Part shown: positions 1-53,906 of the stretch, in pieces
Layout: every line of letters begins with the position of its first letter
Position numbering within the stretch: the stretch's first letter is position 1
Virus record (IMG/VR): IMGVR_UViG_3300033111_000121
Location: 1 to 53,906 of that record
Length of the DNA: 53,906 nt
Reading direction: 5' to 3' (one strand)
Origin: a virus
The notes under the pieces: model-generated
What the model saw: only the letters and a program-made list of their open reading frames with translations
Database searches by the model: none
Told to the model about the DNA's origin: nothing
Position numbers and translations under genes: made by a program

Positions 1-55
1 ACAGCACCCTCATAGCTCGAGGGAATAGGTCTTGGAGTCGGTCGGAATGAGGTGT
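1..55. repeat. Terminal 55-nt identity with 53852..53906 (assembly overlap of a circular contig)
   Basis: Read directly: nt 1-55 equal nt 53852-53906. A k-mer-sized overlap is typical of a circularly closing assembly. Unique length is about 53,851 bp. Confidence 0.9.
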
Positions 56-3000
56 GAACAGCACCTCGTCCCCGGCTCTGAGGCCGATGGAGCGGCTCCC
101 GGTCGTCACGGTGGCAGCCCATCGGTCGACCCCGGATCGTCTGTTGATCAGGTCCGCTACGGCGTCAGCGTCAGCATCTCGAGAGATCGGGGAGTTGACC
201 TCGATGGGCGACGAGTTGAGGCCCTGGGTCTTCGAGCGGATCTCCCGGTAGGGAGTGATCATGTCGTTGCGGCGCTCCGCGCTGAGGCCGCTGGCGAGGT
301 CGACGAGGTTCAGCGGAGCCCGGTTGAATGCGTACCTCAGGTTGAGATCACGGCGGCGGATCCGTCTGAGGTGGCGCACCTCGGATTGGCCTGGGGCGGT
401 CGACAGGTCGAGGGTCTGGACCGGCGACCATCGCGCGTCCTTGCCGAGGATCGAGCCCAGGCTTGCCAGCACATCGATGTTGGCTCTCCCCCTCTTCCAC
501 TGGACATTGCGGTACGCCGCGAGCGCCCCGCCCACCTTGAGATTCGCCGTGTAACGTGCGGCGATGTTCCCGGAGAGGTTGACTGTGTGCCACCGACCGG
601 CCGGGATGAACAGCCCCACATTGTTCCCGAGCACCGGATCGAAGAGGGCGTTGTTCGCGCCGGTCGGGTTGGGGTACCAGTACAGGATGCCGGCAGGACA
701 CTCGAGCAGCTTGATCCTTTCGGTGTTCTTGACACCCCCTGACGGCATGCAGTGGAGGTAGATGTCCAGATCCATGCTCCAGGCTCTCCCAGAGCCCGTA
801 GAAGCCGGTCTGTGGGTGATCTCGATCCCAGAGGTCTCCAGGGTCCTGGTCCCGTCCACAGAGGCCACAGGAGGTAGCAGAGGGAATGGCCTGATGGCTC
901 CGGTCGGGTGAAAGTGCCAGTTCCAGCCCGAGGGGTCGATCAGCTCCATCAGAAGCTCGTCGGTCGACGGGATCTGCTGGTGCCTCGAGGTCCCCGCGAA
1001 GCACGGGAGCTGTAGCCTCAGGCGCTCGAGCAGCGGCTCGTCCATGTCGATATTATCGGCCCTGTCCGATATGGTCTTGAGCAGGTCCGCGAGGCGCACA
1101 CCGCCATCGTGACTGTGGATGGTCGCGGGCTCCGCGAGCACGGTGGCCTCGGTACCGTCCGTGGTCCGGTTCAGCGCCAGACCGCTCTTGGATCCGATGG
1201 CCTTGGGGTTGCTGAGCGATCCTCCCCTGGCTCTCGAGACGGGGCCGAGGGCCTCGACCTGGGTCGGGTTGGCCAACTCGTCGGAGAAGCGGTAGAGGCT
1301 GTGGAGGTAGTCGACGAGATCGAGCGGGAGCTGCCGGCCGAACAGGTTCAGGGGCATGGGTACGGAGGCGAGAGAGGAGTCTCCCTGTCCCGAGGCCACC
1401 CACTTGTGTCCAGCGGCGTGTGTGGCGTCGTTGTTGCCCTTTTCGTCGGCGCTGGTGTTTCCGTCATAATCCTCCATGTGCCAGAGCCCGACAAGGCCCG
1501 GAACGTGGGCGGGGATCCGGTTCTGGAGGACGGCCGAGGCCTCGGCCTGATCGATGAAGCGGTTGAACACCGCGAAGTCGGCTCTGGAGCGCCTGAGGAC
1601 CACACGGCCGGCCGGGAAGTTCCCGGTCTGGTTCCCGCCCTCGATCAGTTCGCCGTCGACCATGAAGTAGCTATTTTTGGCGTCCTGAGCGTAGACGAGA
1701 CGATGGACCTCTCCCATCGCCACGGTGTTTCCCAGGCGGCGGGCCGGGAGGCCGTCGATCAGGTCCGCGAGGGTGTTTACGGTGGATGTGCGGCGGAACA
1801 TGAGAGCGATGGTGTACTCGTTGGACAGGGCCGGCCATCCAGCTCGAGGGATGGTTGTGGTCCCCTGTTCGACGAGGCACCTGACTCCCCGGTAGATGTT
1901 GACCGGGAATGGTTCATTGGGTGGCTCGAGCGCCACGTTCAGGATGACGGTGTGGAAGTCGGTCTGGGGCTCCGCAGTGAGGCGTCCGGTGCAGAGGAGA
2001 ATATCGTTTCCGTAGAGGCGCACAGGCGTGTCTGAGAGGTCCTCAGTGGCGTCGATCAAGTCGTCGTGGTGACTCCATCTGTTGTTCAGCGTGACAGTCC
2101 CGGAGAGCGCCCGCTGGTGGAGCTGGTCGACGCCGTTTGAGAAGGCGTCGATGGTCATGGAGATAGCCTCCAGAGTGCCTGCCACGCCGTCTGAGCCTGC
2201 GTAGGCGGCCTTGAAGAGGGTATTCCCTGCCTCCCCCACCTCCAGACGCAGAATCACGGCCTCGTCGCCGATCCCGGAGCGATCCATGGCATCCGTGGGA
2301 GAGACGGCGGCATAGTTCGGATTGAGGTCCTCAACAACGTCACCAACCACTCGAGCAGCTAGTATCTCTACATTAAAGCCTGAGGACCCTGACTTTCCTG
2401 ATGCATCAGATACTCTCAGTGTGTGCTCTGTCTTGGCATATACCTCTGATGGAATGCCAGAGATGAACCTGTTTATGTAGTTTGGGTTGAGTTCGTCAGG
2501 AAGCTCAGGAATGATGTCGATGTTGTAAGGAGGTGTTCCTTCTGCTGGCTCTGTGATTTCCTCGAACAGAAGCTCGTCGACGTATCCGGTGATAGAAGGA
2601 ACATCACCTATAGACAATGCAGTGTCGTCAGTGTCGTCAGTGTCTATTTGTAACAATAAAATCACTTCACTCTTTGATCTGTCGCTACCAGTAGCGATGT
2701 ATCTTATTGCAAAAGTTGATATTGCTATGTTTTTAGTCCAAGAAATCTCTCTGGTTCCAGGATTGAAGGATACTTCGCTTGGTATGCCCTCTAGAGAATA
2801 TGTGACAGTTACATCATTACTATGATCTGCAATCGGAAGGATGCGAGATCCAGCTACTCCTCTTTTGCCCTTTATCAGACCTATTGATGGCAAAGCTAAA
2901 TCTATCTTGTTATCATCTAGTGTAATCTCGAAGTCGTTGTAGGTGCCTGCGCCTATGCCTCTTATGAACGCCCCAAGCCCGCGAGGGTTCCAGAATCTGT

Positions 3001-3358
3001 AGGGCTCTGATGAGTCTGGTATCGGGCCGAACGTCCAACTAGCACCGCCACGCCGAACCGTAATCGCCTTTGTGCTGGTCCTCCAAGCAGTCGTCAAACT
3101 TGGTCCGGCCCCACCCCCCCCAATCGAATCGTTCGTGGAAGTCTGGACATCGCTAGGGCTAATACTACTGGCAATGAGACGAAATTCTCGCAGATAGGCA
3201 ACACCGCCGCCGCTCACAAGTGCTGACGGAATCAGATAACCACTGTTTCTTGGAAACCCATGATCACCAACCCTGCCAACACCAGGACGAATCGCCCAAT
3301 CGCCGCTACCAAACCGTAGAATCTCCAACGAGACGCCGGTGAACGTGACTTTAGCCAT
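1..3358 (-). CDS. Large tail fiber / host-specificity-like structural protein (about 1140 aa, crosses the circular junction)
   Basis: ATG at 3358-3356 overlaps the TAA of the upstream gene (TAATG). Manual translation stays open to nt 1 and, through the 55-nt overlap, to TAG at 53789-53787. It is absent from the ORF track because it runs off the window edge, and no other minus ORF is listed in this frame. The C-terminal half has a stretch (LWHMEDYDGNTSADEKGNNDATH) that weakly resembles ConA/LamG-like lectin folds. Confidence 0.7.
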   Translation of the reverse strand, partial: MAKVTFTGVSLEILRFGSGDWAIRPGVGRVGDHGFPRNSGYLIPSALVSGGGVAYLREFRLIASSISPSDVQTSTNDSIGGGGAGPSLTTAWRTSTKAITVRRGGASWTFGPIPDSSEPYRFWNPRGLGAFIRGIGAGTYNDFEITLDDNKIDLALPSIGLIKGKRGVAGSRILPIADHSNDVTVTYSLEGIPSEVSFNPGTREISWTKNIAISTFAIRYIATGSDRSKSEVILLLQIDTDDTDDTALSIGDVPSITGYVDELLFEEITEPAEGTPPYNIDIIPELPDELNPNYINRFISGIPSEVYAKTEHTLRVSDASGKSGSSGFNVEILAARVVGDVVEDLNPNYAAVSPTDAMDRSGIGDEAVILRLEVGEAGNTLFKAAYAGSDGVAGTLEAISMTIDAFSNGVDQLHQRALSGTVTLNNRWSHHDDLIDATEDLSDTPVRLYGNDILLCTGRLTAEPQTDFHTVILNVALEPPNEPFPVNIYRGVRCLVEQGTTTIPRAGWPALSNEYTIALMFRRTSTVNTLADLIDGLPARRLGNTVAMGEVHRLVYAQDAKNSYFMVDGELIEGGNQTGNFPAGRVVLRRSRADFAVFNRFIDQAEASAVLQNRIPAHVPGLVGLWHMEDYDGNTSADEKGNNDATHAAGHKWVASGQGDSSLASVPMPLNLFGRQLPLDLVDYLHSLYRFSDELANPTQVEALGPVSRARGGSLSNPKAIGSKSGLALNRTTDGTEATVLAEPATIHSHDGGVRLADLLKTISDRADNIDMDEPLLERLRLQLPCFAGTSRHQQIPSTDELLMELIDPSGWNWHFHPTGAIRPFPLLPPVASVDGTRTLETSGIEITHRPASTGSGRAWSMDLDIYLHCMPSGGVKNTERIKLLECPAGILYWYPNPTGANNALFDPVLGNNVGLFIPAGRWHTVNLSGNIAARYTANLKVGGALAAYRNVQWKRGRANIDVLASLGSILGKDARWSPVQTLDLSTAPGQSEVRHLRRIRRRDLNLRYAFNRAPLNLVDLASGLSAERRNDMITPYREIRSKTQGLNSSPIEVNSPISRDADADAVADLINRRSGVDRWAATVTTGSRSIGLRAGDEVLFTPHSDRLQDLFPRAMRVL

Positions 3359-4116
3359 TAGGCAATGACCTCTTGGAAGGACATCGTTGCCGTCATCCTC
3401 TTGTTGCGGCCGGCTTCACGCCAGGGACGGAACATAGGGCGGCCGACGATGCGCCCGAGCATGGCCTCTTCGGCCCAAAGATCGGTGTCTACGTCCCTCG
3501 GAACGACTAGGAGGGGAGTCTCCATTCCATGGCGCAGAGAGAGCCCCCTGAGGGCGCTGGCTTCGCTCTTGAAGAGGATGGGCCAGTGAAGAGACAGGAG
3601 GCGTTCGCGCCGGTTCCCAGGACCGAGTTCAACCTCGTGGGAGAAGTCGTCGACGATTCCGGCTCTGGTTCTTATCCGCTTGCCCGCGTAGATCCAGGCA
3701 GCTCGCAGGTTGTTGTTGGTACGGTCGCGGTGCTGATCGGCTAAGGAAGCGCTAGCACGAGTATTGAACCTGAGGCTCAGGGAAGGGATGGTTACCGCCT
3801 CATCGAGAGTCAGGATGTGGAGGTGGCCCGAGGGTGGGTTCCAGACGGTTCCCGTGGCCCTCATGAGGATGCGGCCGAAGAGATGCTGTTGGCCTGTGGC
3901 CCAGGCGTGGATCGTGCTCCCCTCGCTGACCCCTCCCACGGCGATTGTGTCGACCTGTGAGGCCGCTGAGAAGGCCACTACTACGGTGTTGGCTCCTGCC
4001 TGGGACCACACCTTGTCCAGACGGTAGTTCTTGAGTACGTCGAGGTCGTCAGCGCCCGTGAGAGTGGCGTCTGGTACGAGGTTATCCCCTGCTAGAATGA
4101 CGCGGACCACAGCCAC
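3358..4116 (-). CDS. Hypothetical tail-associated protein, 252 aa
   Basis: ORF track; GTG start at 4116. Its TAA overlaps the ATG of the giant fiber-like gene, implying coupled translation. No motif recognised. Confidence 0.6.
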   Translation of the reverse strand: MAVVRVILAGDNLVPDATLTGADDLDVLKNYRLDKVWSQAGANTVVVAFSAASQVDTIAVGGVSEGSTIHAWATGQQHLFGRILMRATGTVWNPPSGHLHILTLDEAVTIPSLSLRFNTRASASLADQHRDRTNNNLRAAWIYAGKRIRTRAGIVDDFSHEVELGPGNRRERLLSLHWPILFKSEASALRGLSLRHGMETPLLVVPRDVDTDLWAEEAMLGRIVGRPMFRPWREAGRNKRMTATMSFQEVIA

Positions 4117-4130
4117 AGGAGTATAGCAAA

Positions 4131-4697
4131 ATGGGACTCTTTGACGACATTCTCCCCGGCATGGTCGGGGATGTTTTCCAGGTTCTAGGCGGGGATGCCG
4201 AAATCGAGCTGAGTTTCACGCCGAAGACGGCGCTGATTTCGATCTCCACCGGAAAATCGGCGGACGAGATACCTTGGAGTGTTGATGGTAATGGAGACGT
4301 TGTGCTCGACTTCACGGGTTTGTCCGGCCGCGTTCCGGCTGGCGTCACCCTTGATGGAGTGGGAAAGCTGTTGGAGTCTATTCAGGTTGAGGGTGTTGGT
4401 GCGCGTAGCGCCAACATAGAAAAAGCCGACCCCAACCTCAACGGGTCAGGGTCGGCAATGGTCTCTGACGGCGACAGGGAGGTGTATACCTACCTAAGCG
4501 TCAAAGAGGTTGATGAGATGGGTCCTGGAGAGACGATTCAGAAGATGCACAAGATCTTGATCGCCTCCGAGGGTGTGTCTCACAAGCCCGAGAAGGGAGA
4601 CCTTGTGGAGCTTGGAGACAACACCCTCAGAGTCATGCAGTTCGAGCAGGTTGATGCTGGAACTACAGCAGCTTACTACAAGCTACTGTTGGCCTAG
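4131..4697 (+). CDS. Hypothetical protein, 188 aa
   Basis: ORF track; AGGAG 9 nt upstream of ATG. It is a lone plus-strand gene between two minus-strand blocks. Confidence 0.6.
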   Translation: MGLFDDILPGMVGDVFQVLGGDAEIELSFTPKTALISISTGKSADEIPWSVDGNGDVVLDFTGLSGRVPAGVTLDGVGKLLESIQVEGVGARSANIEKADPNLNGSGSAMVSDGDREVYTYLSVKEVDEMGPGETIQKMHKILIASEGVSHKPEKGDLVELGDNTLRVMQFEQVDAGTTAAYYKLLLA

Positions 4698-4771
4698 ATG
4701 GATCCTCCTCCATCAAGTTGAGCTTGTGTTTCGAGATCGCCTTCGTCGTTTGTGATTGTTACTCGTATGCG

Positions 4772-4978
4772 TTATCTCCTTTGGAGGTTTCGTTGGTGCC
4801 AGAAGGTTACTGTGATCAACAGGACTGGCACAATGAGAAATTCCCACTTCCAGTACCTAAAGAAGCACAGTGCTGATGTGATTCCAATGATGAACGCTAC
4901 GGTGGATACGCATCCAGATGGATTTCTACCGTAGACGTTGGTTGCTGCTCGAGCTGTGGTTTCGTTGAGAAACCTCAT
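4772..4978 (-). CDS. Small membrane protein, 68 aa
   Basis: ATGA start/stop overlap with the upstream gene. Two hydrophobic helices (VSTVAFIIGITSALCFF, FLIVPVLLITVTFW). Confidence 0.55.
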   Translation of the reverse strand: MRFLNETTARAATNVYGRNPSGCVSTVAFIIGITSALCFFRYWKWEFLIVPVLLITVTFWHQRNLQRR

Positions 4979-5856
4979 CTTGCGATGTATTCCTTACCGA
5001 AGACCAAGTGTTGCATGGTTTCCTCAGAGACCTCTTCTTCTACAAGATGTTCCCAACCGTATGGGAGATTTCTGTTTTCCCACTGGCACATCACCTGGAA
5101 CATATACTGGTATGCCCATTCACTTCTTAGGGCATCACCACCACCAGAAACCCAATAGATGTAGTAATCGTGTCGACTCGGTTGTTTTTCGAGTTTGACT
5201 GCCATGGGGTAATCGCCATCGGTGATCGTTTCGATGAAGGTCTCATTCATGAGCTCGTCGAGGTTTTCGAGGTACTTGTACTGAAATCTCTCAGCGAGGT
5301 TTTCCCACCATTTGGCGAACTTTTCTCCGTGATCCTTGGCGGCTTTGTCTAGGTCACTTCGATTGCACCACAGGCATGCGTTGTAGATGTCCTCGCCATC
5401 CATGATGTTCTCTATAGGATTGTAATCGGTGATGGGAAGGTAGGGCCAATCGTCACCGTACTTTTCATACAGTTCATCAGTGAAGTCGTCTTCACAGACT
5501 CCTGCCCTTAGGAGTTGATTGTCATCCCAGGCGTAGGCCTCGGTGTAGTGAAGCGAGTAGCTGTGACCCTGGGCGTTTTTGTGAAGAATGCCTTCAGCAA
5601 GCTCTTCGTCGTTGAGGTAGATGATTGGGATATCTTTCGGGTGACGAGGTTCACACCAGTATCGGATGTCTCGATCAGGGTGTTGTTCGTTGAGGTAGTT
5701 GGCCGTTTCGATGGCGTCTTGTTCTGTGTGTCTGATGGCGTACTTGTGGAACTTCTCGCACTCACCATCGCTGTATGTTTCTCGAGTGACCCATTGGATC
5801 TTCCAGATGTCGAGAGGGCTTTCTTGTTCCCTTGTGGAGTATCGGCTTACTGGCAT
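4975..5856 (-). CDS. Acidic Trp/Tyr-rich hypothetical protein, 293 aa
   Basis: Track ORF 4975..6030 trimmed to ATG 5856, which has GGAGGA 8 nt upstream. The longer form would overlap upstream genes. Confidence 0.65.
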   Translation of the reverse strand: MPVSRYSTREQESPLDIWKIQWVTRETYSDGECEKFHKYAIRHTEQDAIETANYLNEQHPDRDIRYWCEPRHPKDIPIIYLNDEELAEGILHKNAQGHSYSLHYTEAYAWDDNQLLRAGVCEDDFTDELYEKYGDDWPYLPITDYNPIENIMDGEDIYNACLWCNRSDLDKAAKDHGEKFAKWWENLAERFQYKYLENLDELMNETFIETITDGDYPMAVKLEKQPSRHDYYIYWVSGGGDALRSEWAYQYMFQVMCQWENRNLPYGWEHLVEEEVSEETMQHLVFGKEYIAR

Positions 5857-5939
5857 AGTTCGTATCCTCCATCCCTCAGGATGTCGTGGTGCTTGGTCGC
5901 CTCGAGCACAGCTTCTTCGGTGATTCGTCTGATCTGCAT
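5847..5939 (-). CDS. Small ORF, 30 aa (below track cutoff)
   Basis: Manual translation gives MQIRRITEEAVLEATKHHDILRDGGYELCQ. TAATG overlap with the upstream stop, and its own stop overlaps the downstream start region. Confidence 0.4.
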   Translation of the reverse strand: MQIRRITEEAVLEATKHHDILRDGGYELCQ

Positions 5940-6685
5940 TAGCCGTTCCTTTCTCTGTCTGCCTTGACTCGGTGGTACTCACGATCTTCTCGTTCCCTGA
6001 GGTAACAAGCGATCTTTGAGAGCCTGTCAAGCTCTGGGGATACCTTGTCGAAGATCATGTTATCGATGTGACCATTGGCGTTCAGTTCTCCTGATGCGTA
6101 GTCGGCTTCCCATCGACTGTCCTCAAAGGTCTCTCCAAGCGTGTGCTCTAGGTACGCCTCGAGAAGGGTGTTGAGTTGGTTGTGATCCCACTCCATAGGA
6201 TCAATGTCCCAGGTCTTGATGTTAGGGTTGTAGTGAGAGATGAAGTCAGATCTACTTGTGAACATGGCTTCTGCGACCTGTTCAAGGAGATCAGTGTCGC
6301 GTATGGTGTTGAACATCTTTTGTACTTGCTCGTTTGTTGTGCGAGCAAAGATGCGGTCAGTTGCGAAGTTGTAGAAGGTAGGAGAGTTGAGTTCCTCGAA
6401 CTTGAGATCCAGGTTGAAGGCATCAGCGAAGTCTTCGGTATACATCTGGGCGTAGAGCATATAGACGTTGGGGTAATCTACATGTTCCCAGAAGGTTTCT
6501 GAAAGCAGGCCACCGAGCTGATCTCCGTTTGAGTCTTGTGTGCAGAACTCTACAGCATCTTCGATAACCCAACTGTGCCAGGATTCATAGAATCCCGAGA
6601 AGGGCAGTACTATGCTGTGGACGTACTTCTCCTCGAAGTCTTCTTCTGCTTTGTACCTGCGGTTTGGTCCGTCACAAATTCCCAT
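5939..6685 (-). CDS. Strongly acidic hypothetical protein, 248 aa
   Basis: ORF track; GGAG 8 nt upstream of ATG 6685. My manual count is roughly 50 D/E against about 22 K/R. Confidence 0.65.
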   Translation of the reverse strand: MGICDGPNRRYKAEEDFEEKYVHSIVLPFSGFYESWHSWVIEDAVEFCTQDSNGDQLGGLLSETFWEHVDYPNVYMLYAQMYTEDFADAFNLDLKFEELNSPTFYNFATDRIFARTTNEQVQKMFNTIRDTDLLEQVAEAMFTSRSDFISHYNPNIKTWDIDPMEWDHNQLNTLLEAYLEHTLGETFEDSRWEADYASGELNANGHIDNMIFDKVSPELDRLSKIACYLREREDREYHRVKADRERNG

Positions 6686-6830
6686 CTAGGAATCTCCAGG
6701 ATGTTTGGGTCGTTGAATAGTGCTTCTTCAATTTCGTAGAGTAAGTTGTTCTTGCCCCATGATTCTGCTTCACCTGGGATGTATCCCATGCACAGGCTTC
6801 ACACCATGTATCAGCGGCGTAGATGTTCAT
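6672..6830 (-). CDS. Small CxxC protein, 52 aa
   Basis: ATG 6830 overlaps the TAA of the upstream gene (TAATG). The sequence is MNIYAADTWCEACAWD..., the tail of track ORF 6672..7064. Confidence 0.45.
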   Translation of the reverse strand: MNIYAADTWCEACAWDTSQVKQNHGARTTYSTKLKKHYSTTQTSWRFLDGNL

Positions 6831-7303
6831 TAACCAGTCTCCGGGCTCCAGGAGTCCTCGAACCAATCGATCACATCTTCTGCGTCGTTCAGTTCGCGCT
6901 CGATATAGCTTGAACCCCAAGCATAGCTTGAACCCCAAGCAGCTTTGATCATGGGACGGCCGCTTTGGCGCTCCCATTCGATCCAGATGTTGGGTCCCCC
7001 GAAGCCACACCATAACTTGTGAACAACCACAGTATCGAAAGAGAGGAACTCTTCTGATTTCCATCTGTAGAGGGCTTCATGTACATCGGTTTCTTCTTTG
7101 TCGCCAAAGTTTTCAAGGACATTCTGCCAAGCTTCAAGAAGGCCAAGGTCATCAAGTTCTTGTGCTATGTCGTCAGGTCCAGTGTCTTTATCAATGATGT
7201 CTTGAATTTCGGCAGCTCCTTCGAGAACCAACCTGTAATTCAAGAAACCCTCTCTGATGCTGTTGATGTGTTCTAGTAGCTGCTGTTCTGTTGCGTCAGT
7301 CAC
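6830..7303 (-). CDS. Acidic hypothetical protein, 157 aa, with in-frame 18-bp tandem duplication
   Basis: ORF track. AWGSSYAWGSSY is encoded by a perfect 2 x 18 bp repeat at 6905-6940. Confidence 0.65.
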   Translation of the reverse strand: MTDATEQQLLEHINSIREGFLNYRLVLEGAAEIQDIIDKDTGPDDIAQELDDLGLLEAWQNVLENFGDKEETDVHEALYRWKSEEFLSFDTVVVHKLWCGFGGPNIWIEWERQSGRPMIKAAWGSSYAWGSSYIERELNDAEDVIDWFEDSWSPETG

Positions 7304-7778
7304 TTTGCATGTACCTCTCGGTTTCTTTGTTCCACTTCACTTTGGTTGTGAGGGCGATGTTGAAGGACTCGGCGATGTGATCACCGTTATCCCAGCCGTA
7401 CTCCTCTTCGTGTTTTTTGTCTGCATACTCAGACTCGATTTCGATGTTGAGGCCATGAATCAAAGAAGCGGTTACTGTAATGGTGTGAGAAGACCACCCA
7501 TCGTAGTATCCGTGTTCGTTCATGTGGTGGAACTTAGTGAAAAATACGAGCTTCTCACCTGTTGATTGAACTAGGTTGATCTTGGATCCCATGTCGAATC
7601 CTGAACCTGATGGGAGGAACTCTCGAGCAAGCTCATTCAATGCGTACTGGTGGAGATCTTCCCACTTGTTCTCTTCGTTCTTGGCTCTACAGTTGATGAG
7701 TGCTGACATCCTGATCGCCATCTCTCTGTAGAGGGGAACTGAGGGGAAGACAAGCTCAGTCGTCATCGTACTGGTCAT
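7296..7778 (-). CDS. Hypothetical protein, 160 aa (156 aa if ATG 7766 is used)
   Basis: ORF track. The 12-bp tandem duplication creates two alternative ATGs. Its stop overlaps the start of the downstream gene. Confidence 0.6.
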   Translation of the reverse strand: MTSTMTTELVFPSVPLYREMAIRMSALINCRAKNEENKWEDLHQYALNELAREFLPSGSGFDMGSKINLVQSTGEKLVFFTKFHHMNEHGYYDGWSSHTITVTASLIHGLNIEIESEYADKKHEEEYGWDNGDHIAESFNIALTTKVKWNKETERYMQSD

Positions 7779-7965
7779 CGTACTGGTCTCCTTTTGGATT
7801 AGGGATTTCAGGAACTCGGTTTCGCATGGAGGTGTGTTCTTGCAGAATGGTGTCGTCGATGATGTTGTTCAGATCGGGAATGTGTCTTTCTTCACTATTG
7901 ACCCATCTTTCGTATTCCCTTCTGAGTGCGACAGATGTTCTGATGATTGATCCTATTTCGCTCAT
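7756..7965 (-). CDS. Hypothetical protein, 69 aa, DQYD-repeat C-terminus
   Basis: Track ORF 7756..8013 trimmed to ATG 7965, which lies just after the upstream TAG (7969-7967). Confidence 0.5.
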   Translation of the reverse strand: MSEIGSIIRTSVALRREYERWVNSEERHIPDLNNIIDDTILQEHTSMRNRVPEIPNPKGDQYDDQYDDD

Positions 7966-7966
7966 G

Positions 7967-8197
7967 CTACTTGTCCTTGTCTGTTGCTCCAAGATAGTGA
8001 GTGTCTTCACCAACCTGGAAAGGTGGAAAGTGCCTCGTGATGATTTTCTTCATGGTCTTTCCGTCACGGCGCTTGACCCTTACCTTGATCCCTACTGGAG
8101 GTAGTGGTCGATTGATTCGTCTCACGCCCCACTTACCTGATTGTAACTTTGTAGGGGTGATGTCTGGAAGGACCCGAAGATTCGGGTTGAGGTTCAC
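7967..8197 (-). CDS. Basic hypothetical protein, 76 aa
   Basis: ORF track; GTG start with GTGA overlap on the upstream small ORF. Confidence 0.55.
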   Translation of the reverse strand: MNLNPNLRVLPDITPTKLQSGKWGVRRINRPLPPVGIKVRVKRRDGKTMKKIITRHFPPFQVGEDTHYLGATDKDK

Positions 8198-8361
8198 TTG
8201 CCCTCCAGGAACTCGAAAGGCGCGAAGGATTCGTGAACCTCTTCACAGAAGTCGTCACCCTCTCCGCTTTCGGCCAGGGCTTCTGCGAACCTCAGTGCTG
8301 CTGCCACAAGGTTTCTTGCTCTTTGTTCGACAGGTTCTTCTTTGTTCAGGTTACGCGGCAT
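8194..8361 (-). CDS. Small acidic ORF, 55 aa (below track cutoff)
   Basis: Manual translation gives MPRNLNKEEPVEQRARNLVAAALRFAEALAESGEGDDFCEEVHESFAPFEFLEGK. It is coupled to its neighbours at both ends. Confidence 0.45.
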   Translation of the reverse strand: MPRNLNKEEPVEQRARNLVAAALRFAEALAESGEGDDFCEEVHESFAPFEFLEGK

Positions 8362-8581
8362 AATCCCTGTTTCCTTCTGTTTCGATGTTGATCTGTGCTC
8401 CGACGAGCTGTTGCAGGTTACCAGGGGAAGGCTTGTATTTCACTACCCTTGGGAACCCAGGAAGGTTGATCTTGGCAAACCCCATCCAACGCTCATCATC
8501 AGGGAGAGTGATGGATCCCTCTGAGAGGTTCAGTCGAATGAGGTCTTGTTTACGAGCTACTGAGGTGATGGTGGCATTCAT
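8351..8581 (-). CDS. Hypothetical protein, 76 aa
   Basis: Track ORF 8351..8641 trimmed to ATG 8581, which forms an ATGA overlap with the upstream stop. Confidence 0.5.
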   Translation of the reverse strand: MNATITSVARKQDLIRLNLSEGSITLPDDERWMGFAKINLPGFPRVVKYKPSPGNLQQLVGAQINIETEGNRDYAA

Positions 8582-8778
8582 GACTTTTCCTTGTAGTCTT
8601 TTCTGAGAACGATTTGGTAGTGTTCTTGATAATTGTTGCACCAGTCAGAGGTATCAGTTCTCTCTAGCCACTGAAAGAACCTCCATGTTTTTGATATTTC
8701 ATCCCATTTCATCCAGGCTTGTGATTCGACATCTGTTGACCTACAGATTGAACATACTGGTTGATGAAAATTAGCCAT
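8578..8778 (-). CDS. Hypothetical Cys-containing protein, 66 aa
   Basis: Track ORF 8578..8832 trimmed to ATG 8778, which overlaps the stop of the upstream 55-aa ORF. Confidence 0.5.
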   Translation of the reverse strand: MANFHQPVCSICRSTDVESQAWMKWDEISKTWRFFQWLERTDTSDWCNNYQEHYQIVLRKDYKEKS

Positions 8779-8938
8779 AGATGATTTTTCCAAAGAGACC
8801 TGCTTGCACGATGACATCGGCCATTTCCGCATCGATCTCTCCTGAGTTGTTGTTCAAGATCTCTGTTTCACCAACTACTTTTCCCAGGTCGAGATGATGG
8901 CCTTGATTTCTTACCCTGTTTCCCACCATTGGATACAT
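8771..8938 (-). CDS. Small ORF, 55 aa (below track cutoff)
   Basis: AAGGAGA 5 nt upstream of ATG 8938. Manual translation gives MYPMVGNRVRNQGHHLDLGK... Confidence 0.45.
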   Translation of the reverse strand: MYPMVGNRVRNQGHHLDLGKVVGETEILNNNSGEIDAEMADVIVQAGLFGKIIYG

Positions 8939-8976
8939 TATGTTCTCCTTAGGTCTGGTGGTGTTCCTAAACGCAG

Positions 8977-9006
8977 AAAGGCCCTCCCGTAGCAGGGAGG
9001 GCCTTT
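8977..9006 (-). terminator. Hairpin terminator candidate downstream of ssb
   Basis: Perfect 12-bp stem (aaaggccctccc / gggagggccttt) with a 6-nt loop, 28 nt after the ssb stop. The minus-sense tail ttctgcgttt is only moderately U-rich. Confidence 0.55.
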
Positions 9007-9033
9007 TGTGAATGTCAGGTGATGGTGTGAGAG

Positions 9034-9420
9034 CTAGAAGGGAACTTCGACCTCACCATCTCCTTCGGGAGGCGCTTCTACGCCGTCCAGGGGTGGCTGC
9101 TGTCGATTCCGGGAACCTGCGCCATCGGGCTTGTCGAGGAACTCGACTGAGCGGGCGATGATGGAGGTGTACCACTTGCCTTCGTACTCGCGGTACTCGA
9201 TACGTCCCTCTACAAGGACCTGAGAGCCCTTCTTGAGGAAGCGAGCACAGTTCTCTCCGAGCTTGTTGAAGACAACGACCTGATGCCACTGAACATCTTC
9301 CTGGCGGTTGCCCTGCTGGTCGGTCCAGCGCCGGTTCGTGGCGACGGTGAATCGGCAGACGCCGTTCTTGCCGGTTTCGGGGTTCTGTCCGAGGTTGCCC
9401 CTGAGTATTGCGAGGTTCAC
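9034..9420 (-). CDS. ssb: Single-stranded DNA-binding protein, 128 aa
   Basis: OB-fold SSB pattern (LRGNLGQNPE...FTVATNRRW...VQWHQVVVFNKLGENCARFLKKGSQVLVEGRI) with an acidic C-terminal tip EVEVPF. GTG 9420 has AGGAGA 7 nt upstream and a GTGA overlap. The track shows a longer form starting at 9501. Confidence 0.9.
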   Translation of the reverse strand: MNLAILRGNLGQNPETGKNGVCRFTVATNRRWTDQQGNRQEDVQWHQVVVFNKLGENCARFLKKGSQVLVEGRIEYREYEGKWYTSIIARSVEFLDKPDGAGSRNRQQPPLDGVEAPPEGDGEVEVPF

Positions 9421-9659
9421 TGCTGTGTCTCCTGTTGATTGAGTGGAGGAAGATACTCTTCTGTGAAAGATGTCCAGAGCATTCTTGGAGTCAGTTGCCA
9501 TGACTCTCCTGTGCCTTCCTTGATCACTACAAGGATCCCACCGAGAGTCACACCAACCTGATACTTGTCACCAGTCTCTTCGTGATCTACCTCGAAGATG
9601 CACTGGAAACCGAAGTTGATGGTGTAAGGGTTCTGCTTGGTCCAGAGAGGACTGCTCAC
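9417..9659 (-). CDS. Hypothetical protein, 80 aa
   Basis: Track ORF 9417..9704 trimmed to GTG 9659 (GTGA overlap upstream). Its stop overlaps the ssb GTG. Confidence 0.5.
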   Translation of the reverse strand: MSSPLWTKQNPYTINFGFQCIFEVDHEETGDKYQVGVTLGGILVVIKEGTGESWQLTPRMLWTSFTEEYLPPLNQQETQQ

Positions 9660-9844
9660 ACCTTGATCCTGTTGTAGGAGAGGTGGACGTTCTTGGGGCA
9701 GCAAGTGCTTCCCGGACGGACGCCGTGGCCCTTGGGAGGTTCACCCTTCTGGGCGACGTACTTCCCGGTCTGCTCAGAGGACTGGACGGGTATGAACACC
9801 TGTCTCGGGTCGTTGCCGGTCTCGAATCGAGCCTGCTTTCTCAC
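9656..9844 (-). CDS. Small basic protein, 62 aa
   Basis: ORF track; GTG start with GTGA overlap. Third codon positions are GC-rich, which supports coding. Confidence 0.55.
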   Translation of the reverse strand: MRKQARFETGNDPRQVFIPVQSSEQTGKYVAQKGEPPKGHGVRPGSTCCPKNVHLSYNRIKV

Positions 9845-10140
9845 GATGCCCTCCTGAACGCCTGTGCGATGGTGCGGAAGCCGCGCTGCCTGGGCCGAGG
9901 GGTGTTGGAGGGAGCCATGTTCATCCAGTTTACCTCAGCGCCCCTGGAGCGTCGAGACGAGAGCCTCTCGGACACGTTGCCGCAGTCCGGGGCGGCCTCG
10001 ATACGGGCCATGTGGCGCTGGTACGGCCGGGTCTTGTTGTGCTGCCTGGGGGCAGGGTTGCCGAGGCGCTGACGCCGGGCAATCGCGGAAGGGGTGTTCT
10101 TCGGGCTTTTGCCCTTGCCTCTGCTGTTCGTGTTCGCCAC
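9841..10140 (-). CDS. Very basic Arg-rich protein, 99 aa
   Basis: ORF track; GTG start with AAGGAG upstream; GC-rich third positions. Confidence 0.6.
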   Translation of the reverse strand: MANTNSRGKGKSPKNTPSAIARRQRLGNPAPRQHNKTRPYQRHMARIEAAPDCGNVSERLSSRRSRGAEVNWMNMAPSNTPRPRQRGFRTIAQAFRRAS

Positions 10141-10191
10141 TGTGGTGACTCCTTGTTGTTGTGAGCCTTATTGCTCGTTGTCTTTCATTTG

Positions 10192-10224
10192 CTCAGGGTG
10201 GGGCCCCCTCTGGGGTACCCTGAG
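10192..10224. promoter_or_regulatory. Structured element copy 1 (8-bp outer stem around a GGGGCCCCCTCTGGGGT core)
   Basis: CTCAGGGT ... ACCCTGAG flank the core. It lies 4 nt after the stop of gene 10229..10522. A 14-nt core (CCCCTCTGGGGTAC) is identical to 11815-11828. Confidence 0.5.
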
Positions 10225-10228
10225 CATC

Positions 10229-10522
10229 TCATGTATCTACCGAGAACCAATCATTCTCAGTGTTGGTGAGAAACACGTTGATTTTCAGGGGTGGGTTGAA
10301 GTGTTGAGGCTTTGTCATGCCTTTTTCATTATCAACACGTATGATTTTCAGTGGAGGCCACATCTTTTCCTTGATGAACCTGTATCCTCTGAGGATCACA
10401 TGGTTGCCAATGGGGTTGGCGTAGTAGATGCGGTACTGTAGGTGATCTAGAATGTGCTCTTCTTTGATCTCTTCTTTAAGGCGCTTGAGAGGTCTTGTGG
10501 ATGATGACATGCCGTATGTCAT
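10229..10522 (-). CDS. Hypothetical protein, 97 aa
   Basis: Track ORF 10229..10528; ATG 10522 forms an ATGA overlap with the upstream stop. Confidence 0.55.
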   Translation of the reverse strand: MTYGMSSSTRPLKRLKEEIKEEHILDHLQYRIYYANPIGNHVILRGYRFIKEKMWPPLKIIRVDNEKGMTKPQHFNPPLKINVFLTNTENDWFSVDT

Positions 10523-10764
10523 AACCAAAACTCAGGTGAGAATTCAAAAGCATACTCACCCGTAGGTGGTAGATGTGGTTTTTGGATCTCCTCGATCTGA
10601 CCTGAGAATTCCCAATCGTACTGGATCTTATTGGGAGTGTATGAGTTGACAATGAATGCCTTCCTTAGTTCCCAGAACCTATCTATCCAGTAGAGGGCCT
10701 TCTCCATCGAGGGAAAGGACTGTGTTTCGAGATTGCCTCTCACGTTGACTGAAACGATGATCAA
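10519..10764 (-). CDS. Hypothetical protein, 81 aa
   Basis: ORF track; TTG start with TTGA overlap on the upstream stop. Confidence 0.5.
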   Translation of the reverse strand: MIIVSVNVRGNLETQSFPSMEKALYWIDRFWELRKAFIVNSYTPNKIQYDWEFSGQIEEIQKPHLPPTGEYAFEFSPEFWL

Positions 10765-11117
10765 GAGCTTTCTCCTCTTGTTGCTACGATGGTGAGAATG
10801 CCACGCTTCCTGGCTTCTTTGATGGTGTGGTTGGTTCCACGAGCTTCACCCTTGGGAAATGCAATCACCATGCATGGCTTCTTGTTGAGCATGTAGACGT
10901 TGCGGATGTAGCCGGCCTTTTTGCCGTGCTTCTTCCAGTTGGCAGGGCATGAGTCTACAGGGTGGCTGTTCTCGTTTGCCCACATCCCAGCAAGCGTATC
11001 AGCGCCTCGAGCTGCACCATGGACGATGGTAGCGCCATCAGGCACCAACCGCGATAGCAGTCTGTTGAGGAGCTGTCGATCTCCAAAGCTCCTGCTTCCG
11101 CACACGAGAACATTCAT
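10761..11117 (-). CDS. DUF2493/SLOG-like protein, 118 aa
   Basis: MNVLVCGSRSF...IVHGAARGADTLAGMWA...ANWKKHGKKAGYIRN..MVIAFPKGEARGTNHTI matches the SLOG/DUF2493 pattern from memory. ATG 11117 has AAGGAG 8 nt upstream and an ATGA overlap. Confidence 0.65.
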   Translation of the reverse strand: MNVLVCGSRSFGDRQLLNRLLSRLVPDGATIVHGAARGADTLAGMWANENSHPVDSCPANWKKHGKKAGYIRNVYMLNKKPCMVIAFPKGEARGTNHTIKEARKRGILTIVATRGESS

Positions 11118-11326
11118 GCGATCAACTCCTTCACCTTGTTCATGATGGCGATGCCCTTGTTGTGGTACTTGGGCTTTCTTGTGTCGAGAGCCTGGGCGAA
11201 TGCGTCCCAAGCGTGGTTACACAGTTGCACAGCAGTGTCATTGCCGTTGCAACGGGTGATGAGTCTGTTGAGATCCTCAACCGAGCCGTTGAGGTTGCGC
11301 TCGAACTGAGTCCTCATGGTGTTCAT
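11114..11326 (-). CDS. Hypothetical protein, 70 aa
   Basis: ORF track; its stop overlaps the downstream ATG. Confidence 0.55.
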   Translation of the reverse strand: MNTMRTQFERNLNGSVEDLNRLITRCNGNDTAVQLCNHAWDAFAQALDTRKPKYHNKGIAIMNKVKELIA

Positions 11327-11366
11327 GGCATCTCCTTATGTGAGCTTCATTGCTCAAGAGGGAAAG

Positions 11367-11392
11367 CCCCACCAACCGCGTGGTCGGTGGGG
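11367..11392 (-). terminator. Hairpin terminator candidate
   Basis: CCCCACC ... GGTGGGG stem. In minus sense it is followed by CTTTCCCTCTT. It lies about 60 nt downstream of the stop of gene 11450..11740. Confidence 0.4.
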
Positions 11393-11449
11393 CAAGAGGT
11401 GTGTGGCTGGGTCTTGGCTGGAATCAAGGCGAGGAAGGGTCCTGGCAGG

Positions 11450-11740
11450 TCAAGCGATCTCTTCGCGGTGCCACTTGCACTCGCACACGTCTGAGCAGAA
11501 GGGGGAGAAGTGGCCGAAGTCCTCGGTGCGCCTGTGCTTGCTTCCACACTGGCAGCAGTTCCAGAAGCGCTTGGCTACTCGGTAGTTGGTGCGGATGTGC
11601 TCGATCAGGGCCATAGTGCAGGCCAGGGCGAATAAGGCGACGAACAGCTTCCCGATGATCGTGGCACGGATGAAGTTGTAGAAGAATTCGATCACCGTGA
11701 AGGGCGAGTCGGCGGGGAAGAGCTGAACGTACTCGTACAT
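11450..11740 (-). CDS. Membrane protein with Cys-rich C-terminal tail, 96 aa
   Basis: Track ORF trimmed to ATG 11740 (AGGAGA 5 nt upstream). Hydrophobic segment IIGKLFVALFALACTMALI, then CCQCG...CSDVCEC. Confidence 0.6.
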   Translation of the reverse strand: MYEYVQLFPADSPFTVIEFFYNFIRATIIGKLFVALFALACTMALIEHIRTNYRVAKRFWNCCQCGSKHRRTEDFGHFSPFCSDVCECKWHREEIA

Positions 11741-11801
11741 GGCGTCTCCTGGTGTTGGTGATGTGAGGTCTTCTCTGTTCCTCACTTATACCTGTGCTTA
11801 G

Positions 11802-11834
11802 CCATGAGGGGGGTCCCCTCTGGGGTACTCATGG
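11802..11834. promoter_or_regulatory. Structured element copy 2 (7-bp outer stem around a GGGGGTCCCCTCTGGGGTA core)
   Basis: CCATGAG ... CTCATGG flank the core. It sits in the divergent control region immediately upstream of a minus-sense TATAAG. Confidence 0.5.
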
Positions 11835-12153
11835 CGTCCGCGTCTGCCCATCCGCGCTGCCTTGTGGGTGTAGAGTGCGTGGTTTCTCATGTCTATGGTC
11901 TGCCTCTCCTGCGCTAGCCCTCTGTTTCCCTCCGCTCCAGGATTCCCAGGTCCCTCGGCGAGGCTCCCCGAGGGGTGGGTGGAGGCTGAGCGCCGCGCCG
12001 GCCGCCGAGCCGTGGTTGGGGGCGCAGCGCTCACGCAAGGTTTTCTGGGCCGAAAAAACGTTCCTAGACCCGAAAATCCCCGTTTTCACCGTTGAGACCT
12101 CTAAACAACCCAGAATTCTCGAAAACCGTTGTAGAAAAAGGAGAAAATTGCCC

Positions 12154-12513
12154 TTGAAGCACATTTCAGAGGAACTCGAGAACCTAGTTTCCCACATCCA
12201 CCACAAACTTGCCGTTGAACCAAAAACTTCTATCGATTTCATAGGCGATCCCATAAATTTCAAGTGGGATCCCGAAGAAAATCTCCATGAGGGAGCCATA
12301 ATGGGAGAAATGACGGTCAACGTCCCCAAGAAGGACAAGAGCGGGTGGATGAACGTGATTGTGCGCCTAAGCCCTTGCACAGACCTCGAAGACGTGGTAC
12401 AACAGGAGATTCGGAGCCTTGGTCAGCCGTCTTTCAACGTGAGAGTGGTTGGTGGGCTCCTCGAAACCAACCCGTGGCGAGTATTGGCCGCGAGAATGGA
12501 GAAAGCCAATTGA
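12154..12513 (+). CDS. Hypothetical protein, about 119 aa (first gene of the rightward early operon)
   Basis: AAAGGAGAAAA at 12138-12147, then in-frame TTG at 12148 and 12154. The upstream 120 codons of track ORF 11794..12513 look non-coding. Confidence 0.5.
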   Translation: MKHISEELENLVSHIHHKLAVEPKTSIDFIGDPINFKWDPEENLHEGAIMGEMTVNVPKKDKSGWMNVIVRLSPCTDLEDVVQQEIRSLGQPSFNVRVVGGLLETNPWRVLAARMEKAN

Positions 12514-12537
12514 CTACCAACACACGACTAGGGATCT

Positions 12538-12888
12538 ATGAGGCGAAAGATGCTCACTGTCATCGAGTCTAAGTTGAAGGCTCTCGAGGTCCTCCTTTCA
12601 AGTGGGGAGTACAACAGCAGTTCCATCGTCAAGAGTAGGGTGTCTTTGATCGCGGGCAAGATCAAAACCTTTATCTCCAAGTGGATCTACACCGGAGGTG
12701 GACAGCAGAGAGAGTTCCAGGACAAAGACAAGCCCTTCACGCTACTCATCGGCGGAAGCTGGTCACGGCGTCTCGAGGCAATTGGGGAGGCCGCAGCAAT
12801 GGTCCTCTCAGGTCTTCGGGTGTACGTCGACCTGGAAGGAGTCGAGAAGCCCTGTAAGACCTGCCTGAGGTACCAGCGCAATGGATAA
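12538..12888 (+). CDS. Hypothetical helical protein, 116 aa
   Basis: ORF track. Confidence 0.55.
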   Translation: MRRKMLTVIESKLKALEVLLSSGEYNSSSIVKSRVSLIAGKIKTFISKWIYTGGGQQREFQDKDKPFTLLIGGSWSRRLEAIGEAAAMVLSGLRVYVDLEGVEKPCKTCLRYQRNG

Positions 12889-13078
12889 GGACACGATCAC
12901 CACCATCCGGCTGATCCTCCGCGACATCGCTGACGATGCGGACTTCATTCAGCAAGATGTCCCGTTGGACATGCGCTCTGTTAGCCCCAGGTTCATCAGG
13001 GCGTATGACATCGAGAAAGCCGCCAATGAGATCATGCGGATTCTCGACGAAGTTGAACTTGGACAACGCTCGCTATAG
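12881..13078 (+). CDS. Hypothetical helical acidic protein, 65 aa
   Basis: ORF track; 8-nt overlap with the upstream gene. Confidence 0.55.
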   Translation: MDKDTITTIRLILRDIADDADFIQQDVPLDMRSVSPRFIRAYDIEKAANEIMRILDEVELGQRSL

Positions 13079-13167
13079 TCGTCAACCTTCCCCCTCCTGT
13101 TGACAACACCTACCATCCTACAACTTCACCTGCTTTACCAGCTCTCCGAAGCTGTATAGGAGAACAC

Positions 13168-13539
13168 ATGCTGAGATTCACTAGAAACCTTCTTGTATAC
13201 CTCAGAACGCGCGTAGCAAGGCCCGTGCCAGATCGGACCTCCCAGGTCCCCCACCGTATGGTCGCCGGCCGGACGACCGCCTCAGAGGCGTACAACCGGG
13301 TCCAGGAGGCCATCGAGATCCTCGGGGCGCTTCAGTTCGATCCGAACATCAGCGAGAGGGCCTCAGGGGCCTCCAGGAGGGCCATGGAGCGCCTCTGTGC
13401 GATCCGGGCTCACGTCCGGTACGTTGCCGACCTGTGCGAGCCCCCTGTGACCTACACGGACGATGCTGGGTTCGCACCAGAGCCTCGGGACGGCCGTGCG
13501 AACCTCGAGGTGCTCGAGGGCGGCCTGGGAGGCCTCTGA
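13168..13539 (+). CDS. Hypothetical protein, 123 aa
   Basis: ORF track; AGGAGAA 5 nt upstream of ATG. Confidence 0.6.
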   Translation: MLRFTRNLLVYLRTRVARPVPDRTSQVPHRMVAGRTTASEAYNRVQEAIEILGALQFDPNISERASGASRRAMERLCAIRAHVRYVADLCEPPVTYTDDAGFAPEPRDGRANLEVLEGGLGGL

Positions 13540-13742
13540 TGCGAAAGCCCGAGCATCCCAGGTTGTACGAGGTCACCAACGAGGCTTTGGACGCTCTGGG
13601 AGCCGCTGTTGGCCGCCTGGAGGTCCTCAAGCAGCTTCATCGCAACTACGAGCGCTGCAAGGAGATCGCCGTTGCCATAGAGACCACCAAGCGTTCGATG
13701 TTGGATATGGCCGAGGCCTGGGACCACCGGAACGGTCCATGA
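13539..13742 (+). CDS. Hypothetical helical protein, 67 aa
   Basis: ATG 13539 shares one nt with the upstream TGA (TGATG). This is the in-frame tail of track ORF 13434..13742. Confidence 0.55.
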   Translation: MRKPEHPRLYEVTNEALDALGAAVGRLEVLKQLHRNYERCKEIAVAIETTKRSMLDMAEAWDHRNGP

Positions 13743-13906
13743 GAGGTACCTGTCACTTCTGCCGCAAGCGAGGGCCGAGGATTGTCCACCGGGACGACAT
13801 GCAGCGGTTCGGGTTCTCCTGGGACCGGGTTCGCTGTCCTCACTGTGGAGTGTTGTGGTGGTCGATGGTGTCGAAGCGATCCAGGAAGAGGCATCAGTTC
13901 GCATGA
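13739..13906 (+). CDS. Zinc-ribbon protein, 55 aa
   Basis: ATGA overlap. The sequence MRGTCHFCRKRG...RVRCPHCGVLWW has two CxxC pairs. It is the tail of track ORF 13463..13906. Confidence 0.55.
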   Translation: MRGTCHFCRKRGPRIVHRDDMQRFGFSWDRVRCPHCGVLWWSMVSKRSRKRHQFA

Positions 13907-14094
13907 TCGCCACCCACACCCTCGAGAAGCGCTTCAAGGTGGATCAGCGCGTTTGTGTCGTCTCAGGGCGGCACAAGGGACGTACAGGAACGGTACAGGG
14001 TTATCTCGAGGGCCACGACTATGGGTACCTCATCATCCGTGATGACGAAGGTAGTCTTGTCGAGGTTCACTGGTCCAAGGTGGAGAAGAACTAG
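13903..14094 (+). CDS. Small KOW/SH3-like protein, 63 aa
   Basis: ATGA overlap. The stretch FKVDQRVCVVSGRHKGRTGTVQGY...LIIRDDEG resembles a KOW motif. Confidence 0.5.
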   Translation: MIATHTLEKRFKVDQRVCVVSGRHKGRTGTVQGYLEGHDYGYLIIRDDEGSLVEVHWSKVEKN

Positions 14095-14098
14095 TGGT

Positions 14099-14127
14099 TT
14101 GACAGAGAGCTGACGCTCCTGTACCGT
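14099..14127 (+). promoter_or_regulatory. Sigma70-like promoter candidate
   Basis: TTGACA (14099-14104), 17-nt spacer, TACCGT (14122-14127), 46 nt upstream of the RHH gene. Confidence 0.4.
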
Positions 14128-14173
14128 CCTCAATCGAACTACCGCCCCTAGCGGGCAGAAAGGCTCCATATCC

Positions 14174-14365
14174 ATGGCAGCAGCAAAGAAGACAGCATCG
14201 AAGGCCGAGGCGGCTCCCGCGAACACCGACGATGGCACCGTGATCGTCACGGCTCGGGTTCCTCGAGAGGCCCACGTCGAACTCAAGATCCTCGCGCTTC
14301 GTCGAGGCGAGAAGATCGGCGAGACGCTTGGAGTCGCCATCATGGCCTTCGTCGAGAGCCAGTAG
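14174..14365 (+). CDS. Ribbon-helix-helix (CopG/Arc-like) DNA-binding protein, 63 aa
   Basis: VIVTARVPREAHVELKILALRRGEKIGETLGVAIMAFV fits a beta-strand, helix, helix RHH pattern. Confidence 0.65.
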   Translation: MAAAKKTASKAEAAPANTDDGTVIVTARVPREAHVELKILALRRGEKIGETLGVAIMAFVESQ

Positions 14366-14378
14366 GGTCTCTCGGAGT

Positions 14379-14418
14379 AAAGGCGGCCTGGGGTAACTCA
14401 GGCCGCCTTTGTCTTTTC
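14379..14418 (+). terminator. Rho-independent terminator
   Basis: 12-bp perfect stem aaaggcggcctg / caggccgccttt, 8-nt loop, then gtcttttc. Confidence 0.8.
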
Positions 14419-14421
14419 TCA

Positions 14422-14661
14422 ATGATCCCACAGAAGGACGTAAAGAAGCTAGCCAAGACAGCGAACAAGCTGTCTGACCGGGTGAAGGTGCTCACCGACC
14501 ACATTGAGGTGTCCTGTGACTGTGGCGGTAGCAAGGCAGCTCGCGTCTCCATCGCCGCCTACATGACCACTGTCCAGCACAGCATGATCCGAATCTTCGA
14601 CGTGCTGAGCCACTACCAGATGACCCACCCCGTTACCCCCCAGAAAGAGGTTGAGCATTGA
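14422..14661 (+). CDS. Hypothetical helical protein, 79 aa
   Basis: ORF track. Confidence 0.55.
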   Translation: MIPQKDVKKLAKTANKLSDRVKVLTDHIEVSCDCGGSKAARVSIAAYMTTVQHSMIRIFDVLSHYQMTHPVTPQKEVEH

Positions 14662-14873
14662 AGGTATGTCCTCGTTGTGGACACAGACATCAAGAGGAAG
14701 AAGAGACTTGTTCGACAAGGTGCAAGATCGCTCTTGATGCTAATGAACCCCATCAGATCAGGAATCAACGGGTTCAGATACCTTCTCTCTCCTCGTATGT
14801 AATGGGTACACTTCCGAAGAGGAAGATAATTCTTCTCGACAATCCTGTAAATTACAACAATTACAACAAGTGA
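14658..14873 (+). CDS. Small CxxC protein, 71 aa
   Basis: ORF track; TTG start with TTGA overlap; N-terminal CPRCGH. Confidence 0.5.
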   Translation: MKVCPRCGHRHQEEEETCSTRCKIALDANEPHQIRNQRVQIPSLSSYVMGTLPKRKIILLDNPVNYNNYNK

Positions 14874-15319
14874 AGAGGAAAGCAGTCAAGCCTGGACAAG
14901 TATGTCCTGAATGCAGGAAGCGTGTGACTGAAAAACACATGCCCCTGAAAGACTGCGACTACCACCCCTGCTCGATCTGCGGACCCATAGTTGCCGATGC
15001 AAGCAAGATTGTTTGTACACACAAGCTCTCAGAGCAATGCAGGAAGACTGCTGAGATTTACAGAGAGAAGGGTGTGGAAGGGTGTGCAGAGATCTACGAA
15101 CAGTGTGCTGCCTACTTTGAGCAGCGTGAGAGAGATGGGACTCTTGGCCCTCCACCAACCCTGGAAGAGGCCAAGGCCATCTTGATCAAGAGAGGAGAGA
15201 GTAGTGACAGGACTGGAACCAGGATCAGCGTTCCCGAACACGATAACGGTCCTACGCGCATTCATCGAGAACCAGGAACAGCAACTCAGGGACACGGGAT
15301 CTCGCTCCCCGATTTTTGA
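14870..15319 (+). CDS. Cys-rich hypothetical protein, 149 aa
   Basis: ORF track; GTGA overlap; CPEC...CSIC motifs. The last 116 nt overlap the next gene. Confidence 0.5.
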   Translation: MKRKAVKPGQVCPECRKRVTEKHMPLKDCDYHPCSICGPIVADASKIVCTHKLSEQCRKTAEIYREKGVEGCAEIYEQCAAYFEQRERDGTLGPPPTLEEAKAILIKRGESSDRTGTRISVPEHDNGPTRIHREPGTATQGHGISLPDF

Positions 15320-15590
15320 TGGAGTCAAGAGAGAGCTTGGGACTCTCTCGAGGATGGTTGAGGCCGGCAAGGGAGACTTCGGCGCTGTGGCGCACGAAGG
15401 AGCCTATGACATCATGCACCCTCGTCGATCAAACGTGAAGGTCGAACCTGAGATCGAGTTCGATGAAGAGCCAACAAGCATCTCTCTTGGAGAGCACCGG
15501 ACCATCATGGATGATCCCGTTCTATGTGAGTGTGGTTACTACAAAGAGCCTGGAAAGCGTTGTAGTAACTGTAGAAGGACTCACCCTTGA
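15204..15590 (+). CDS. Hypothetical protein with C-terminal zinc ribbon, 128 aa
   Basis: GTG 15204 has AGGAGA 6 nt upstream. C-terminal CECGYY...CSNC. Confidence 0.55.
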   Translation: MTGLEPGSAFPNTITVLRAFIENQEQQLRDTGSRSPIFDGVKRELGTLSRMVEAGKGDFGAVAHEGAYDIMHPRRSNVKVEPEIEFDEEPTSISLGEHRTIMDDPVLCECGYYKEPGKRCSNCRRTHP

Positions 15591-15916
15591 GCCTTGATCA
15601 ACTGTCCGAGGAGGCCTTGTGCCTGCTTTCGGAGGCTCTCCTCCCGTTTGACCCAGGGGGTAAGTTGAGCTTGACCTTGCCCTGTAATGACGATAGGGCC
15701 GTCCTTACCTACGACCTCCTCGGCACGGGCGAGACGCGCCGCGACGATACAGTACATCCTCAGAAGTTCCCGGTGTTCTTTACCGAGTCTTGGCATATCC
15801 TCAGCGATGGTGTACCATGTGCTGGTCTCGACATCGGAGAGGTCTCCAGGCGGGTTGCCGAGAGTGCTCTCTTTCTTGGGATTGGTAGCGGGAGCGGACT
15901 TTGGCATCAGCGACAT
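15581..15916 (-). CDS. Second, inverted P27-family small-terminase-like protein (111 aa; the ORF is open up to 16039)
   Basis: LGNPPGDL..TSTWYTIAEDMPRLGKEHRELLRMYCIVAARLARAEEVVGKDGPIVITGQGQAQLTPWVKREESLRKQAQGLL follows the P27 TerS pattern. The start is uncertain (ATG 15916, 15907 or upstream). Confidence 0.6.
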   Translation of the reverse strand: MSLMPKSAPATNPKKESTLGNPPGDLSDVETSTWYTIAEDMPRLGKEHRELLRMYCIVAARLARAEEVVGKDGPIVITGQGQAQLTPWVKREESLRKQAQGLLGQLIKAQG

Positions 15917-16120
15917 GGGCAGGAGGTTCCTAGAGGTTTGAGGTTGGAGAATTTCGTTGGCGCTCGGTAAGGCTAGCATGATCGAGGTATCGATCCTCTG
16001 TTCCGCATGCGGGCGCATGAAAGACTTCATCGGCAACAAAGACGGTTATAACTATCTCTTTGTCAGCGCCTTCATCTTCTTCTGCTGTTCTAAAGATGGA
16101 CCAACCTTCGTAGAAGTGCC

Positions 16121-16606
16121 ATGGGACAGCGAGGACCACTTCCCAAGCCCAAGCTCGTCGTAGACCATCCTGCGTCGAAGGCGGTGGAGGCCAAGCGGCT
16201 TCCGCCGCCTTCGGCTGGCGGCATCACGAAGAAGAACCTGGGCGGGGATCTTGCTCCAAAGGCCCGCGAGGTGTGGAACGAGATCCGGGAGCTGGATCAT
16301 CCGGTCCTGGAGGGCTGCGATGTCATGGTCCTGGGTCGTTACTGTGTGATGCTGGCGCTCTGGAGGGAACTCTGGAGCGAGCTGTCGACCAAGGGCCTCT
16401 CCTACTCCCACGAGAGCCGCTACCAGGACGAGTCGAAGCGGCTCCACCCCGAGGTAGGAGTCGCCCAGAACCTCTCCAAGGACATGATGGCGCTCGAGAA
16501 GGTCCTCGGACTGACCCCTGACGCCCGCTTGAGGCTGCCTTCGTCGAAGGCAAAGACCCCCAGCGCGGATGACGCCGCTCGAGCGGCCTTCAACAACCGT
16601 GTATGA
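16121..16606 (+). CDS. terS: Terminase small subunit, P27 family
   Basis: MGQRGPLPKPK..., W..I..L......D..VLGRYCVMLALWRE, EKVLGLTPDARLRL. ATGA overlap with terL. Confidence 0.85.
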   Translation: MGQRGPLPKPKLVVDHPASKAVEAKRLPPPSAGGITKKNLGGDLAPKAREVWNEIRELDHPVLEGCDVMVLGRYCVMLALWRELWSELSTKGLSYSHESRYQDESKRLHPEVGVAQNLSKDMMALEKVLGLTPDARLRLPSSKAKTPSADDAARAAFNNRV

Positions 16607-18351
16607 CCTCCCGATGGGCCGGTCGACCGGATCTGGAGTACGCTGACAAGGTACTCTCGGGCGAGATCCTCGCCTGCAAGCTGACCAAGCAGGCCTGTCA
16701 GCGCCACCTCGACGACCTCGACAAGATCGAAGGCGATCCTGAGTGGCAGTACGTCTTCGATCCCCAGCGCGGGAGCGAACCAATCGAGTTCGCCCGCCTC
16801 TTCTGCCGGCATTACCAGGGCTACAGCGCCGGTCAGGCCTTCGACTTCGACCTGTGGCAGTGCTTCATTGCCATGAGCCTGTTCGGGTGGGTTCACAAGG
16901 AGACCGGGCTCCGTCGATTCTCCGAGGGCGTCGTCTACGTCGCCCGAAAGAATGGGAAATCGACTCTGGGAGCGCCCCTGAGCCTCTACACGACCTTCTA
17001 CGAGGGCGAACCGGGTGCTCAGGGGTACTTCATCGCCACCAAGGAGGATCAGGCCCGTCTTGCGTTCGATATGGCGCGTCACATGAGCCTCAGAAGCTCT
17101 TCCTTGATCGAAAAGTTGAAGGTCAAGACGAAGGAGATCAACACCGGGCTCGGTGAGTGCTATATGAAGCCTCTTGGTCAGGACTCAAAGACCCTGGATG
17201 GCCTCAACGCTCACTTCATCCTGTGTGACGAGCTTCACGCGCACGAAACCAGAGAGCTGTATGACGTGATGGACAGCTCTACGGTTGGTAGAACCCAACC
17301 GCTGACCTTCTGTATCTCAACGGCCGGTGCTGCAATCGAGAACGGCCTTGGTCGAATCAAGTGGCACCATGTAGAGCAGATCCTAAACGGGTCCATCAAG
17401 GATGAAGGTACCTTTGGGATCATCTATACCATCGATGAAGATGACAACTGGCGCGATCCTAAGTGTTGGGCCAAGGCAAACCCCGGCCTGGGTGTCTCGA
17501 TCCACATGGATCGCCTCATGTCGATCTACAACCGCCGTGTCAACGAGCCCGGTGGAGCCGATGAGTTCCGCAAGAAGCACTGCAACCAGTGGTTAGCCTC
17601 CGAAGCCATGGCTTACGACATGGAGAAGTGGCATGCGAGCAAGCCCGAAGGCCATTCAATCGAGATCATCAAGCGCATGACTTCGTATGGCGGACTCGAT
17701 CTTGCCAGGAGAGAGGATTTCTCCTGCTTTGCGTTGTGGACTCCGGTGGAAGAGGAGTGGGACAAGGGACCCAACCGGATCGAAGTCTGGTCGTGGATTC
17801 CAGATCACATGGTCGAGGACAAGGGTAGGCGTTGTCGTATACCGATCCATGACTGGATCGAGCAGGGATACGTCGAACCGACTCCAGGTACGACCACCAA
17901 CTACGGTGTCATCCGGCAGCGGATCAACGAGATCGGTGAGAAGTACAACGTCCACTCCATCAGCTTCGATCCGGCCTTCGCGGATCAGCTCGTGTCCGAT
18001 CTCGAGAGCGACGGCTTCGAGATGATCGAGATCCCGCAGTTCCCGCGCCACCTGACGGCGGCCACCCAGGAGTTCGGCCGGCAGATGTACGCGGGGGTCC
18101 TGGATCATCGGGACAACCCTGTGCTAACGTGGATGGTCTCGAACTGCGTGTACAAGCCGTCGAACGACGACTACCTCAAGCTCGACAAGAAACTGTCCAT
18201 AGAGAAGATCGACGGCGTTACGGCGAACGTGAACGGCATGACCTCGTGGATCAAGATCAGGAGCGAGTTCTTCAACAGTCGGTACGACGACCCTGATGAG
18301 GATGTCATCATGGTGAAGTCCGACAGAATCAGGGAAGTGGCAGGAGTATGA
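16603..18351 (+). CDS. terL: Terminase large subunit (Terminase_1/HK97 type)
   Basis: 582 aa. Walker A region VYVARKNGKST, ILCDELHA Walker B-like motif, and a conserved C-terminal nuclease half. Confidence 0.92.
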   Translation: MTSRWAGRPDLEYADKVLSGEILACKLTKQACQRHLDDLDKIEGDPEWQYVFDPQRGSEPIEFARLFCRHYQGYSAGQAFDFDLWQCFIAMSLFGWVHKETGLRRFSEGVVYVARKNGKSTLGAPLSLYTTFYEGEPGAQGYFIATKEDQARLAFDMARHMSLRSSSLIEKLKVKTKEINTGLGECYMKPLGQDSKTLDGLNAHFILCDELHAHETRELYDVMDSSTVGRTQPLTFCISTAGAAIENGLGRIKWHHVEQILNGSIKDEGTFGIIYTIDEDDNWRDPKCWAKANPGLGVSIHMDRLMSIYNRRVNEPGGADEFRKKHCNQWLASEAMAYDMEKWHASKPEGHSIEIIKRMTSYGGLDLARREDFSCFALWTPVEEEWDKGPNRIEVWSWIPDHMVEDKGRRCRIPIHDWIEQGYVEPTPGTTTNYGVIRQRINEIGEKYNVHSISFDPAFADQLVSDLESDGFEMIEIPQFPRHLTAATQEFGRQMYAGVLDHRDNPVLTWMVSNCVYKPSNDDYLKLDKKLSIEKIDGVTANVNGMTSWIKIRSEFFNSRYDDPDEDVIMVKSDRIREVAGV

Positions 18352-18800
18352 AACTGATGGAGGTGCAGAATATGGAGAAGAAGAGCAAGGATTCAAAGCT
18401 CCAGGCAGAGCTTAGGTTCCAGTTAAAGGCCTTGGGTCTTCCAGATCCCGAAGAGGAATTCCATTTCGCCAAGCCTCATCGACAGTGGCGGGCGGATATG
18501 GCCTACCCTCACATTTGCTTGATCATCGAGATCCAGGGTGGGCGCTGGATGGAGGAAGGCGCTCACAACACCGGCAAGGGTCTCGCAAGAGACTACGAGA
18601 AGGCCAATGCGGCTCAGGCTCTTGGATGGCGCTACCTCCAGTTTCACGAAGGGGATATCAAGAGCGGTTGGGCTGCCGAGTTGATCTCCCGGTGGTTGTA
18701 CGATCGCAACGACGATTTCGAGCCCTGGTGGGACAAGAAGGCACACTTGGAGAAGGTGACCAGTGGCAAGGTTCATACCGAGGACGACAGCAGCAACTAG
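18348..18800 (+). CDS. Vsr/DUF559-like PD-(D/E)xK endonuclease, 150 aa
   Basis: EEEFHFAKPHRQWRADMAYPHICLIIEIQGGRW...ARDYEKANAAQALGWRYLQF fits the Vsr-like fold pattern. ATGA overlap with the terL stop. Confidence 0.6.
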   Translation: MKLMEVQNMEKKSKDSKLQAELRFQLKALGLPDPEEEFHFAKPHRQWRADMAYPHICLIIEIQGGRWMEEGAHNTGKGLARDYEKANAAQALGWRYLQFHEGDIKSGWAAELISRWLYDRNDDFEPWWDKKAHLEKVTSGKVHTEDDSSN

Positions 18801-19248
18801 CGGCAAGACCGTCTCCCTGAGGCAGACGCCGCAGTTGTACGCGGAGATCGGCGCGAACATCCGCCGTCTGCCGCCGAAGATCGTCAAGGCCCAGGGTTTG
18901 GTCCTGATAGACGAGTACCGGCGCAGAAGCGGCATCGTGGCGCTCCTGGGGCGTCTTCTGCGGGGATGGAGGTTCGCCAGGATCCCGGATCAGTTCAAGG
19001 ACGAGTACGCCCTTGCCATCGTCAACAGGGAGCGCCACGCGGGGCTCATCGACGATGGCCGGAAGCTGCGGCCGGCAGGGGACCGATCCCCGTCCGGCAG
19101 GCGGCGCAAGAGGACGTTCTCCAAGCCCTTCTACACGGGTTCGAGGCGAGCGCCCCGAGGGATCGCCCGGCCTGCGGTAGAGTCCAAGAGACCGGAGCTG
19201 AGGCGGATCGCCGTCAGGCTCCTCAGGGAAGCGATGCTCAAGTCATGA
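18763..19248 (+). CDS. Basic hypothetical protein, up to 161 aa (start uncertain)
   Basis: ORF track. Very GC-rich third positions support this frame. Confidence 0.55.
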   Translation: MARFIPRTTAATSGKTVSLRQTPQLYAEIGANIRRLPPKIVKAQGLVLIDEYRRRSGIVALLGRLLRGWRFARIPDQFKDEYALAIVNRERHAGLIDDGRKLRPAGDRSPSGRRRKRTFSKPFYTGSRRAPRGIARPAVESKRPELRRIAVRLLREAMLKS

Positions 19249-19328
19249 AGAAGCTCCGCAGATGGGTGAAGAGAAACCTGCCGTTCGCTCTCTGGCTCGG
19301 CATCCTCACGCTGGATAGCTTCCTGTGA
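19245..19328 (+). CDS. Small hydrophobic peptide, 27 aa
   Basis: ATGA overlap upstream and GTGA overlap downstream. Sequence MKKLRRWVKRNLPFALWLGILTLDSFL. Confidence 0.35.
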   Translation: MKKLRRWVKRNLPFALWLGILTLDSFL

Positions 19329-19849
19329 TCGGCGCGGAACAGCTCGAGGACAAGCTGGGCGAGATCGTCACCGTCTGGGGGAAGCTCGAGAAACCCACCC
19401 AGCTCGCGGCGGGCAACATCGACGTGAAGACCGCCAAGAGGGTGAACAACGCCCTCGTCGTGTGCTGGGCCGTGGGCGACATCGACATCAAGTACCTGAC
19501 CTTCTCCTCGAGGCTGGTGTGCGGCAACCTCGGCCTCCTGCTGGCTGTTCCGAAGGGCCAGGGCCGGGGTCGGTTCTCCAGGGCCATCGCCGGCCTCGAT
19601 GCCGTCTTCTCCCAGGATGAGCTGAGGATCATCGATTGGGGGGGCGAGGCCGGGGCCGACAGGGACGATCTCTCGACCCTCACGACCCTCGTGAACGACG
19701 AGGACCTGGACTTCGGAGAGATCCTTTCCGAGACCGGGGAACCCAACCACATGAACGTCTCGAGGATTGAGGAAGTCAGGGATGGCGACTCTGCCTGGAT
19801 GGTCAGGAACGTGGTGATTCCGGCCGCCTTGTACCTCGAGCTGGAGTAG
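19325..19849 (+). CDS. Hypothetical protein, 174 aa (position suggests a tail-joining role)
   Basis: ORF track; GTG start. Confidence 0.55.
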   Translation: MIGAEQLEDKLGEIVTVWGKLEKPTQLAAGNIDVKTAKRVNNALVVCWAVGDIDIKYLTFSSRLVCGNLGLLLAVPKGQGRGRFSRAIAGLDAVFSQDELRIIDWGGEAGADRDDLSTLTTLVNDEDLDFGEILSETGEPNHMNVSRIEEVRDGDSAWMVRNVVIPAALYLELE

Positions 19850-19887
19850 TGTAGACTCGGGTGGCGCGATTTCAAGGAGACCGCTGA

Positions 19888-21195
19888 ATGGCAAAGCAGA
19901 AATGGAAGGGTGTCGGGCTTTTCTTCGGAGGTCACGACATCTCTGGGGCGGCCAACGAGCTGTCTCTCGATCCTGAGATGCCGGTGGTCGAGACCACCAA
20001 TTTCAGATCCAGGGGCTTTCGAGATACCACAACGGTCATGCTCGGCATGAAGGCTTCCCTCAAGGGGTTCATTGAGGCCGACATTCCGGTAGAGAGCTTG
20101 GGGGCGACCGGAGATACGGATGCTGTGGCTCCGGTGTTTTCCATGGTCGCCGCCCGGTCTGTTGCGGGTCTTTTCCCCATTGGCACCCTCTCTCAGTGGA
20201 TGATGGAGCCTTCAACCATGATGTTCAAGTCGATTCAGACGGTTGGCGATGTCCAGCGGTTTGAAGCGGAACTTGGACTGTCCGGGCGTTTTGGTATGAA
20301 CGGGCGGCTTGCGGCCTTCGTGAACCAGGAGAGCGCCTTGGCGTCTGGCGGGGAGATAATGTCCTTTGAGGCTGCCGCAGTGGAGAACGATCTCCAGATC
20401 ACGGCGATCCTTCACTGCTTTAGGGCTGATGCCGCGACTGCCGATACTCCCACTTTGGTTATCGCTCTGGAGCGGGGAAAATATCGTCGTGGTGATGCAG
20501 GTGACTTTGGTGCTCCTTCGGCGGTTACCAAGACTGCTTCCAGTCTTGGCAGTGTTGCTGATGTTGAGACTCCCTATCTTTTTTCTCAGACCGCTGCCAA
20601 CTCCAGCATTGGTAGTGCTGGAGGAACCACTGGCCCGGCTCTGGTTTGGAAAACGGCTGATGGTGTTTACTACGCTATCAGGAAAGCAAAGATCCTTAGG
20701 CGGGACAGCAAACAGACAACTATTGACACAGACATCACAACTAATGCTGCTGCTGAGCTTGGTAGTGTTGAGGATGGCGGTCGTTGGTTTGCCAATGCTG
20801 ATGAAGCAGCAGGTCACAAGAACAGGGGTTTCATCACGGTTGGTACTGCTTCCAGCTTGTCTGTGGCTAACGCTGGCACCCATGTCCTTCTTGGAACTGC
20901 TGATGCAAAGACCCGTGCCGCTGTACAGTCTATCCAAACCTTGTACAACCTAGCTACCTCGAATGCACAGAAGAGGACTCGATCGTTCAGCTTCTCTGCG
21001 GTTACTGGGGCGCAATTCGCTTCGATTGACAAGGGCAGTGACGAGACTCACCAGATTCTCGAGTTGAATGCTGAGAATATTGGGTCTTCCGCTGCTTCTG
21101 ATGCTGGATGGTGGAGAGTGAAGTGGACCAAGGCAGGGTCAGGAAACTTCACCAAGATCAAGTTCGGGGTAGTTCTCGACTTACCGGATGTGTAG
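19888..21195 (+). CDS. Major tail (tube) protein candidate, 435 aa
   Basis: AAGGAGA SD. The N-terminal pattern (ISGAANELSLDPEMPVVETTNFRSRGFRDTT..GMKASLKGF) resembles tail tube proteins. It sits upstream of the chaperones and tape measure gene. Confidence 0.5.
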   Translation: MAKQKWKGVGLFFGGHDISGAANELSLDPEMPVVETTNFRSRGFRDTTTVMLGMKASLKGFIEADIPVESLGATGDTDAVAPVFSMVAARSVAGLFPIGTLSQWMMEPSTMMFKSIQTVGDVQRFEAELGLSGRFGMNGRLAAFVNQESALASGGEIMSFEAAAVENDLQITAILHCFRADAATADTPTLVIALERGKYRRGDAGDFGAPSAVTKTASSLGSVADVETPYLFSQTAANSSIGSAGGTTGPALVWKTADGVYYAIRKAKILRRDSKQTTIDTDITTNAAAELGSVEDGGRWFANADEAAGHKNRGFITVGTASSLSVANAGTHVLLGTADAKTRAAVQSIQTLYNLATSNAQKRTRSFSFSAVTGAQFASIDKGSDETHQILELNAENIGSSAASDAGWWRVKWTKAGSGNFTKIKFGVVLDLPDV

Positions 21196-21217
21196 AAACA
21201 AGACTGAGGAGGTCTGA

Positions 21218-21940
21218 ATGGCAAAGCGGAAGATCAAGAATCCGGCTGTGTGGGCGTTCCCCGCGAGTCGGAGCGTGGCTGGAGGCAATCAGGAGGTTGG
21301 GGACGAGTTGAACGTGTTCCCGACCCTTCCCGGCCTTGGAGGCGGATCCAGGTCGGGTCTGGAGCTGGATGGCTGGACGGATTGCCGGCGCGACGTGTCG
21401 GAGATCATGTACGACATCGACATCCGGCAGGAGGAGACCACCACGGCCGTGAACCGGGGATTCCGGTCGGAGGAGGGTGTCGAGTCGTCCTGTGGCGTTC
21501 AGATCGGTTTTCGGCCCGACAGGGGCCTTGGAGACGGTCTTTATGCGATGATTCGCAAGGAGGCCCAGGGAGTGGCCGGCGACACCAAGGCTGGCAAGAT
21601 TTTCTTGGCGATTCAGCATCAGGCGGCTGCCAACGGCAATCTCGTTGCCGATGCTGGAAACCCGATCTTCATGTGCCTTGTGTCGGTCACGAAGGTGCCT
21701 GGAGGCGGTCGGGTGAACACTCTTGCCAACTGGCGGCTGGATTACCCGAGTTCCGGCGAGTTCAAGCTCGTGGACGGTGGAGATCTGGCGGCTAGCACGA
21801 CCATCCCGGCGCGGAATGGTCCTGTTGGGTATGGCGATAACGCTGGAGGTAAGGACATTTCTAGCAGCACTTCCTCTAACCCTGCCACGCCGGCCGAGCG
21901 CCTCGCCTACGTCAACAGTCAGGCCCCGGTCTACACCTAG
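21218..21940 (+). CDS. Second tail-tube-like protein, 240 aa
   Basis: GAGGAGG SD. It has a similar N-terminus (MAKRKIK vs MAKQKWK) and a T..V..GFRS motif. Confidence 0.4.
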   Translation: MAKRKIKNPAVWAFPASRSVAGGNQEVGDELNVFPTLPGLGGGSRSGLELDGWTDCRRDVSEIMYDIDIRQEETTTAVNRGFRSEEGVESSCGVQIGFRPDRGLGDGLYAMIRKEAQGVAGDTKAGKIFLAIQHQAAANGNLVADAGNPIFMCLVSVTKVPGGGRVNTLANWRLDYPSSGEFKLVDGGDLAASTTIPARNGPVGYGDNAGGKDISSSTSSNPATPAERLAYVNSQAPVYT

Positions 21941-21972
21941 TCTTGAATCCCCAAAGGGGCGGGGTTCATCGA

Positions 21973-22009
21973 GGGACAGGCCTGTAGTGGGCCTGTCCCT
22001 TATTTTTTC
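21973..22009 (+). terminator. Rho-independent terminator
   Basis: GGGACAGGCC / GGCCTGTCCC stem, 7-nt loop, then TTATTTTTT. Confidence 0.8.
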
Positions 22010-22029
22010 TCGAAAGGAGAATGAATGCC

Positions 22030-22674
22030 ATGTCGTTCAACGTCAGGACAGAAAACCCTCAGCTAACAGACACCTTCGAGGTTGAACTCGAGGTCCTGGA
22101 GTCTGAGGCGGAAAACACCGAGAGCGGCGAGCCTGAGACGGCCGCCCTCATCTTCAACAAGTCTCGCTTCGTCCGGTACGTCGATGAGACCCGAATCATC
22201 CGTGAGGTCCGCGATGAACAGTTCGCGGCATCGGTCAGGGCTCGTCTGCGCCTGGGCCGGGAGATCAACGTCCCCGAGTCCGAGGATGGCCCCGATGTCG
22301 TGGACGAGGAGTTCGAAGCTCTGTACCGCGAGGAGATCGACAAGGCGGTGGGTCAGTTCACGGCCGAGGAGATCCGCACGGGCGGTCAGCAGCGTCTTGA
22401 GGCGATGCCCGGTCGATTGGCCGAGTGCATCGACGGATGGCGCAACGTCAAGGTCAACGGCCGGCTGGTTGATTTCGACCGCGACCTTTGCACCAAACTC
22501 CTTTCCGAAGGCAAGGACTTCTCGTTCGCCCTCTTCGTCATGGGTGCGGCTCAGGGTGCCTTTGTGGCAGAGCAGGCCGCGCTTGAGGTAGCGGAGGGAA
22601 ACTCAGAGCAGTCGTCCGATGGCGAACCCTCAAGCTCTCCGACGACGACACCCGAGAAGGAATCGACCACCTAG
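22030..22674 (+). CDS. Tail assembly chaperone (gpG-like)
   Basis: Sits immediately upstream of the tape measure gene, has an acidic C-terminus and contains the slippery site. ATG 22030 lies 10 nt after GGAG; the track starts it at 22021. Confidence 0.7.
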   Translation: MSFNVRTENPQLTDTFEVELEVLESEAENTESGEPETAALIFNKSRFVRYVDETRIIREVRDEQFAASVRARLRLGREINVPESEDGPDVVDEEFEALYREEIDKAVGQFTAEEIRTGGQQRLEAMPGRLAECIDGWRNVKVNGRLVDFDRDLCTKLLSEGKDFSFALFVMGAAQGAFVAEQAALEVAEGNSEQSSDGEPSSSPTTTPEKESTT

Positions 22675-22973
22675 TAGAGATCAAGCGTGAAGAAGGGGAC
22701 AGGAGATCCTATGAGGCCATTGTTGCCGAAGCCTTCGCTGAGGAGGAAGTGGTCCCTATCCCTTACCCAATCGTTCGATCAGCTCTTGCTCTGTGGTCAC
22801 ACGTTCCGACCGATCAGAACGGTACACCGATCTGGACAGAGCTGAGAGCTATACTTGAAGACCTAGCACCATCTAACAGACAAGATGTGTTTAGGCGCTT
22901 GATCACCGCAGCCTGCGACGAAAGCAGTAAAGTCCATAGAGAACTGAGAAGAGAAGCTAGAGATAATGGCTGA
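22030..22973 (+). CDS. Tail assembly chaperone frameshift product (gpGT-like), join 22030..22602, 22602..22973
   Basis: The -1 frame extension ends at TGA 22971-22973, overlapping the tape measure ATG at 22966. Track ORF 22749..22973 is its tail. Confidence 0.65.
22596..22602 (+). other. -1 programmed frameshift slippery heptamer G GGA AAC
   Basis: An X XXY YYZ heptamer in the zero frame of the chaperone. The -1 frame is open from 22587 to 22973. A GTCGTC/GACGAC stem lies downstream (22611-22646). Confidence 0.7.
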
Positions 22974-25900
22974 TGACGTAAGATTCAACGTCGTTACCAA
23001 CGTCAAAGCTCGTGGCTTTGTCGAGGTCGCCAGTGGCTTCTACCTCGTTCAGTCTGCTGCACAGTTGGCATGGGGCGGTGTAAGCCTTGTCCGTCGAGAG
23101 ATGGACAAGTCTCTCGATACGTTCCGAGAGTACGAGATTGGTCTCATTCAGGTAGGTAAGGTTGCAGGGATCGAAGGGGAACGTCTTCGGTCCATGGGCG
23201 ACGACCTTGACTACCTGAGGACCAAGCTCGCAAAGACCCGCAAGGACGTTTACGACTCTGCCGTTGCTGCGGCCCGTCTGGGTCTCCAGGATGATCAGGA
23301 GATCACTCGTCTCGTCGAGCTGTCTTTGCGCCTCAGCAAGACGAGTGACCTCCAACCAAACGATGGTGTCCGCATCCTCGCCCGATCCTCCGCGATCTCG
23401 GGTGAGTCGCTCACCCGTCATATGGAATCGGTGGCGAACGTCATCTCGGAGCTGGGTGACAACGTGGCGGCCTCCGAGTCCGAGATCTCCGGTCTTCATC
23501 TCGAGGTCCTCAAAGGTACGGCCGCCTGGGAAACCTCTCAGCGTCAGGCGGCTGCATACGCCGCTACCCTTGCCGAGTTCAACGTGCAGGCCGAGGTCGC
23601 CGGTACGGCCATGGGCAAGCTGTTCAGGCGCATGGAGCAGGGTGTCAGGTTCCCCACCTCGAGCATTGGTGTGGCGCTCCAGGAACTCACAGGGATGGAT
23701 GCCAAGCAGCTTCGTACCCTGTATGAGCAGAGCCCGTCGAACGTGGTCAACCTCGTCATGCAGACCATCGGCGAGCAGTTCCGTTCAGGTGAAGGTCCAC
23801 GCCCCTATGTCATCGGCTTGATGGCCGAGCTTGGCCTCCAGTCCGAGAGGCAGGCCAAGGCCCTGTTGCCGATGTTCACGAACCCGGATCGTTTCCAGAA
23901 GGCCATGGAGATTGCCTTCTCACAGGATCCTGCGGTGTTCGAGAAGTCTGCACGAACCGAGCGGACTGCGTTCCACCAGCAGAAGGCTTTCGAGGAGCAT
24001 GTTGCCCTGTTCCGTAGGGACATTGGTGAGCAGCTACAGCCTCACATGAGTGAGTTCTGGATCTCTATGCAGCGCATACTCTCTCAACAGGATCCACAGG
24101 TGATTGCCGAGCGCTTCGCTAATGCCCTTGAGCTTGTTCTCTTGGGTATCGAGAAGGGCGCAAGCATGCTCGAAGGCGTCATGGACTTCATGGACTGGTT
24201 CGGTACCCCTGCGCTGATCGCTGCTGGTGGTTATGGAGCGTTCAGGGGTGTGAAGGCTGGTGGCAAGGCCTTGTTTGGTAAGCCAACCGTAGAGGCCTCG
24301 ATGGGTCGTGCTGGGGTCATGGACCTTACTGTACAGCGTGGCGGCATGTTCATGGGTCCGTACTACGATGATCTCGTCAAGAGAGAGGCCGACATGCGTA
24401 GGTCGAGTCTCATGGCAGTCGAGATGCGTAAGGACTACTCCTTGTCTGGCATGAATGAGGAGGAGATCTCCAGTAGGATGGGCAAGGTCTTTGACGAGAT
24501 GTACAAGGATCCGTCAAAGATAGCTGGATACACCGATCACAGGGCCTTTATGAAGGACTTCGACCGTGATTGGGAGAGTATCCTCCAGAAGAGGGACTCG
24601 AGACTCCACTACATGGAGCGCCAAGCCAACAAAGAGCAGGTAAAGGACGCTGCGAAGGCCTCTCAGGACGTTGCAGAGCAATCTGGAAGCCGTGATGTCC
24701 TCAAGATGCTCGGAATTGGTGGTGCAATGGCCGGTGGAGCGGCTCTTCTTGCTCCTGGAGAGGCCGAAGCGAGCGGATTGAGGCTTCTTGTCAAGTTGGC
24801 AGGGCGTGAAGGGCGCGAATTCGCCTCCAAGAGAGAGGCTTGGGACTACGTTCTTGACAATCCTGGTCTTGGTGGGGTTGTAAGGCAGGGAGAAGAGGTT
24901 CTGTGGAGTGGTAGAGCGCCTTCAAGGGCTGCTTGGGAAGCTCAGCAGATGGCTCGAGGTGGTCAATTCCAGTATGACATGCCCGAAGCCGAAGAGATTG
25001 CCCGATCCATCACTGGACAAAGAGGTGAAGGCTGGTCAAGGTTCCAGGAGTTCGAGGAACAGCTCGATAATGCCTTCTTTAGTGATGATTTCAACAACAT
25101 TGCTAGCGGTGAATGGACTCTCATCAAGCATGGTGACGTTGTTGAGATGGAGAAGGCCTCCGAGATGTTTGGTGAGAGGGCTCGAGGGATCCTCCAGGCC
25201 GAAGCAGCTTATGGTGGTCAGAGGGAAGCCACTCAAGCTCTGGGAGAGCGCCTCGAGGGATATGCGGCAGAGGCCCGCAGATACACGCAGGAGGCTGTCA
25301 GCGTCCATGGAAGGCCTGGAACCCTGGCGGAACGGTTCGCGGCGGCAGACGCGGATGTAGCGGCTTCTGCGGGCCGTGCAGCGCCGACAAGGGTGAGCAT
25401 GGAGGAGGCCCTGGAGGACATCCGGCAGCGGGACTTCGAGGAGCTGCTCGAGATGATCGGGAGCCAGCCCTCCCTCGCCCAGGGAATCCCCTCGGGCCGT
25501 GGCCGCCTGGGTGCCAGCCCCCTTGCCCGGTTCCTGGAGGGAGGCGACCTCGGCAGGGCTGGCATGAGTCCGGCCGCGAGAGCGGCTTCCGAGGCCGCCA
25601 GCGAGCGCCGCTTCCTTTCCTCTCTCGAGGAGTTCCAGGGCGCATCGATGGAGGATCTGCTCGAGCGGGCATCAACGAGTTACAGGACCGATCTCGCGGC
25701 GCGGGGAAGGACTGCCGAGCAGATCGAGGCGTCCTTTGCTCGCTGGTCCGAGCAGCCCGACTTCTTCCGGGCGCAGAGGGCTCGGCCTGTTGCCGAGGCT
25801 GGGGACCCCTCCCTCGTCATCCCCGAGTTCCTCAGCGGCGCTCGGTCAAGAGCCTTTACTCCCCTCTCCGACGATCAGATTGAGAGCCTTTCCGGCCGGC

Positions 25901-28900
25901 TGATCGAGGCGTCCAAGCAGTACCCTGAGCCTGTCAGGCGCGAGTGGGAGAAGATCGCCGACTCCCTCGGGGAGATCAATCAGAAGTACGACCTGTCCCT
26001 GTCCTTCGGGCGCTCGGGCGACAGCGAGATCCCCAAGATCCTTTTCCGCCTCAGGCAGCAGGAGTCGGCCGGGATCGGCCGCGCCGGTCAGGCTGCCATT
26101 GCCGGCGCTGGGCTCCTGGGTGCTGGCGCTTTCCTGGGACCCGAGGAGGCCGAGGCTCAGAGCGGTCGTGCCTTCTGGCAACAGGTAGCGAAGCGGATGG
26201 CCCGCGAGCGCGATCCTCACCAGTGGACCCCGGCGTACATCTCGGGAGGTGCGATCCCCGAGGACGCGACCCTCGAGCAGATTATGAAGCACACCGGCGT
26301 CAAGGGCCTGCTCGAGCGGACGCCGGGGCTCGATCCGATGGTCTTCCAGGGGTTCCCAGGCGGTCAGGGCTTCTGGGCGATGGCCCAGGAGGAGCAGGGT
26401 CGACAGGTGGGCGAGGCCTTCCTGAGGCGCTACGAGAAGAGCAAGAAGCACGGTACCGGAGATCCCCTGACTCCTGCCATGGCAGGGCTCGACGAGGGGC
26501 CTGGGTTCCTCGAGGGCGCGGTCGGCAGCATCCCAGGGGTGATTGGTATCGAGCTGGCTTTCGACGCGGCAGCCCGCCGCCTGGGGCTGTACGACAGGGC
26601 TGGTAGAGGGACTCAGGCGCTAGGGGCGCACCTCACCCGCCAGGGAAGCCTGCTGGGGCGCGTGGGGGCGGCTGGAGGCCTCCTGGGGAGGATTCCTGCG
26701 GGTGCCAGGGCGATCATCGGAGGGACGGGTCCTATCGGCCTGGGAATCGGCGGCGGCATGGCTGCCTGGGGTCTCATCAAGGGTTGGGCTGCTCGAGCCG
26801 ACCGGGGGCGTACAAGAGAAAACAGGCTCCATCAGATCGAGCAGGAGGCATTCAGGCTTCAAGAGCTTGTTGACGTTGCTCCTGGCTATCGCGGAACCAG
26901 GGCCGAGAAGCAGTTCGTTGGTGATCTGAACCTTCGTGAGCATTCCATCGACACTCTCGTAAGGATGGGTAGGACAAGAGGGTTTGCCGAAGAGAAGTGG
27001 TGGGAGTTCCTTGGTCCTTCTCTTGGTCTTGGTGGTACTGATTTCGAGGGCGACTTCGGTAGAGGGTTCTTGAAGGCCATGGAGGAGAACGAAGAGTTCA
27101 AGAACAGGCTATTCGAGTTCAGTCCTGTTGGTGGTGACGATGCCCTTATCAGGGTCATCAGCGATCTTGAGAGAAAGATCTCTGAACAGAATGAGATGGT
27201 GTCTCTGCTTGCGAGCAACTTGAGTGTTCGCAAAGAAGAGCTTGATGCTATCCTTGCCGGTGGCTTCGAGGGTAGAACCGATGCAGGGTACACCACTCTT
27301 GGTGAGGCTTTGACTGCGGCCGCTGGGGCTGGCATCTCCTATGAGCAAGGACTTGAGAACCTCAATGCTGTTGCAACCATCATGGCTCCGTTTGGCAAGG
27401 ACCGCTTCCGTGCTGTTGATGCGAAACTCCCCAAGCACCTTGCCGATGTGTTTGAGGCTGCTGGCATGGCTCAGTCAACTATTGATGAGTTGACAAAGGG
27501 TATTGGCTTTGCGGAAGAGTGGAAGGATGCACCAGAGCCTCCAAGAGCTTACGGCATGATTGTTCAGAGGCCTGATCCTGATCAGCTTGAGAAGGCAAGG
27601 GACATGCTCGCCCGCATGGATCCCAGGTTTGCGGCGACTCAGTTCATGCAGGATATGTTCGACGAGGCTGTACTTCCTTCCTATGAGTCCTGGGGGAGGG
27701 CAGGACACTTTGAATGGCGTCGTGAACATACAGCTCAGGCAATGATGGAAGGGATGGGCGTGACTTCGTTCATTGATCGAGGTCTTGATTTTGCCACTCC
27801 TGATAAGCGCATTGCCAAGAACCTCGAAGAACTTGACGAGTCTTACGAGATCGCTCTTGATGGCATCAGGAAGATTGCTGCCAAGAATGTGATCACTCCT
27901 GAGGAAGCAGCGGCAAGAACCGCAGAGGTAGACAAGGCCTACGAAAACATCAGAGACAGTATGACTGGTGGAATCGACGAGTTCATCGATCAGGCGCGTA
28001 GCCTGCTACCTTTGGGTGAGCAGATGGAGAGGTCTTACGAGGATCTTGCTGAGCTTAGAGACAACGCCATCGCTATTGCCGAGAGGTTGTTTACCGGAAC
28101 CGAGTTGAGTTCCAAGGTTGCTGCAATCCAGAGGTCGTTCAATCTCCAGGTGGAAGCTATTGGAGATGGCGTGGTCGATTCGTTTGTCGATGCTGCCGAT
28201 GGATTCAGGCCAACAGCGGAACAGTTCGACATCTCTGCTGCTCGCATCATGGAGCAGTATTGGGATGCGGTAAGCGTTGAAGGTGGAAGGACAGCAGAGA
28301 TCGACCTGTCCCGAGACCTGCAACTGAGAGGGTTGAGAGAAGGTCAGGTTCAAGACTTCATGGCCTCGGCCTTTGACCTTCTGCCCCTTGAGGAGCAGTT
28401 CCAGGAGCTTGTTGATCAGCTTGAGGAAGAGACGGAACTGACCAAGACCAATATCGAGAGGATGTTCTCAGAGGGAACCATCGATTCCGTAAGGGCTCTC
28501 GAGGATCTTGCCGAGGCAGACAGACGCTACGCCCTTCGTCTCAAGGCACTACAGGTTCAGTTCGAGGAGAGAGAGGTCCCCCTCCCCAGGCCGGCCGGCG
28601 TCTTCTCTGGGTTTGCTTACGACTACACTGAGCTTATCAAGGAGAGAGATCTCATTGGGCGCTCGAGAGCCTTTGCTCCTGGTGAGGAAGCTGCCTACGA
28701 TGCGTACCTTCAACAGATCAACAGGGCTCGCTTGGATACCGCTCTACAGATGGGCTTCCAGTCTCTTGGTGGAGCTGTAGGAGTCATTCCAGATCTCAAC
28801 AGGCTTGGTAGCGCCATACCTGCTCTTGGTCAACTCCCCGACCTGTGGAGAGACATGAAGCAGATGGCGGCCATGACACCCGATGACATGCGAGCTGCGG

Positions 28901-31900
28901 GGCTCACTCCGGGTCAGGCCAGGGCTCAGCAGGTAGCCACGGGAGCCGCGTTCGGGTCCACCATCGGTCAGGCGGTGGGTCTTGCCGCAGAGAGGCCCTA
29001 CGCGGGTCTGGGAGGCACTCTGGGTGGCGCTGTGGGCTCGCTCTGGGGTCCTCTTGGAACTCTGATCGGTACGCTCATCGGAACCGGGCTCGGATCCCTG
29101 GTCAAGCAGGGCAAGGATGAGGGTCTCGCTTCGATTGGTGGAGGCTATGGCACCTGGGCGTACATGACGAAGGACGAGAAGGGTCTGGGTGGTGCGGCCA
29201 AGGACATCGGAACGGCGGCGCTCCAGGGCTTCGAGGACGCCCTCGACATCCTCAATCTCGAGCTTTCCGGCCAGATCCCCGCCCTGTCCATCAAGGTTCG
29301 GGACGGCCTGTACACCATCTTCATCGGCAACTACCGGGGCGTGTTCAGGGATGCCAACGACGCCATCGCCGCCGCGATCCAGCAGCTCCTCAGCTACTCC
29401 GACTTCCAGGGGGACGTTGGCTACAACGCCCGCATCCTGACCCAGGGGCGCTTCAATGACGCCCAGGAGTTCGAGAGGGCTGTCAGCGCCATAGCGAAGA
29501 TCGCGGAGTTCGAGCGGGAGCTGAACTTCTCCGACGCCGGACTCGCCCTGGATGACTTCATTCGGGACATCAAGCGGGCCGCTCGGGAGATTGATGAGCT
29601 GGGTGGCAGCGCGGCGGCCGCCTACGCCATGGGAGGCCAGACGATTCTTGACCGCTTCGCCGACTTCCGGGGCTGGGATACGCGGTACGACGAGGCGCAG
29701 CGCTACAAGGACGATCTCAATCAGCAGCGCCAGGACTACATCGATTGGTTGCTCGAGCAGTATGACGAGCTGAACAGGCAGGCAGTGGAACGTGGTGAGG
29801 GTGGATTGCCGGGAGGTCCTCCTGATCGCCGCGCTGATCGTGAATCCTGGGATGAGTGGGCCAGAGATCTCGAGAGGGAGTACCAAGCGATCCCCGAGGA
29901 CACGGAGGATCCGGCGCTTCAGCGCCGCCGTGAGGACCTCGAGCTGCTCCTCGATTGGATCGAGAAGCTGACCGGCCTTCCAGCCCTCACCGATGCCGAC
30001 GCACGGCGTTACGCGGAAGGGATCACTAGGCAGGGAGAGATCGAGGATCGGGATTCGTTCCTGGCTCGCATGGGCGGTCGGGAGTTGGGGATGAGAGGAG
30101 GTCATCCGATCTGGAGGTTTGCCGATGGCGATCCGTTCTCCGAGATCCTGCTCGACTTCGAGAGGGACATGCTCCAGTTGGATGAGCTTCACAGGGCGTT
30201 CCCCGGCTTCTCCGAGGAGCTGGAGAAGGCGCGGCAGAACCTCGTCAGGCTCAAGAACGAGGGGCTCGCCGATCTCGGCAACCAGCTCCTTGGAGTGCTC
30301 GATCCCAACTGGAACTTCCTCCAGGGATTGAGGGACGGTCTGGAGGCCCTGGATCTGCTCAGGAACAACGCGGACGTGTTGCAGCAGTTGGGCTTGGATC
30401 CTTCGGAGATCGAGCGCTCAGGAGGCGTGTGGGCTCGCAACAACGTCCTCGACGTGTCGAGGTCTCTTGCCCAGGCCATCGGCAACCAGGACATCCTCAA
30501 CGAGCTACAGGCCCACGAACGACAGCTCCAGATCCAGGATTACGTTCAGAGGATTGAGTGGCTCAGGAACATGGGCGTGGTCTCAGGAGAGGTTGCCGAC
30601 AAGCTCAAGGACATTGCTCAGGTGGTCGAGGAGTCCCTGGGAGATGAGGACGTACAGCGCCGGCTCGACCCCAGGTACCAGCAGTCCATCGACATCCGAG
30701 ATCAGCTCAGGTACCAGGGCGATGCGCCGTTTAGGCGGTCCCTCCAGGAGTACGCCGATCAGGTGGCGACGATCCGCAAGTACCTCTTGCCCGAGGACTA
30801 CGCGGACCTGCTGCCGGAAGGAGAGATGAGCCCAGCCGAGAGACGGCTCAGGATAGACTACGCACGGCCGTACAGAGACGCTCTGCGGACGATCAGGTAC
30901 TCGGGGGACCTGGGATACCTGAGTCCCTACGATCGGATCGAGAAGCTCTCTGAGGAGTTCTTCGGGATTGCCGGCGAGGGAGTGCTTGGGTCTCGAGCAG
31001 ACGAACTTCCTGGCCTTGGTGAGAACCTGTTGAGAGAGATGGCCGCCGCTTATCCTGTTGGGTCTGCTCCGTATCAAGCTGTTCATGACAGGGTTGCTTC
31101 TGTTCTTGATGAGTTCAAGACAGACATTGAAGAGAAGTCTCTTGAAGAGCTTGGTATTGAGGGCAACGATCTCCTTACTCAGTTGGTCAACCTTGGAGAG
31201 AAGGCAGAAGAGCAGCTCAGAGAGTATTGGGGAGAGCTGTTCAAGTTGCTTGGTGATGGTCTTCCTGCTCCTGATAGACCTATTCCAGATGGTGGAACTA
31301 GGCCACAGCAACCTCCTATTGGTCAACCTCATAAGGTTTTTGATCCAAGAGACATAGATCTTACTGGCAAGGTTGGTGGAGTTGAGCTTTCCAAGAGGTT
31401 GTCTGCGCTAAAAATTCATCCTGCGGATCTTGATAACAGTGGGGCTCTTAGTGAATCTGAGATAGACAGGTGGGTCGAGTACGTTGGTCAGTGGGTTGGC
31501 CCTGATGGTGTAATCAAACAGATACCAAGATGGCAGAAATGGCTTGCTGATCATGGTATCTATACCCATATAAGCAGGGAAGAATTTCAGCATGGCTACA
31601 CTGAGTACGACACTCCAAGGCCTGGGCCAAGAGTTCCTTGGTATGTTACTCTTCCTCCAGAAAACCCAGATACTTTGTATTCTACAAGAGACTTCGATCT
31701 TAGTGGAAGAGTTGGTGGAGTTGAGTTGAAATCTATGTTTGATTACCTCACCCATCATCCTGGAGACAGAGATAAGAGTGGTGGCCTTAGTCAATGGGAA
31801 GTTCAAAAGTGGACTGAGATTGTCGGCAGGTTCCTTGATGATTCGGGTAACTACATAGATGTCCCCTACTGGCAAAAGTGGTTGGCCGAGAAGGGTGCTT

Positions 31901-32151
31901 ACGACCATCTCTCCCCAGAGGAGTTCTTGGCTGGATTTACTCCCTATGTTATTCCGAAACCTCCAGGTCCTCGTGTTGATGTTCACAGGGAACCTATTCC
32001 GCCTGCATCAACTCGTGGAGCTTTTGCGACAGAGCTTTTGCCTGGACTCTCAGAGAGTAGAAGTCAGAAACAGATAGAAGTTTCCCAGGAACAGCTTGTC
32101 GTGTTGAAGAAGCTCCTCGATGTTGCAGAGTCGCAGGGTCGAGTGGTATAG
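22966..32151 (+). CDS. Tape measure protein, 3061 aa
   Basis: Uninterrupted ORF directly after the G/GT pair. It has long helical regions and several Gly/Ala-rich hydrophobic segments. No enzymatic domain was recognised by eye. Confidence 0.8.
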   Translation: MADDVRFNVVTNVKARGFVEVASGFYLVQSAAQLAWGGVSLVRREMDKSLDTFREYEIGLIQVGKVAGIEGERLRSMGDDLDYLRTKLAKTRKDVYDSAVAAARLGLQDDQEITRLVELSLRLSKTSDLQPNDGVRILARSSAISGESLTRHMESVANVISELGDNVAASESEISGLHLEVLKGTAAWETSQRQAAAYAATLAEFNVQAEVAGTAMGKLFRRMEQGVRFPTSSIGVALQELTGMDAKQLRTLYEQSPSNVVNLVMQTIGEQFRSGEGPRPYVIGLMAELGLQSERQAKALLPMFTNPDRFQKAMEIAFSQDPAVFEKSARTERTAFHQQKAFEEHVALFRRDIGEQLQPHMSEFWISMQRILSQQDPQVIAERFANALELVLLGIEKGASMLEGVMDFMDWFGTPALIAAGGYGAFRGVKAGGKALFGKPTVEASMGRAGVMDLTVQRGGMFMGPYYDDLVKREADMRRSSLMAVEMRKDYSLSGMNEEEISSRMGKVFDEMYKDPSKIAGYTDHRAFMKDFDRDWESILQKRDSRLHYMERQANKEQVKDAAKASQDVAEQSGSRDVLKMLGIGGAMAGGAALLAPGEAEASGLRLLVKLAGREGREFASKREAWDYVLDNPGLGGVVRQGEEVLWSGRAPSRAAWEAQQMARGGQFQYDMPEAEEIARSITGQRGEGWSRFQEFEEQLDNAFFSDDFNNIASGEWTLIKHGDVVEMEKASEMFGERARGILQAEAAYGGQREATQALGERLEGYAAEARRYTQEAVSVHGRPGTLAERFAAADADVAASAGRAAPTRVSMEEALEDIRQRDFEELLEMIGSQPSLAQGIPSGRGRLGASPLARFLEGGDLGRAGMSPAARAASEAASERRFLSSLEEFQGASMEDLLERASTSYRTDLAARGRTAEQIEASFARWSEQPDFFRAQRARPVAEAGDPSLVIPEFLSGARSRAFTPLSDDQIESLSGRLIEASKQYPEPVRREWEKIADSLGEINQKYDLSLSFGRSGDSEIPKILFRLRQQESAGIGRAGQAAIAGAGLLGAGAFLGPEEAEAQSGRAFWQQVAKRMARERDPHQWTPAYISGGAIPEDATLEQIMKHTGVKGLLERTPGLDPMVFQGFPGGQGFWAMAQEEQGRQVGEAFLRRYEKSKKHGTGDPLTPAMAGLDEGPGFLEGAVGSIPGVIGIELAFDAAARRLGLYDRAGRGTQALGAHLTRQGSLLGRVGAAGGLLGRIPAGARAIIGGTGPIGLGIGGGMAAWGLIKGWAARADRGRTRENRLHQIEQEAFRLQELVDVAPGYRGTRAEKQFVGDLNLREHSIDTLVRMGRTRGFAEEKWWEFLGPSLGLGGTDFEGDFGRGFLKAMEENEEFKNRLFEFSPVGGDDALIRVISDLERKISEQNEMVSLLASNLSVRKEELDAILAGGFEGRTDAGYTTLGEALTAAAGAGISYEQGLENLNAVATIMAPFGKDRFRAVDAKLPKHLADVFEAAGMAQSTIDELTKGIGFAEEWKDAPEPPRAYGMIVQRPDPDQLEKARDMLARMDPRFAATQFMQDMFDEAVLPSYESWGRAGHFEWRREHTAQAMMEGMGVTSFIDRGLDFATPDKRIAKNLEELDESYEIALDGIRKIAAKNVITPEEAAARTAEVDKAYENIRDSMTGGIDEFIDQARSLLPLGEQMERSYEDLAELRDNAIAIAERLFTGTELSSKVAAIQRSFNLQVEAIGDGVVDSFVDAADGFRPTAEQFDISAARIMEQYWDAVSVEGGRTAEIDLSRDLQLRGLREGQVQDFMASAFDLLPLEEQFQELVDQLEEETELTKTNIERMFSEGTIDSVRALEDLAEADRRYALRLKALQVQFEEREVPLPRPAGVFSGFAYDYTELIKERDLIGRSRAFAPGEEAAYDAYLQQINRARLDTALQMGFQSLGGAVGVIPDLNRLGSAIPALGQLPDLWRDMKQMAAMTPDDMRAAGLTPGQARAQQVATGAAFGSTIGQAVGLAAERPYAGLGGTLGGAVGSLWGPLGTLIGTLIGTGLGSLVKQGKDEGLASIGGGYGTWAYMTKDEKGLGGAAKDIGTAALQGFEDALDILNLELSGQIPALSIKVRDGLYTIFIGNYRGVFRDANDAIAAAIQQLLSYSDFQGDVGYNARILTQGRFNDAQEFERAVSAIAKIAEFERELNFSDAGLALDDFIRDIKRAAREIDELGGSAAAAYAMGGQTILDRFADFRGWDTRYDEAQRYKDDLNQQRQDYIDWLLEQYDELNRQAVERGEGGLPGGPPDRRADRESWDEWARDLEREYQAIPEDTEDPALQRRREDLELLLDWIEKLTGLPALTDADARRYAEGITRQGEIEDRDSFLARMGGRELGMRGGHPIWRFADGDPFSEILLDFERDMLQLDELHRAFPGFSEELEKARQNLVRLKNEGLADLGNQLLGVLDPNWNFLQGLRDGLEALDLLRNNADVLQQLGLDPSEIERSGGVWARNNVLDVSRSLAQAIGNQDILNELQAHERQLQIQDYVQRIEWLRNMGVVSGEVADKLKDIAQVVEESLGDEDVQRRLDPRYQQSIDIRDQLRYQGDAPFRRSLQEYADQVATIRKYLLPEDYADLLPEGEMSPAERRLRIDYARPYRDALRTIRYSGDLGYLSPYDRIEKLSEEFFGIAGEGVLGSRADELPGLGENLLREMAAAYPVGSAPYQAVHDRVASVLDEFKTDIEEKSLEELGIEGNDLLTQLVNLGEKAEEQLREYWGELFKLLGDGLPAPDRPIPDGGTRPQQPPIGQPHKVFDPRDIDLTGKVGGVELSKRLSALKIHPADLDNSGALSESEIDRWVEYVGQWVGPDGVIKQIPRWQKWLADHGIYTHISREEFQHGYTEYDTPRPGPRVPWYVTLPPENPDTLYSTRDFDLSGRVGGVELKSMFDYLTHHPGDRDKSGGLSQWEVQKWTEIVGRFLDDSGNYIDVPYWQKWLAEKGAYDHLSPEEFLAGFTPYVIPKPPGPRVDVHREPIPPASTRGAFATELLPGLSESRSQKQIEVSQEQLVVLKKLLDVAESQGRVV

Positions 32152-32178
32152 TCAAACTCCAAACGAAGGAGGCATCGA

Positions 32179-32493
32179 ATGGCAGCGACAAAGGTACTGA
32201 GCGCACTGGCAGCGGCCGGCTCACATAACGGCGAGGAGTTCCAGGGAAAGGGTCCCCATGCGTTGTTCTACACGCGATCGGCCTCTTCCACTCTGACACT
32301 CCAGGTCAAGGACCCCGAGGGCAACTGGCAATCGCTCCAGGCTCTCTCGAGCGGCTCTTCTGACGGCGTGGTGATCGTGCATCTGGTTGACGGCCACGAT
32401 CACAGGGTCATCACTCCCAACGCGGGATTCGAATCCGAGGCCTGGATCAGCGAGGCCGGCGAGAATCCCTACAACTATAGTGGGGGAGTCTAA
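32179..32493 (+). CDS. Hypothetical protein, 104 aa
   Basis: ORF track; GAAGGAGG SD. Confidence 0.6.
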   Translation: MAATKVLSALAAAGSHNGEEFQGKGPHALFYTRSASSTLTLQVKDPEGNWQSLQALSSGSSDGVVIVHLVDGHDHRVITPNAGFESEAWISEAGENPYNYSGGV

Positions 32494-32494
32494 T

Positions 32495-32809
32495 ATGGAC
32501 TTCAAGCAGAGGTTTGCCCGAGCCTGGGATCGGGCGCAAGAGAAGGTCGGCGAGCTGACGGATGATGTCCGCGAGGGCGTCTCCCAGGTTCGGGTCGAGG
32601 TGGAGAGTCGCATCGACGATGCGTGGGAGTCTCCGACTGAGCGCCACCTGAGGAAGCAGGTTGGAACGATCCAGGAGGAGAAGCGTCAGGCGGAAGCCAG
32701 GGCGAACAGCCTCCGGGAGCAGGTCGACAACCTGACGGTCCAGCGGAATGTCGGCTGGGCGCTCTTCGTCGCGGCCGTGGCGACCTGCGTGATGATGTTG
32801 CTGCTGTAG
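32495..32809 (+). CDS. Coiled-coil protein with C-terminal membrane anchor, 104 aa
   Basis: ATG 32495 after GGGGGAG. C-terminal WALFVAAVATCVMMLLL. Confidence 0.6.
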   Translation: MDFKQRFARAWDRAQEKVGELTDDVREGVSQVRVEVESRIDDAWESPTERHLRKQVGTIQEEKRQAEARANSLREQVDNLTVQRNVGWALFVAAVATCVMMLLL

Positions 32810-32836
32810 TTTTTCCCCTTCTCACAACAGCAGTGT

Positions 32837-32876
32837 GAGGCCCTCGGCTGGGATTGTCGAGGGCCTCTTTGTTTGT
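32837..32876 (+). terminator. Rho-independent terminator
   Basis: GAGGCCCTCG / CGAGGGCCTC stem, 11-nt loop, then TTTGTTTGT. It lies between convergent genes. Confidence 0.75.
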
Positions 32877-33319
32877 CAGGGACCCTTCACATGAGCCCAC
32901 TTCTTGCCGTGGGCGATGTTGAAGATCGTTTGGTGGCTGACGCCGTGTTCTTTGGCGATAGACCTCATGCTCTTCTTCTTCAACAGGGATTTCTTGATCT
33001 CGAAAACCTGAGCCTCTGTGAGCTTCCGGGGCTGCCTCTTCCTCTTCACCATGTCGTCCATGTTGTTGGCGTGAGTGCCGAGGTAGAGGTGCTTCGGGTT
33101 GCAGCACGGAGGGTTGTCGCAGCGGTGGAGGACCATCATCCCCTCAGGGATGGGGCCGTTGGTCAGCTCCCATGCGATTTGGTGAGTGCCTTTGCGCCGG
33201 CCGTCAACGCGAGCTTGACCGTACTCTCCCGAGTCCTTGGACCCAGGCCATTCCCAGCACTCCTTGTTCTGCTTGGCCCTGGTCCAGAACCAGGTCTCGA
33301 ATCCCATTGGCGAGAGCAT
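32876..33319 (-). CDS. Free-standing HNH homing endonuclease (HNH_3-like plus C-terminal HTH), 147 aa
   Basis: CWEWPGSKDSGEYGQARVDGRRKGTHQIAWELTNGPIPEGMMVLHRCDNPPCCNPKHLYLGTHANN, then SIAKEHGVSHQTIFNI. Track ORF trimmed to ATG 33319. Confidence 0.8.
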   Translation of the reverse strand: MLSPMGFETWFWTRAKQNKECWEWPGSKDSGEYGQARVDGRRKGTHQIAWELTNGPIPEGMMVLHRCDNPPCCNPKHLYLGTHANNMDDMVKRKRQPRKLTEAQVFEIKKSLLKKKSMRSIAKEHGVSHQTIFNIAHGKKWAHVKGP

Positions 33320-33328
33320 AGCACAAAC

Positions 33329-33376
33329 GTCAACCTCTCCAGGAGGGGTTGACACGGCTCCCGAGTGTCCTGTAGT
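33329..33376. promoter_or_regulatory. Palindrome plus candidate rightward promoter
   Basis: 11-bp hairpin GTCAACCTCTC / GAGGGGTTGAC (one G-U pair) at 33329-33353 overlaps TTGACA (33349-33354). A 16-nt spacer then leads to TGTAGT (33371-33376). The 3-prime arm's complement is the HNH SD. Confidence 0.4.
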
Positions 33377-33439
33377 CTTGTTCCGCAACAACGGGTGGCC
33401 GACCCCCTGGCGCGGCCACCAGAAAGGAACGAGCTGGGG

Positions 33440-34336
33440 ATGGACAACTGGAAGCGCTTCATGGAGGCCTGGGAAGGGGACGATCCTCACTTCGTCCTCT
33501 GCCGCCCCGACAAGGCCCCGGCGACGGAGATCTGGAAGGAGATCAGCCCCTCCCCAGAGACCCACGGTGGCCCTGTGGGGATCGTTCCCTGGTCCATCGG
33601 ATGCGCGGTTGTCGATGTGGATGCAGGCGAGAGGGAGCGGAACCGCGTTGTGCGGTCGCTTGGCCCCCCGGCTGCCGAGATGCGGTCCATGAACGGCGGA
33701 TGGCACCTCTGGTACTGGCAGACCAAGCCCTTTACCAAGGGCAAGTTCGAGCACGGCGATCTCATCTGCTCCGGTGGCTACGTTGTGGTCACCGAGCCCG
33801 AGCGCCTGCTCGATCTACACAGCTTTGAGGGCAGGAGCCTCGATGTCAGGCGCACTCGAGATCATCGGTGTCTCGAGGCGGCCGCTGATGGGATTGGCAA
33901 GGGGACGAGGAACAACCCCTTCGTCATGGCTATCCGGTCAGCTCGCCGTGACGCCGTCGAGGCCCCTGCTCTTCAATGGGAGTTCGGATCCTCGATGCTC
34001 TTTGAGGAGCCGGACTTCTGGGTGAAGAACGGGGATGTGGCGACCGCCGCCCGCCTCGTCAACACCAACGAGCGGTTGGGATGTCCGCTCGACGCAGAGC
34101 AGCTTCGACAGCTCTGTGAGGAGGCATGCGGAGAGTTGTCTCCTGCGGCTTTGGAGGTCCTGGCTTTGGCCGGCGGCGAAACAGACCTTGGTCAGACCTC
34201 CAGGGCCGCTCACACTCTCGAGAGGGACCTCGAGATCGCCTCCATGCGCGATGACGGCTACACCTGGGCTGAGATCGGGGTGGAGTTCGAAATCGACCCC
34301 TCGACGGCTCACAGGGCCTATCAGAGGGTGGCGTGA
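33440..34336 (+). CDS. AEP-type primase-polymerase (Prim-Pol) with C-terminal HTH, 298 aa
   Basis: AEP motifs are present: I (CAVVDVDAGE), II (NGGWHLWY), III (HGDLICSGGYVVV). Track ORF trimmed to ATG 33440. Confidence 0.75.
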   Translation: MDNWKRFMEAWEGDDPHFVLCRPDKAPATEIWKEISPSPETHGGPVGIVPWSIGCAVVDVDAGERERNRVVRSLGPPAAEMRSMNGGWHLWYWQTKPFTKGKFEHGDLICSGGYVVVTEPERLLDLHSFEGRSLDVRRTRDHRCLEAAADGIGKGTRNNPFVMAIRSARRDAVEAPALQWEFGSSMLFEEPDFWVKNGDVATAARLVNTNERLGCPLDAEQLRQLCEEACGELSPAALEVLALAGGETDLGQTSRAAHTLERDLEIASMRDDGYTWAEIGVEFEIDPSTAHRAYQRVA

Positions 34337-35961
34337 GTGAACTTGTCCTAAGGCCCTACCAGGAGAGTGGGGTGGCTCGAGCCTGCTCAATGATGGATGA
34401 GGGGCTCAGTCCTCTTGTGCAATCTCCAACAGGGTCGGGTAAGACCATCATGGCTACGGAGATCGTGAAGCGTTCTCCAAAGCCTGTGCTGGCTATTGCT
34501 CATTCGGAGGAGATCCACGGACAAACGATAGACAAGTTTTTGAAGGCCGGCCTAAGGGTTGGGTCTATTACTTCGGATACCAGGACTGGTCAATATCTCA
34601 ATGGATCCCTATGGGGCCATGATGTTGTCGTGGCGATGCAGAAAACCGTGTGGTCTCGTCTAAAGAAGGGTCATCATCTAGGCGACTACAAGAGATTGAT
34701 CATCGATGAGTGCCACCATGTTCTTGCCAAGACATGGATGTACATCGTCAACCACTACGATATTCCCCGGTGTGGTCTCAGCGCAACCCCTTCGAGGTCC
34801 GATGGTCGAGGCCTTGGATCCCCTGATGATAGCGGCAAGCCCATCTTCGATGAGATCGTGGTGGCTGCTTTGTATAAGGAACTGATCGAGGATAATTTCC
34901 TCGTTGATGCTCCGGCCAACAAGATCTACACATGGGACATCGACACATCTGAGTTCAAGACCGCCATGGGCGACTATCAGATGGGAGGTAAGTATGGTGC
35001 ATCCAAGAAGCTCAACACTGTCAAGCGAGTTGGCGATTGCGTTGCTTACTGGATGCAACTTGCCAGAGGCAAGCGCACTCTTTGTTTTGCCTCCTCAGTC
35101 GATCACTCCCTTCATCTCGTCGAGAGGTTCATTGGACAGGGAATACGAGCTGTTCACGTTGACGGAGAAACCGACAAGGACTATCGAAGACAAGTCAAGC
35201 ATGACCTGGAAGCCGGTGACATCGACATCGTCTCCAACTATGGAATCTACACCGAGGGGTTTGACTGTGTAGAGGTAGAGTGCATCATCCTTGAGAGGCC
35301 TACCAGGCTCCCTCATCTGTACCTACAGATGGCTGGCAGAGGACTGAGACCTGCTGATCACATTGATAAGACTGATCTGATGATCATCGATCCTGTCGGT
35401 TGTGTGGCTCGCATGGGTCGCCCAACGCTCGACAGGCATTGGAGCCTTAGCAGCAATAACAAGGCTGCCAGTGAACCGGATGAAGAGGACGAGGAAGAGA
35501 CCAAGGAGTGCGGAGGATGTGGAGTTCAGTTGTCCGCTATTCCTTGCGAGGTCTGTGGCTGGGAGCCTGAGTACCCTGCGTCTATGGGTGGAGGCAAGGT
35601 AAGTCAGGATGACTGGTTTGCCACAGGAACTCTTGTCCGCCTCTCGGATCGAATCAAGGCAGAGATGGAGGAGATCCACTCTGACCCCAACAGAGACAGG
35701 TACTTGTCTTTGCTATCCCAGGCAGAGCGTAGAGGTCTCAAGTCTGGGTGGGCCTACTACAGGTACCGCGACGAGACTGGAGAAGAGCCGAACGAAATGT
35801 GGTCCTTGCCGGACCCGAGAAAGGTTGAGCCGACAGAGTTCTATGAGAGCTGTGTCGAGTTCGCAACGAGCCGGGGGTGGAAGCCAGGGTGGGCCTACTT
35901 CCGGTTCAAGGACATCTACGATCGCCCACCCACACCAGAAGAGAAAGGAGTCTACGCATGA
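34333..35961 (+). CDS. SF2 DEAD/DEAH-box DNA helicase, 542 aa
   Basis: Walker A SPTGSGKT and DECH box (IIDECHH). C-terminal CGGCG...CEVCG zinc finger. GTGA overlap with the upstream gene. Confidence 0.85.
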   Translation: MSELVLRPYQESGVARACSMMDEGLSPLVQSPTGSGKTIMATEIVKRSPKPVLAIAHSEEIHGQTIDKFLKAGLRVGSITSDTRTGQYLNGSLWGHDVVVAMQKTVWSRLKKGHHLGDYKRLIIDECHHVLAKTWMYIVNHYDIPRCGLSATPSRSDGRGLGSPDDSGKPIFDEIVVAALYKELIEDNFLVDAPANKIYTWDIDTSEFKTAMGDYQMGGKYGASKKLNTVKRVGDCVAYWMQLARGKRTLCFASSVDHSLHLVERFIGQGIRAVHVDGETDKDYRRQVKHDLEAGDIDIVSNYGIYTEGFDCVEVECIILERPTRLPHLYLQMAGRGLRPADHIDKTDLMIIDPVGCVARMGRPTLDRHWSLSSNNKAASEPDEEDEEETKECGGCGVQLSAIPCEVCGWEPEYPASMGGGKVSQDDWFATGTLVRLSDRIKAEMEEIHSDPNRDRYLSLLSQAERRGLKSGWAYYRYRDETGEEPNEMWSLPDPRKVEPTEFYESCVEFATSRGWKPGWAYFRFKDIYDRPPTPEEKGVYA

Positions 35962-36308
35962 CGAAGAAGAAGGCCCCACCAATCACGATGGACCCACCGC
36001 CCGCCCTCGAGGCTGACGAGGAGACCCAGGGGGACCAGGAACAGCAGCAGGAGGCCCAGGCGGCCGCTCAGGCTGCCCAGGAGTCCTCCAGGGACGCCTC
36101 GGCGCTGGAGATCGACCACCTCGACCTCAGGCGCTCTAAGAGCGCCCTGAATCAGACGGAGCTGGTCTACGACAAGCTGATCCGTCTTCGCTTCCAGGAA
36201 AGCGACGAGGTTGCTCAGGTGTGTCTCGAGGCCGCTCAGAATGCGGTCAGCGCCCTCGTGGTCCTGCGGCAGAACATCGATCTGCTGCGGGTGGGGATGG
36301 CTCGCTAG
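35958..36308 (+). CDS. Hypothetical acidic Gln/Ala-rich protein, 116 aa
   Basis: ATGA overlap with the helicase stop. Confidence 0.55.
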   Translation: MTKKKAPPITMDPPPALEADEETQGDQEQQQEAQAAAQAAQESSRDASALEIDHLDLRRSKSALNQTELVYDKLIRLRFQESDEVAQVCLEAAQNAVSALVVLRQNIDLLRVGMAR

Positions 36309-36499
36309 TGGGAGCCGCTCAGTGGACGGTGTTGATCGTGCTCACGCTTTCGCTTGGGCTCGGTCACGCCGTTTACATCACCACCCTTCGTTACAACAAG
36401 CAACTGAGCAGCGCTTATGTTATCTCGGCATTGGTCTTTCAACTTCTGTTGGGAGCTATGCTGGCTGCATTCGTGTTGCTCGCTGTGAGAGGAGGATAG
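36308..36499 (+). CDS. Small two-helix membrane protein, 63 aa
   Basis: GTG 36308 shares one nt with the upstream TAG. Hydrophobic segments WTVLIVLTLSLGLG and VISALVFQLLLGAMLAAFVLLAV. Confidence 0.5.
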   Translation: MGAAQWTVLIVLTLSLGLGHAVYITTLRYNKQLSSAYVISALVFQLLLGAMLAAFVLLAVRGG

Positions 36500-36503
36500 A
36501 GAA

Positions 36504-37415
36504 TTGGCACTGAAACTATCTGAGGAGGCTCCATCACGTCCGGTGATAGGCTTGGTTTACGGCAGAGGAGGTAGTCGAAAGACATCCTTCGCCAACACGG
36601 CAAAGAGGCCTTTGGTTATTGCGTTTGACCAAAGAGGCTACAGCCGTTCATTTCGCCAGTCGGAAGCAAGGGTGTATGTCAATGCCTGGGAAGAGATCTC
36701 GGCCATTGAGCCGTCAGACCTCAAGGGGTACGACACACTGATTGTCGACACCCTTGGCAGGGCTTTGGATTCCGCAGCCGAGAAGGCGATCAGGGACTCA
36801 CCCAAGAATGCCATCCGTTCCACAGGAGCGTTGAGCAAGCAAGGGTACGGTGCGGTCAAGAAGATGTTCAGGGATTGGCTCTTCAAGTTTGTTGACCACA
36901 TCGATGTCATCCTGATTGCTCAGGATCGCACGGTTCCGAATCCCGAGGATGCGGACGTGGATATGTCGATCCCCGAGATTGTCGGTGGAACCAAGACACT
37001 GATCCACGAGGAGTGCGACTTCATTGGTTGGGCTCGAGCTGCTGATGGAGACAAGTTCTTTGTGTCCTTCAACCCCTCCGCAAGGTGGGTTGCGAAGAGT
37101 TCGCCGGCTGGTCTCAGCACAATCGAGATCGCTCCTGATGACGAGAACCTGATGGCTGGCATCATCGAGAGAGTCAAGGCCAGCATTGCCGACATGGCTA
37201 ACTCGGAGAAGGCCGAGGCAATCAGTGAGGCTCGAGCGGCCCTGTCTTCGTGCAAGGACGTGAAGGCGCTCAACAAGGTCACCAAGGCTGCGATGAAGGC
37301 AGAGGTCGTCACAATCCTCTGGCAGGAGATCGCCACCCTTGGAACCGAACTCGGTTACGAGTGGGATCGCGAGAAGAAGGTGTGGGCTGAGGCTCAGGAG
37401 GAATCCAGTGAATGA
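36504..37415 (+). CDS. AAA_24/Sak4-like RecA-fold ATPase, 303 aa
   Basis: TTG start 7 nt after GAGGAGGA. P-loop-like GLVYGRGGSRKTS and Walker B-like TLIVDTLG. Confidence 0.6.
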   Translation: MALKLSEEAPSRPVIGLVYGRGGSRKTSFANTAKRPLVIAFDQRGYSRSFRQSEARVYVNAWEEISAIEPSDLKGYDTLIVDTLGRALDSAAEKAIRDSPKNAIRSTGALSKQGYGAVKKMFRDWLFKFVDHIDVILIAQDRTVPNPEDADVDMSIPEIVGGTKTLIHEECDFIGWARAADGDKFFVSFNPSARWVAKSSPAGLSTIEIAPDDENLMAGIIERVKASIADMANSEKAEAISEARAALSSCKDVKALNKVTKAAMKAEVVTILWQEIATLGTELGYEWDREKKVWAEAQEESSE

Positions 37416-37587
37416 TCTGGAAGAGGCTATCGAGTCAATGGAGTCTGCCCTTGTTATTGTTGGTGGCTTTGATCTTGATGGTCTTACGGATGATCAAGAC
37501 AAGTGGATCATGAGTTCGTATAGGAAGCTGCAAAGCTCCATCGACGATCTCAGGGACGCTATCGAGAGCATAGATGATGGCTCTTAG
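37408..37587 (+). CDS. Small acidic helical protein, 59 aa
   Basis: GTG 37408 lies 6 nt after AGGAGG. It is the tail of track ORF 37339..37587. Confidence 0.5.
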   Translation: MNDLEEAIESMESALVIVGGFDLDGLTDDQDKWIMSSYRKLQSSIDDLRDAIESIDDGS

Positions 37588-38269
37588 TCTCGCACCACCC
37601 GATGTAGAGCCCCAGGATGTGTGGAAGGTCTACCCCACACACCTGGAGTCTCTACGTCGATACGACCAAGGATACCTCGACGATGACGAGATGCGTCAGC
37701 GCTTGTCTGGGGAATACGAACAGAACGAGAAGATGAGGATCGGTCATGCGATCCATGAGGCTCTCGAGAGCGGGATCAATGCCCCGATCGAGAGTGAGAG
37801 TGAGTTGCGGATGGTTGGTCGAGGGTGGGGTTGTAGAGACCTAGCTTTTGGCAAGAACAGGGTTAAGTGGCATCGAGACACTGCATTCCTGGAGCGGCCG
37901 TTCAAGATTGCCTACGACACACCAGTAGGTAAGATTATCCTCAGTGGGAGAGCTGATGTCATAACGGAGTCTGGAACTGTTGTCGACTACAAGACCTCGA
38001 CAAGGGCTCCTAACTTCGAGGTGTCAGCTTACCCTTCCTGGCAGTGGAGGTCTTATCTTGTTGCTCTTCAATGCGAGCACTTCGTATATCGACACTTCCA
38101 GTATCGGTATGACGGAGGCAACATTGTTGAGCTGTACGAGCCGGTCGATCTTGATCTCTATCTTTCAGCGACCGAGAGGCCAGCGATGGAAGTCAAGATG
38201 ATCAATACGATGGTTGATGTCGTGAAGATCGCAAAGGCTCTTGGAGTCGACAAGGAGATCGAAGCATGA
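37574..38269 (+). CDS. PD-(D/E)xK (Cas4/RecB-like) exonuclease, 231 aa
   Basis: GHAIHEALE motif and GRADVITESGTVVDYKTS (D...D-x-K). Confidence 0.65.
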   Translation: MMALSLAPPDVEPQDVWKVYPTHLESLRRYDQGYLDDDEMRQRLSGEYEQNEKMRIGHAIHEALESGINAPIESESELRMVGRGWGCRDLAFGKNRVKWHRDTAFLERPFKIAYDTPVGKIILSGRADVITESGTVVDYKTSTRAPNFEVSAYPSWQWRSYLVALQCEHFVYRHFQYRYDGGNIVELYEPVDLDLYLSATERPAMEVKMINTMVDVVKIAKALGVDKEIEA

Positions 38270-38460
38270 ACAAGAGAGAGGAAAGGAAACACATGAAGAA
38301 CGCTGTCTCCAAGTTCGAGAGGGCGTTCATCAATGGCACCGGGGCTCGCTTTACCAAGGAAGAGACCTATGCCATCGTCAGCGCCCTTACCGAGGGTGCC
38401 TGGGACAAGGAAATGGGCAAGGCTGTAGCGGAGGCAACTCGCAATGCAGTTGTCCAGTGA
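38266..38460 (+). CDS. Hypothetical protein, 64 aa
   Basis: ORF track; ATGA overlap. Confidence 0.5.
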   Translation: MNKREERKHMKNAVSKFERAFINGTGARFTKEETYAIVSALTEGAWDKEMGKAVAEATRNAVVQ

Positions 38461-38797
38461 AGCTGGGCAAGCTGAGGGTCGCCTTCTGAGAGCCCTTGCT
38501 GCCTGGGCGGCTGGGGAGATCGATGACAGGTCGTTCTACGGCGCTCTGAACCATGCTCTTCTTCATGTGAGAAGGGAGACTATATTCGACATCTTGTGTG
38601 GACATGCCCTACCTGAGAGCGTGTATGACAAGGTGTTCGAGCAGATCGAATTTGAGATGATTCGCGTCAAGAAGATTCTCAACAGCACTCGACGAAGAGA
38701 GGTCAGCAGAGAGTGCAACAACAAGTACCGTGTTCTTTGCGCTAGAAGGTCTGCTCTAGTTGAGGCCAATGACTATGTTCGTGACAACGAACTATAG
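38444..38797 (+). CDS. Hypothetical protein, 117 aa
   Basis: ORF track. Confidence 0.55.
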   Translation: MQLSSEAGQAEGRLLRALAAWAAGEIDDRSFYGALNHALLHVRRETIFDILCGHALPESVYDKVFEQIEFEMIRVKKILNSTRRREVSRECNNKYRVLCARRSALVEANDYVRDNEL

Positions 38798-38810
38798 AAA
38801 GGGAGGCAAG

Positions 38811-39110
38811 ATGCCAACCATCGCTGAACTCCAGAAGGAGTGCTACGCGATTGCTGATGATCACGGGTTTCACGACAAGCCCAGGGACTTCGGCCTCGTA
38901 ATCGCTCTGATCCACTCAGAGGCAAGCGAGGCGTTGGAGTCGTACAGAGACAGCGAGCCTGTTCAGAGACAGCTCGAGGAGTTTGCTGACATTTGTATCA
39001 GGGTGTTTGATGCCTGTGAGGAATTCCAACTTGGTGATCTCGAACAAGCCATCTTGAAGAAGATGGAGAAAAACAGAGGTCGCCCACACATGCACGGGAA
39101 GACATGCTGA
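38811..39110 (+). CDS. mazG: MazG-like nucleoside triphosphate pyrophosphohydrolase, 99 aa
   Basis: LIHSEASEALE...EEFADICIRVFD fits the MazG EExxE/D helix pattern. ATG 38811 follows GGGAGG. Confidence 0.7.
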   Translation: MPTIAELQKECYAIADDHGFHDKPRDFGLVIALIHSEASEALESYRDSEPVQRQLEEFADICIRVFDACEEFQLGDLEQAILKKMEKNRGRPHMHGKTC

Positions 39111-39202
39111 GCTTGGTGATTGGCATAGCGTTGTATATCGCTTTGTCGTTCATGTTCTGCTTTGTCTTCCACCTTTGGATGGAGGAAGATAGACAATGCT
39201 AG
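39104..39202 (+). CDS. Small hydrophobic peptide, 32 aa
   Basis: The ATG overlaps the mazG stop region. Sequence MLSLVIGIALYIALSFMFCFVFHLWMEEDRQC. Its stop overlaps the next ATG region. Confidence 0.35.
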   Translation: MLSLVIGIALYIALSFMFCFVFHLWMEEDRQC

Positions 39203-39783
39203 GAGCGATACTCGGATTCTTCGGGCCTTATGTGCCTGACTTGATCGGTCTCTTCCGCGATAGAGGTGACCGAAAGCATGAGATGGAGATGATGCGTCTC
39301 CGTTTCCAGTTCGCCGATGCTGAGGCTGACCGTCTTGCTTGGCGTGACGCTGCAACAGCAGGGGCTCGGGATCGTTCGTCTGCCAGGGCTTACCAGCCGG
39401 CGTTGAGCATCAGGCTTCTTGATGCCGCCAGAAGGTGGAAACTGATGCCTCGATGGCTGCTTGCGGGCCTTGTAGCTCTCTTTGGCTTCGTAGACTTCGT
39501 GAGCCAGACTGTGAGGCCTGTAGTCACCTATCTGGTTGTTGGTCTATGGTTCTTCCTGCTGATCGGAGCAATCAGAGAGGTGGTTGGAGGAGATACTCTC
39601 TGGTCATCGATGTCTGGTTCTAGAAACAACTTTGTGATGGGCCTGTTGTCCGCTGTTGTCCCTAGTCAACCTCAAACTCTTGTTCTTGTCCTCGAGGCTT
39701 TCTATTTTGGTGACGTTGTTCTCAGCATTATCTTTTTCTGGTTTGGTCAGAGGACTCGCACGAGGATGATGGAGGGGCGATGA
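39196..39783 (+). CDS. Multi-pass membrane protein, holin candidate, 195 aa
   Basis: Several hydrophobic helices. ATGA overlap with the lysozyme gene. Confidence 0.55.
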   Translation: MLGAILGFFGPYVPDLIGLFRDRGDRKHEMEMMRLRFQFADAEADRLAWRDAATAGARDRSSARAYQPALSIRLLDAARRWKLMPRWLLAGLVALFGFVDFVSQTVRPVVTYLVVGLWFFLLIGAIREVVGGDTLWSSMSGSRNNFVMGLLSAVVPSQPQTLVLVLEAFYFGDVVLSIIFFWFGQRTRTRMMEGR

Positions 39784-40241
39784 GCGCTAGAGCCGTAAAG
39801 CTCGCAAAGCAGATCATCTCTCGTTGGGAGGGTTGCCACCTGGAGCCGTACAAGTGTCCGGCTGGATTCCCGACCGTAGGGTTTGGCCGTCTCCTGGGGC
39901 CTAGAAGCGCCGATCTCGACGACTTCCGGGCGATCACCCAGGACGAGGCCGACTCCTACCTGGAAGAGGACGTGAGGAGCCACATGAACCAAGTCTTGGG
40001 CTTGATCGATGTGCCTCTCACAGATGCAATGCTGGCGGCTCTGACGAGTTTCACCTATAACCTGGGAGCGGGACGCCTCGAGGCGTCTACGCTCCGCAGG
40101 GTTATCAACAGGGGTCACTACTGCGAAGCGCCCAGGCAGTTCGAGAGGTGGGTGTGGGCTGGTGGGGTCAAGTTGCGTGGCCTTGTCAGGAGGCGGGACG
40201 ACGAGATCGCCCTGTGGGAAAGCGAGGGACTTCCGGCATGA
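39780..40241 (+). CDS. GH24 phage lysozyme (endolysin), 153 aa
   Basis: ISRWEGCHLEPYKCPAGFPTVGFG...LTDAMLAALTSFTYNLGAG is the T4-lysozyme-family pattern. Confidence 0.85.
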   Translation: MSARAVKLAKQIISRWEGCHLEPYKCPAGFPTVGFGRLLGPRSADLDDFRAITQDEADSYLEEDVRSHMNQVLGLIDVPLTDAMLAALTSFTYNLGAGRLEASTLRRVINRGHYCEAPRQFERWVWAGGVKLRGLVRRRDDEIALWESEGLPA

Positions 40242-40495
40242 GGATTCCCAATGCCTTGTTTGGGTGTGAAGCCGGCCACTCTTGTGGTGACAACGGTGGG
40301 TACGACTACATTGCTCTGTCTGCGGCGGAACTGTATTGGGATGTCGCAGGAAGTAGATGGGTCTGTGAGTATTGCTATGACGACCTCGAAGAGAGAGAGG
40401 ATTGGGATAAGGTCAAGGTTCTGCAACAAGTCATCGATAGCACAGAAGACAATGAGCTGCTAAAGCTCTTTAGGAGTGACAATGCCCAAACCTAG
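40238..40495 (+). CDS. Hypothetical Cys-containing acidic protein, 85 aa
   Basis: ATGA overlap with the lysozyme stop. It is the tail of track ORF 40148..40495. Confidence 0.5.
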   Translation: MRIPNALFGCEAGHSCGDNGGYDYIALSAAELYWDVAGSRWVCEYCYDDLEEREDWDKVKVLQQVIDSTEDNELLKLFRSDNAQT

Positions 40496-40733
40496 TGGAG
40501 TCAAAAAGAAGAGCGAAGGCGAGCAGAAGAAGAAGAGCAATGTCCTCCGTCAACACACCAAGAGACAGGCAACCAATCGTATGGGCCATGGTGGATACCC
40601 ACCATTGCTCGACACCTCAAAGAGGCATAGCGACGCTATCCCTCTTTATTATCTCATCAACGGGGATCCGGTGTATCCAACGAAGAAGGTGAAGTACCCT
40701 GATCGTATGCCGGCTTCCGCAACAAGGGCCTGA
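40482..40733 (+). CDS. Basic hypothetical protein, 83 aa
   Basis: ATG 40482 lies 5 nt after AGGAG. The track starts it at GTG 40476. Confidence 0.5.
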   Translation: MPKPSGVKKKSEGEQKKKSNVLRQHTKRQATNRMGHGGYPPLLDTSKRHSDAIPLYYLINGDPVYPTKKVKYPDRMPASATRA

Positions 40734-40760
40734 GCACAGGCTTAGAAAAAGGAGAAGAAG

Positions 40761-41048
40761 ATGGAAGTTCAGAATGGAATTAAGGTTCGGTGCATGATCA
40801 CTGGGTTTGAGGGTGTGGTGATGGCTATTTGTCACTACTGGACCGGATGTACCCATGCTTAGGTGAAGCCCATGAATCTCAACAGCAAGGGCTATCCTGA
40901 CAAGGCGGTGTGGATCGATGTGCAACGTCTTGACATTCTTGATGAGGGAGAAATCCTCAATCCCATCGCCAGGGATCGCTCTGATAGAGCCCCTGTAGCG
41001 GCCGTGGGAGGCCCACCAGAGCACGGCAACTCTCCGGGTTATTCTTGA
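40761..41048 (+). pseudogene. Small gene interrupted by an in-frame TAG (33 codons, TAG, 61 codons)
   Basis: ATG 40761 follows GGAGAA. TAG at 40860-40862 is in frame with track ORF 40863..41048. The two halves read as one continuous small domain. Confidence 0.55.
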
Positions 41049-41067
41049 TTCTGTGCTAGGGTTTGGT

Positions 41068-41142
41068 TGCGGGGTGGAGCAGTGGTAGCTCGTCTGGCTC
41101 ATTACCAGAAGGCCGAAGGTTCAATTCCTTCCCCCGCAACCA
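41068..41142 (+). tRNA. tRNA with CAU anticodon (Met or Ile2 type), CCA encoded
   Basis: Manual cloverleaf: acceptor TGCGGGG/CCCCGCA, D arm GAGC-AGTGGTA-GCTC, anticodon arm TCTGG-CTCATTA-CCAGA, variable loop AGGCC, T arm GAAGG-TTCAATT-CCTTC, discriminator A, CCA. Confidence 0.85.
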
Positions 41143-41180
41143 CCCTTGTTCCCAAGGTCCCCAGAAAGGCGAGGCTTTCA

Positions 41181-41750
41181 GTGTCGAACGAGTCGCCGGG
41201 TGAGATCTTATCGGGCCTGACCAAGAAGAATATGGTCCTCGCCTTCACCGGGGGGCAGTTCTCGATGCTGGATTGGGTGGAGGCCATGATGGCTCGCGTC
41301 GGACCCTGCGATCTGACGATCTGCTCCTGGACTGCATCGAAGGCGGCTGCGCAGCGGATCGGCTCTTGGCTCAAGTCAGGCAAGGCTGGTTCGATCAAGA
41401 TGATCATCGACGACTCGCTAGCCTCTCGGCAGCCCCGAGCCCACGAGGCGCTTGAGGAGGCGGTCGGGACGGAGAACCTCGTGGAAATGTCGGTTCACGC
41501 GAAGTTCGCCATTGCCAAGGGAAAGAAGGAGACTTTGACGGCGCTCATGTCTGGAAACTTGACCAGTACCCCGGCTGCCGAGTATTATTTGGTCGAATCG
41601 GGACCCGGCCTCTACGAGGGAGTCAAGGAGCTTGTCAACAAGGTGTGGAACTGCGACATCGAGGCCGGCCGGGTTTGGGGTCAGCTTCGATCCAAAGAAA
41701 CCGCTGAGAAAGTTGGCGGCGTTTCCGTCTTTGAGATGACCTTGAGATGA
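41181..41750 (+). CDS. PLD-like (HKD superfamily) protein, 189 aa (172 aa from ATG 41232)
   Basis: SVHAKFAIAKGKKETLTALMSGNLT resembles an HxK...GSxN PLD motif with the Asp replaced. The track start at 41067 overlaps the tRNA and is rejected. Confidence 0.5.
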   Translation: MSNESPGEILSGLTKKNMVLAFTGGQFSMLDWVEAMMARVGPCDLTICSWTASKAAAQRIGSWLKSGKAGSIKMIIDDSLASRQPRAHEALEEAVGTENLVEMSVHAKFAIAKGKKETLTALMSGNLTSTPAAEYYLVESGPGLYEGVKELVNKVWNCDIEAGRVWGQLRSKETAEKVGGVSVFEMTLR

Positions 41751-41923
41751 CCAAGAAAGACAAAAGTGTCATGGTTCGCTTTTCTCCCCATGTTCACAAA
41801 AGACTTATGGATCAGTGCAAGTTCTTTGGTGTAACCATGTCTGAGTTTGTACGAGCTTTGGTCCATCAAGGTCTAAACAGGACAGAGCAAGCTCAAAGCA
41901 TGATAGTGGAGGACTATAAGTGA
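41747..41923 (+). CDS. Ribbon-helix-helix protein, 58 aa (below track cutoff)
   Basis: ATGA overlap with the PLD-like gene. Manual translation gives MTKKDKSVMVRFSPHVHKRLMDQCKFFGVTMSEFVRALVHQGLNRTEQ... Confidence 0.55.
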   Translation: MTKKDKSVMVRFSPHVHKRLMDQCKFFGVTMSEFVRALVHQGLNRTEQAQSMIVEDYK

Positions 41924-42201
41924 AGAAAGTCTTTGAGTTCTCGACCAGGAACCTTGAGAGCGATCCTTTCACCGTCAAGGGTGGTAGGTACATGATCGCT
42001 GTCAAGGACATCGGATCTGGTGCTGTCACTCTCCATGTTGATGTGGAGGGTGATTGGATCACTCATGATGCTTTCTCTGAGAATGGTGCCTGGGGCATGT
42101 TCCTCAGTGGATACCATGAGTACAGGTTGGTTGGTCCTGATGGGTGTACCGCTGTTGTCTCTCGCATTGACGATCGAGCTTACAGCGACACGACTCTGTA
42201 A
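41920..42201 (+). CDS. Hypothetical beta-rich protein, 93 aa
   Basis: ORF track; GTGA overlap. Confidence 0.55.
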   Translation: MKKVFEFSTRNLESDPFTVKGGRYMIAVKDIGSGAVTLHVDVEGDWITHDAFSENGAWGMFLSGYHEYRLVGPDGCTAVVSRIDDRAYSDTTL

Positions 42202-42581
42202 TGCCCACTCGAATCGGCTTTGGAGGCAGCTCCTCTACTACGGTCGTGGGGACTACCCATGACTCTCCGCGTAGGGTAACGAGTCTTGTTTCCGATGCTC
42301 CTGTTGGTCGGGTGGTGTACCTGACGAAGACTCATGGAACGGCTTCTCCGGGTCGTTACGAGTCGATGGGGAGTGGCGTGTGGAGGGCTGCTCCGGTTCT
42401 GTTGGCACTTCAAGTAGGGTCAAGGAGGCCCTGGGTGTCTGGGACCATGTACTTCCCTGGTGATATTGTTACTCAAGATGGAAGATCGTTCTATTGGGAT
42501 CCTGATAACAACATGCCATCTAGTTCAACTGAGCAACCGCGGCAAAATCAGGCTTACGATAGAAATTGGAGGCGGATGTGA
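42201..42581 (+). CDS. Hypothetical protein with a CBM5/12-like motif, 126 aa
   Basis: TAATG overlap. WVSGTMYFPGDIVTQDGRSFYW resembles a carbohydrate-binding W..G..Y..GD.V motif. Confidence 0.5.
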   Translation: MPTRIGFGGSSSTTVVGTTHDSPRRVTSLVSDAPVGRVVYLTKTHGTASPGRYESMGSGVWRAAPVLLALQVGSRRPWVSGTMYFPGDIVTQDGRSFYWDPDNNMPSSSTEQPRQNQAYDRNWRRM

Positions 42582-44491
42582 CGATTACCCCAGGAAGTTT
42601 CGATCGCGTTATCATCGAGTGTTCCTGTTCCTCTCAAGAAGCTTATGCCCCTGGTCATGTTGTTGTTTATGATTCGAGCATCATGAAATGGTGGGATGAC
42701 GATACAGCGGGAACCCAAGGGCAAGAGCTTCCGTTTCCTGATGGTGGTGGTGGGTACGATCTAACGAACTCTGAGATCATGACGGTGATTGCTGCTGTTC
42801 AGTCTGGTGCGGCAGAGGTTTACTATGTTGATGGGCGAACTCCCATCGCATACGATGATCTCCCTGAGCAGTTTTCAACCATCCATTTTGCCCACCCTTT
42901 CCATCCTTCGGATGGTTGGAAGATGTTCAGTCGCATGGCGACTCATGGCGATCTCACCGAGACCACATCTCGAAGGCACTTTACCTTTCGTGGTGGAGTC
43001 GTGCCTGGGAGAACAGCTCCCACCGATGCCAACATTGACCAGTCTCTTGAGGATTGGTATGCCTTTCGCAACGGTCCTACTCTTGGGTTGCGTTTGCTGA
43101 TTCCTGAGGCTGAGGATCTTCGAGAAGCAGATCTCACCACCTACGCGCCGACCAAGGCGATGCGTGATTTCCTCGAGTCGATACGAGCACCAGAGTCAAC
43201 TACCCCTCTTCCGCCATCGATTGCAGATGCTTGGCCGACGACGCCGGTGCTGTACTTCGATCTGCCGATCGGCCCTGGCAACACGGTTTTTCGAGCGCGA
43301 ATCCCAATCACCATTTATTCCCGAACGAGCACGGGTGCTCTGACCGGCGTATGGGTGGTTCTTACCATCGACGCCGACGCTGTAGTTGATATCGATCTCG
43401 TCAATGGTCTGCTTCAACGGACGGTTGTATCGATTCCTGCCGCAGGGGTAGAACTCGAGAACCTTTGGGGTGACCAGAACACTCGAGGTTACGTCCGCGA
43501 TCTGGTCTTCCGAGGTGGTCGGATCAGCATGCCGAACGGGATGCCGCTCGCCCATTTCCGCGATCCCGCTTCGGCGCTCGAGCGCACCCTTCCCGCCGCG
43601 TCGGGCTACGGGCGGACAACCGAATGGGATCAGCTCCCGGACTACACCACGGGCATCAAGCGCATCCCCTATCCCGAGGAGATGCCTTTCGTCAACACGA
43701 TTCATGCCGACCTCACGGCGGATGCCGAGTTGCGGCTGGACTTCGAGGATCGGGTCGTAGGGTTTGCTGGCGTCGATCGACGAATTGAGCTTCACAACAG
43801 GAGTGACTCCGGTGGTGGTTCCGTCATCATTCGTAATGCTCCTGCGCCCGCTGAGATGCTCAGGCTGCTTCCTGGAGAGGCATGCTCGATCATTGTGTCG
43901 CTCTCGGTTCTGGGTACTCGAGAGTGGCGTATCGTCGATGCTCCCCTGAGGTACCTTGTGAGAGGCGGGGCCTACTTCAACCTCACCACCGATCCCTACG
44001 ATTGGGACACGGGTGGTGTGGACTTCGAGTTCCGGCCTTGGTTCCCTGATGCAACGCGCACTCTGCGGCGGAATGTGGATGAGTTCGTATTCGGGTCCGA
44101 GTCGGCTCACTCAGCCAACGATGAGCTGGCCGATGGCCTTTCGTTCTCGCCGCACGTTGCCGAGATCGAGCACGACGGCGACTTCATCTTCTACCAAGTC
44201 ACTGAGCTTGAGGTCCGTGGTAACGGTGTTCTCAAGAACGGCCATGCTTCGGTTTTGGTGAGGCAGCGTGGAAGCGATGTGTCGGTCATCGGACGGACGT
44301 GGCAGCCGGACCTTACGGGGGTTGGGTTCCACCGCACCTACACCACGACGTTTGTTGACGAGTGTCAGGAAGGTGATCGTTACGTTGCAGGCCTTCTCTA
44401 CCCCACGTCAGGTACCACCGTTGCATTTTCCAACCTGCGGATCAACACCATCTCCCAGATCATGCGAGTAGCGCCGAGGATTGCCGTATGA
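42578..44491 (+). CDS. Large tail-tip/structural protein candidate, 637 aa
   Basis: GTG 42578 lies 5 nt after GGAGG, with a GTGA overlap. The track starts it at TTG 42566. Confidence 0.6.
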   Translation: MTITPGSFDRVIIECSCSSQEAYAPGHVVVYDSSIMKWWDDDTAGTQGQELPFPDGGGGYDLTNSEIMTVIAAVQSGAAEVYYVDGRTPIAYDDLPEQFSTIHFAHPFHPSDGWKMFSRMATHGDLTETTSRRHFTFRGGVVPGRTAPTDANIDQSLEDWYAFRNGPTLGLRLLIPEAEDLREADLTTYAPTKAMRDFLESIRAPESTTPLPPSIADAWPTTPVLYFDLPIGPGNTVFRARIPITIYSRTSTGALTGVWVVLTIDADAVVDIDLVNGLLQRTVVSIPAAGVELENLWGDQNTRGYVRDLVFRGGRISMPNGMPLAHFRDPASALERTLPAASGYGRTTEWDQLPDYTTGIKRIPYPEEMPFVNTIHADLTADAELRLDFEDRVVGFAGVDRRIELHNRSDSGGGSVIIRNAPAPAEMLRLLPGEACSIIVSLSVLGTREWRIVDAPLRYLVRGGAYFNLTTDPYDWDTGGVDFEFRPWFPDATRTLRRNVDEFVFGSESAHSANDELADGLSFSPHVAEIEHDGDFIFYQVTELEVRGNGVLKNGHASVLVRQRGSDVSVIGRTWQPDLTGVGFHRTYTTTFVDECQEGDRYVAGLLYPTSGTTVAFSNLRINTISQIMRVAPRIAV

Positions 44492-44551
44492 GCCCCTTCA
44501 AGACTTTCCTTGTTCTCACCCGCAGCTCTCAACAAGAACTGGAGTAGAGGT

Positions 44552-45034
44552 ATGGCGCACAATCGAGCGACTGAACAAGCGAAGGCTCTTGGTCTAGAAA
44601 GGATGGAGCAGGCTCGCCGCATCCTCCTTGCTGATCGTGACAGCACATGGTTCGACACTGCCTGTTCTGCGAGTGGTGGTGGGCAACTCATGGACCGGAA
44701 CTGGTATGCCCGGTGCAGGGTAGCCATGTGGCACGATGGGATCCTATTGGCCGATGATGGCAATTGGGCCAGCTTCTTGCGGGAGATCAACCATTGGCCC
44801 TCGATGCTCTGGGCGGCTCTCTTGGTGGCCACAGAGCTTAGGAGGACGGTAGAGGGCATCTACCCCTCCGATCAGGCAAACAACCTCGCCATGACGATCA
44901 GGACCGCTCAGGGAGTGACTATTTCCAAGGCCGATTGGGTACCGAAGAATCTGACCCGGCACAGCCAGTTGAAGATCCTGAGCTGGTGCGGAGTTGTTGG
45001 GGGCAGCTTGCCCTCAGTGCAGGCGTTCCAGTGA
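44552..45034 (+). CDS. Hypothetical protein, 160 aa
   Basis: Track ORF trimmed to ATG 44552, which follows GGAGTAGAGG. Confidence 0.55.
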   Translation: MAHNRATEQAKALGLERMEQARRILLADRDSTWFDTACSASGGGQLMDRNWYARCRVAMWHDGILLADDGNWASFLREINHWPSMLWAALLVATELRRTVEGIYPSDQANNLAMTIRTAQGVTISKADWVPKNLTRHSQLKILSWCGVVGGSLPSVQAFQ

Positions 45035-45156
45035 TTCGTCGTCGCCGAATTCTTCGCGCCATACGGCATACCTTTGGGCCGTGGCCCTGGGTAGGGGTGG
45101 CGTTGATGGTGCTTGGGGCTGGAGCCTGCGTTCGCGGCGTTGTGGAGGTGCTCTGA
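45031..45156 (+). CDS. Small membrane peptide, 41 aa
   Basis: GTGA overlap upstream and TGATG overlap downstream. Sequence VIRRRRILRAIRHTFGPWPWVGVALMVLGAGACV... Confidence 0.35.
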   Translation: MIRRRRILRAIRHTFGPWPWVGVALMVLGAGACVRGVVEVL

Positions 45157-45899
45157 TGACTCGCATTGACATGATCGACGAGGCCACTCGCAACTACGAG
45201 GGTCGGCGCACCAAGGACGGCCGCCCGTACCTGTCTACGCTCAACAGGCGCTTCATGCCGGCCCGAATCACTGGCAGCGAGAGGGATGCCTCCTACAAGA
45301 GAGTTCGGGGCCGGAAGACCGGCTATGCCCGCGAGATCGAGGAACTGGCTCAGTTCTTGGTTCGGGACTTCCACGATTGGTCGGCTCAGGGTCAATACTT
45401 CCTCGAGCCTGGGTTCAGGGATTTAGTGGGCAGGTCTAACAAAACGATCTCGGTTCACTACCTCGCTCTCCGCGACGATTGGGAAGATGATTGTCGTCGA
45501 GCCCTTGATGCGTGGGAGCGGCTTGGTTTCGAGTTTGAGGAAGGTGATGATCCTCTGACTGTTGATGTGGTTGTTGACGATGAGAAGCGAGGAGCATTCG
45601 CTTTGAGGCGCATGGGCTACGTTGGCAGACATCAGGATGGAAAGCCTGTTGTTCACTCTGTTGCTCGAGAGATCAACATCTGGAAGGAATGGCCTGAGTG
45701 GCAACTGTATCATGCCATGGTGCATGAGATTGGTCATGTGCTTGGCCTTGGTCACCCTGGCCCTTACAACGCACAGCGCCCTCCTCAAGCAAACCCACAT
45801 GACACAGCAAAGAACAGCGTCATGAGCTATTACGGTAGAGGTAAGGGCGTAATAGGTGATGCTGATCGCCTTGCAATCGATATGATTTACGGAGATTGA
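45156..45899 (+). CDS. Metzincin-type zinc metallopeptidase, 247 aa
   Basis: HEIGHVLGLGH (HExxHxxGxxH) followed by SVMSYY (Met-turn). Confidence 0.75.
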   Translation: MTRIDMIDEATRNYEGRRTKDGRPYLSTLNRRFMPARITGSERDASYKRVRGRKTGYAREIEELAQFLVRDFHDWSAQGQYFLEPGFRDLVGRSNKTISVHYLALRDDWEDDCRRALDAWERLGFEFEEGDDPLTVDVVVDDEKRGAFALRRMGYVGRHQDGKPVVHSVAREINIWKEWPEWQLYHAMVHEIGHVLGLGHPGPYNAQRPPQANPHDTAKNSVMSYYGRGKGVIGDADRLAIDMIYGD

Positions 45900-46166
45900 A
45901 TGGACTTCAACTCATTGCCAACATGGGTTGGCATTGCTAGCATTCTGGGTGCTGTTCTGTGGCTTCGCAGAGACTTGGTTTCTCATGGGAAAGAGAGTCG
46001 TCAAAGAGCTGTTGACATTGCTGTGTGGAGACAGAGAATCGAGGATCGAGTTGAGAGGCTTGAGGACGGCAAGGATCGTCTGTTTTCTTTGTTGCAGAAG
46101 TTGGAATCTGAAATTCGTGAGCTTCTTCGCCGCCTTGATCTTAAGGAAGGGAGAGACAAAGAATGA
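45900..46166 (+). CDS. N-terminally anchored coiled-coil protein, 88 aa
   Basis: ORF track. TM segment WVGIASILGAVLWL followed by a charged helix. Confidence 0.55.
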   Translation: MDFNSLPTWVGIASILGAVLWLRRDLVSHGKESRQRAVDIAVWRQRIEDRVERLEDGKDRLFSLLQKLESEIRELLRRLDLKEGRDKE

Positions 46167-46759
46167 GCAAACCCTTCAAGTATTACTTCGATGGTGAGTT
46201 CCACAGGGCCACCAAGGAGAAGCCTGGGTATGAACCTCGATCCCGGATCCCCAAGGGTTACCACAAGACTCTCAAGATCTCCTGCGAGGTTGAGATCCCG
46301 AACTTCAATCTTCCTGATGGTCTGATCCTCTTCGCTGGCCGGAACGACGCTCCAGGGCGCAACCCGACCCGCAACCTGCTCTGCTTCGCAGTTGCCAGAA
46401 GGATCAAACATGGTCAGCGCAAGGGCGAATATGAGGTCATCGTCCGCCATGGCCCCAGGGTTCCAGGCGGCTGGAAGAACCGTGGCAGGATCGTTTGCAA
46501 TGGCACCCTGACTCCGGGGACCTACAAGGTCGAACTGAAGTACCGGGTGGTCGGCAAGGATGCCTCGGTCCTCTTCAAGATGACGCGTCCGGATGGCACC
46601 AACGCGGTGATCGGTACGGGCTCTGGCAAGGCGAGCACTCTGGTCTTCGACGGTCGTCGCGAGCTGGCTGCCGGCTTCGGGTTCGATCCAGCGGCCGATG
46701 CCGCGAAGGCAGCCCAGATTGGTTGGGTGTGGAGGGATCTCCTCGTCGAGATGAATTGA
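46163..46759 (+). CDS. Hypothetical protein, 198 aa
   Basis: ORF track; ATGA overlap. Confidence 0.55.
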   Translation: MSKPFKYYFDGEFHRATKEKPGYEPRSRIPKGYHKTLKISCEVEIPNFNLPDGLILFAGRNDAPGRNPTRNLLCFAVARRIKHGQRKGEYEVIVRHGPRVPGGWKNRGRIVCNGTLTPGTYKVELKYRVVGKDASVLFKMTRPDGTNAVIGTGSGKASTLVFDGRRELAAGFGFDPAADAAKAAQIGWVWRDLLVEMN

Positions 46760-46760
46760 G

Positions 46761-47093
46761 ATGCCCCGAAAGTGGTGTGAATACCCAGGATGCTCAACCC
46801 TTGTTGACAAGGGCATGTGCGATGATCATGAAGAAAGCACCACAAGAGTTGTTAGCCCCGAAAGACGTGAGAGGAAGCGCATCTATGACTCTGCTAGGTG
46901 GAGAGCACTTAGGCAGGTTATCCTCTCGAAGTACGATGATGTCTGCGCTCAATGCGGGGCGCTTGCCTCAGACATCCACCATAAGGTATCCTTGGCAGAC
47001 GGAGGCGACCCCTGGGATGAAGACAACCTAGAAGCGTTGTGTAAACGCTGTCATTCCAAGGAAACAGCCAGGGAAAGAAAGAGGAGGCTCTAA
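46761..47093 (+). CDS. HNH endonuclease (packaging-associated type), 110 aa
   Basis: CAQCG...DIHHKVSLADGGDPWDEDNLEALCKRCHSKET. Confidence 0.8.
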   Translation: MPRKWCEYPGCSTLVDKGMCDDHEESTTRVVSPERRERKRIYDSARWRALRQVILSKYDDVCAQCGALASDIHHKVSLADGGDPWDEDNLEALCKRCHSKETARERKRRL

Positions 47094-48859
47094 TGCCGAA
47101 GCTACAGGATCAGGTCGACGCCGATGGGGATCGGGGCGATCTGGGGACCGGCGCACGGGTAGCCGAGTCCAAGAAGCTCCGGGGTCGCCGCGAGGCCGCC
47201 AACGAGCGGCTCAAGGCCATCCGGGAGGAGGCCCGCAAGGCCGAGGAGAAGGAGGAGGGTGGCAAGGACCGCATCCTTCGGGACAAGAAGGAAGAGGTCG
47301 AGAAGATCCTCGATGACATGGAGGTGCTCGACACCGCCATCGATCTCGAGGAGCGCCTCGAGCGTTCCGAGATGCTCGCCAAGCAGCAGGACGAGAACGG
47401 CGAGCGGAAGACCGAGGACTTCATCGAGCGCGTGGGAAGGGAACACAGTGATCGCATGGCCCAGGGCCTCGATATCGAGATTCGGCGGCGGGTCGAGCAT
47501 CGGAACCTCGTGGGTGAGTTCACTCGCAAGAAGGACTATCGACAGGCCTTCTGGCAGGCGATCATGGAGCCGACGAAACTGACGGACGAAGAGGCGCGGC
47601 TGCTGCGGCGGGCGAACGAGCTTCGCGCCGGTGGCGTTGGTGGTGACATCGCTCAGGCCCAGACTCAGGAAGCGGATGCGGCCGGTGGCCTGCTTTGCCC
47701 CGAGGAATGGGAGCGGGGGATTCACTCCTATCTCCAGACCTACGGTGGAATCATGGGTACGCCCTACTCTCGCATCAACGTTCCACATGGCCGTCTGATG
47801 CACTTCATCTTCGACAGGGACATTCAGGTTGGTGGTGAGATTCTGGCTCCCCAGAAGTCTGCCAATACTAATGACTATGGTCTAGGCACCGCAGTCATTC
47901 CCACGAACGAGGTGATGGATACCATCAATGACCTTACGAATCAGAGTGCAACTGGCAGTCTGACGATTGGCAGTCGTCAGACTCGTGGAGCGATCGGTGA
48001 ACATGCTGGAACCACCTACGGTGGCTTCCATGTGTTCGAGAAGGCCTTCAAGCCCTATGTCTTCTCTACCAAGGGTATCGAGATTGCAAACACCTTGTTC
48101 GAGGATGAGGTCTACAACTTCGCCAACATGATTCGGCGAAAGATGACGGATCGCCTGTTCCGCATGCTGTCCTACATCTTCACCGTTCGTGGCCTGGGGC
48201 CGGCCTACAACCAGCCCAGGGGTCTGATGCGGAGTTCGACCACGTTCCCCTACAAGGAGGACAACTTCGATCGTTCCGGGACCAATGTGGCCCGTGACGG
48301 GTCTTCAACAGCCACTTCTCGCCTGCTCTCGCAGAACGAGAACGGAATCACCGTGACCGATCTCCTCAACATGGTCCACTCGCTGGATCCGAACTATCGC
48401 AGTCGTCAGAGCGTGGGCTTCATGTTCACCGATGGCACTTTGCGGAAGCTCCGGGGTCTGACGGTGGATCCGACCGAGGAGAGCAGGGACATCCGGTTCA
48501 TCTGGCAGCAGTCGCTCCAGGCAGGAGTGCCGAGCCGGATTCTGGACTACCCCTACTACATCTCGACCGAGATGGACGAGTTCGGTTCCAACACGGACAT
48601 CGGTTACCGTCAGCCCGAGCTGGCGAACCGAAACCTCGTGGATTCCGGGTCCAGTCACAACAAGGGTCCTGGTGAGTTCATGTTCTTCGGGGACTTCTCC
48701 GAGTTCGTGATCCGCACGGTTCCTGGCTTCCGCATTCGCCGGCTGAACGAACTGGCTGCCGAGCGCGACTCGGTGCTCTTCATCGGTCGAGGCCGGTGGG
48801 GTTCCGAGGTCATGGTCGAGCATGCCCTCAAGGCCATGCGGACGGCTGGAGGCTCGTAG
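47093..48859 (+). CDS. Major capsid protein, HK97 fold, with N-terminal charged coiled-coil (scaffold-like) domain, 588 aa
   Basis: TAATG overlap with the HNH gene. About 100 aa of Lys/Glu-rich N-terminal helix. The body of the protein matches the HK97 major capsid pattern from memory. Confidence 0.75.
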   Translation: MPKLQDQVDADGDRGDLGTGARVAESKKLRGRREAANERLKAIREEARKAEEKEEGGKDRILRDKKEEVEKILDDMEVLDTAIDLEERLERSEMLAKQQDENGERKTEDFIERVGREHSDRMAQGLDIEIRRRVEHRNLVGEFTRKKDYRQAFWQAIMEPTKLTDEEARLLRRANELRAGGVGGDIAQAQTQEADAAGGLLCPEEWERGIHSYLQTYGGIMGTPYSRINVPHGRLMHFIFDRDIQVGGEILAPQKSANTNDYGLGTAVIPTNEVMDTINDLTNQSATGSLTIGSRQTRGAIGEHAGTTYGGFHVFEKAFKPYVFSTKGIEIANTLFEDEVYNFANMIRRKMTDRLFRMLSYIFTVRGLGPAYNQPRGLMRSSTTFPYKEDNFDRSGTNVARDGSSTATSRLLSQNENGITVTDLLNMVHSLDPNYRSRQSVGFMFTDGTLRKLRGLTVDPTEESRDIRFIWQQSLQAGVPSRILDYPYYISTEMDEFGSNTDIGYRQPELANRNLVDSGSSHNKGPGEFMFFGDFSEFVIRTVPGFRIRRLNELAAERDSVLFIGRGRWGSEVMVEHALKAMRTAGGS

Positions 48860-48860
48860 G

Positions 48861-49055
48861 GTGCTTCGGGTGAAGACCATCTCCTCCGTTCACATTGGTG
48901 AAGACCATGTGGGCGGAGGGGTCACCCTCACCTCCAAGGAGTTCTCGGAGGACACTCTGAGGTCTCTCATGGCCCAGGGCGTGGCGATCGAAGTCACTGC
49001 CAAGGGAACCCCCAAGAGAGGCCGGAAGAAGGTCGAGAGGACTGCCAAGGGGTAG
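48861..49055 (+). CDS. Hypothetical small protein, 64 aa
   Basis: GTG 48861 lies 7 nt after GGAGG. It is the tail of track ORF 48822..49055. Confidence 0.45.
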   Translation: MLRVKTISSVHIGEDHVGGGVTLTSKEFSEDTLRSLMAQGVAIEVTAKGTPKRGRKKVERTAKG

Positions 49056-49059
49056 GGCT

Positions 49060-49815
49060 GTGCCTTGCACTACGGTACCCACATCGAGGGCCGAGGGAAG
49101 CCTGATCGGTTTCACTGAGACCACGAGAAGGCTTCGCCTCGGTACCCTCGATGCCGCCCGTGAAGAGGCGGTCAGATCCATCCTCGAGGAGGTCACGGAT
49201 CTAGCTGCCGATGTCATTGGCAGGAGCATCGTCCTTCGCTACTACCGGATGAATGTCTGGGAGGAGAGGAAGACGAACGAGCTGCTCCTTGACCATTGGC
49301 CGATCGATCCGGGCTCCGTCACCTTCACCCTTCCCGAGGGAGAGGAGCTGGGGGAGTGGAGGATTCTCGAGGACTCTCTCTGGGCCGAGAAGGGGTGGCC
49401 GATGCCTCTGGAGGTTCGCTACGCTGCGGGATGGGTACCCCCGCACCTGATCAAGGATTGGGCGGCGAGAACCGAGTACGCGGCCGGCGATTGGGTGCGG
49501 CCCTCGAGTTATATTGGGCTCCTCCAAGTAAACGAGGACTGGACGAGCGCCGCTGCGGAGGTCAACTGGACGGACGCCGATGTGCGCCCGGAAGAGGTGG
49601 CCTACCGGCGCGTGGAGGAGTTGCCCCGCTCGATCATCGCCGCTTGTTACGAAGCGGTCATCGCTCTGTGGCGTCGCCGTGACTTTCCTCGAGACATCGT
49701 TGAGATGCAGGCAGAGGGCGTCAGGATCAGGTTCGACGAGGGGAGGGGCGGTGACTCCACCGGCCTCTCCAAGCGCTTCTACGAGACCCTGGAGCGCTAC
49801 AGGGCGGTGGTCTGA
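49060..49815 (+). CDS. Head-tail connector-like protein, 251 aa
   Basis: The position and N-terminal pattern (EEAVRSILEEVTDLAADVIGRSIV) resemble gp6-type connectors. The assignment is weak. Confidence 0.45.
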   Translation: MPCTTVPTSRAEGSLIGFTETTRRLRLGTLDAAREEAVRSILEEVTDLAADVIGRSIVLRYYRMNVWEERKTNELLLDHWPIDPGSVTFTLPEGEELGEWRILEDSLWAEKGWPMPLEVRYAAGWVPPHLIKDWAARTEYAAGDWVRPSSYIGLLQVNEDWTSAAAEVNWTDADVRPEEVAYRRVEELPRSIIAACYEAVIALWRRRDFPRDIVEMQAEGVRIRFDEGRGGDSTGLSKRFYETLERYRAVV

Positions 49816-51089
49816 TGGGCCGCTACGAGCGCTGGTGGAACGGAGCGAGGCAGGAGCAGCGGTACATCGGCCCGCCTTCCGAGCTGGAGTTCCATCACGG
49901 GTTTGGGTACGACTGGCCCGTGGGTCACAAGACGGCCTCGGGGGTGGTCATCTCCGAGGAGACGGCCATGCGCCACGCGGCCGTGTACTCCTGTGTACGG
50001 ATCATCTCCGAGTCGATGGGCTCTCTCCCCCTTCGGGTGGTCAGGAGGCTCGAGAACGGCGGTGTGGAGCCCCAGGCAGGCCATCTCCTGGACGCCTTGC
50101 TCTACCACCGGCCGAACCCGCGTCAGACTCCCACGGTTTTCAAGAGGTTCGTTGCTCACTGCCAGGAGATCAGAGGTAACGGATGGATCCTTGTTGTTCG
50201 CAATGAGTACAGCGGTAACCCGGTTTCGCTGATTCCCATCATGCCTCAAAGGGTCATATACGAATCTAACAGGAATGGCAGGGAGTATATCGAGATCGAA
50301 CAGGACAACGGCCAGCCGATTGTCGTAGACCCCATGGACATGATCCACCTTCCTCATCTCGTCACCGACGAGTCGGGTCTTGGTAAATCTCCCATCCGCA
50401 ACCATGCGATCGAGCTTGGGTTGGCTACCACCAAGGCCACTGAGCGCTTCTACGGTGAGGGGTACCGTCAGACGGCGGTGATCTCTCATCCAGGCAACCT
50501 CAAGAAGGGGACCGGCGAGAGCCTTGCCAAGCGCTTCGAGAAGAAGTACTCCGGTGTGGTCCAGAAGGGGTTCGGGCTCATGGTGCTCGACGAGGGCATG
50601 CAGTTCCAGCAGGTAGGGCTCAGCGCCGAGGATGCTGCGTTGCTCGATTCAATGGGCGCTACCAAAGCCGACATCGCTTCGATCTTTCGAGTTCCGTTGA
50701 TCAAGTTGCAAGAGCTTGACAACGCTCACTACAACAACGCTGAGCATTACGATTCTGAGTACCGCAACGAAGTCAAACTACCCAAGGCGATGCAGTGGGA
50801 AGAGGAGATGACATTCAAGCTCCTTACCCCTGCCGAGAGGGAAAGAGGTTTCGAGGTGTGGTTCGACATGAATGCTCAGAACCGTGCAGACCTCAAGAGC
50901 AGATCAGAGAATTGGGCATCGGGTGTCGAACATGGATATCTGAGTCCCAATGACATTCTTGGAGAGATGGGTAAGCCGCCTGTGGAACATGGTGACACTA
51001 GGTACTACCCAGGAAACCTTGTGCCTCTTGGTGAAAGACCACAGGCGGCACGACCGGGAGGAGGATCCGATGGCAACAACGGACGTTGA
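49815..51089 (+). CDS. Portal protein, HK97 family, 424 aa
   Basis: AMRHAAVYSCVRIISESMGSLPLRV and the downstream conserved blocks. TGATG overlap with the upstream gene. Confidence 0.88.
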   Translation: MGRYERWWNGARQEQRYIGPPSELEFHHGFGYDWPVGHKTASGVVISEETAMRHAAVYSCVRIISESMGSLPLRVVRRLENGGVEPQAGHLLDALLYHRPNPRQTPTVFKRFVAHCQEIRGNGWILVVRNEYSGNPVSLIPIMPQRVIYESNRNGREYIEIEQDNGQPIVVDPMDMIHLPHLVTDESGLGKSPIRNHAIELGLATTKATERFYGEGYRQTAVISHPGNLKKGTGESLAKRFEKKYSGVVQKGFGLMVLDEGMQFQQVGLSAEDAALLDSMGATKADIASIFRVPLIKLQELDNAHYNNAEHYDSEYRNEVKLPKAMQWEEEMTFKLLTPAERERGFEVWFDMNAQNRADLKSRSENWASGVEHGYLSPNDILGEMGKPPVEHGDTRYYPGNLVPLGERPQAARPGGGSDGNNGR

Positions 51090-51780
51090 CAGTCAGGAGC
51101 TTCGCAGGGAGTTCCGCATGATGATCGCCGACCTCGAGGCGCGGCGGTACAAGAAGAAAAAGGACCGCGACGGCGAAGAGGAAGAGGTCGAGGAGCTGAG
51201 GCTCGAAGGCTACGCTTCCACCTTCGACGAGAAGTACGAGGTCTGGGACTTCGATGAGGTTGTCAGAAAGGGCGCGTTCAAGAGGACTCTTCGTGAGGAC
51301 GACATCAGAGCCCTGTGGAACCACAGGTCCGACATCGTTCTTGGCCGCAACAAGGCTGGCACACTCGACCTCAGCGAGGACAGCAAGGGCCTTCGGGTTC
51401 GGATCCACCTGCCGGACACCCAACAGGCTCGAGACCTCTACACCTCTGTCGAAAGGGGTGACGTTGACCAGATGAGCTTTGGCTTCCAGTGTCGGGAGGA
51501 GAAGTGGAAGAAGGCCGAGAAGAAGGGTGAGCGCCCTCTCCGCGAGCTGCTCGACGTTCGGATGCTCGAGGTCTCTCCGGTCACCTTCCCGGCCAACGAT
51601 GGCACCAGCATCGCCGCTCGAGGCGAATGCCCCGCAGAGGTGCGGTCGGCATACGAGGAGAACCGCTGGGAGGACCCAGAAGCGCCTGAGGGCCCCCCGG
51701 CCCCGCCAGAGCAGCCCCCTGGGCCGGAAGATCGCGCCGATCTGGACGCCCTGGAAGCCAGAATGGAGGCTTTGGGTTGA
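51070..51780 (+). CDS. Prohead protease, HK97 (S78) family, 236 aa
   Basis: LEGYASTFD...GAFKRTL...LWNHRSDIVLG...MSFGF...VTFPAN. ATG 51070 follows GGAGGAGGA. Confidence 0.85.
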   Translation: MATTDVDSQELRREFRMMIADLEARRYKKKKDRDGEEEEVEELRLEGYASTFDEKYEVWDFDEVVRKGAFKRTLREDDIRALWNHRSDIVLGRNKAGTLDLSEDSKGLRVRIHLPDTQQARDLYTSVERGDVDQMSFGFQCREEKWKKAEKKGERPLRELLDVRMLEVSPVTFPANDGTSIAARGECPAEVRSAYEENRWEDPEAPEGPPAPPEQPPGPEDRADLDALEARMEALG

Positions 51781-52088
51781 TGTCCTTCGTTGACGACCCC
51801 AGGATTGTGAAGAGCGAATCAGTGAGTGCTATCGAACAGAGAATCCCGAGCGGCCCTTCAAGCTCGAGGAGCTGCTGTTCGCGGTCTATTCGAGGTGCAA
51901 GTGCGGGGCTGGGCTCGCTTTATCCCAGAAACGTGGGACCAAGAGGATCTTGGCGCTGCTCGGCAATCCTGATGGGCGAGGCAAGCGCCGAGGACGAGCA
52001 CGATGGGGCCATGCCTTTTATCTTCTGGAAGATCAAGGGCGAGGGTCAGCCTTCGGCCGGTGGCGCTACGACGAGGCCTGAGAGTTGA
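51780..52088 (+). CDS. Hypothetical protein with conflicting frame signals, 102 aa as read
   Basis: ATG 51780 overlaps the protease TGA. The central third has low GC3 in this frame, while the -1 frame is open with high GC3 (see findings). Confidence 0.4.
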   Translation: MSFVDDPRIVKSESVSAIEQRIPSGPSSSRSCCSRSIRGASAGLGSLYPRNVGPRGSWRCSAILMGEASAEDEHDGAMPFIFWKIKGEGQPSAGGATTRPES

Positions 52089-52267
52089 GAGAGGATGACA
52101 TCTGGGAGTTGAAGCGCAAGCTCAACGAGCTTGAGCGAAGACTGGAGAACTTGGTGATGATCGTGACGGGACTGGACACACAGCAGGTCGCACCTAGTAG
52201 CAGCAGCAGCCACGATCATCACGTCCCCATCCATGGTCCGGCAGACTGCCGTCCTGGGTTCTCCTGA
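52085..52267 (+). CDS. Small coiled-coil protein, 60 aa
   Basis: ORF track; TTG start with TTGA overlap. Confidence 0.45.
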   Translation: MREDDIWELKRKLNELERRLENLVMIVTGLDTQQVAPSSSSSHDHHVPIHGPADCRPGFS

Positions 52268-52296
52268 GGGGATTGAACCCAGGCCCGGTCGGGGCC

Positions 52297-52324
52297 TTGA
52301 CATTTATTGGGCAGGTCCTATAAT
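52297..52324 (+). promoter_or_regulatory. Consensus sigma70 promoter (TTGACA, 16 nt, TATAAT)
   Basis: Both hexamers are perfect. The ATG at 52331 lies 7 nt after the -10 element, which predicts a leaderless transcript. Confidence 0.7.
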
Positions 52325-52330
52325 GGGGGC

Positions 52331-52492
52331 ATGAGTGAACGACTCTCACCTCAAGACTGGAAGCCCAGACGCATCTACTACAACTGGCCGTACTACGGTC
52401 CAATCAACTCTCTCTGCCCTCGAGACAGGCCCAAGCCCATCGGGCGCTCGCGCCCGGTGTTGAGGACCATGAAGAGGGGGTTGCCGAAGTGA
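52331..52492 (+). CDS. Small basic protein, 53 aa, probably leaderless
   Basis: It has no SD, and the ATG sits at the predicted transcription start. It is the in-frame tail of track ORF 52307..52492. Confidence 0.45.
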   Translation: MSERLSPQDWKPRRIYYNWPYYGPINSLCPRDRPKPIGRSRPVLRTMKRGLPK

Positions 52493-52695
52493 TCAAGCAA
52501 TTCTCAAAAGGTTGTATGGACACAAGGAGAAACAGGTATGAGTACACTCCTTTTCCATGGCAACTTCGTCCAAAGGTTGACTGGTACAAGGTTGGCAGGA
52601 TGGTAGCCTTTGCTCTTCCTCCCATTGTTTGGGGAGCGCTCATTACCGCATTACCCTTCGCCTTCTTTGTTCTTCTTACCTGGATTGTGTCATGA
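52489..52695 (+). CDS. Small membrane protein, 68 aa
   Basis: GTGA overlap. Hydrophobic segment MVAFALPPIVWGALITALPFAFFVLLTWIV. Confidence 0.5.
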   Translation: MIKQFSKGCMDTRRNRYEYTPFPWQLRPKVDWYKVGRMVAFALPPIVWGALITALPFAFFVLLTWIVS

Positions 52696-53642
52696 CTAGG
52701 ATTCGTCGTACCAAGGCACAGCTTGAGCGCCACGACAACCTAGTTGCATCCCTGGTAGCTCAGTCAGCGCCCGTTAGCGTTCGCAACATCTACTACCAGT
52801 TGGTAGCGATGGGTGAGATCCCCAAGACGGAGAAGGCTTACAAGAACCTCGATGTTCGCATGGTCAAGATGCGCCGGAACGGCATGATCGCCTACTCGGA
52901 CATCGTGGATGCCGGCAGGGCTGGGCAGCACTACTACGGGGCTCGCCTGGGGCCTGAGGAGTGGCTCAGCGAGCGGATCGACAAGGGGTACAGGTCAGAC
53001 CCCTGGAATGAGGAAGAAGTCCCTCACGTCGAGATCTGGTGCGAGTCCAGCTCGGTCGCCGGCATGTTGAACAAGGTGGCCGTGGAGCACCGCATCTCGA
53101 TCACCGCCTGCCGTGGCTTCTCGAGTCTGACTCTGGCATACAACGGAGCCGGGGTCATGAACTGGAGGACCGAGGACCTCGACCGGCCGATCCGCATCCT
53201 CTACGTTGGGGACTACGATCCGGCCGGCGTCCTGATCGACCAGTCTCTCTTCCAGGAGCTATGCGACCATTGCAACAGTTGGCCCGAGATCACCCGCGTC
53301 GCGGTGAACGAGGAGCAGATCACGGAGATGAACCTCCCCACCCGTCCTCGCAAGCACACGGACCTCAGGGCTCAGCACATCCAGGAGACCGTCGAGACTG
53401 AGGCGATCCCGGCCGGGACCCTCCGCGAGATGGTTGCCGACGCGGTGAAGAAGCTGATCCCGGAGTGCGATGAGCGCCTTGAGAAGGCGACCGCCCTGGA
53501 CAGCGCCCGACGAGATCGATTTATTGGGCTCGTCAAACATATCAAGCCCTACGGGATCGAGGGGGCAATCGACAAGCTCAAGCTGAAAGAGCCACCGGCC
53601 GAAGATCCCTTTGCGGTCGTCGACCAGTTCGATTGGGCATGA
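52692..53642 (+). CDS. Spo11/Topo VI-A-like protein (5Y-CAP-like winged helix plus Toprim), 316 aa
   Basis: SVRNIYYQL resembles the catalytic-tyrosine motif. VEIWCESSSVAG supplies the Toprim Glu and ILYVGDYDPAGVLI the DxD. TVETEAIP follows. ATGA overlap with the upstream gene. Confidence 0.6.
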   Translation: MTRIRRTKAQLERHDNLVASLVAQSAPVSVRNIYYQLVAMGEIPKTEKAYKNLDVRMVKMRRNGMIAYSDIVDAGRAGQHYYGARLGPEEWLSERIDKGYRSDPWNEEEVPHVEIWCESSSVAGMLNKVAVEHRISITACRGFSSLTLAYNGAGVMNWRTEDLDRPIRILYVGDYDPAGVLIDQSLFQELCDHCNSWPEITRVAVNEEQITEMNLPTRPRKHTDLRAQHIQETVETEAIPAGTLREMVADAVKKLIPECDERLEKATALDSARRDRFIGLVKHIKPYGIEGAIDKLKLKEPPAEDPFAVVDQFDWA

Positions 53643-53866
53643 ACTGTTCCTGGCAAAGCATCGTTGTTTGGTCAAGCAAGTCTGGTGAACGATATCTCAG
53701 GCAGCGTTGTAAGTGCGGGGCGCGTCGAGATATGCGATTCAATCCAGACGGTTCAACGGAGCCCGCTTTGCACCCTGAATGCCTATCTAACCCCATAGTT
53801 TCACCTCAACCCGTGGACCTCGATGAGGAATCAGGTCCACAATCCTCACAGACAGCACCCTCATAG
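53639..53866 (+). CDS. Small Cys-containing protein, 75 aa
   Basis: ATGA overlap with the upstream stop. Contains NCSW...CKCG. Confidence 0.45.
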   Translation: MNCSWQSIVVWSSKSGERYLRQRCKCGARRDMRFNPDGSTEPALHPECLSNPIVSPQPVDLDEESGPQSSQTAPS

Positions 53867-53906
53867 CTCGAGGGAATAGGTCTTGGAGTCGGTCGGAATG
53901 AGGTGT
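53787..53906 (-). CDS. 3-prime end of the junction-spanning fiber-like CDS (continues from nt 1)
   Basis: Manual translation across the junction ends ...LSVRIVDLIPHRGPRVEVKLWG, with TAG at 53789-53787. Confidence 0.6.
   Translation of the reverse strand, partial: TPHSDRLQDLFPRAMRVLSVRIVDLIPHRGPRVEVKLWG
53852..53906. repeat. Terminal 55-nt identity with 1..55
   Basis: Read directly. Confidence 0.9.

What the first reader, a model, noticed from the sequence alone, without database searches (positions are those of the whole stretch)
31336..31990. Tandem 113-aa duplication carrying two canonical EF-hand loops at the tape measure C-terminus
Two diverged repeats are present:
- VFDPRDIDLTGKVGGVELSK...WQKWLADHGIY...PRPGPRV
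- YSTRDFDLSGRVGGVELKS...WQKWLAEKGAY...PKPPGPRV

Each contains a 12-residue loop that fits the EF-hand consensus D-x-[DN]-x-[DNS]-G-x-[ILV]-x-x-x-E. The loops are DLDNSGALSESE (31426-31461) and DRDKSGGLSQWE (31765-31800), exactly 339 nt apart. The segment is visibly more AT-rich than the rest of the gene.

Calcium-binding modules at the distal end of a tape measure protein are not a standard feature. They could couple ejection or tail-tip assembly to divalent cations, or act like dockerins in binding.
Basis: partly seen in the sequence, partly recalled or inferred. Interest (0 to 1): 0.62.

Follow-up and report, generated by a model that had tools for sequence, protein, structure and literature searches.

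The report
Duplicated calcium-loop domain on tape measure tip
The far end of a giant phage tail tape measure protein carries two copies of a very rare 105-residue domain with four calcium-type loops. Its only relatives sit beside the DNA-ejection genes of short-tailed phages, so it probably helps the first-ejected tail part fold or act in the host envelope, but metal binding is untested.

Summary
Residues 2791-2903 and 2904-3016 of the 3061-aa tape measure protein (TMP, 22966-32151) are a tandem duplication: 49% identity, E 2e-33, dN/dS about 0.2. The segment has a sharp GC drop (GC3 0.385 against 0.676).

Each copy has two 12-residue EF-hand-type loops, 13 residues apart, so there are four in all.

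"Canonical EF-hand" is too strong:
- Pfam EF-hand scores are 13-20 bits against cut-offs near 25.
- Only one loop fits PROSITE PS00018.
- An AlphaFold model (pLDDT 72) shows loop-helix units with no entering helix, joined to a small alpha/beta subdomain.
- That model has no PDB or viral fold match.

The second loop is nevertheless conserved. D1 and E12 are invariant, and positions 3, 5, 8 and 9 are conservative in five of the six known domain sequences.

Only four homologous proteins exist among 1.8 billion representatives. The three whose context could be read lie just after the nozzle gene and before ejection-protein genes in SU10-like podophage contigs.

Best reading: a horizontally acquired, probably Ca2+-stabilised module on the TMP end that leaves the tail first. 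Metal binding is inferred, not shown.

Earlier notes from this scan report other EF-hand modules in TMPs of other genomes. This domain family is distinct from them.

The parts
22966..32151 (+). Tape measure protein gene, 3061 aa
   Evidence: Single open frame. PF10145 at aa 86-250 above its cut-off. PHROG TMP families and an upstream tail assembly chaperone. tblastn matches to annotated TMPs.
31000..32151 (+). Low-GC C-terminal segment of the TMP (GC about 0.45-0.50, against 0.59-0.63 on both sides)
   Evidence: Composition profile. GC3 of the repeats is 0.385 against 0.676 for the rest of the gene.
31336..31674 (+). Repeat 1 (aa 2791-2903): a domain core of about 105 aa plus a Pro-rich linker
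   Evidence: BLASTP against repeat 2 gives E 2e-33. Profile match E 1.3e-48.
31675..32013 (+). Repeat 2 (aa 2904-3016)
   Evidence: E 2.4e-46.
31351..31386 (+). Loop A of repeat 1, DIDLTGKVGGVE. EF-hand-type ligand pattern (D1, D3, T5, G6, V8, E12).
   Evidence: Conserved as D-x-D-L-[TS]-G-x-V-G-G-x-E in four of six domain sequences.
31426..31461 (+). Loop B of repeat 1, DLDNSGALSESE. The only strict PROSITE PS00018 match.
   Evidence: Weak Pfam EF-hand hits centre here. In the model the exiting helix starts at loop position 10.
31690..31725 (+). Loop A of repeat 2, DFDLSGRVGGVE
31765..31800 (+). Loop B of repeat 2, DRDKSGGLSQWE
   Evidence: EF-hand_6 scores 16.1 bits, below its cut-off.
31522..31575 (+). 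Trp-rich conserved core of repeat 1 (IPRWQKWLADHGIYTHIS). It lies in the best-predicted part of the domain.
   Evidence: Invariant W69, L70, G74 and H78 in the family alignment. Block-mean pLDDT of 76-89 over residues 41-100. Coordinates checked.
32014..32148 (+). C-terminal tail of 45 aa after the repeats, with a predicted amphipathic helix (VSQEQLVVLKKLLDVA)
   Evidence: This helix is the only stretch in the single-sequence AlphaFold model whose pLDDT reaches about 70. By analogy with the TMPs of T5 and 80alpha, it is the likely contact with the tail-tip hub (inference, PMC10038345).

Best explanation
The C-terminal (tail-tip) end of this siphophage's tape measure protein (TMP) carries two tandem copies of a rare phage virion domain of about 105 residues.

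Domain layout:
- The N-terminal half holds two EF-hand-type 12-residue loops, each followed by a short helix. They are only 13 residues apart, so these are loop-helix units rather than helix-loop-helix units.
- The C-terminal half is a small Trp-rich alpha/beta subdomain.

Origin: the module was probably acquired by horizontal transfer and then duplicated. Its only relatives are single-copy domains in proteins encoded directly after the nozzle gene and before the ejection-protein genes of SU10-like podophages.

Proposed mechanism (inferred):
- The loops bind Ca2+, or another hard divalent or trivalent cation, and this stabilises or drives folding of the module.
- A TMP trimer would then present six such domains in the tail-tip lumen.
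- As with T5 pb2, this end is expelled first when the tip opens. Metal-dependent (re)folding in the cation-rich envelope would help pull out, anchor or activate the leading end of the TMP.

Shown here: the duplication, loop conservation, purifying selection, rarity and synteny of the homologues.

Inferred: metal binding, domain placement in the tip and the role in ejection.
For: - The duplication is real and both copies are under selection: E 2e-33 and dN/dS 0.20.
- Four loops with the EF-hand ligand pattern cluster within 150 residues.
- Loop B positions 1 and 12 are two of only twelve invariant columns across six domain sequences that share 28-48% identity. Positions 3, 5, 8 and 9 are substituted conservatively in five of the six.
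- In the AlphaFold model made with the alignment (pLDDT 72, pTM 0.68), helices start at loop position 10 (loop B) and 11 (loop A), as in EF-hands.
- The profile of the two repeats recovers true EF-hand repeat proteins at E 4e-6 and 3e-5 in 1.8 billion sequences, and the alignments span both loops.
- hhalign of the family profile against EF-hand repeat units of P0005 gives P 6e-5 and 65% probability for loop B plus its helix.
- The 13-residue spacing equals that of lanmodulin EF-hands (PMC10232371). There is a weak LanM hit.
- Dx[DN]xDG-type sites bind Ca whatever their flanking structure (PMC3123361).
- Homologues P0002, P0007 and P0003 all lie after the adaptor and nozzle-like genes and before an ejection-protein gene (phrog_4287).
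- In T5 the TMP is a trimer. Its C-terminal domain sits in the tip, is expelled first into the periplasm and may need refolding (PMC10038345).
- The GC3 drop points to foreign origin.
Against: - No Pfam EF-hand model reaches its gathering score, and the homologues give no EF-hand hit at all.
- The model has no entering helices, and its loop region is only moderately confident (block-mean pLDDT 52-72).
- P0003 has a 5-residue insertion in loop B. Loop A is degenerate in P0007 and P0008. Gly6 of loop B is not conserved outside the window.
- The hits on EF-hand repeat proteins owe their E-values to summing many weak repeats; the best single stretch scores 13 bits.
- The family has only six domain sequences, so conservation statistics are thin.
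- The function of the podophage homologues is itself unknown. In cultured relatives the same gene slot holds unrelated small proteins.
- The phage is uncultured, so nothing is known about its cation dependence.
Confidence: 0.55

Rival explanations
1. The domain is a protein-protein contact or plug module that docks the TMP end into the tail-tip hub (or, in podophages, into the nozzle channel). The acidic loops are structural turns or hub-contact surfaces and bind no metal.
For: - TMP C-termini contact the hub in T5 and 80alpha, and in T5 the contact is mainly electrostatic (PMC10038345).
- The podophage homologues are encoded immediately after the nozzle gene, the slot used by needle or plug proteins in P22-type gene orders (gene order from general knowledge).
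- EF-hand HMM scores are below threshold.
- The best-conserved and best-modelled part is the Trp-rich alpha/beta half, not loop A.
Against: The exact EF-hand ligand pattern (1, 3, 5, 12, with a hydrophobic residue at 8) is kept in loop B across sequences that are otherwise only 28-48% identical. D1 and E12 are invariant. That is hard to explain by a turn alone. This reading and metal binding are also not mutually exclusive.
Confidence: 0.25
2. The module is a Ca-dependent binder of a host envelope component (peptidoglycan, LPS core or a periplasmic protein). In that sense it acts like a dockerin or a lectin and anchors the ejected TMP tip.
For: - TMPs and podophage ejection proteins often carry envelope-directed domains such as lysozyme, M23 peptidase and transglycosylase (PMC10038345; SU10 gp20 in PMC9509320).
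- Two loop-helix units resemble the dockerin F-hand pair.
- The Trp-rich surface motif WQKWLA..G.Y.H could be a ligand site.
Against: - No match to dockerin, PG_binding, LysM, SH3, CBM or lectin models at E 10.
- No fold match in the PDB or in BFVD.
- No enzymatic partner domain was detected anywhere in the TMP.
Confidence: 0.12
3. The EF-hand resemblance is a chance feature of an acidic, Gly/Ser-rich repeat. The segment is a linker-like spacer that merely adds length to an already very long TMP.
For: - Short EF-hand patterns give false positives.
- Pfam scores are below threshold.
- P0004 and P0009 in the exhaustive search are low-complexity false hits.
Against:
- dN/dS is 0.2 between the copies.
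- The homologues share a defined 105-residue domain with 12 invariant columns.
- AlphaFold gives a compact fold with pTM 0.68.
Confidence: 0.04

Closest known systems
EF-hand calcium-binding motif (Pfam PF00036, PF13405, PF13202; PROSITE PS00018)
   Same: - 12-residue loops with oxygen ligands at positions 1, 3, 5 and 12, Gly at 6 and a hydrophobic residue at 8.
- The exiting helix starts at loop positions 10-11.
- The loops occur in pairs.
   Different: - No entering helix in the model.
- HMM scores are below the gathering cut-offs.
- Only one of four loops passes PS00018.
- The pair is fused to an alpha/beta subdomain that EF-hand proteins lack.
Lanmodulin-type compact EF-hand arrays (NF053806; PMC10232371), and the 23-residue-period EF-hand arrays of P0005
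   Same: Adjacent loops are separated by about 12-13 residues, so one short helix serves both loops. In lanmodulin, metal binding drives a disorder-to-order transition, which is the behaviour proposed here.
   Different: - 11.4 bits against a cut-off of 135.
- No Pro at loop position 2.
- Fewer carboxylates per loop.
- Two loops per domain rather than four.
- Part of a virion protein, not a periplasmic metal carrier.
Dockerin type I (PF00404) and other Dx[DN]xDG loop contexts (PMC3123361)
   Same: Duplicated loop-helix (F-hand) units without entering helices. The Ca site tolerates varied or absent flanking structure.
   Different: - No Dockerin_1 hit.
- Position 5 is Ser or Thr, not Asp, so the strict Dx[DN]xDG motif is not met.
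- Shorter spacing between the loops.
- An extra alpha/beta half.
- No cohesin partner is known.
Accessory domains at TMP C-termini (T5 pb2 C-terminal peptidase domain, PMC10038345; mycobacteriophage TMP Rpf and M23 motifs, from general knowledge)
   Same: An added globular module at the TMP end that sits in the tail tip and is expelled first into the envelope. In both cases the module is mosaic in origin.
   Different: No enzymatic signature here. The module is a tandem pair of a putative metal-binding domain, and I found no paper describing such a domain in a TMP.
Post-nozzle proteins of SU10-like podophage contigs (P0002, P0003, P0007; P0008 context unknown)
   Same: True homologues of the domain (E 9e-23 to 4e-4), with the same loop B signature HP[AG]D-x-[DN]-x-[DNS]...E.
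   Different: - One copy per protein.
- The domain is combined with Pro/Gly-rich regions and with a second conserved module (W..YL...NP[ST]ARP...FN..A..AF) that is absent from the window.
- These are free-standing genes, not part of a TMP.

Membership tests
Phage tape measure protein (PF10145 PhageMin_Tail) | HMM score above the gathering cut-off, and position after the tail assembly chaperone gene | tested here: met
   47.8 bits against 33.2. PHROG TMP families and phrog_313 chaperone upstream. tblastn to annotated TMPs.
EF-hand (Pfam PF00036, PF13405, PF13202, PF13499) | HMM score at or above the gathering cut-off | tested here: not met
   Best scores are 13-20.5 bits against 25-30. Only the window's two copies give any hit, and none of the four homologues does.
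EF-hand | 12-residue loop with ligands at positions 1, 3, 5 and 12, Gly6 and a hydrophobic residue at 8 | tested here: met
   All four window loops fit. Loop B fits in five of six family members, with D1 and E12 invariant. Strict PS00018 is met by one loop only.
EF-hand | Helix-loop-helix: both an entering and an exiting helix | tested here: not met
   The AlphaFold model (pLDDT 72) shows exiting helices H16-21 and H40-47 but coil before both loops. His-Pro precedes loop B. Confidence in this region is moderate only.
EF-hand | Measured Ca2+ binding | not testable with these tools
   Needs ITC, Tb3+ luminescence or a structure with the ion bound.
Dockerin type I (PF00404) | HMM match, and a fold of about 70 aa made of two F-hand repeats only | tested here: not met
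   No Dockerin_1 hit at E up to 10. The model has an added beta-hairpin and alpha/beta half.
Dx[DN]xDG calcium loop (PMC3123361) | Linear motif D-x-[DN]-x-D-G | tested here: not met
   The window loops read DxDx[ST]G. Asp at position 5 occurs only in the homologues P0002 and P0007, and those lack Gly6.
Lanmodulin (NF053806) | Equivalog score. Four EF-hands spaced 12-13 residues apart. Pro at loop position 2. | tested here: not met
   11.4 bits against 135. The 13-residue spacing is met within a repeat. There is no Pro at position 2 (criteria from PMC10232371).

The most novel reading that the evidence does not exclude
The domain is a metal-gated folding switch shared by long-tailed and short-tailed phages. 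In this reading it is kept unfolded or strained inside the tail channel. When it reaches the cation-rich envelope it binds Ca2+ and snaps into its fold. That acts as a ratchet, comparable to the calcium-driven folding of secreted RTX proteins or the metal-induced ordering of lanmodulin, and it pulls the tape measure protein (or the podophage plug or ejection protein) out of the virion and commits the particle to DNA delivery.
Probability: 0.12. Interest if true: 0.75.

Novelty: new variant of a known kind. Interest (0 to 1): 0.5.

Why it matters
How the leading end of a tape measure protein (TMP) leaves the tail and becomes active in the host envelope is only now being resolved, and for very few phages (T5, PMC10038345). 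Many phages need calcium to infect, often without a known molecular reason.

A defined, small, expressible module with four EF-hand-type loops on the first-ejected end of a TMP would make that link directly testable in vitro. It is shared with proteins encoded next to the ejection genes of short-tailed phages.

The finding also adds an undescribed domain family with an orphan predicted fold. It is a further case of module exchange between TMPs and podophage tail or ejection proteins.

Other notes from this scan suggest that calcium-type loops recur in ejected phage proteins. If that holds, it would turn an isolated oddity into a theme.

Tried and rejected
Searches for relatives:
- Word-index search with the TMP C-terminus found only the protein itself.
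- tblastn of the module against 50,697 phage records gave no match, and neither did P0007 or P0008.
- Pattern scans of viral contigs (four scans), genome contigs and metagenome contigs found no further relatives.
- The family therefore stays at six domain sequences.

Structure:
- Single-sequence AlphaFold was useless (pLDDT 39).
- Fold searches of the better model gave nothing.
- Model coordinates are not exposed, so ligand geometry could not be measured.

Family and sequence checks:
- PDB sequence search gave only noise.
- NCBIfam gave only a non-significant lanmodulin hit.
- P0004 and P0009 from the exhaustive search were rejected as low-complexity or repeat artefacts.
- The second conserved module of the podophage proteins was sought in the window and is absent.
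- The small proteins in the same gene slot of cultured relatives (Paracoccus phage KLEP18-1 gp17, Rhizobium phage RHph_N3_2 EVB98_011) are unrelated.

Tools and access:
- The context of P0008 could not be looked up, because the index search did not return it.
- The whole TMP exceeded the tblastn size limit.
Full report
**Setting**

The window is a complete virus record of 53,906 bases with direct terminal repeats. It encodes the following:
- a large terminase (16603-18351), capsid (47093-48859), portal (49815-51089), SSB and a helicase;
- one open frame of 3061 codons at 22966-32151.

That frame is a tape measure protein (TMP):
- PF10145 scores 47.8 bits against a cut-off of 33.2 at residues 86-250.
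- Several PHROG TMP families match, and a tail assembly chaperone gene lies upstream.
- The N-terminal 478 residues hit annotated TMPs by tblastn.

The nearest terminases belong to phages of Burkholderia, Vibrio, Ralstonia and Variovorax, at 34-36% identity. This is a distant, uncultured siphophage. A proteobacterial host is only a weak guess.

**The observation**

The two copies, 31336-31674 and 31675-32013 (aa 2791-2903 and 2904-3016), align at 49% identity with E 2e-33. At the nucleotide level they are 56% identical. Synonymous sites are saturated (dS about 2.5) and dN/dS is about 0.20. The duplication is therefore old and both copies are kept by selection.

The segment is AT-richer than the rest of the gene. 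GC is 0.466 against 0.583, and third-position GC is 0.385 against 0.676. The low-GC tract starts near 31000 and runs to the stop codon. This fits a mosaic, horizontally acquired C-terminal module.

The minus-strand ORF 31408-31986 is best ignored, given the selection seen in the plus frame.

Thirteen residues upstream of each named loop lies another 12-residue loop with the same ligand pattern:
- DIDLTGKVGGVE at 31351-31386;
- DFDLSGRVGGVE at 31690-31725.

Each repeat thus carries a pair of loops, and the tandem carries four.

PROSITE PS00018 occurs once, also here. Shuffles of the TMP expect 0.006 and 0.015 matches respectively.

**Is it an EF-hand?**

By the family's own tests it is not a member:
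- Pfam EF-hand models give 13-20.5 bits against cut-offs of 25-30, and only for the window's copies.
- Three of the four loops fail the strict PROSITE pattern.
- AlphaFold without an alignment was uninformative (pLDDT 39).
- With the 6-sequence family alignment it gave pLDDT 72 and pTM 0.68.

The secondary structure of that model, by residue number within the repeat, is:

| Residues | Element |
|---|---|
| 1-15 | coil (contains loop A, residues 6-17) |
| 16-21 | helix |
| 22-39 | coil (contains loop B, residues 31-42) |
| 40-47 | helix |
| 49-54 and 60-64 | beta-hairpin |
| 65-72 | helix |
| 81-87 | helix |
| 88-95 | strand |

Both loops therefore have an exiting helix that starts at loop position 10 or 11, as in EF-hands. 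Neither has an entering helix, and loop B is preceded by His-Pro. The loop region has block-mean pLDDT of only 52-72.

**Does it work like an EF-hand?**

The evidence here is better.

An exhaustive HMM search of 1.84 billion representative proteins found only four true homologues: P0002, P0003, P0007 and P0008, with E-values from 9e-23 to 4e-4.

In the six-sequence domain alignment only 12 columns are invariant. Two of them are positions 1 and 12 of loop B, and two more are the His-Pro just before it. The other loop B positions in five of the six sequences are as follows:

| Loop B position | Residues seen |
|---|---|
| 3 | D/N |
| 5 | S/D/N |
| 8 | L/I/V |
| 9 | S/D |

Exceptions weaken it:
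- P0003 has a 5-residue insertion in loop B.
- Gly6 of loop B is not kept in the homologues.
- Loop A is intact only in the four closer sequences.

Three further observations bear on the question:
- The same profile also reached two proteins that Pfam confirms as strong EF-hand arrays, P0005 and P0006. The alignments span both loops. No single stretch exceeds 13 bits, so the significance comes from summing repeats.
- A profile-profile comparison of the family's N-terminal half with EF-hand units of P0005 aligned loop B and its helix with P 6e-5 and 65% probability.
- The 13-residue gap between the loops matches the unusual 12-13-residue spacing of lanmodulin EF-hands (PMC10232371). NCBIfam gave a non-significant lanmodulin hit across both loops.

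[quoted passage not shown] The missing entering helices therefore do not argue against binding.

I put the chance that at least loop B binds Ca2+ or a similar cation at about 60%.

**Where the relatives live**

All three homologues whose context could be read lie on contigs with SU10-type portal, capsid and adaptor genes: P0002 in L001, P0007 in L002 and L003, and P0003 in L006.
- Upstream of each sits a protein of about 525 aa (phrog_3287) that cultured relatives annotate as "putative nozzle" or "stabilization protein".
- Downstream, one or two genes on, sits a phrog_4287 "DNA ejection protein".
- The L001 adaptor matches the SU10 adaptor structure 7z47.

In SU10 the needle detaches and ejection proteins leave the head to extend the channel across the periplasm (PMC9509320). 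The homologues therefore occupy a slot used by plug or ejection components, although their own role is unknown. In cultured relatives the slot holds unrelated small proteins.

The podophage proteins have one copy of the domain plus a second conserved module that is absent from the window. Only the loop-bearing domain was exchanged. Their genes are GC-rich (0.65-0.68), so they are not the direct donors of the window's AT-rich copy.

**Mechanism**

In T5 the TMP is a trimer. [quoted passage not shown]

By analogy, which is inference:
- Three chains carrying two domains each would place six modules at the tip of this phage's tail.
- The last 45 residues include a predicted helix. It is the likely hub contact.
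- I propose that the loops bind Ca2+ and stabilise or drive folding of the module once it is outside.
- That would help extraction, anchoring or activity of the leading TMP end.

Rivals:
- A metal-independent docking or plug domain is the main one.
- A Ca-dependent envelope-binding module is possible but has no profile or fold support.
- Chance is disfavoured by the statistics above.

**Novelty**

I found no paper that describes an EF-hand-type module in a TMP. One study looked for the PROSITE signature in the structural proteins of a phage and found none (PMC5889276).

Earlier AI notes of this scan report EF-hand modules in TMPs and in injected giant proteins of other genomes. They are unchecked here and are not evidence. 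By sequence look-up they do not share this domain. They do suggest that the theme is not unique to this window.

I class the finding as a new variant of a known kind: an accessory domain on a TMP tip that uses a known metal-loop motif, but in an undescribed, very rare domain family with an orphan predicted fold.

**Limits**

- There are only six domain sequences.
- The structure model is of moderate confidence.
- No model coordinates were available.
- There is no cultured phage or known host.

Noticed in passing
window 32179-42500: The TMP gene is not followed by distal tail genes. An HNH-type ORF on the minus strand, a helicase (34333-35961), an AAA_24 protein (36504-37415) and other replication genes come next. 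The capsid (47093-48859) and portal (49815-51089) lie far from the terminase (16603-18351), so the structural module is split.
   Followed up: partly
window 24706-24780 and 26081-26166 (TMP aa about 581-605 and 1039-1067): Two Gly/Ala-rich hydrophobic stretches are each followed by a (P)GxEAEA turn...GGAALLAPGEAEASG... and ...GAGAFLGPEEAEAQSG.... They may be membrane-insertion segments.
   Followed up: no
window 25250-26900: The TMP is compositionally mosaic. One block has GC 0.65-0.70, others have 0.50-0.55, and the C-terminal module has 0.45-0.47. This suggests assembly of the giant gene from several sources.
   Followed up: no
L002 and L003 (ENA scaffold of 67,060 bases): The same structural module, including P0007, occurs twice on one scaffold, at 2766-24067 and 49980-67060. 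The scaffold is probably a concatemer of a genome of about 47 kb.
   Followed up: no
L002 14146-17811: A 1221-aa virion-module protein combines an N-terminal phrog_5880 region with a C-terminal stretch that matches integrase families (phrog_1 at E 1.5e-8). This is an odd fusion inside a tail or ejection gene block.
   Followed up: no
L006 1049-3035: The SU10-type portal gene is broken into at least four short ORFs. This is probably frameshift error in a long-read assembly, so P0003's gene boundaries deserve caution.
   Followed up: no
P0002, P0003, P0007, P0008 (outside the window): Besides the loop domain, these podophage proteins share a second conserved module, W..YL....P.G..N..P.PG...NP[ST]ARP...FN..A...AF. 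It has no Pfam, PHROG or NCBIfam match. In P0003 it follows the loop domain instead of preceding it.
   Followed up: partly
P0004 (1574 aa, outside the window): This highly repetitive Ser/Glu/Lys-rich protein scored E 1e-13 against the repeat profile. The score comes from 17 copies of LSESDVDKFNEIVDSFIG, which mimics loop B's tail and exit helix. I judged it a repeat artefact, not a homologue.
   Followed up: partly

What the first reader, a model, noticed from the sequence alone, without database searches (positions are those of the whole stretch)
52281..53866. Self-contained cassette: perfect sigma70 promoter, leaderless ORF, membrane protein, Spo11/Topo VI-A-like protein, Zn-ribbon protein
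A short GC hairpin (AGGCCC/GGGCCT, 52281-52297) follows the head operon. Right after it comes the only perfect TTGACA-16nt-TATAAT promoter I found in the genome. An ATG sits 7 nt past the -10 element with no SD, so a leaderless mRNA is predicted.

Four genes follow, chained by GTGA/ATGA overlaps: a 53-aa basic protein, a 68-aa membrane protein, a 316-aa protein and a 75-aa Cys protein. The 316-aa protein shows the hallmarks of the type IIB topoisomerase A subunit/Spo11:
- A winged-helix region with SVRNIYYQL, comparable to the R-[DE]-I-[YF]-Y catalytic tyrosine motif.
- A Toprim glutamate in VEIWCES.
- A DxD in YVGDYDPAG.
- A TVETEAI block.

No ATPase (B-subunit-like) partner is present anywhere in the genome. 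A-subunit-only relatives have been reported in mobile elements (called Mini-A), and JetD of Wadjet has a related fold, but their roles are largely unknown. The strong autonomous promoter and the membrane partner look like a moron-type or exclusion/defence-like module rather than a core replication gene.
Basis: partly seen in the sequence, partly recalled or inferred. Interest (0 to 1): 0.78.

Follow-up and report, generated by a model that had tools for sequence, protein, structure and literature searches.

The report
Phage insert carrying half-topoisomerase gene
A 1.5-kb extra segment in this phage genome has its own strong promoter and encodes a DNA-cutting protein related to the cleavage half of topoisomerase VI/Spo11; this protein kind (Mini-A) is already described but its function is unknown, and the proposed zinc-ribbon gene is probably not a gene.

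Summary
TTGACA-16-TATAAT (52297-52324) is the only 12/12 sigma-70 match in the genome, with 0 matches in 100 shuffles. An ATG lies exactly at the predicted transcription start.

The 316-aa protein is an A-subunit-only type IIB topoisomerase homologue:
- It matches PHROG 6247, 'DNA topoisomerase', at E=3.7e-42.
- Its only significant Foldseek hits in the PDB are M. mazei Topo VI-A.
- A profile of its family hits 1D3Y at the DxD motif.
- It matches the published Mini-A exemplar, phage NP1 gp49, at E=1e-17.

Arg31, Tyr35, Glu118, Asp174, Asp176 and Glu235 are essentially invariant in 110 homologues. No GHKL ATPase partner was found in the genome.

The protein belongs to a distinct clade. Its T2BI box reads TVE(A/T)EA(M/I), not the Mini-A signature xWELDAL. 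The clade otherwise sits beside primases in integrase/AlpA elements of Pseudomonadota.

Two related phages have protease and the convergent 1140-aa gene abutting. The cassette is therefore an insertion, as in a moron.

Several parts of the finding are not supported:
- The upstream hairpin is no better than chance.
- The 75-aa 'Zn-ribbon' ORF has no CxxC pairs and no coding signature.
- That ORF also overlaps a significant stem-loop and the conserved end of the opposite gene.
- The 53-aa and 68-aa ORFs have no homologues anywhere.

A defence role is untested. The genomic context of relatives favours replication or recombination.

The parts
52281..52297 (+). Short inverted repeat AGGCCC/GGGCCT, 14 nt after the stop of the 60-aa ORF 52085-52267. 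It overlaps the -35 hexamer by one base.
   Evidence: Present in the sequence. It is not significant: z = -0.09 and it is absent from the predicted fold. It has no T-run and was not called terminator-like.
52297..52324 (+). Consensus sigma-70 promoter: TTGACA, 16 nt, TATAAT.
   Evidence: It is the only exact match in the window, with 0 matches in 100 shuffles. It is the only 12/12 site, with none at 11/12. Function is inferred, not shown.
52331..52492 (+). Candidate leaderless ORF of 53 aa, basic and Pro/Arg-rich. Its ATG lies exactly at the predicted +1.
   Evidence: In-frame GC3 is 0.76, reaching 0.85 in a 120-nt window over 52360-52479, but GC1 is lower than GC2. It has no homologue among 1.84 billion representative proteins and was not called by gene finders. 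Its status is open.
52489..52695 (+). 68-aa ORF (GTG start) with a basic N-terminus and one predicted C-terminal transmembrane helix. It overlaps the Mini-A-like start by ATGA.
   Evidence: It was called by the public gene finder. Hydropathy is 2.22 at residues 46-64. It has no homologue. GC is 46% and GC3 0.48, so there is no codon-position signal. The next gene has no Shine-Dalgarno sequence, so its translation probably depends on this ORF being translated (inference).
52692..53642 (+). 316-aa A-subunit-only type IIB topoisomerase homologue (Mini-A-like). Winged-helix/5Y-CAP domain about residues 1-100 (Arg31, Tyr35). Toprim domain about residues 110-230 (Glu118, Asp174, Asp176, Gly179). T2BI-box equivalent TVETEAI at residues 233-239.
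   Evidence: PHROG 6247 at E=3.7e-42. AF2 model with pLDDT 80.5. Foldseek top hits are Topo VI-A 9o8p_A and 9o7o_A with probability 1.0. A family profile hits 1D3Y at E=0.002 over the DxD motif. NP1 gp49 matches at E=1e-17. Residue conservation is shown. The codon signal is strong, with GC3 0.80.
53680..53749 (.). Long imperfect stem-loop in the 144-nt spacer between the Mini-A-like stop and the stop of the convergent 1140-aa gene. It is probably the 3' boundary of the inserted module, acting as a terminator or stabiliser hairpin.
   Evidence: -31.8 kcal/mol, z = -3.17, 0 of 200 shuffles as stable. It has no U-tract, so it is not a canonical intrinsic terminator. The relatives have no spacer at all at this position.
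53639..53866 (+). 75-aa ORF ('Cys/Zn-ribbon protein' of the finding), judged most likely not a gene.
   Evidence: GC3 is 0.47. There are no CxxC pairs. It spans the stem-loop. It overlaps by 80 nt the conserved C-terminus of the opposite gene. It was not called and has no homologues near related genes.
53787..53906 (-). 3' end of a convergent 1140-aa gene (stop codon 53787-53789). The gene continues across the circular junction into window 1-3358. It is the right-hand neighbour of the insertion.
   Evidence: Gene table. Translation, plus 53% and 35% identity to the equivalent genes of L040 and L041 through the last residue ...LWG*. The window is a closed circle with a 55-bp overlap.

Best explanation
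The segment from about 52268 to 53786 is an accessory insertion, moron-like in anatomy. It sits at the point where the late (head) genes on the + strand meet a convergent 1140-aa gene.

The module carries one solid gene. Its product has only the DNA-cleavage half of a type IIB topoisomerase: a 5Y-CAP winged helix plus a Toprim domain, with no ATPase subunit.

The module brings its own consensus sigma-70 promoter, so host RNA polymerase can transcribe it independently of the phage late programme. The transcript should start at or next to the A of ATG 52331. It therefore begins either with a leaderless 53-codon ORF or with a 158-nt leader. It then runs through a 68-codon ORF (a predicted tail-anchored membrane peptide). 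That ORF's stop overlaps the start of the Mini-A-like gene, which has no Shine-Dalgarno sequence, so translation is probably coupled. The transcript ends in a stable stem-loop at 53680-53749.

By analogy with Top6A/Spo11, the protein most likely acts as a homodimer. Tyr35, positioned by Arg31, would attack the DNA backbone with Mg2+ held by Glu118, Asp174 and Asp176 of the partner subunit. This would give a 5'-phosphotyrosyl break. The TVETEAI box (Glu235) would cover the tyrosine of the other subunit.

Without an ATP-operated gate it cannot be a strand-passage topoisomerase. The most likely role is a DNA nicking or breaking-rejoining step that serves replication or recombination of the mobile element's own DNA. 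This is suggested by where its relatives sit: next to primases, or next to Sak4, a Cas4-like nuclease and a helicase.

Shown: the anatomy, the homology, the fold, the residue conservation, the absence of a B subunit, and insertion relative to two relatives. Inferred: promoter activity, the leaderless start, translational coupling, dimeric cleavage chemistry, and the biological role.
For: Protein identity:
- PHROG 6247 'DNA topoisomerase' at E=3.7e-42.
- The AF2 model has the beta1-Glu and beta3-DxD Toprim topology.
- The only Foldseek PDB hits below 1e-3 are Topo VI-A chains.
- A family profile hits 1D3Y at E=0.002, aligning GDYDPAG with TDGDPYG.
- tblastn finds 78 phage records, including the Mini-A exemplar NP1 gp49 at E=1e-17.
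- The published definition of Mini-A is in PMC7671362.

Catalytic residues:
- Arg31 and Tyr35 are present in 106 of 106 sequences that have a residue there.
- Glu118 is 110/110, Asp174 109/110, Asp176 110/110 and Glu235 109/110.

No B subunit.

Insertion:
- The relatives L040 (portal 67% identical) and L041 (48%) run capsid, x, x, portal, S78 protease, then (in L041 only) a 61-aa ORF, then the stop of the 1140-aa homologue.
- Base composition is heterogeneous: Mini-A-like gene 61% GC with GC3 0.80, orf68 46% GC, genome 56.7%.

Promoter.

Coupling: 43 of 68 genes have a strong Shine-Dalgarno sequence, but the Mini-A-like ATG has none.

Stem-loop.

Context of relatives:
- NP1: ligase, Mini-A, Sak4, Cas4-like nuclease, helicase.
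- Integrative elements: integrase, AlpA, the gene, then Toprim_3/DUF3631, Prim-Pol/D5_N or PriCT_2 primases, an HK97 capsid or a small terminase.
- This phage has its own DEAD helicase, AAA_24 (Sak4-like), PDDEXK_1 and SSB genes.
Against: - No Mini-A has a demonstrated activity or phenotype. Reviews up to Dec 2024 call the role unexplored.
- In this phage the gene is not inside the replication/recombination block. It lies 15 kb away, behind the head genes, under a promoter unlike anything else in the genome. That placement fits an accessory or competitive function as well.
- Only two relatives were available for the synteny argument, and one is an 8-kb fragment.
- The promoter, the transcription start and the leaderless translation are predictions.
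- orf53 and orf68 have no homologues, and orf68 has no coding signature.
- The stem-loop lacks a U-tract.
- The host is unknown. Pseudomonadota is only suggested by the distribution of the clade.
Confidence: 0.55

Rival explanations
1. Exclusion or defence module. The A-only Toprim/5Y-CAP protein would be a nuclease, expressed constitutively from the strong promoter. It would cut incoming competitor DNA (other phages, satellites or plasmids), perhaps localised or regulated by the small membrane peptide. This would resemble the Toprim nucleases JetD/MksG of Wadjet.
For: - The module is an insertion absent from two relatives.
- It has an autonomous consensus promoter that is unique in the genome.
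- A predicted membrane peptide is translationally linked upstream.
- There is a weak local JetD similarity at the DxD motif.
- The nearest clade lives in satellite-like elements, which often carry interference genes.
Against: - No PADLOC family matches beyond a 31-residue stretch at E=0.0083.
- The top 50 structural neighbours include Topo VI-A but no JetD or MksG.
- No SMC/JetABC-type partner appears in the gene tables.
- The membrane ORF has no homologues and is never found next to about 110 related genes.
- In the relatives examined the gene sits in the replication part of the element, commonly at a fixed position, not in variable cargo hotspots.
Confidence: 0.2
2. Single-gene module. Only the Mini-A-like gene is real. 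orf53 and orf68 would be chance ORFs inside a 360-nt 5' leader, and orf75 would be non-coding.
For: - orf53 and orf68 have no homologues in 1.84 billion and 5.8 billion sequences respectively.
- orf68 has GC3 0.48 and no frame signal.
- orf53 has GC1 lower than GC2, unlike real genes here.
- An open run of 53 codons has roughly a 14% chance in this base composition (own estimate).
Against: - The ATG lies exactly at the predicted +1, and in-frame GC3 is 0.76-0.85.
- The Mini-A-like start has no Shine-Dalgarno sequence and overlaps the orf68 stop (ATGA), in a genome where most genes have one.
- orf68 encodes a clean basic-N-terminus plus transmembrane-helix peptide.
Confidence: 0.25
3. Selfish homing-type endonuclease gene. 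The DNA-cleaving protein would promote its own spread by cutting cassette-less relatives at the junction between protease and the 1140-aa gene, then being copied in by repair.
For: - Presence or absence is polymorphic at a precise intergenic point among relatives.
- It is free-standing with its own promoter, as for phage HNH/GIY-YIG homing genes.
- The genome carries other HNH genes.
Against: - The family keeps a stable position beside primase, AlpA or integrase genes in more than 100 elements at 35-45% identity. That is not the pattern of a homing gene.
- No flanking repeat stands out. One 11-nt repeat was found, with 0.04 expected by chance.
- No type IIB A-subunit homologue is known to home (own knowledge).
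Confidence: 0.07

Closest known systems
Mini-A (A-subunit-only type IIB topoisomerase homologues of viruses and proviruses; Takahashi et al. 2019, PMC7671362; exemplar Pseudomonas phage NP1 gp49; PHROG 6247)
   Same: - About 300 aa with only a 5Y-CAP and a Toprim domain.
- The N-terminal B-interacting part of Top6A is missing.
- The RxxYY motif (RxxFY in the rest of the clade), the Toprim Glu and DxDxxG are conserved.
- It is virus-encoded, with no B subunit nearby.
- Sequence homology is significant (E=1e-17 to 7e-24, 25-28% identity).
   Different: - The T2BI box is TVETEAI (clade consensus TVEAEAMPA), not the Mini-A signature xWELDAL.
- The Toprim Glu context is WCES(R)S, not VEKxAL.
- The DxD context is GDYDPAG, not GDHDPSG.
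- The clade lives mostly in integrase/AlpA/primase elements of Pseudomonadota.
- Here the gene is not in the replication block. It is a promoter-bearing insertion behind the head genes.
Topo VI A subunit / Spo11 (PDB 1D3Y, 9o8p)
   Same: - Same two-domain fold, and the best structural match.
- The catalytic Tyr with an Arg four residues upstream.
- Glu plus DxD metal ligands.
- The conserved Glu and Ala of the T2BI box.
   Different: - No B subunit or TOPOVIBL-like partner.
- About 50-100 residues shorter at the N-terminus.
- Below Pfam thresholds for the TP6A_N and TOP6A-Spo11_Toprim families.
- The first T2BI position is Thr, not Arg/Lys.
Topo VIII (plasmid-borne fused B-A type IIB topoisomerase)
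   Same: - It is encoded on mobile elements.
- Its T2BI box RVELNAM shares V-E-x-x-A-M with this clade's TVEAEAM.
   Different: - Topo VIII has a Bergerat ATPase, an H2TH domain and a transducer fused N-terminally. None is present here.
- The Arg/Pro after the catalytic Tyr that is typical of Topo VIII is absent.
JetD/MksG nuclease of Wadjet (DUF2399 Toprim)
   Same: A Toprim domain with DxD, preceded by a winged-helix-type domain. There is weak local profile similarity (E=0.0083; DUF2399 at E=0.02-0.08).
   Different: - No JetABC/SMC partners.
- No DUF3322/DUF2220 N-terminal arm.
- JetD/MksG is not among the top 50 structural matches.
- The catalytic Tyr motif is strictly conserved here.
Phage morons (promoter, gene and terminator units inserted between conserved genes; Hendrix/Juhala concept, own knowledge)
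   Same: - An extra segment between genes that are adjacent in relatives.
- Its own sigma-70 promoter.
- A stable hairpin at the 3' end.
- Base composition that deviates from the genome.
   Different: - No U-tract terminator.
- No evidence that the phage is temperate, since no integrase was found.
- The cargo is a DNA enzyme rather than a typical host-fitness factor.

Membership tests
Type IIB topoisomerase A-subunit superfamily (Top6A/Spo11 fold) | 5Y-CAP winged-helix domain with a catalytic Tyr in an R-x-x-[YF]-Y motif | tested here: met
   The motif is S29-V-R31-N-I-Y34-Y35. Arg31 and Tyr35 are invariant in 106/106 homologues that have a residue there, and are aligned with LRQLYY of the Mini-A exemplars.
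Type IIB topoisomerase A-subunit superfamily (Top6A/Spo11 fold) | Toprim domain with an acidic Glu after beta1 and DxDxxG after beta3 | tested here: met
   Glu118 is 110/110. G173-D174-Y-D176-P-A-G179 is 109-110/110. A family profile aligns the DxD motif to TDGDPYG of 1D3Y at E=0.002. The AF2 strands 112-117 and 167-172 precede these residues.
Type IIB topoisomerase A-subunit superfamily (Top6A/Spo11 fold) | Overall structural similarity to Top6A | tested here: met
   The only two Foldseek PDB hits with E<1e-3 are M. mazei Topo VI chain A (9o8p_A over 313 columns, probability 1.00, and 9o7o_A). TM-scores are only 0.30-0.36, as expected if the two domains are oriented differently.
Type IIB topoisomerase A-subunit superfamily (Top6A/Spo11 fold) | T2BI box [RK]-x-E-x-x-[AS] | tested here: inconclusive
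   Glu235 and Ala238 are conserved, but the first position is Thr, not Arg/Lys.
Type IIB topoisomerase A-subunit superfamily (Top6A/Spo11 fold) | Match to the Pfam TP6A_N or TOP6A-Spo11_Toprim models at gathering threshold | tested here: not met
   The window protein has no Pfam hit at E<=1. Only 3 of 28 relatives reach E=0.017 for TOP6A-Spo11_Toprim.
Topo VI holoenzyme / Topo VIII (functional type IIB topoisomerase) | GHKL/Bergerat ATPase plus transducer, as a B subunit or a fused N-terminal half | tested here: not met
   No HATPase-type family appears in the gene tables that cover all but about 3 kb of the genome. None appears in 10 further large proteins. The gap holds no ORF above 239 aa. 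The protein starts 26 residues before the winged helix.
Mini-A (Takahashi et al. 2019) | About 300 aa, with only 5Y-CAP and Toprim domains and without the N-terminal B-binding part | tested here: met
   The protein is 316 aa, and the domain layout follows.
Mini-A (Takahashi et al. 2019) | Sequence homology to the described members (NP1, Listeria provirus) | tested here: met
   NP1 gp49 at E=1e-17, Listeria phage LWP01 at E=7e-24 and Microbacterium phages at E=1e-21. It also matches PHROG 6247.
Mini-A (Takahashi et al. 2019) | Signature T2BI box xWELDAL | tested here: not met
   The box reads TVETEAI here and TVEAEAM in 100+ clade members. The three canonical Mini-As in the same alignment have SWELDA[LI]. 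It is therefore filed as a Mini-A-like sister clade, not as a canonical Mini-A.
Mini-A (Takahashi et al. 2019) | Encoded by a virus or provirus, with no B-like gene nearby | tested here: met
   The genome is a complete 53.85-kb circular phage genome with terminase, portal, capsid and tape-measure genes. No B subunit was found.
JetD/MksG (Wadjet nuclease) | DUF3322/DUF2220 N-terminal region plus a DUF2399 Toprim, encoded with JetABC | tested here: not met
   There is only a 31-residue match at E=0.0083. No SMC-type genes appear. It is not among the top structural hits.
Moron (autonomous promoter-gene-terminator insertion) | Absent from the same position in related phages | tested here: met
   In L040 and L041 the protease and the 1140-aa homologue abut, from a 17-nt overlap up to a 180-nt spacer. 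Only two relatives were available.
Moron (autonomous promoter-gene-terminator insertion) | Own promoter and terminator | tested here: inconclusive
   There is a 12/12 consensus promoter and a significant 3' stem-loop. The stem-loop has no U-tract, and the activity of either element cannot be tested with these tools.
Zn-ribbon protein (claim for the 75-aa ORF) | Two CxxC/CPxC knuckles in a real coding sequence | tested here: not met
   Cysteines lie at 3, 24, 26 and 48 only. There is no coding signature. The ORF overlaps the stem-loop and the conserved end of the opposite gene. The best NCBIfam hit is at E=0.24.
Leaderless mRNA | Transcript 5' end at the A of the AUG | not testable with these tools
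   The geometry fits: the ATG starts 7 nt after the -10 element. There are no transcript data.

The most novel reading that the evidence does not exclude
The TVEAEAM clade may be a fourth, undescribed subfamily of type IIB A-subunit enzymes. Its native job would be to make a site-specific, tyrosine-linked DNA break that starts or resolves replication of satellite-like integrative elements, working with the adjacent primase and winged-helix protein. This phage would then have captured one copy and rewired it, under a constitutive leaderless promoter together with a new membrane peptide, as a weapon or counter-weapon in phage-satellite or phage-phage conflict.
Probability: 0.12. Interest if true: 0.7.

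Novelty: new variant of a known kind. Interest (0 to 1): 0.4.

Why it matters
Mini-A proteins are the least understood branch of the Topo VI/Spo11 family. No activity or biological role has been reported (PMC7671362; reviews up to 2024). They also bear on whether the ancestor of Spo11/Top6A was a stand-alone viral protein.

This locus offers two things:
- It is a compact construct that is easy to move: promoter, two tiny ORFs and the enzyme. It is absent from sister phages, so a deletion should be tolerated and a phenotype can be tested.
- It points to a large, coherent sister clade with a different dimer-interface (T2BI) box. More than 270 proteins were found, and 123 genome loci encoded a relative (the best 80 were fetched). 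The clade sits next to primases in integrase/AlpA elements, which gives a testable hypothesis for its function.

The finding is not a new kind of system. The protein family is already annotated 'DNA topoisomerase' in phage databases.

Tried and rejected
- Pfam, NCBIfam and PADLOC scans of the four ORFs gave nothing usable. There were no Pfam hits, one NCBIfam hit at E=0.24, and one JetD hit at E=0.0083.
- A single-sequence search of the PDB gave only noise.
- A broader profile that included canonical Mini-As did not extend the 1D3Y match to the Tyr region.
- Foldseek against viral predicted structures (BFVD) gave no hit below 1e-3, only generic Toprim and primase matches.
- blastn of the cassette against deposited phages gave no match.
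- A portal-based scan of IMG/VR for close relatives gave none. Relatives had to be found through the protein database.
- tblastn of orf53, orf68 and orf75 against the loci then fetched (30 viral loci, three deposited phages and the window's own contig) gave only chance hits.
- Homologue searches for orf68 and orf53 gave none.
- Neighbour gene families of the clade were searched in the window. Only a packaging-type HNH matched. There was no partner winged-helix protein or primase.
- An Rfam scan of 51700-53906 found no known RNA family.
- The upstream hairpin as a terminator was rejected.
- A search for flanking direct repeats as insertion scars found only one 11-mer, AAGTGCGGGGC, at 51899 and 53711. 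About 0.04 such matches are expected by chance, so this is not convincing.
- The 60-aa ORF 52085-52267 was compared with the 61-aa ORF at the same position in L041. There was no significant similarity (E=6.3), so the left border of the insertion could be as far left as 51781.
- PHROG and Pfam scans of other unannotated genes did not clarify lifestyle or host.


Full report
**What is in the sequence.**

The coordinates of the finding are accurate:
- AGGCCC at 52281-86 and GGGCCT at 52292-97.
- TTGACA at 52297-52302, a 16-nt spacer, and TATAAT at 52319-52324.
- An ATG at 52331, seven bases after the -10 hexamer. That is where sigma-70 transcription usually starts.

The promoter is the one exact match to TTGACA-N16-18-TATAAT on either strand of the 53.9-kb window. 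None was found in 100 dinucleotide-preserving shuffles. My own scan found no 11/12 site and only three 10/12 sites. The promoter is therefore real as a sequence feature and well beyond chance. Its activity is inferred.

The short hairpin in front of it is not remarkable. It is not part of the minimum-energy fold of its surroundings. The region folds no better than shuffles (z = -0.09). It has no T-run, and the terminator scan did not list it.

Four ORFs follow, with GTGA, ATGA and ATGA overlaps, as described.

**The genome around it.**

The window is a closed circular assembly. Its first and last 55 bases are identical, which gives a unit of 53,851 bp. The same genome exists as a 53,992-bp contig with a 141-bp overlap.

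Public gene tables with precomputed Pfam hits show a phage with these genes:
- TerS and TerL, a 3061-aa tape-measure protein, a DEAD helicase, AAA_24 (Sak4-like), PDDEXK_1 and a lysozyme.
- HNH, a capsid protein, a portal protein and an S78 protease, all on the + strand.
- An early block including SSB on the - strand.

The cassette is the last thing on the + strand. Immediately downstream a 1140-aa gene runs towards it on the - strand. Its stop codon is at 53787-53789, and the gene wraps across the window ends.

**The 316-aa protein.**

Pfam gives nothing. PHROG 6247, annotated 'DNA topoisomerase', matches at E=3.7e-42 over residues 6-261.

The protein database returned 273 homologues. Apart from the identical protein itself they are at most 45% identical, and almost all are unnamed. 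Their alignment has these invariant residues: Ser29, Arg31, Tyr35, Glu114, Trp116, Glu118, Ser119, Gly173, Asp174, Asp176, Pro177, Ala178, Gly179, Thr233, Val234, Glu235 and Glu237.

A profile of that alignment hits one meaningful PDB sequence, the M. jannaschii Topo VI A subunit 1D3Y (E=0.002). It aligns GDYDPAG with TDGDPYG and the following 'DLPTKPRK' with 'DLPTHPLK'.

An AlphaFold model built on the alignment has mean pLDDT 80.5. It shows an N-terminal helical/winged-helix domain and a four-stranded Toprim-type domain. Glu118 follows the first strand and the DxD motif follows the third. Foldseek against the PDB gives exactly two hits below 1e-3, both chain A of M. mazei Topo VI, with probability 1.00. 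One spans 313 columns. Everything else is generic Rossmann-like noise at E>0.01.

tblastn against deposited phages finds 78 records at 25-28% identity. One is Pseudomonas phage NP1 gp49 (E=1e-17), which is an exemplar in the paper that defined 'Mini-A' (PMC7671362).

In a joint alignment, Arg31, Tyr35, Glu118, Asp174, Asp176, Gly179, Glu235 and Ala238 are shared between this protein, its clade and three canonical Mini-As.

Across 110 clade members, counted over sequences that have a residue at the position:
- Arg31 and Tyr35: 106/106.
- Glu118: 110/110.
- Asp174: 109/110.
- Asp176: 110/110.
- Glu235: 109/110.

The protein is a Spo11/Top6A-like cleavage module with an intact active site. The Toprim glutamate in 'VEIWCES' is the second Glu, Glu118.

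No GHKL ATPase is present. None appears in the Pfam tables for about 51 of 53.85 kb. None appears in ten further large proteins scanned directly. The uncovered gap has no ORF above 239 aa.

**Same family or not.**

The Mini-A paper states that a short C-terminal 'T2BI' box discriminates the subfamilies:
- xWELDAL in Mini-A.
- RVELNAM in Topo VIII.
- [RK]xExx[AS] in Topo VI.

Here the box is TVETEAI, and in the clade it is an almost invariant TVEAEAMPA. The canonical Mini-As in the same alignment read SWELDA[LI]. The sequence around the Toprim Glu (WCESRS against VEKxAL) and the DxD context (GDYDPAG against GDHDPSG) also differ.

Both domains of the window protein are closer to the new clade than to canonical Mini-A. 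The winged-helix domain is about 33% against 24% identical, and the Toprim domain about 47% against 26%. Within the clade the protein branches deep. It keeps YYQ, as in canonical Mini-A, where the clade has FYR.

I therefore file it as an A-only type IIB homologue that is homologous to Mini-A but belongs to a sister clade, because it fails the published Mini-A signature. It also stays below Pfam thresholds. Its N-terminal domain gives sub-threshold hits to DUF7739, and its Toprim region to DUF2399 and TOP6A-Spo11_Toprim.

**Where the relatives live.**

In NP1 the gene lies between the DNA ligase and the Sak4-like, Cas4-like and helicase genes. In Listeria phage LWP01 it lies in the early region, upstream of the DNA polymerase.

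The closer clade (35-45% identical) is found in chromosomes of many Alpha-, Beta- and Gammaproteobacteria and a few other phyla. There it sits in small integrative elements with these layouts:
- Tyrosine integrase, AlpA, small ORFs, the gene, then a Toprim_3/DUF3631 primase.
- A DUF3987 protein, the gene, then a small terminase.
- A PriCT_2 primase, the gene, then Mob_Pre relaxases.

In 109 loci the commonest neighbours are these:
- A roughly 196-aa winged-helix-like protein directly downstream, at +1 in 31 loci.
- Primases (Toprim/DUF927, Toprim_3, Prim-Pol/D5_N).
- An HK97 capsid, an HNH endonuclease, AlpA and an integrase.

This is the layout of satellite-like islands, and the gene sits in their replication part. 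None of these neighbour families is present in the window except a packaging-type HNH.

**The cassette is an insertion.**

No close relative of this phage is in INPHARED or IMG/VR. The portal protein, however, has two relatives in the protein database, at 67% and 48% identity.

Their contigs show the same unusual order: capsid, small ORF, a 261- or 326-aa ORF, portal and S78 protease. The convergent large gene then follows either overlapping the protease by 17 nt (L040) or after one 61-aa ORF (L041). That large gene is the homologue of the 1140-aa gene, at 53% and 35% identity. The alignment runs to the very last residues...RGPRVEVKLWG*.

The roughly 1.5 kb from 52268 to 53786 therefore has no counterpart in these relatives. 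The border could lie as far left as 51781, because the 102-aa and 60-aa ORFs also lack detectable counterparts.

Composition is heterogeneous:
- Mini-A-like gene: 61% GC, GC3 0.80.
- orf68: 46% GC.
- Whole genome: 56.7% GC.

Together with the private promoter and a 3' hairpin (described below), this is the anatomy of a moron.

**The three small ORFs.**

orf53 starts exactly at the predicted +1 and shows in-frame GC3 of 0.76, reaching 0.85 in a 120-nt window over 52360-52479. However, its GC1 is lower than its GC2. It was not called by the public gene finders. It has no homologue among 1.84 billion representative proteins. It is a reasonable but unproven leaderless gene.

orf68 was called by the gene finder, and it encodes a basic N-terminus plus one clear transmembrane helix. 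It has no homologue in 5.8 billion clusters and no codon-position signal. The best argument that it is translated is indirect. Of 68 genes, 43 have a strong Shine-Dalgarno sequence, whereas the Mini-A-like ATG has none and overlaps the orf68 stop.

orf75 should be dropped, for these reasons:
- Its four cysteines form no CxxC knuckles.
- Its GC3 is the lowest of the three frames.
- Its centre is a 70-nt stem-loop (53680-53749, -31.8 kcal/mol, z = -3.17, 0 of 200 shuffles).
- Its last 26 codons are the antisense of the conserved C-terminus of the 1140-aa protein.

The stem-loop lies in the 144-nt spacer between the two convergent stops, a spacer that the relatives lack. It is best read as the 3' end of the inserted transcription unit.

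No known RNA family is present in the region.

**How it most likely works.**

Shown: the sequence anatomy, the homology, the fold, conservation of the active site, the absence of an ATPase partner, and the insertion.

Inferred from established Top6A/Spo11 chemistry (1D3Y; PMC7671362):
- The protein forms a homodimer.
- Tyr35 of one subunit, positioned by Arg31, attacks DNA next to the Mg2+ site (Glu118, Asp174, Asp176) of the other subunit.
- This gives a 5'-phosphotyrosyl intermediate.
- Glu235 of the T2BI box contacts the Arg/Tyr pair across the dimer.

With no ATP gate, the enzyme can nick, break or rejoin DNA but cannot carry out directed strand passage. Because its relatives sit beside primases, or beside Sak4, a Cas4-like nuclease and a helicase, I favour a role in starting or resolving replication or recombination of the element's own DNA. 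My confidence in that specific role is about 0.45.

The defence or exclusion reading remains possible (about 0.2). The module is an autonomous insertion, and Toprim nucleases do serve in Wadjet and Gabija. Nothing positive supports it, however.

No Mini-A activity or phenotype has been published. Reviews to December 2024 call the role unexplored.

**Verdict.**

The protein assignment is correct and already has a name in the literature and in PHROGs.

Three points are modestly new:
- The clade-specific T2BI box.
- The clade's home in satellite-like islands.
- This copy being a promoter-equipped insertion in a full-size phage.

Interest is moderate.

Noticed in passing
window 1-55 and 53852-53906: The first and last 55 bases are identical, so the window is a closed circular assembly of 53,851 bp. 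Genes run across the junction, for example the 1140-aa minus-strand gene that ends at 53787.
   Followed up: yes
window 53680-53749: A 70-nt imperfect stem-loop (-31.8 kcal/mol, z = -3.17) lies between two convergent stop codons. It has no U-tract. It is probably a terminator or RNA-stabilising hairpin of the inserted module.
   Followed up: partly
L035-L038, L002-L031, L042-L121 (related loci): A large clade of Mini-A-like genes with T2BI box TVEAEAMPA occupies a recurring, often fixed slot in integrase/AlpA/primase islands of Pseudomonadota, which often carry an HK97 capsid, an HNH or a small terminase. In 31 of 109 loci it is followed directly by an uncharacterised winged-helix-like protein of about 196 aa with no Pfam family.
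   Followed up: partly
window 22966-32151 (+): A 3061-aa ORF matches the tape-measure family PF10145. That is unusually long for a 54-kb phage.
   Followed up: no
window 16121-51780: The module order is unusual. Terminase and tail genes are separated from capsid, portal and protease by about 15 kb of helicase, AAA_24, PDDEXK and lysozyme genes, and the capsid gene precedes the portal gene. The two portal relatives (L040, L041) share the capsid-to-protease order.
   Followed up: partly
window 52046-52303 (-) versus 52085-52267 (+): The public gene call here is an 85-aa minus-strand ORF. The 60-aa plus-strand coiled-coil ORF has the better codon-position signal (GC1 0.59, GC2 0.41, GC3 0.70) and is probably the real gene. 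The 102-aa call at 51780-52088 has a weak signal.
   Followed up: partly
window 51899-51909 and 53711-53721: The 11-nt direct repeat AAGTGCGGGGC occurs once left of the cassette and once in the apex of the 3' stem-loop. About 0.04 such matches are expected by chance. It could be a recombination scar or a coincidence.
   Followed up: no
window 41068-41142 (+): A single tRNA-Met (anticodon CAT) gene.
   Followed up: no
window 49060-49815 (+) and 44994-45899 (+): There are weak sub-threshold Pfam hints: a GIY-YIG domain (E=0.01) in the 251-aa ORF between capsid and portal, and a zinc-metallopeptidase motif (E=0.002) in a 301-aa ORF.
   Followed up: no
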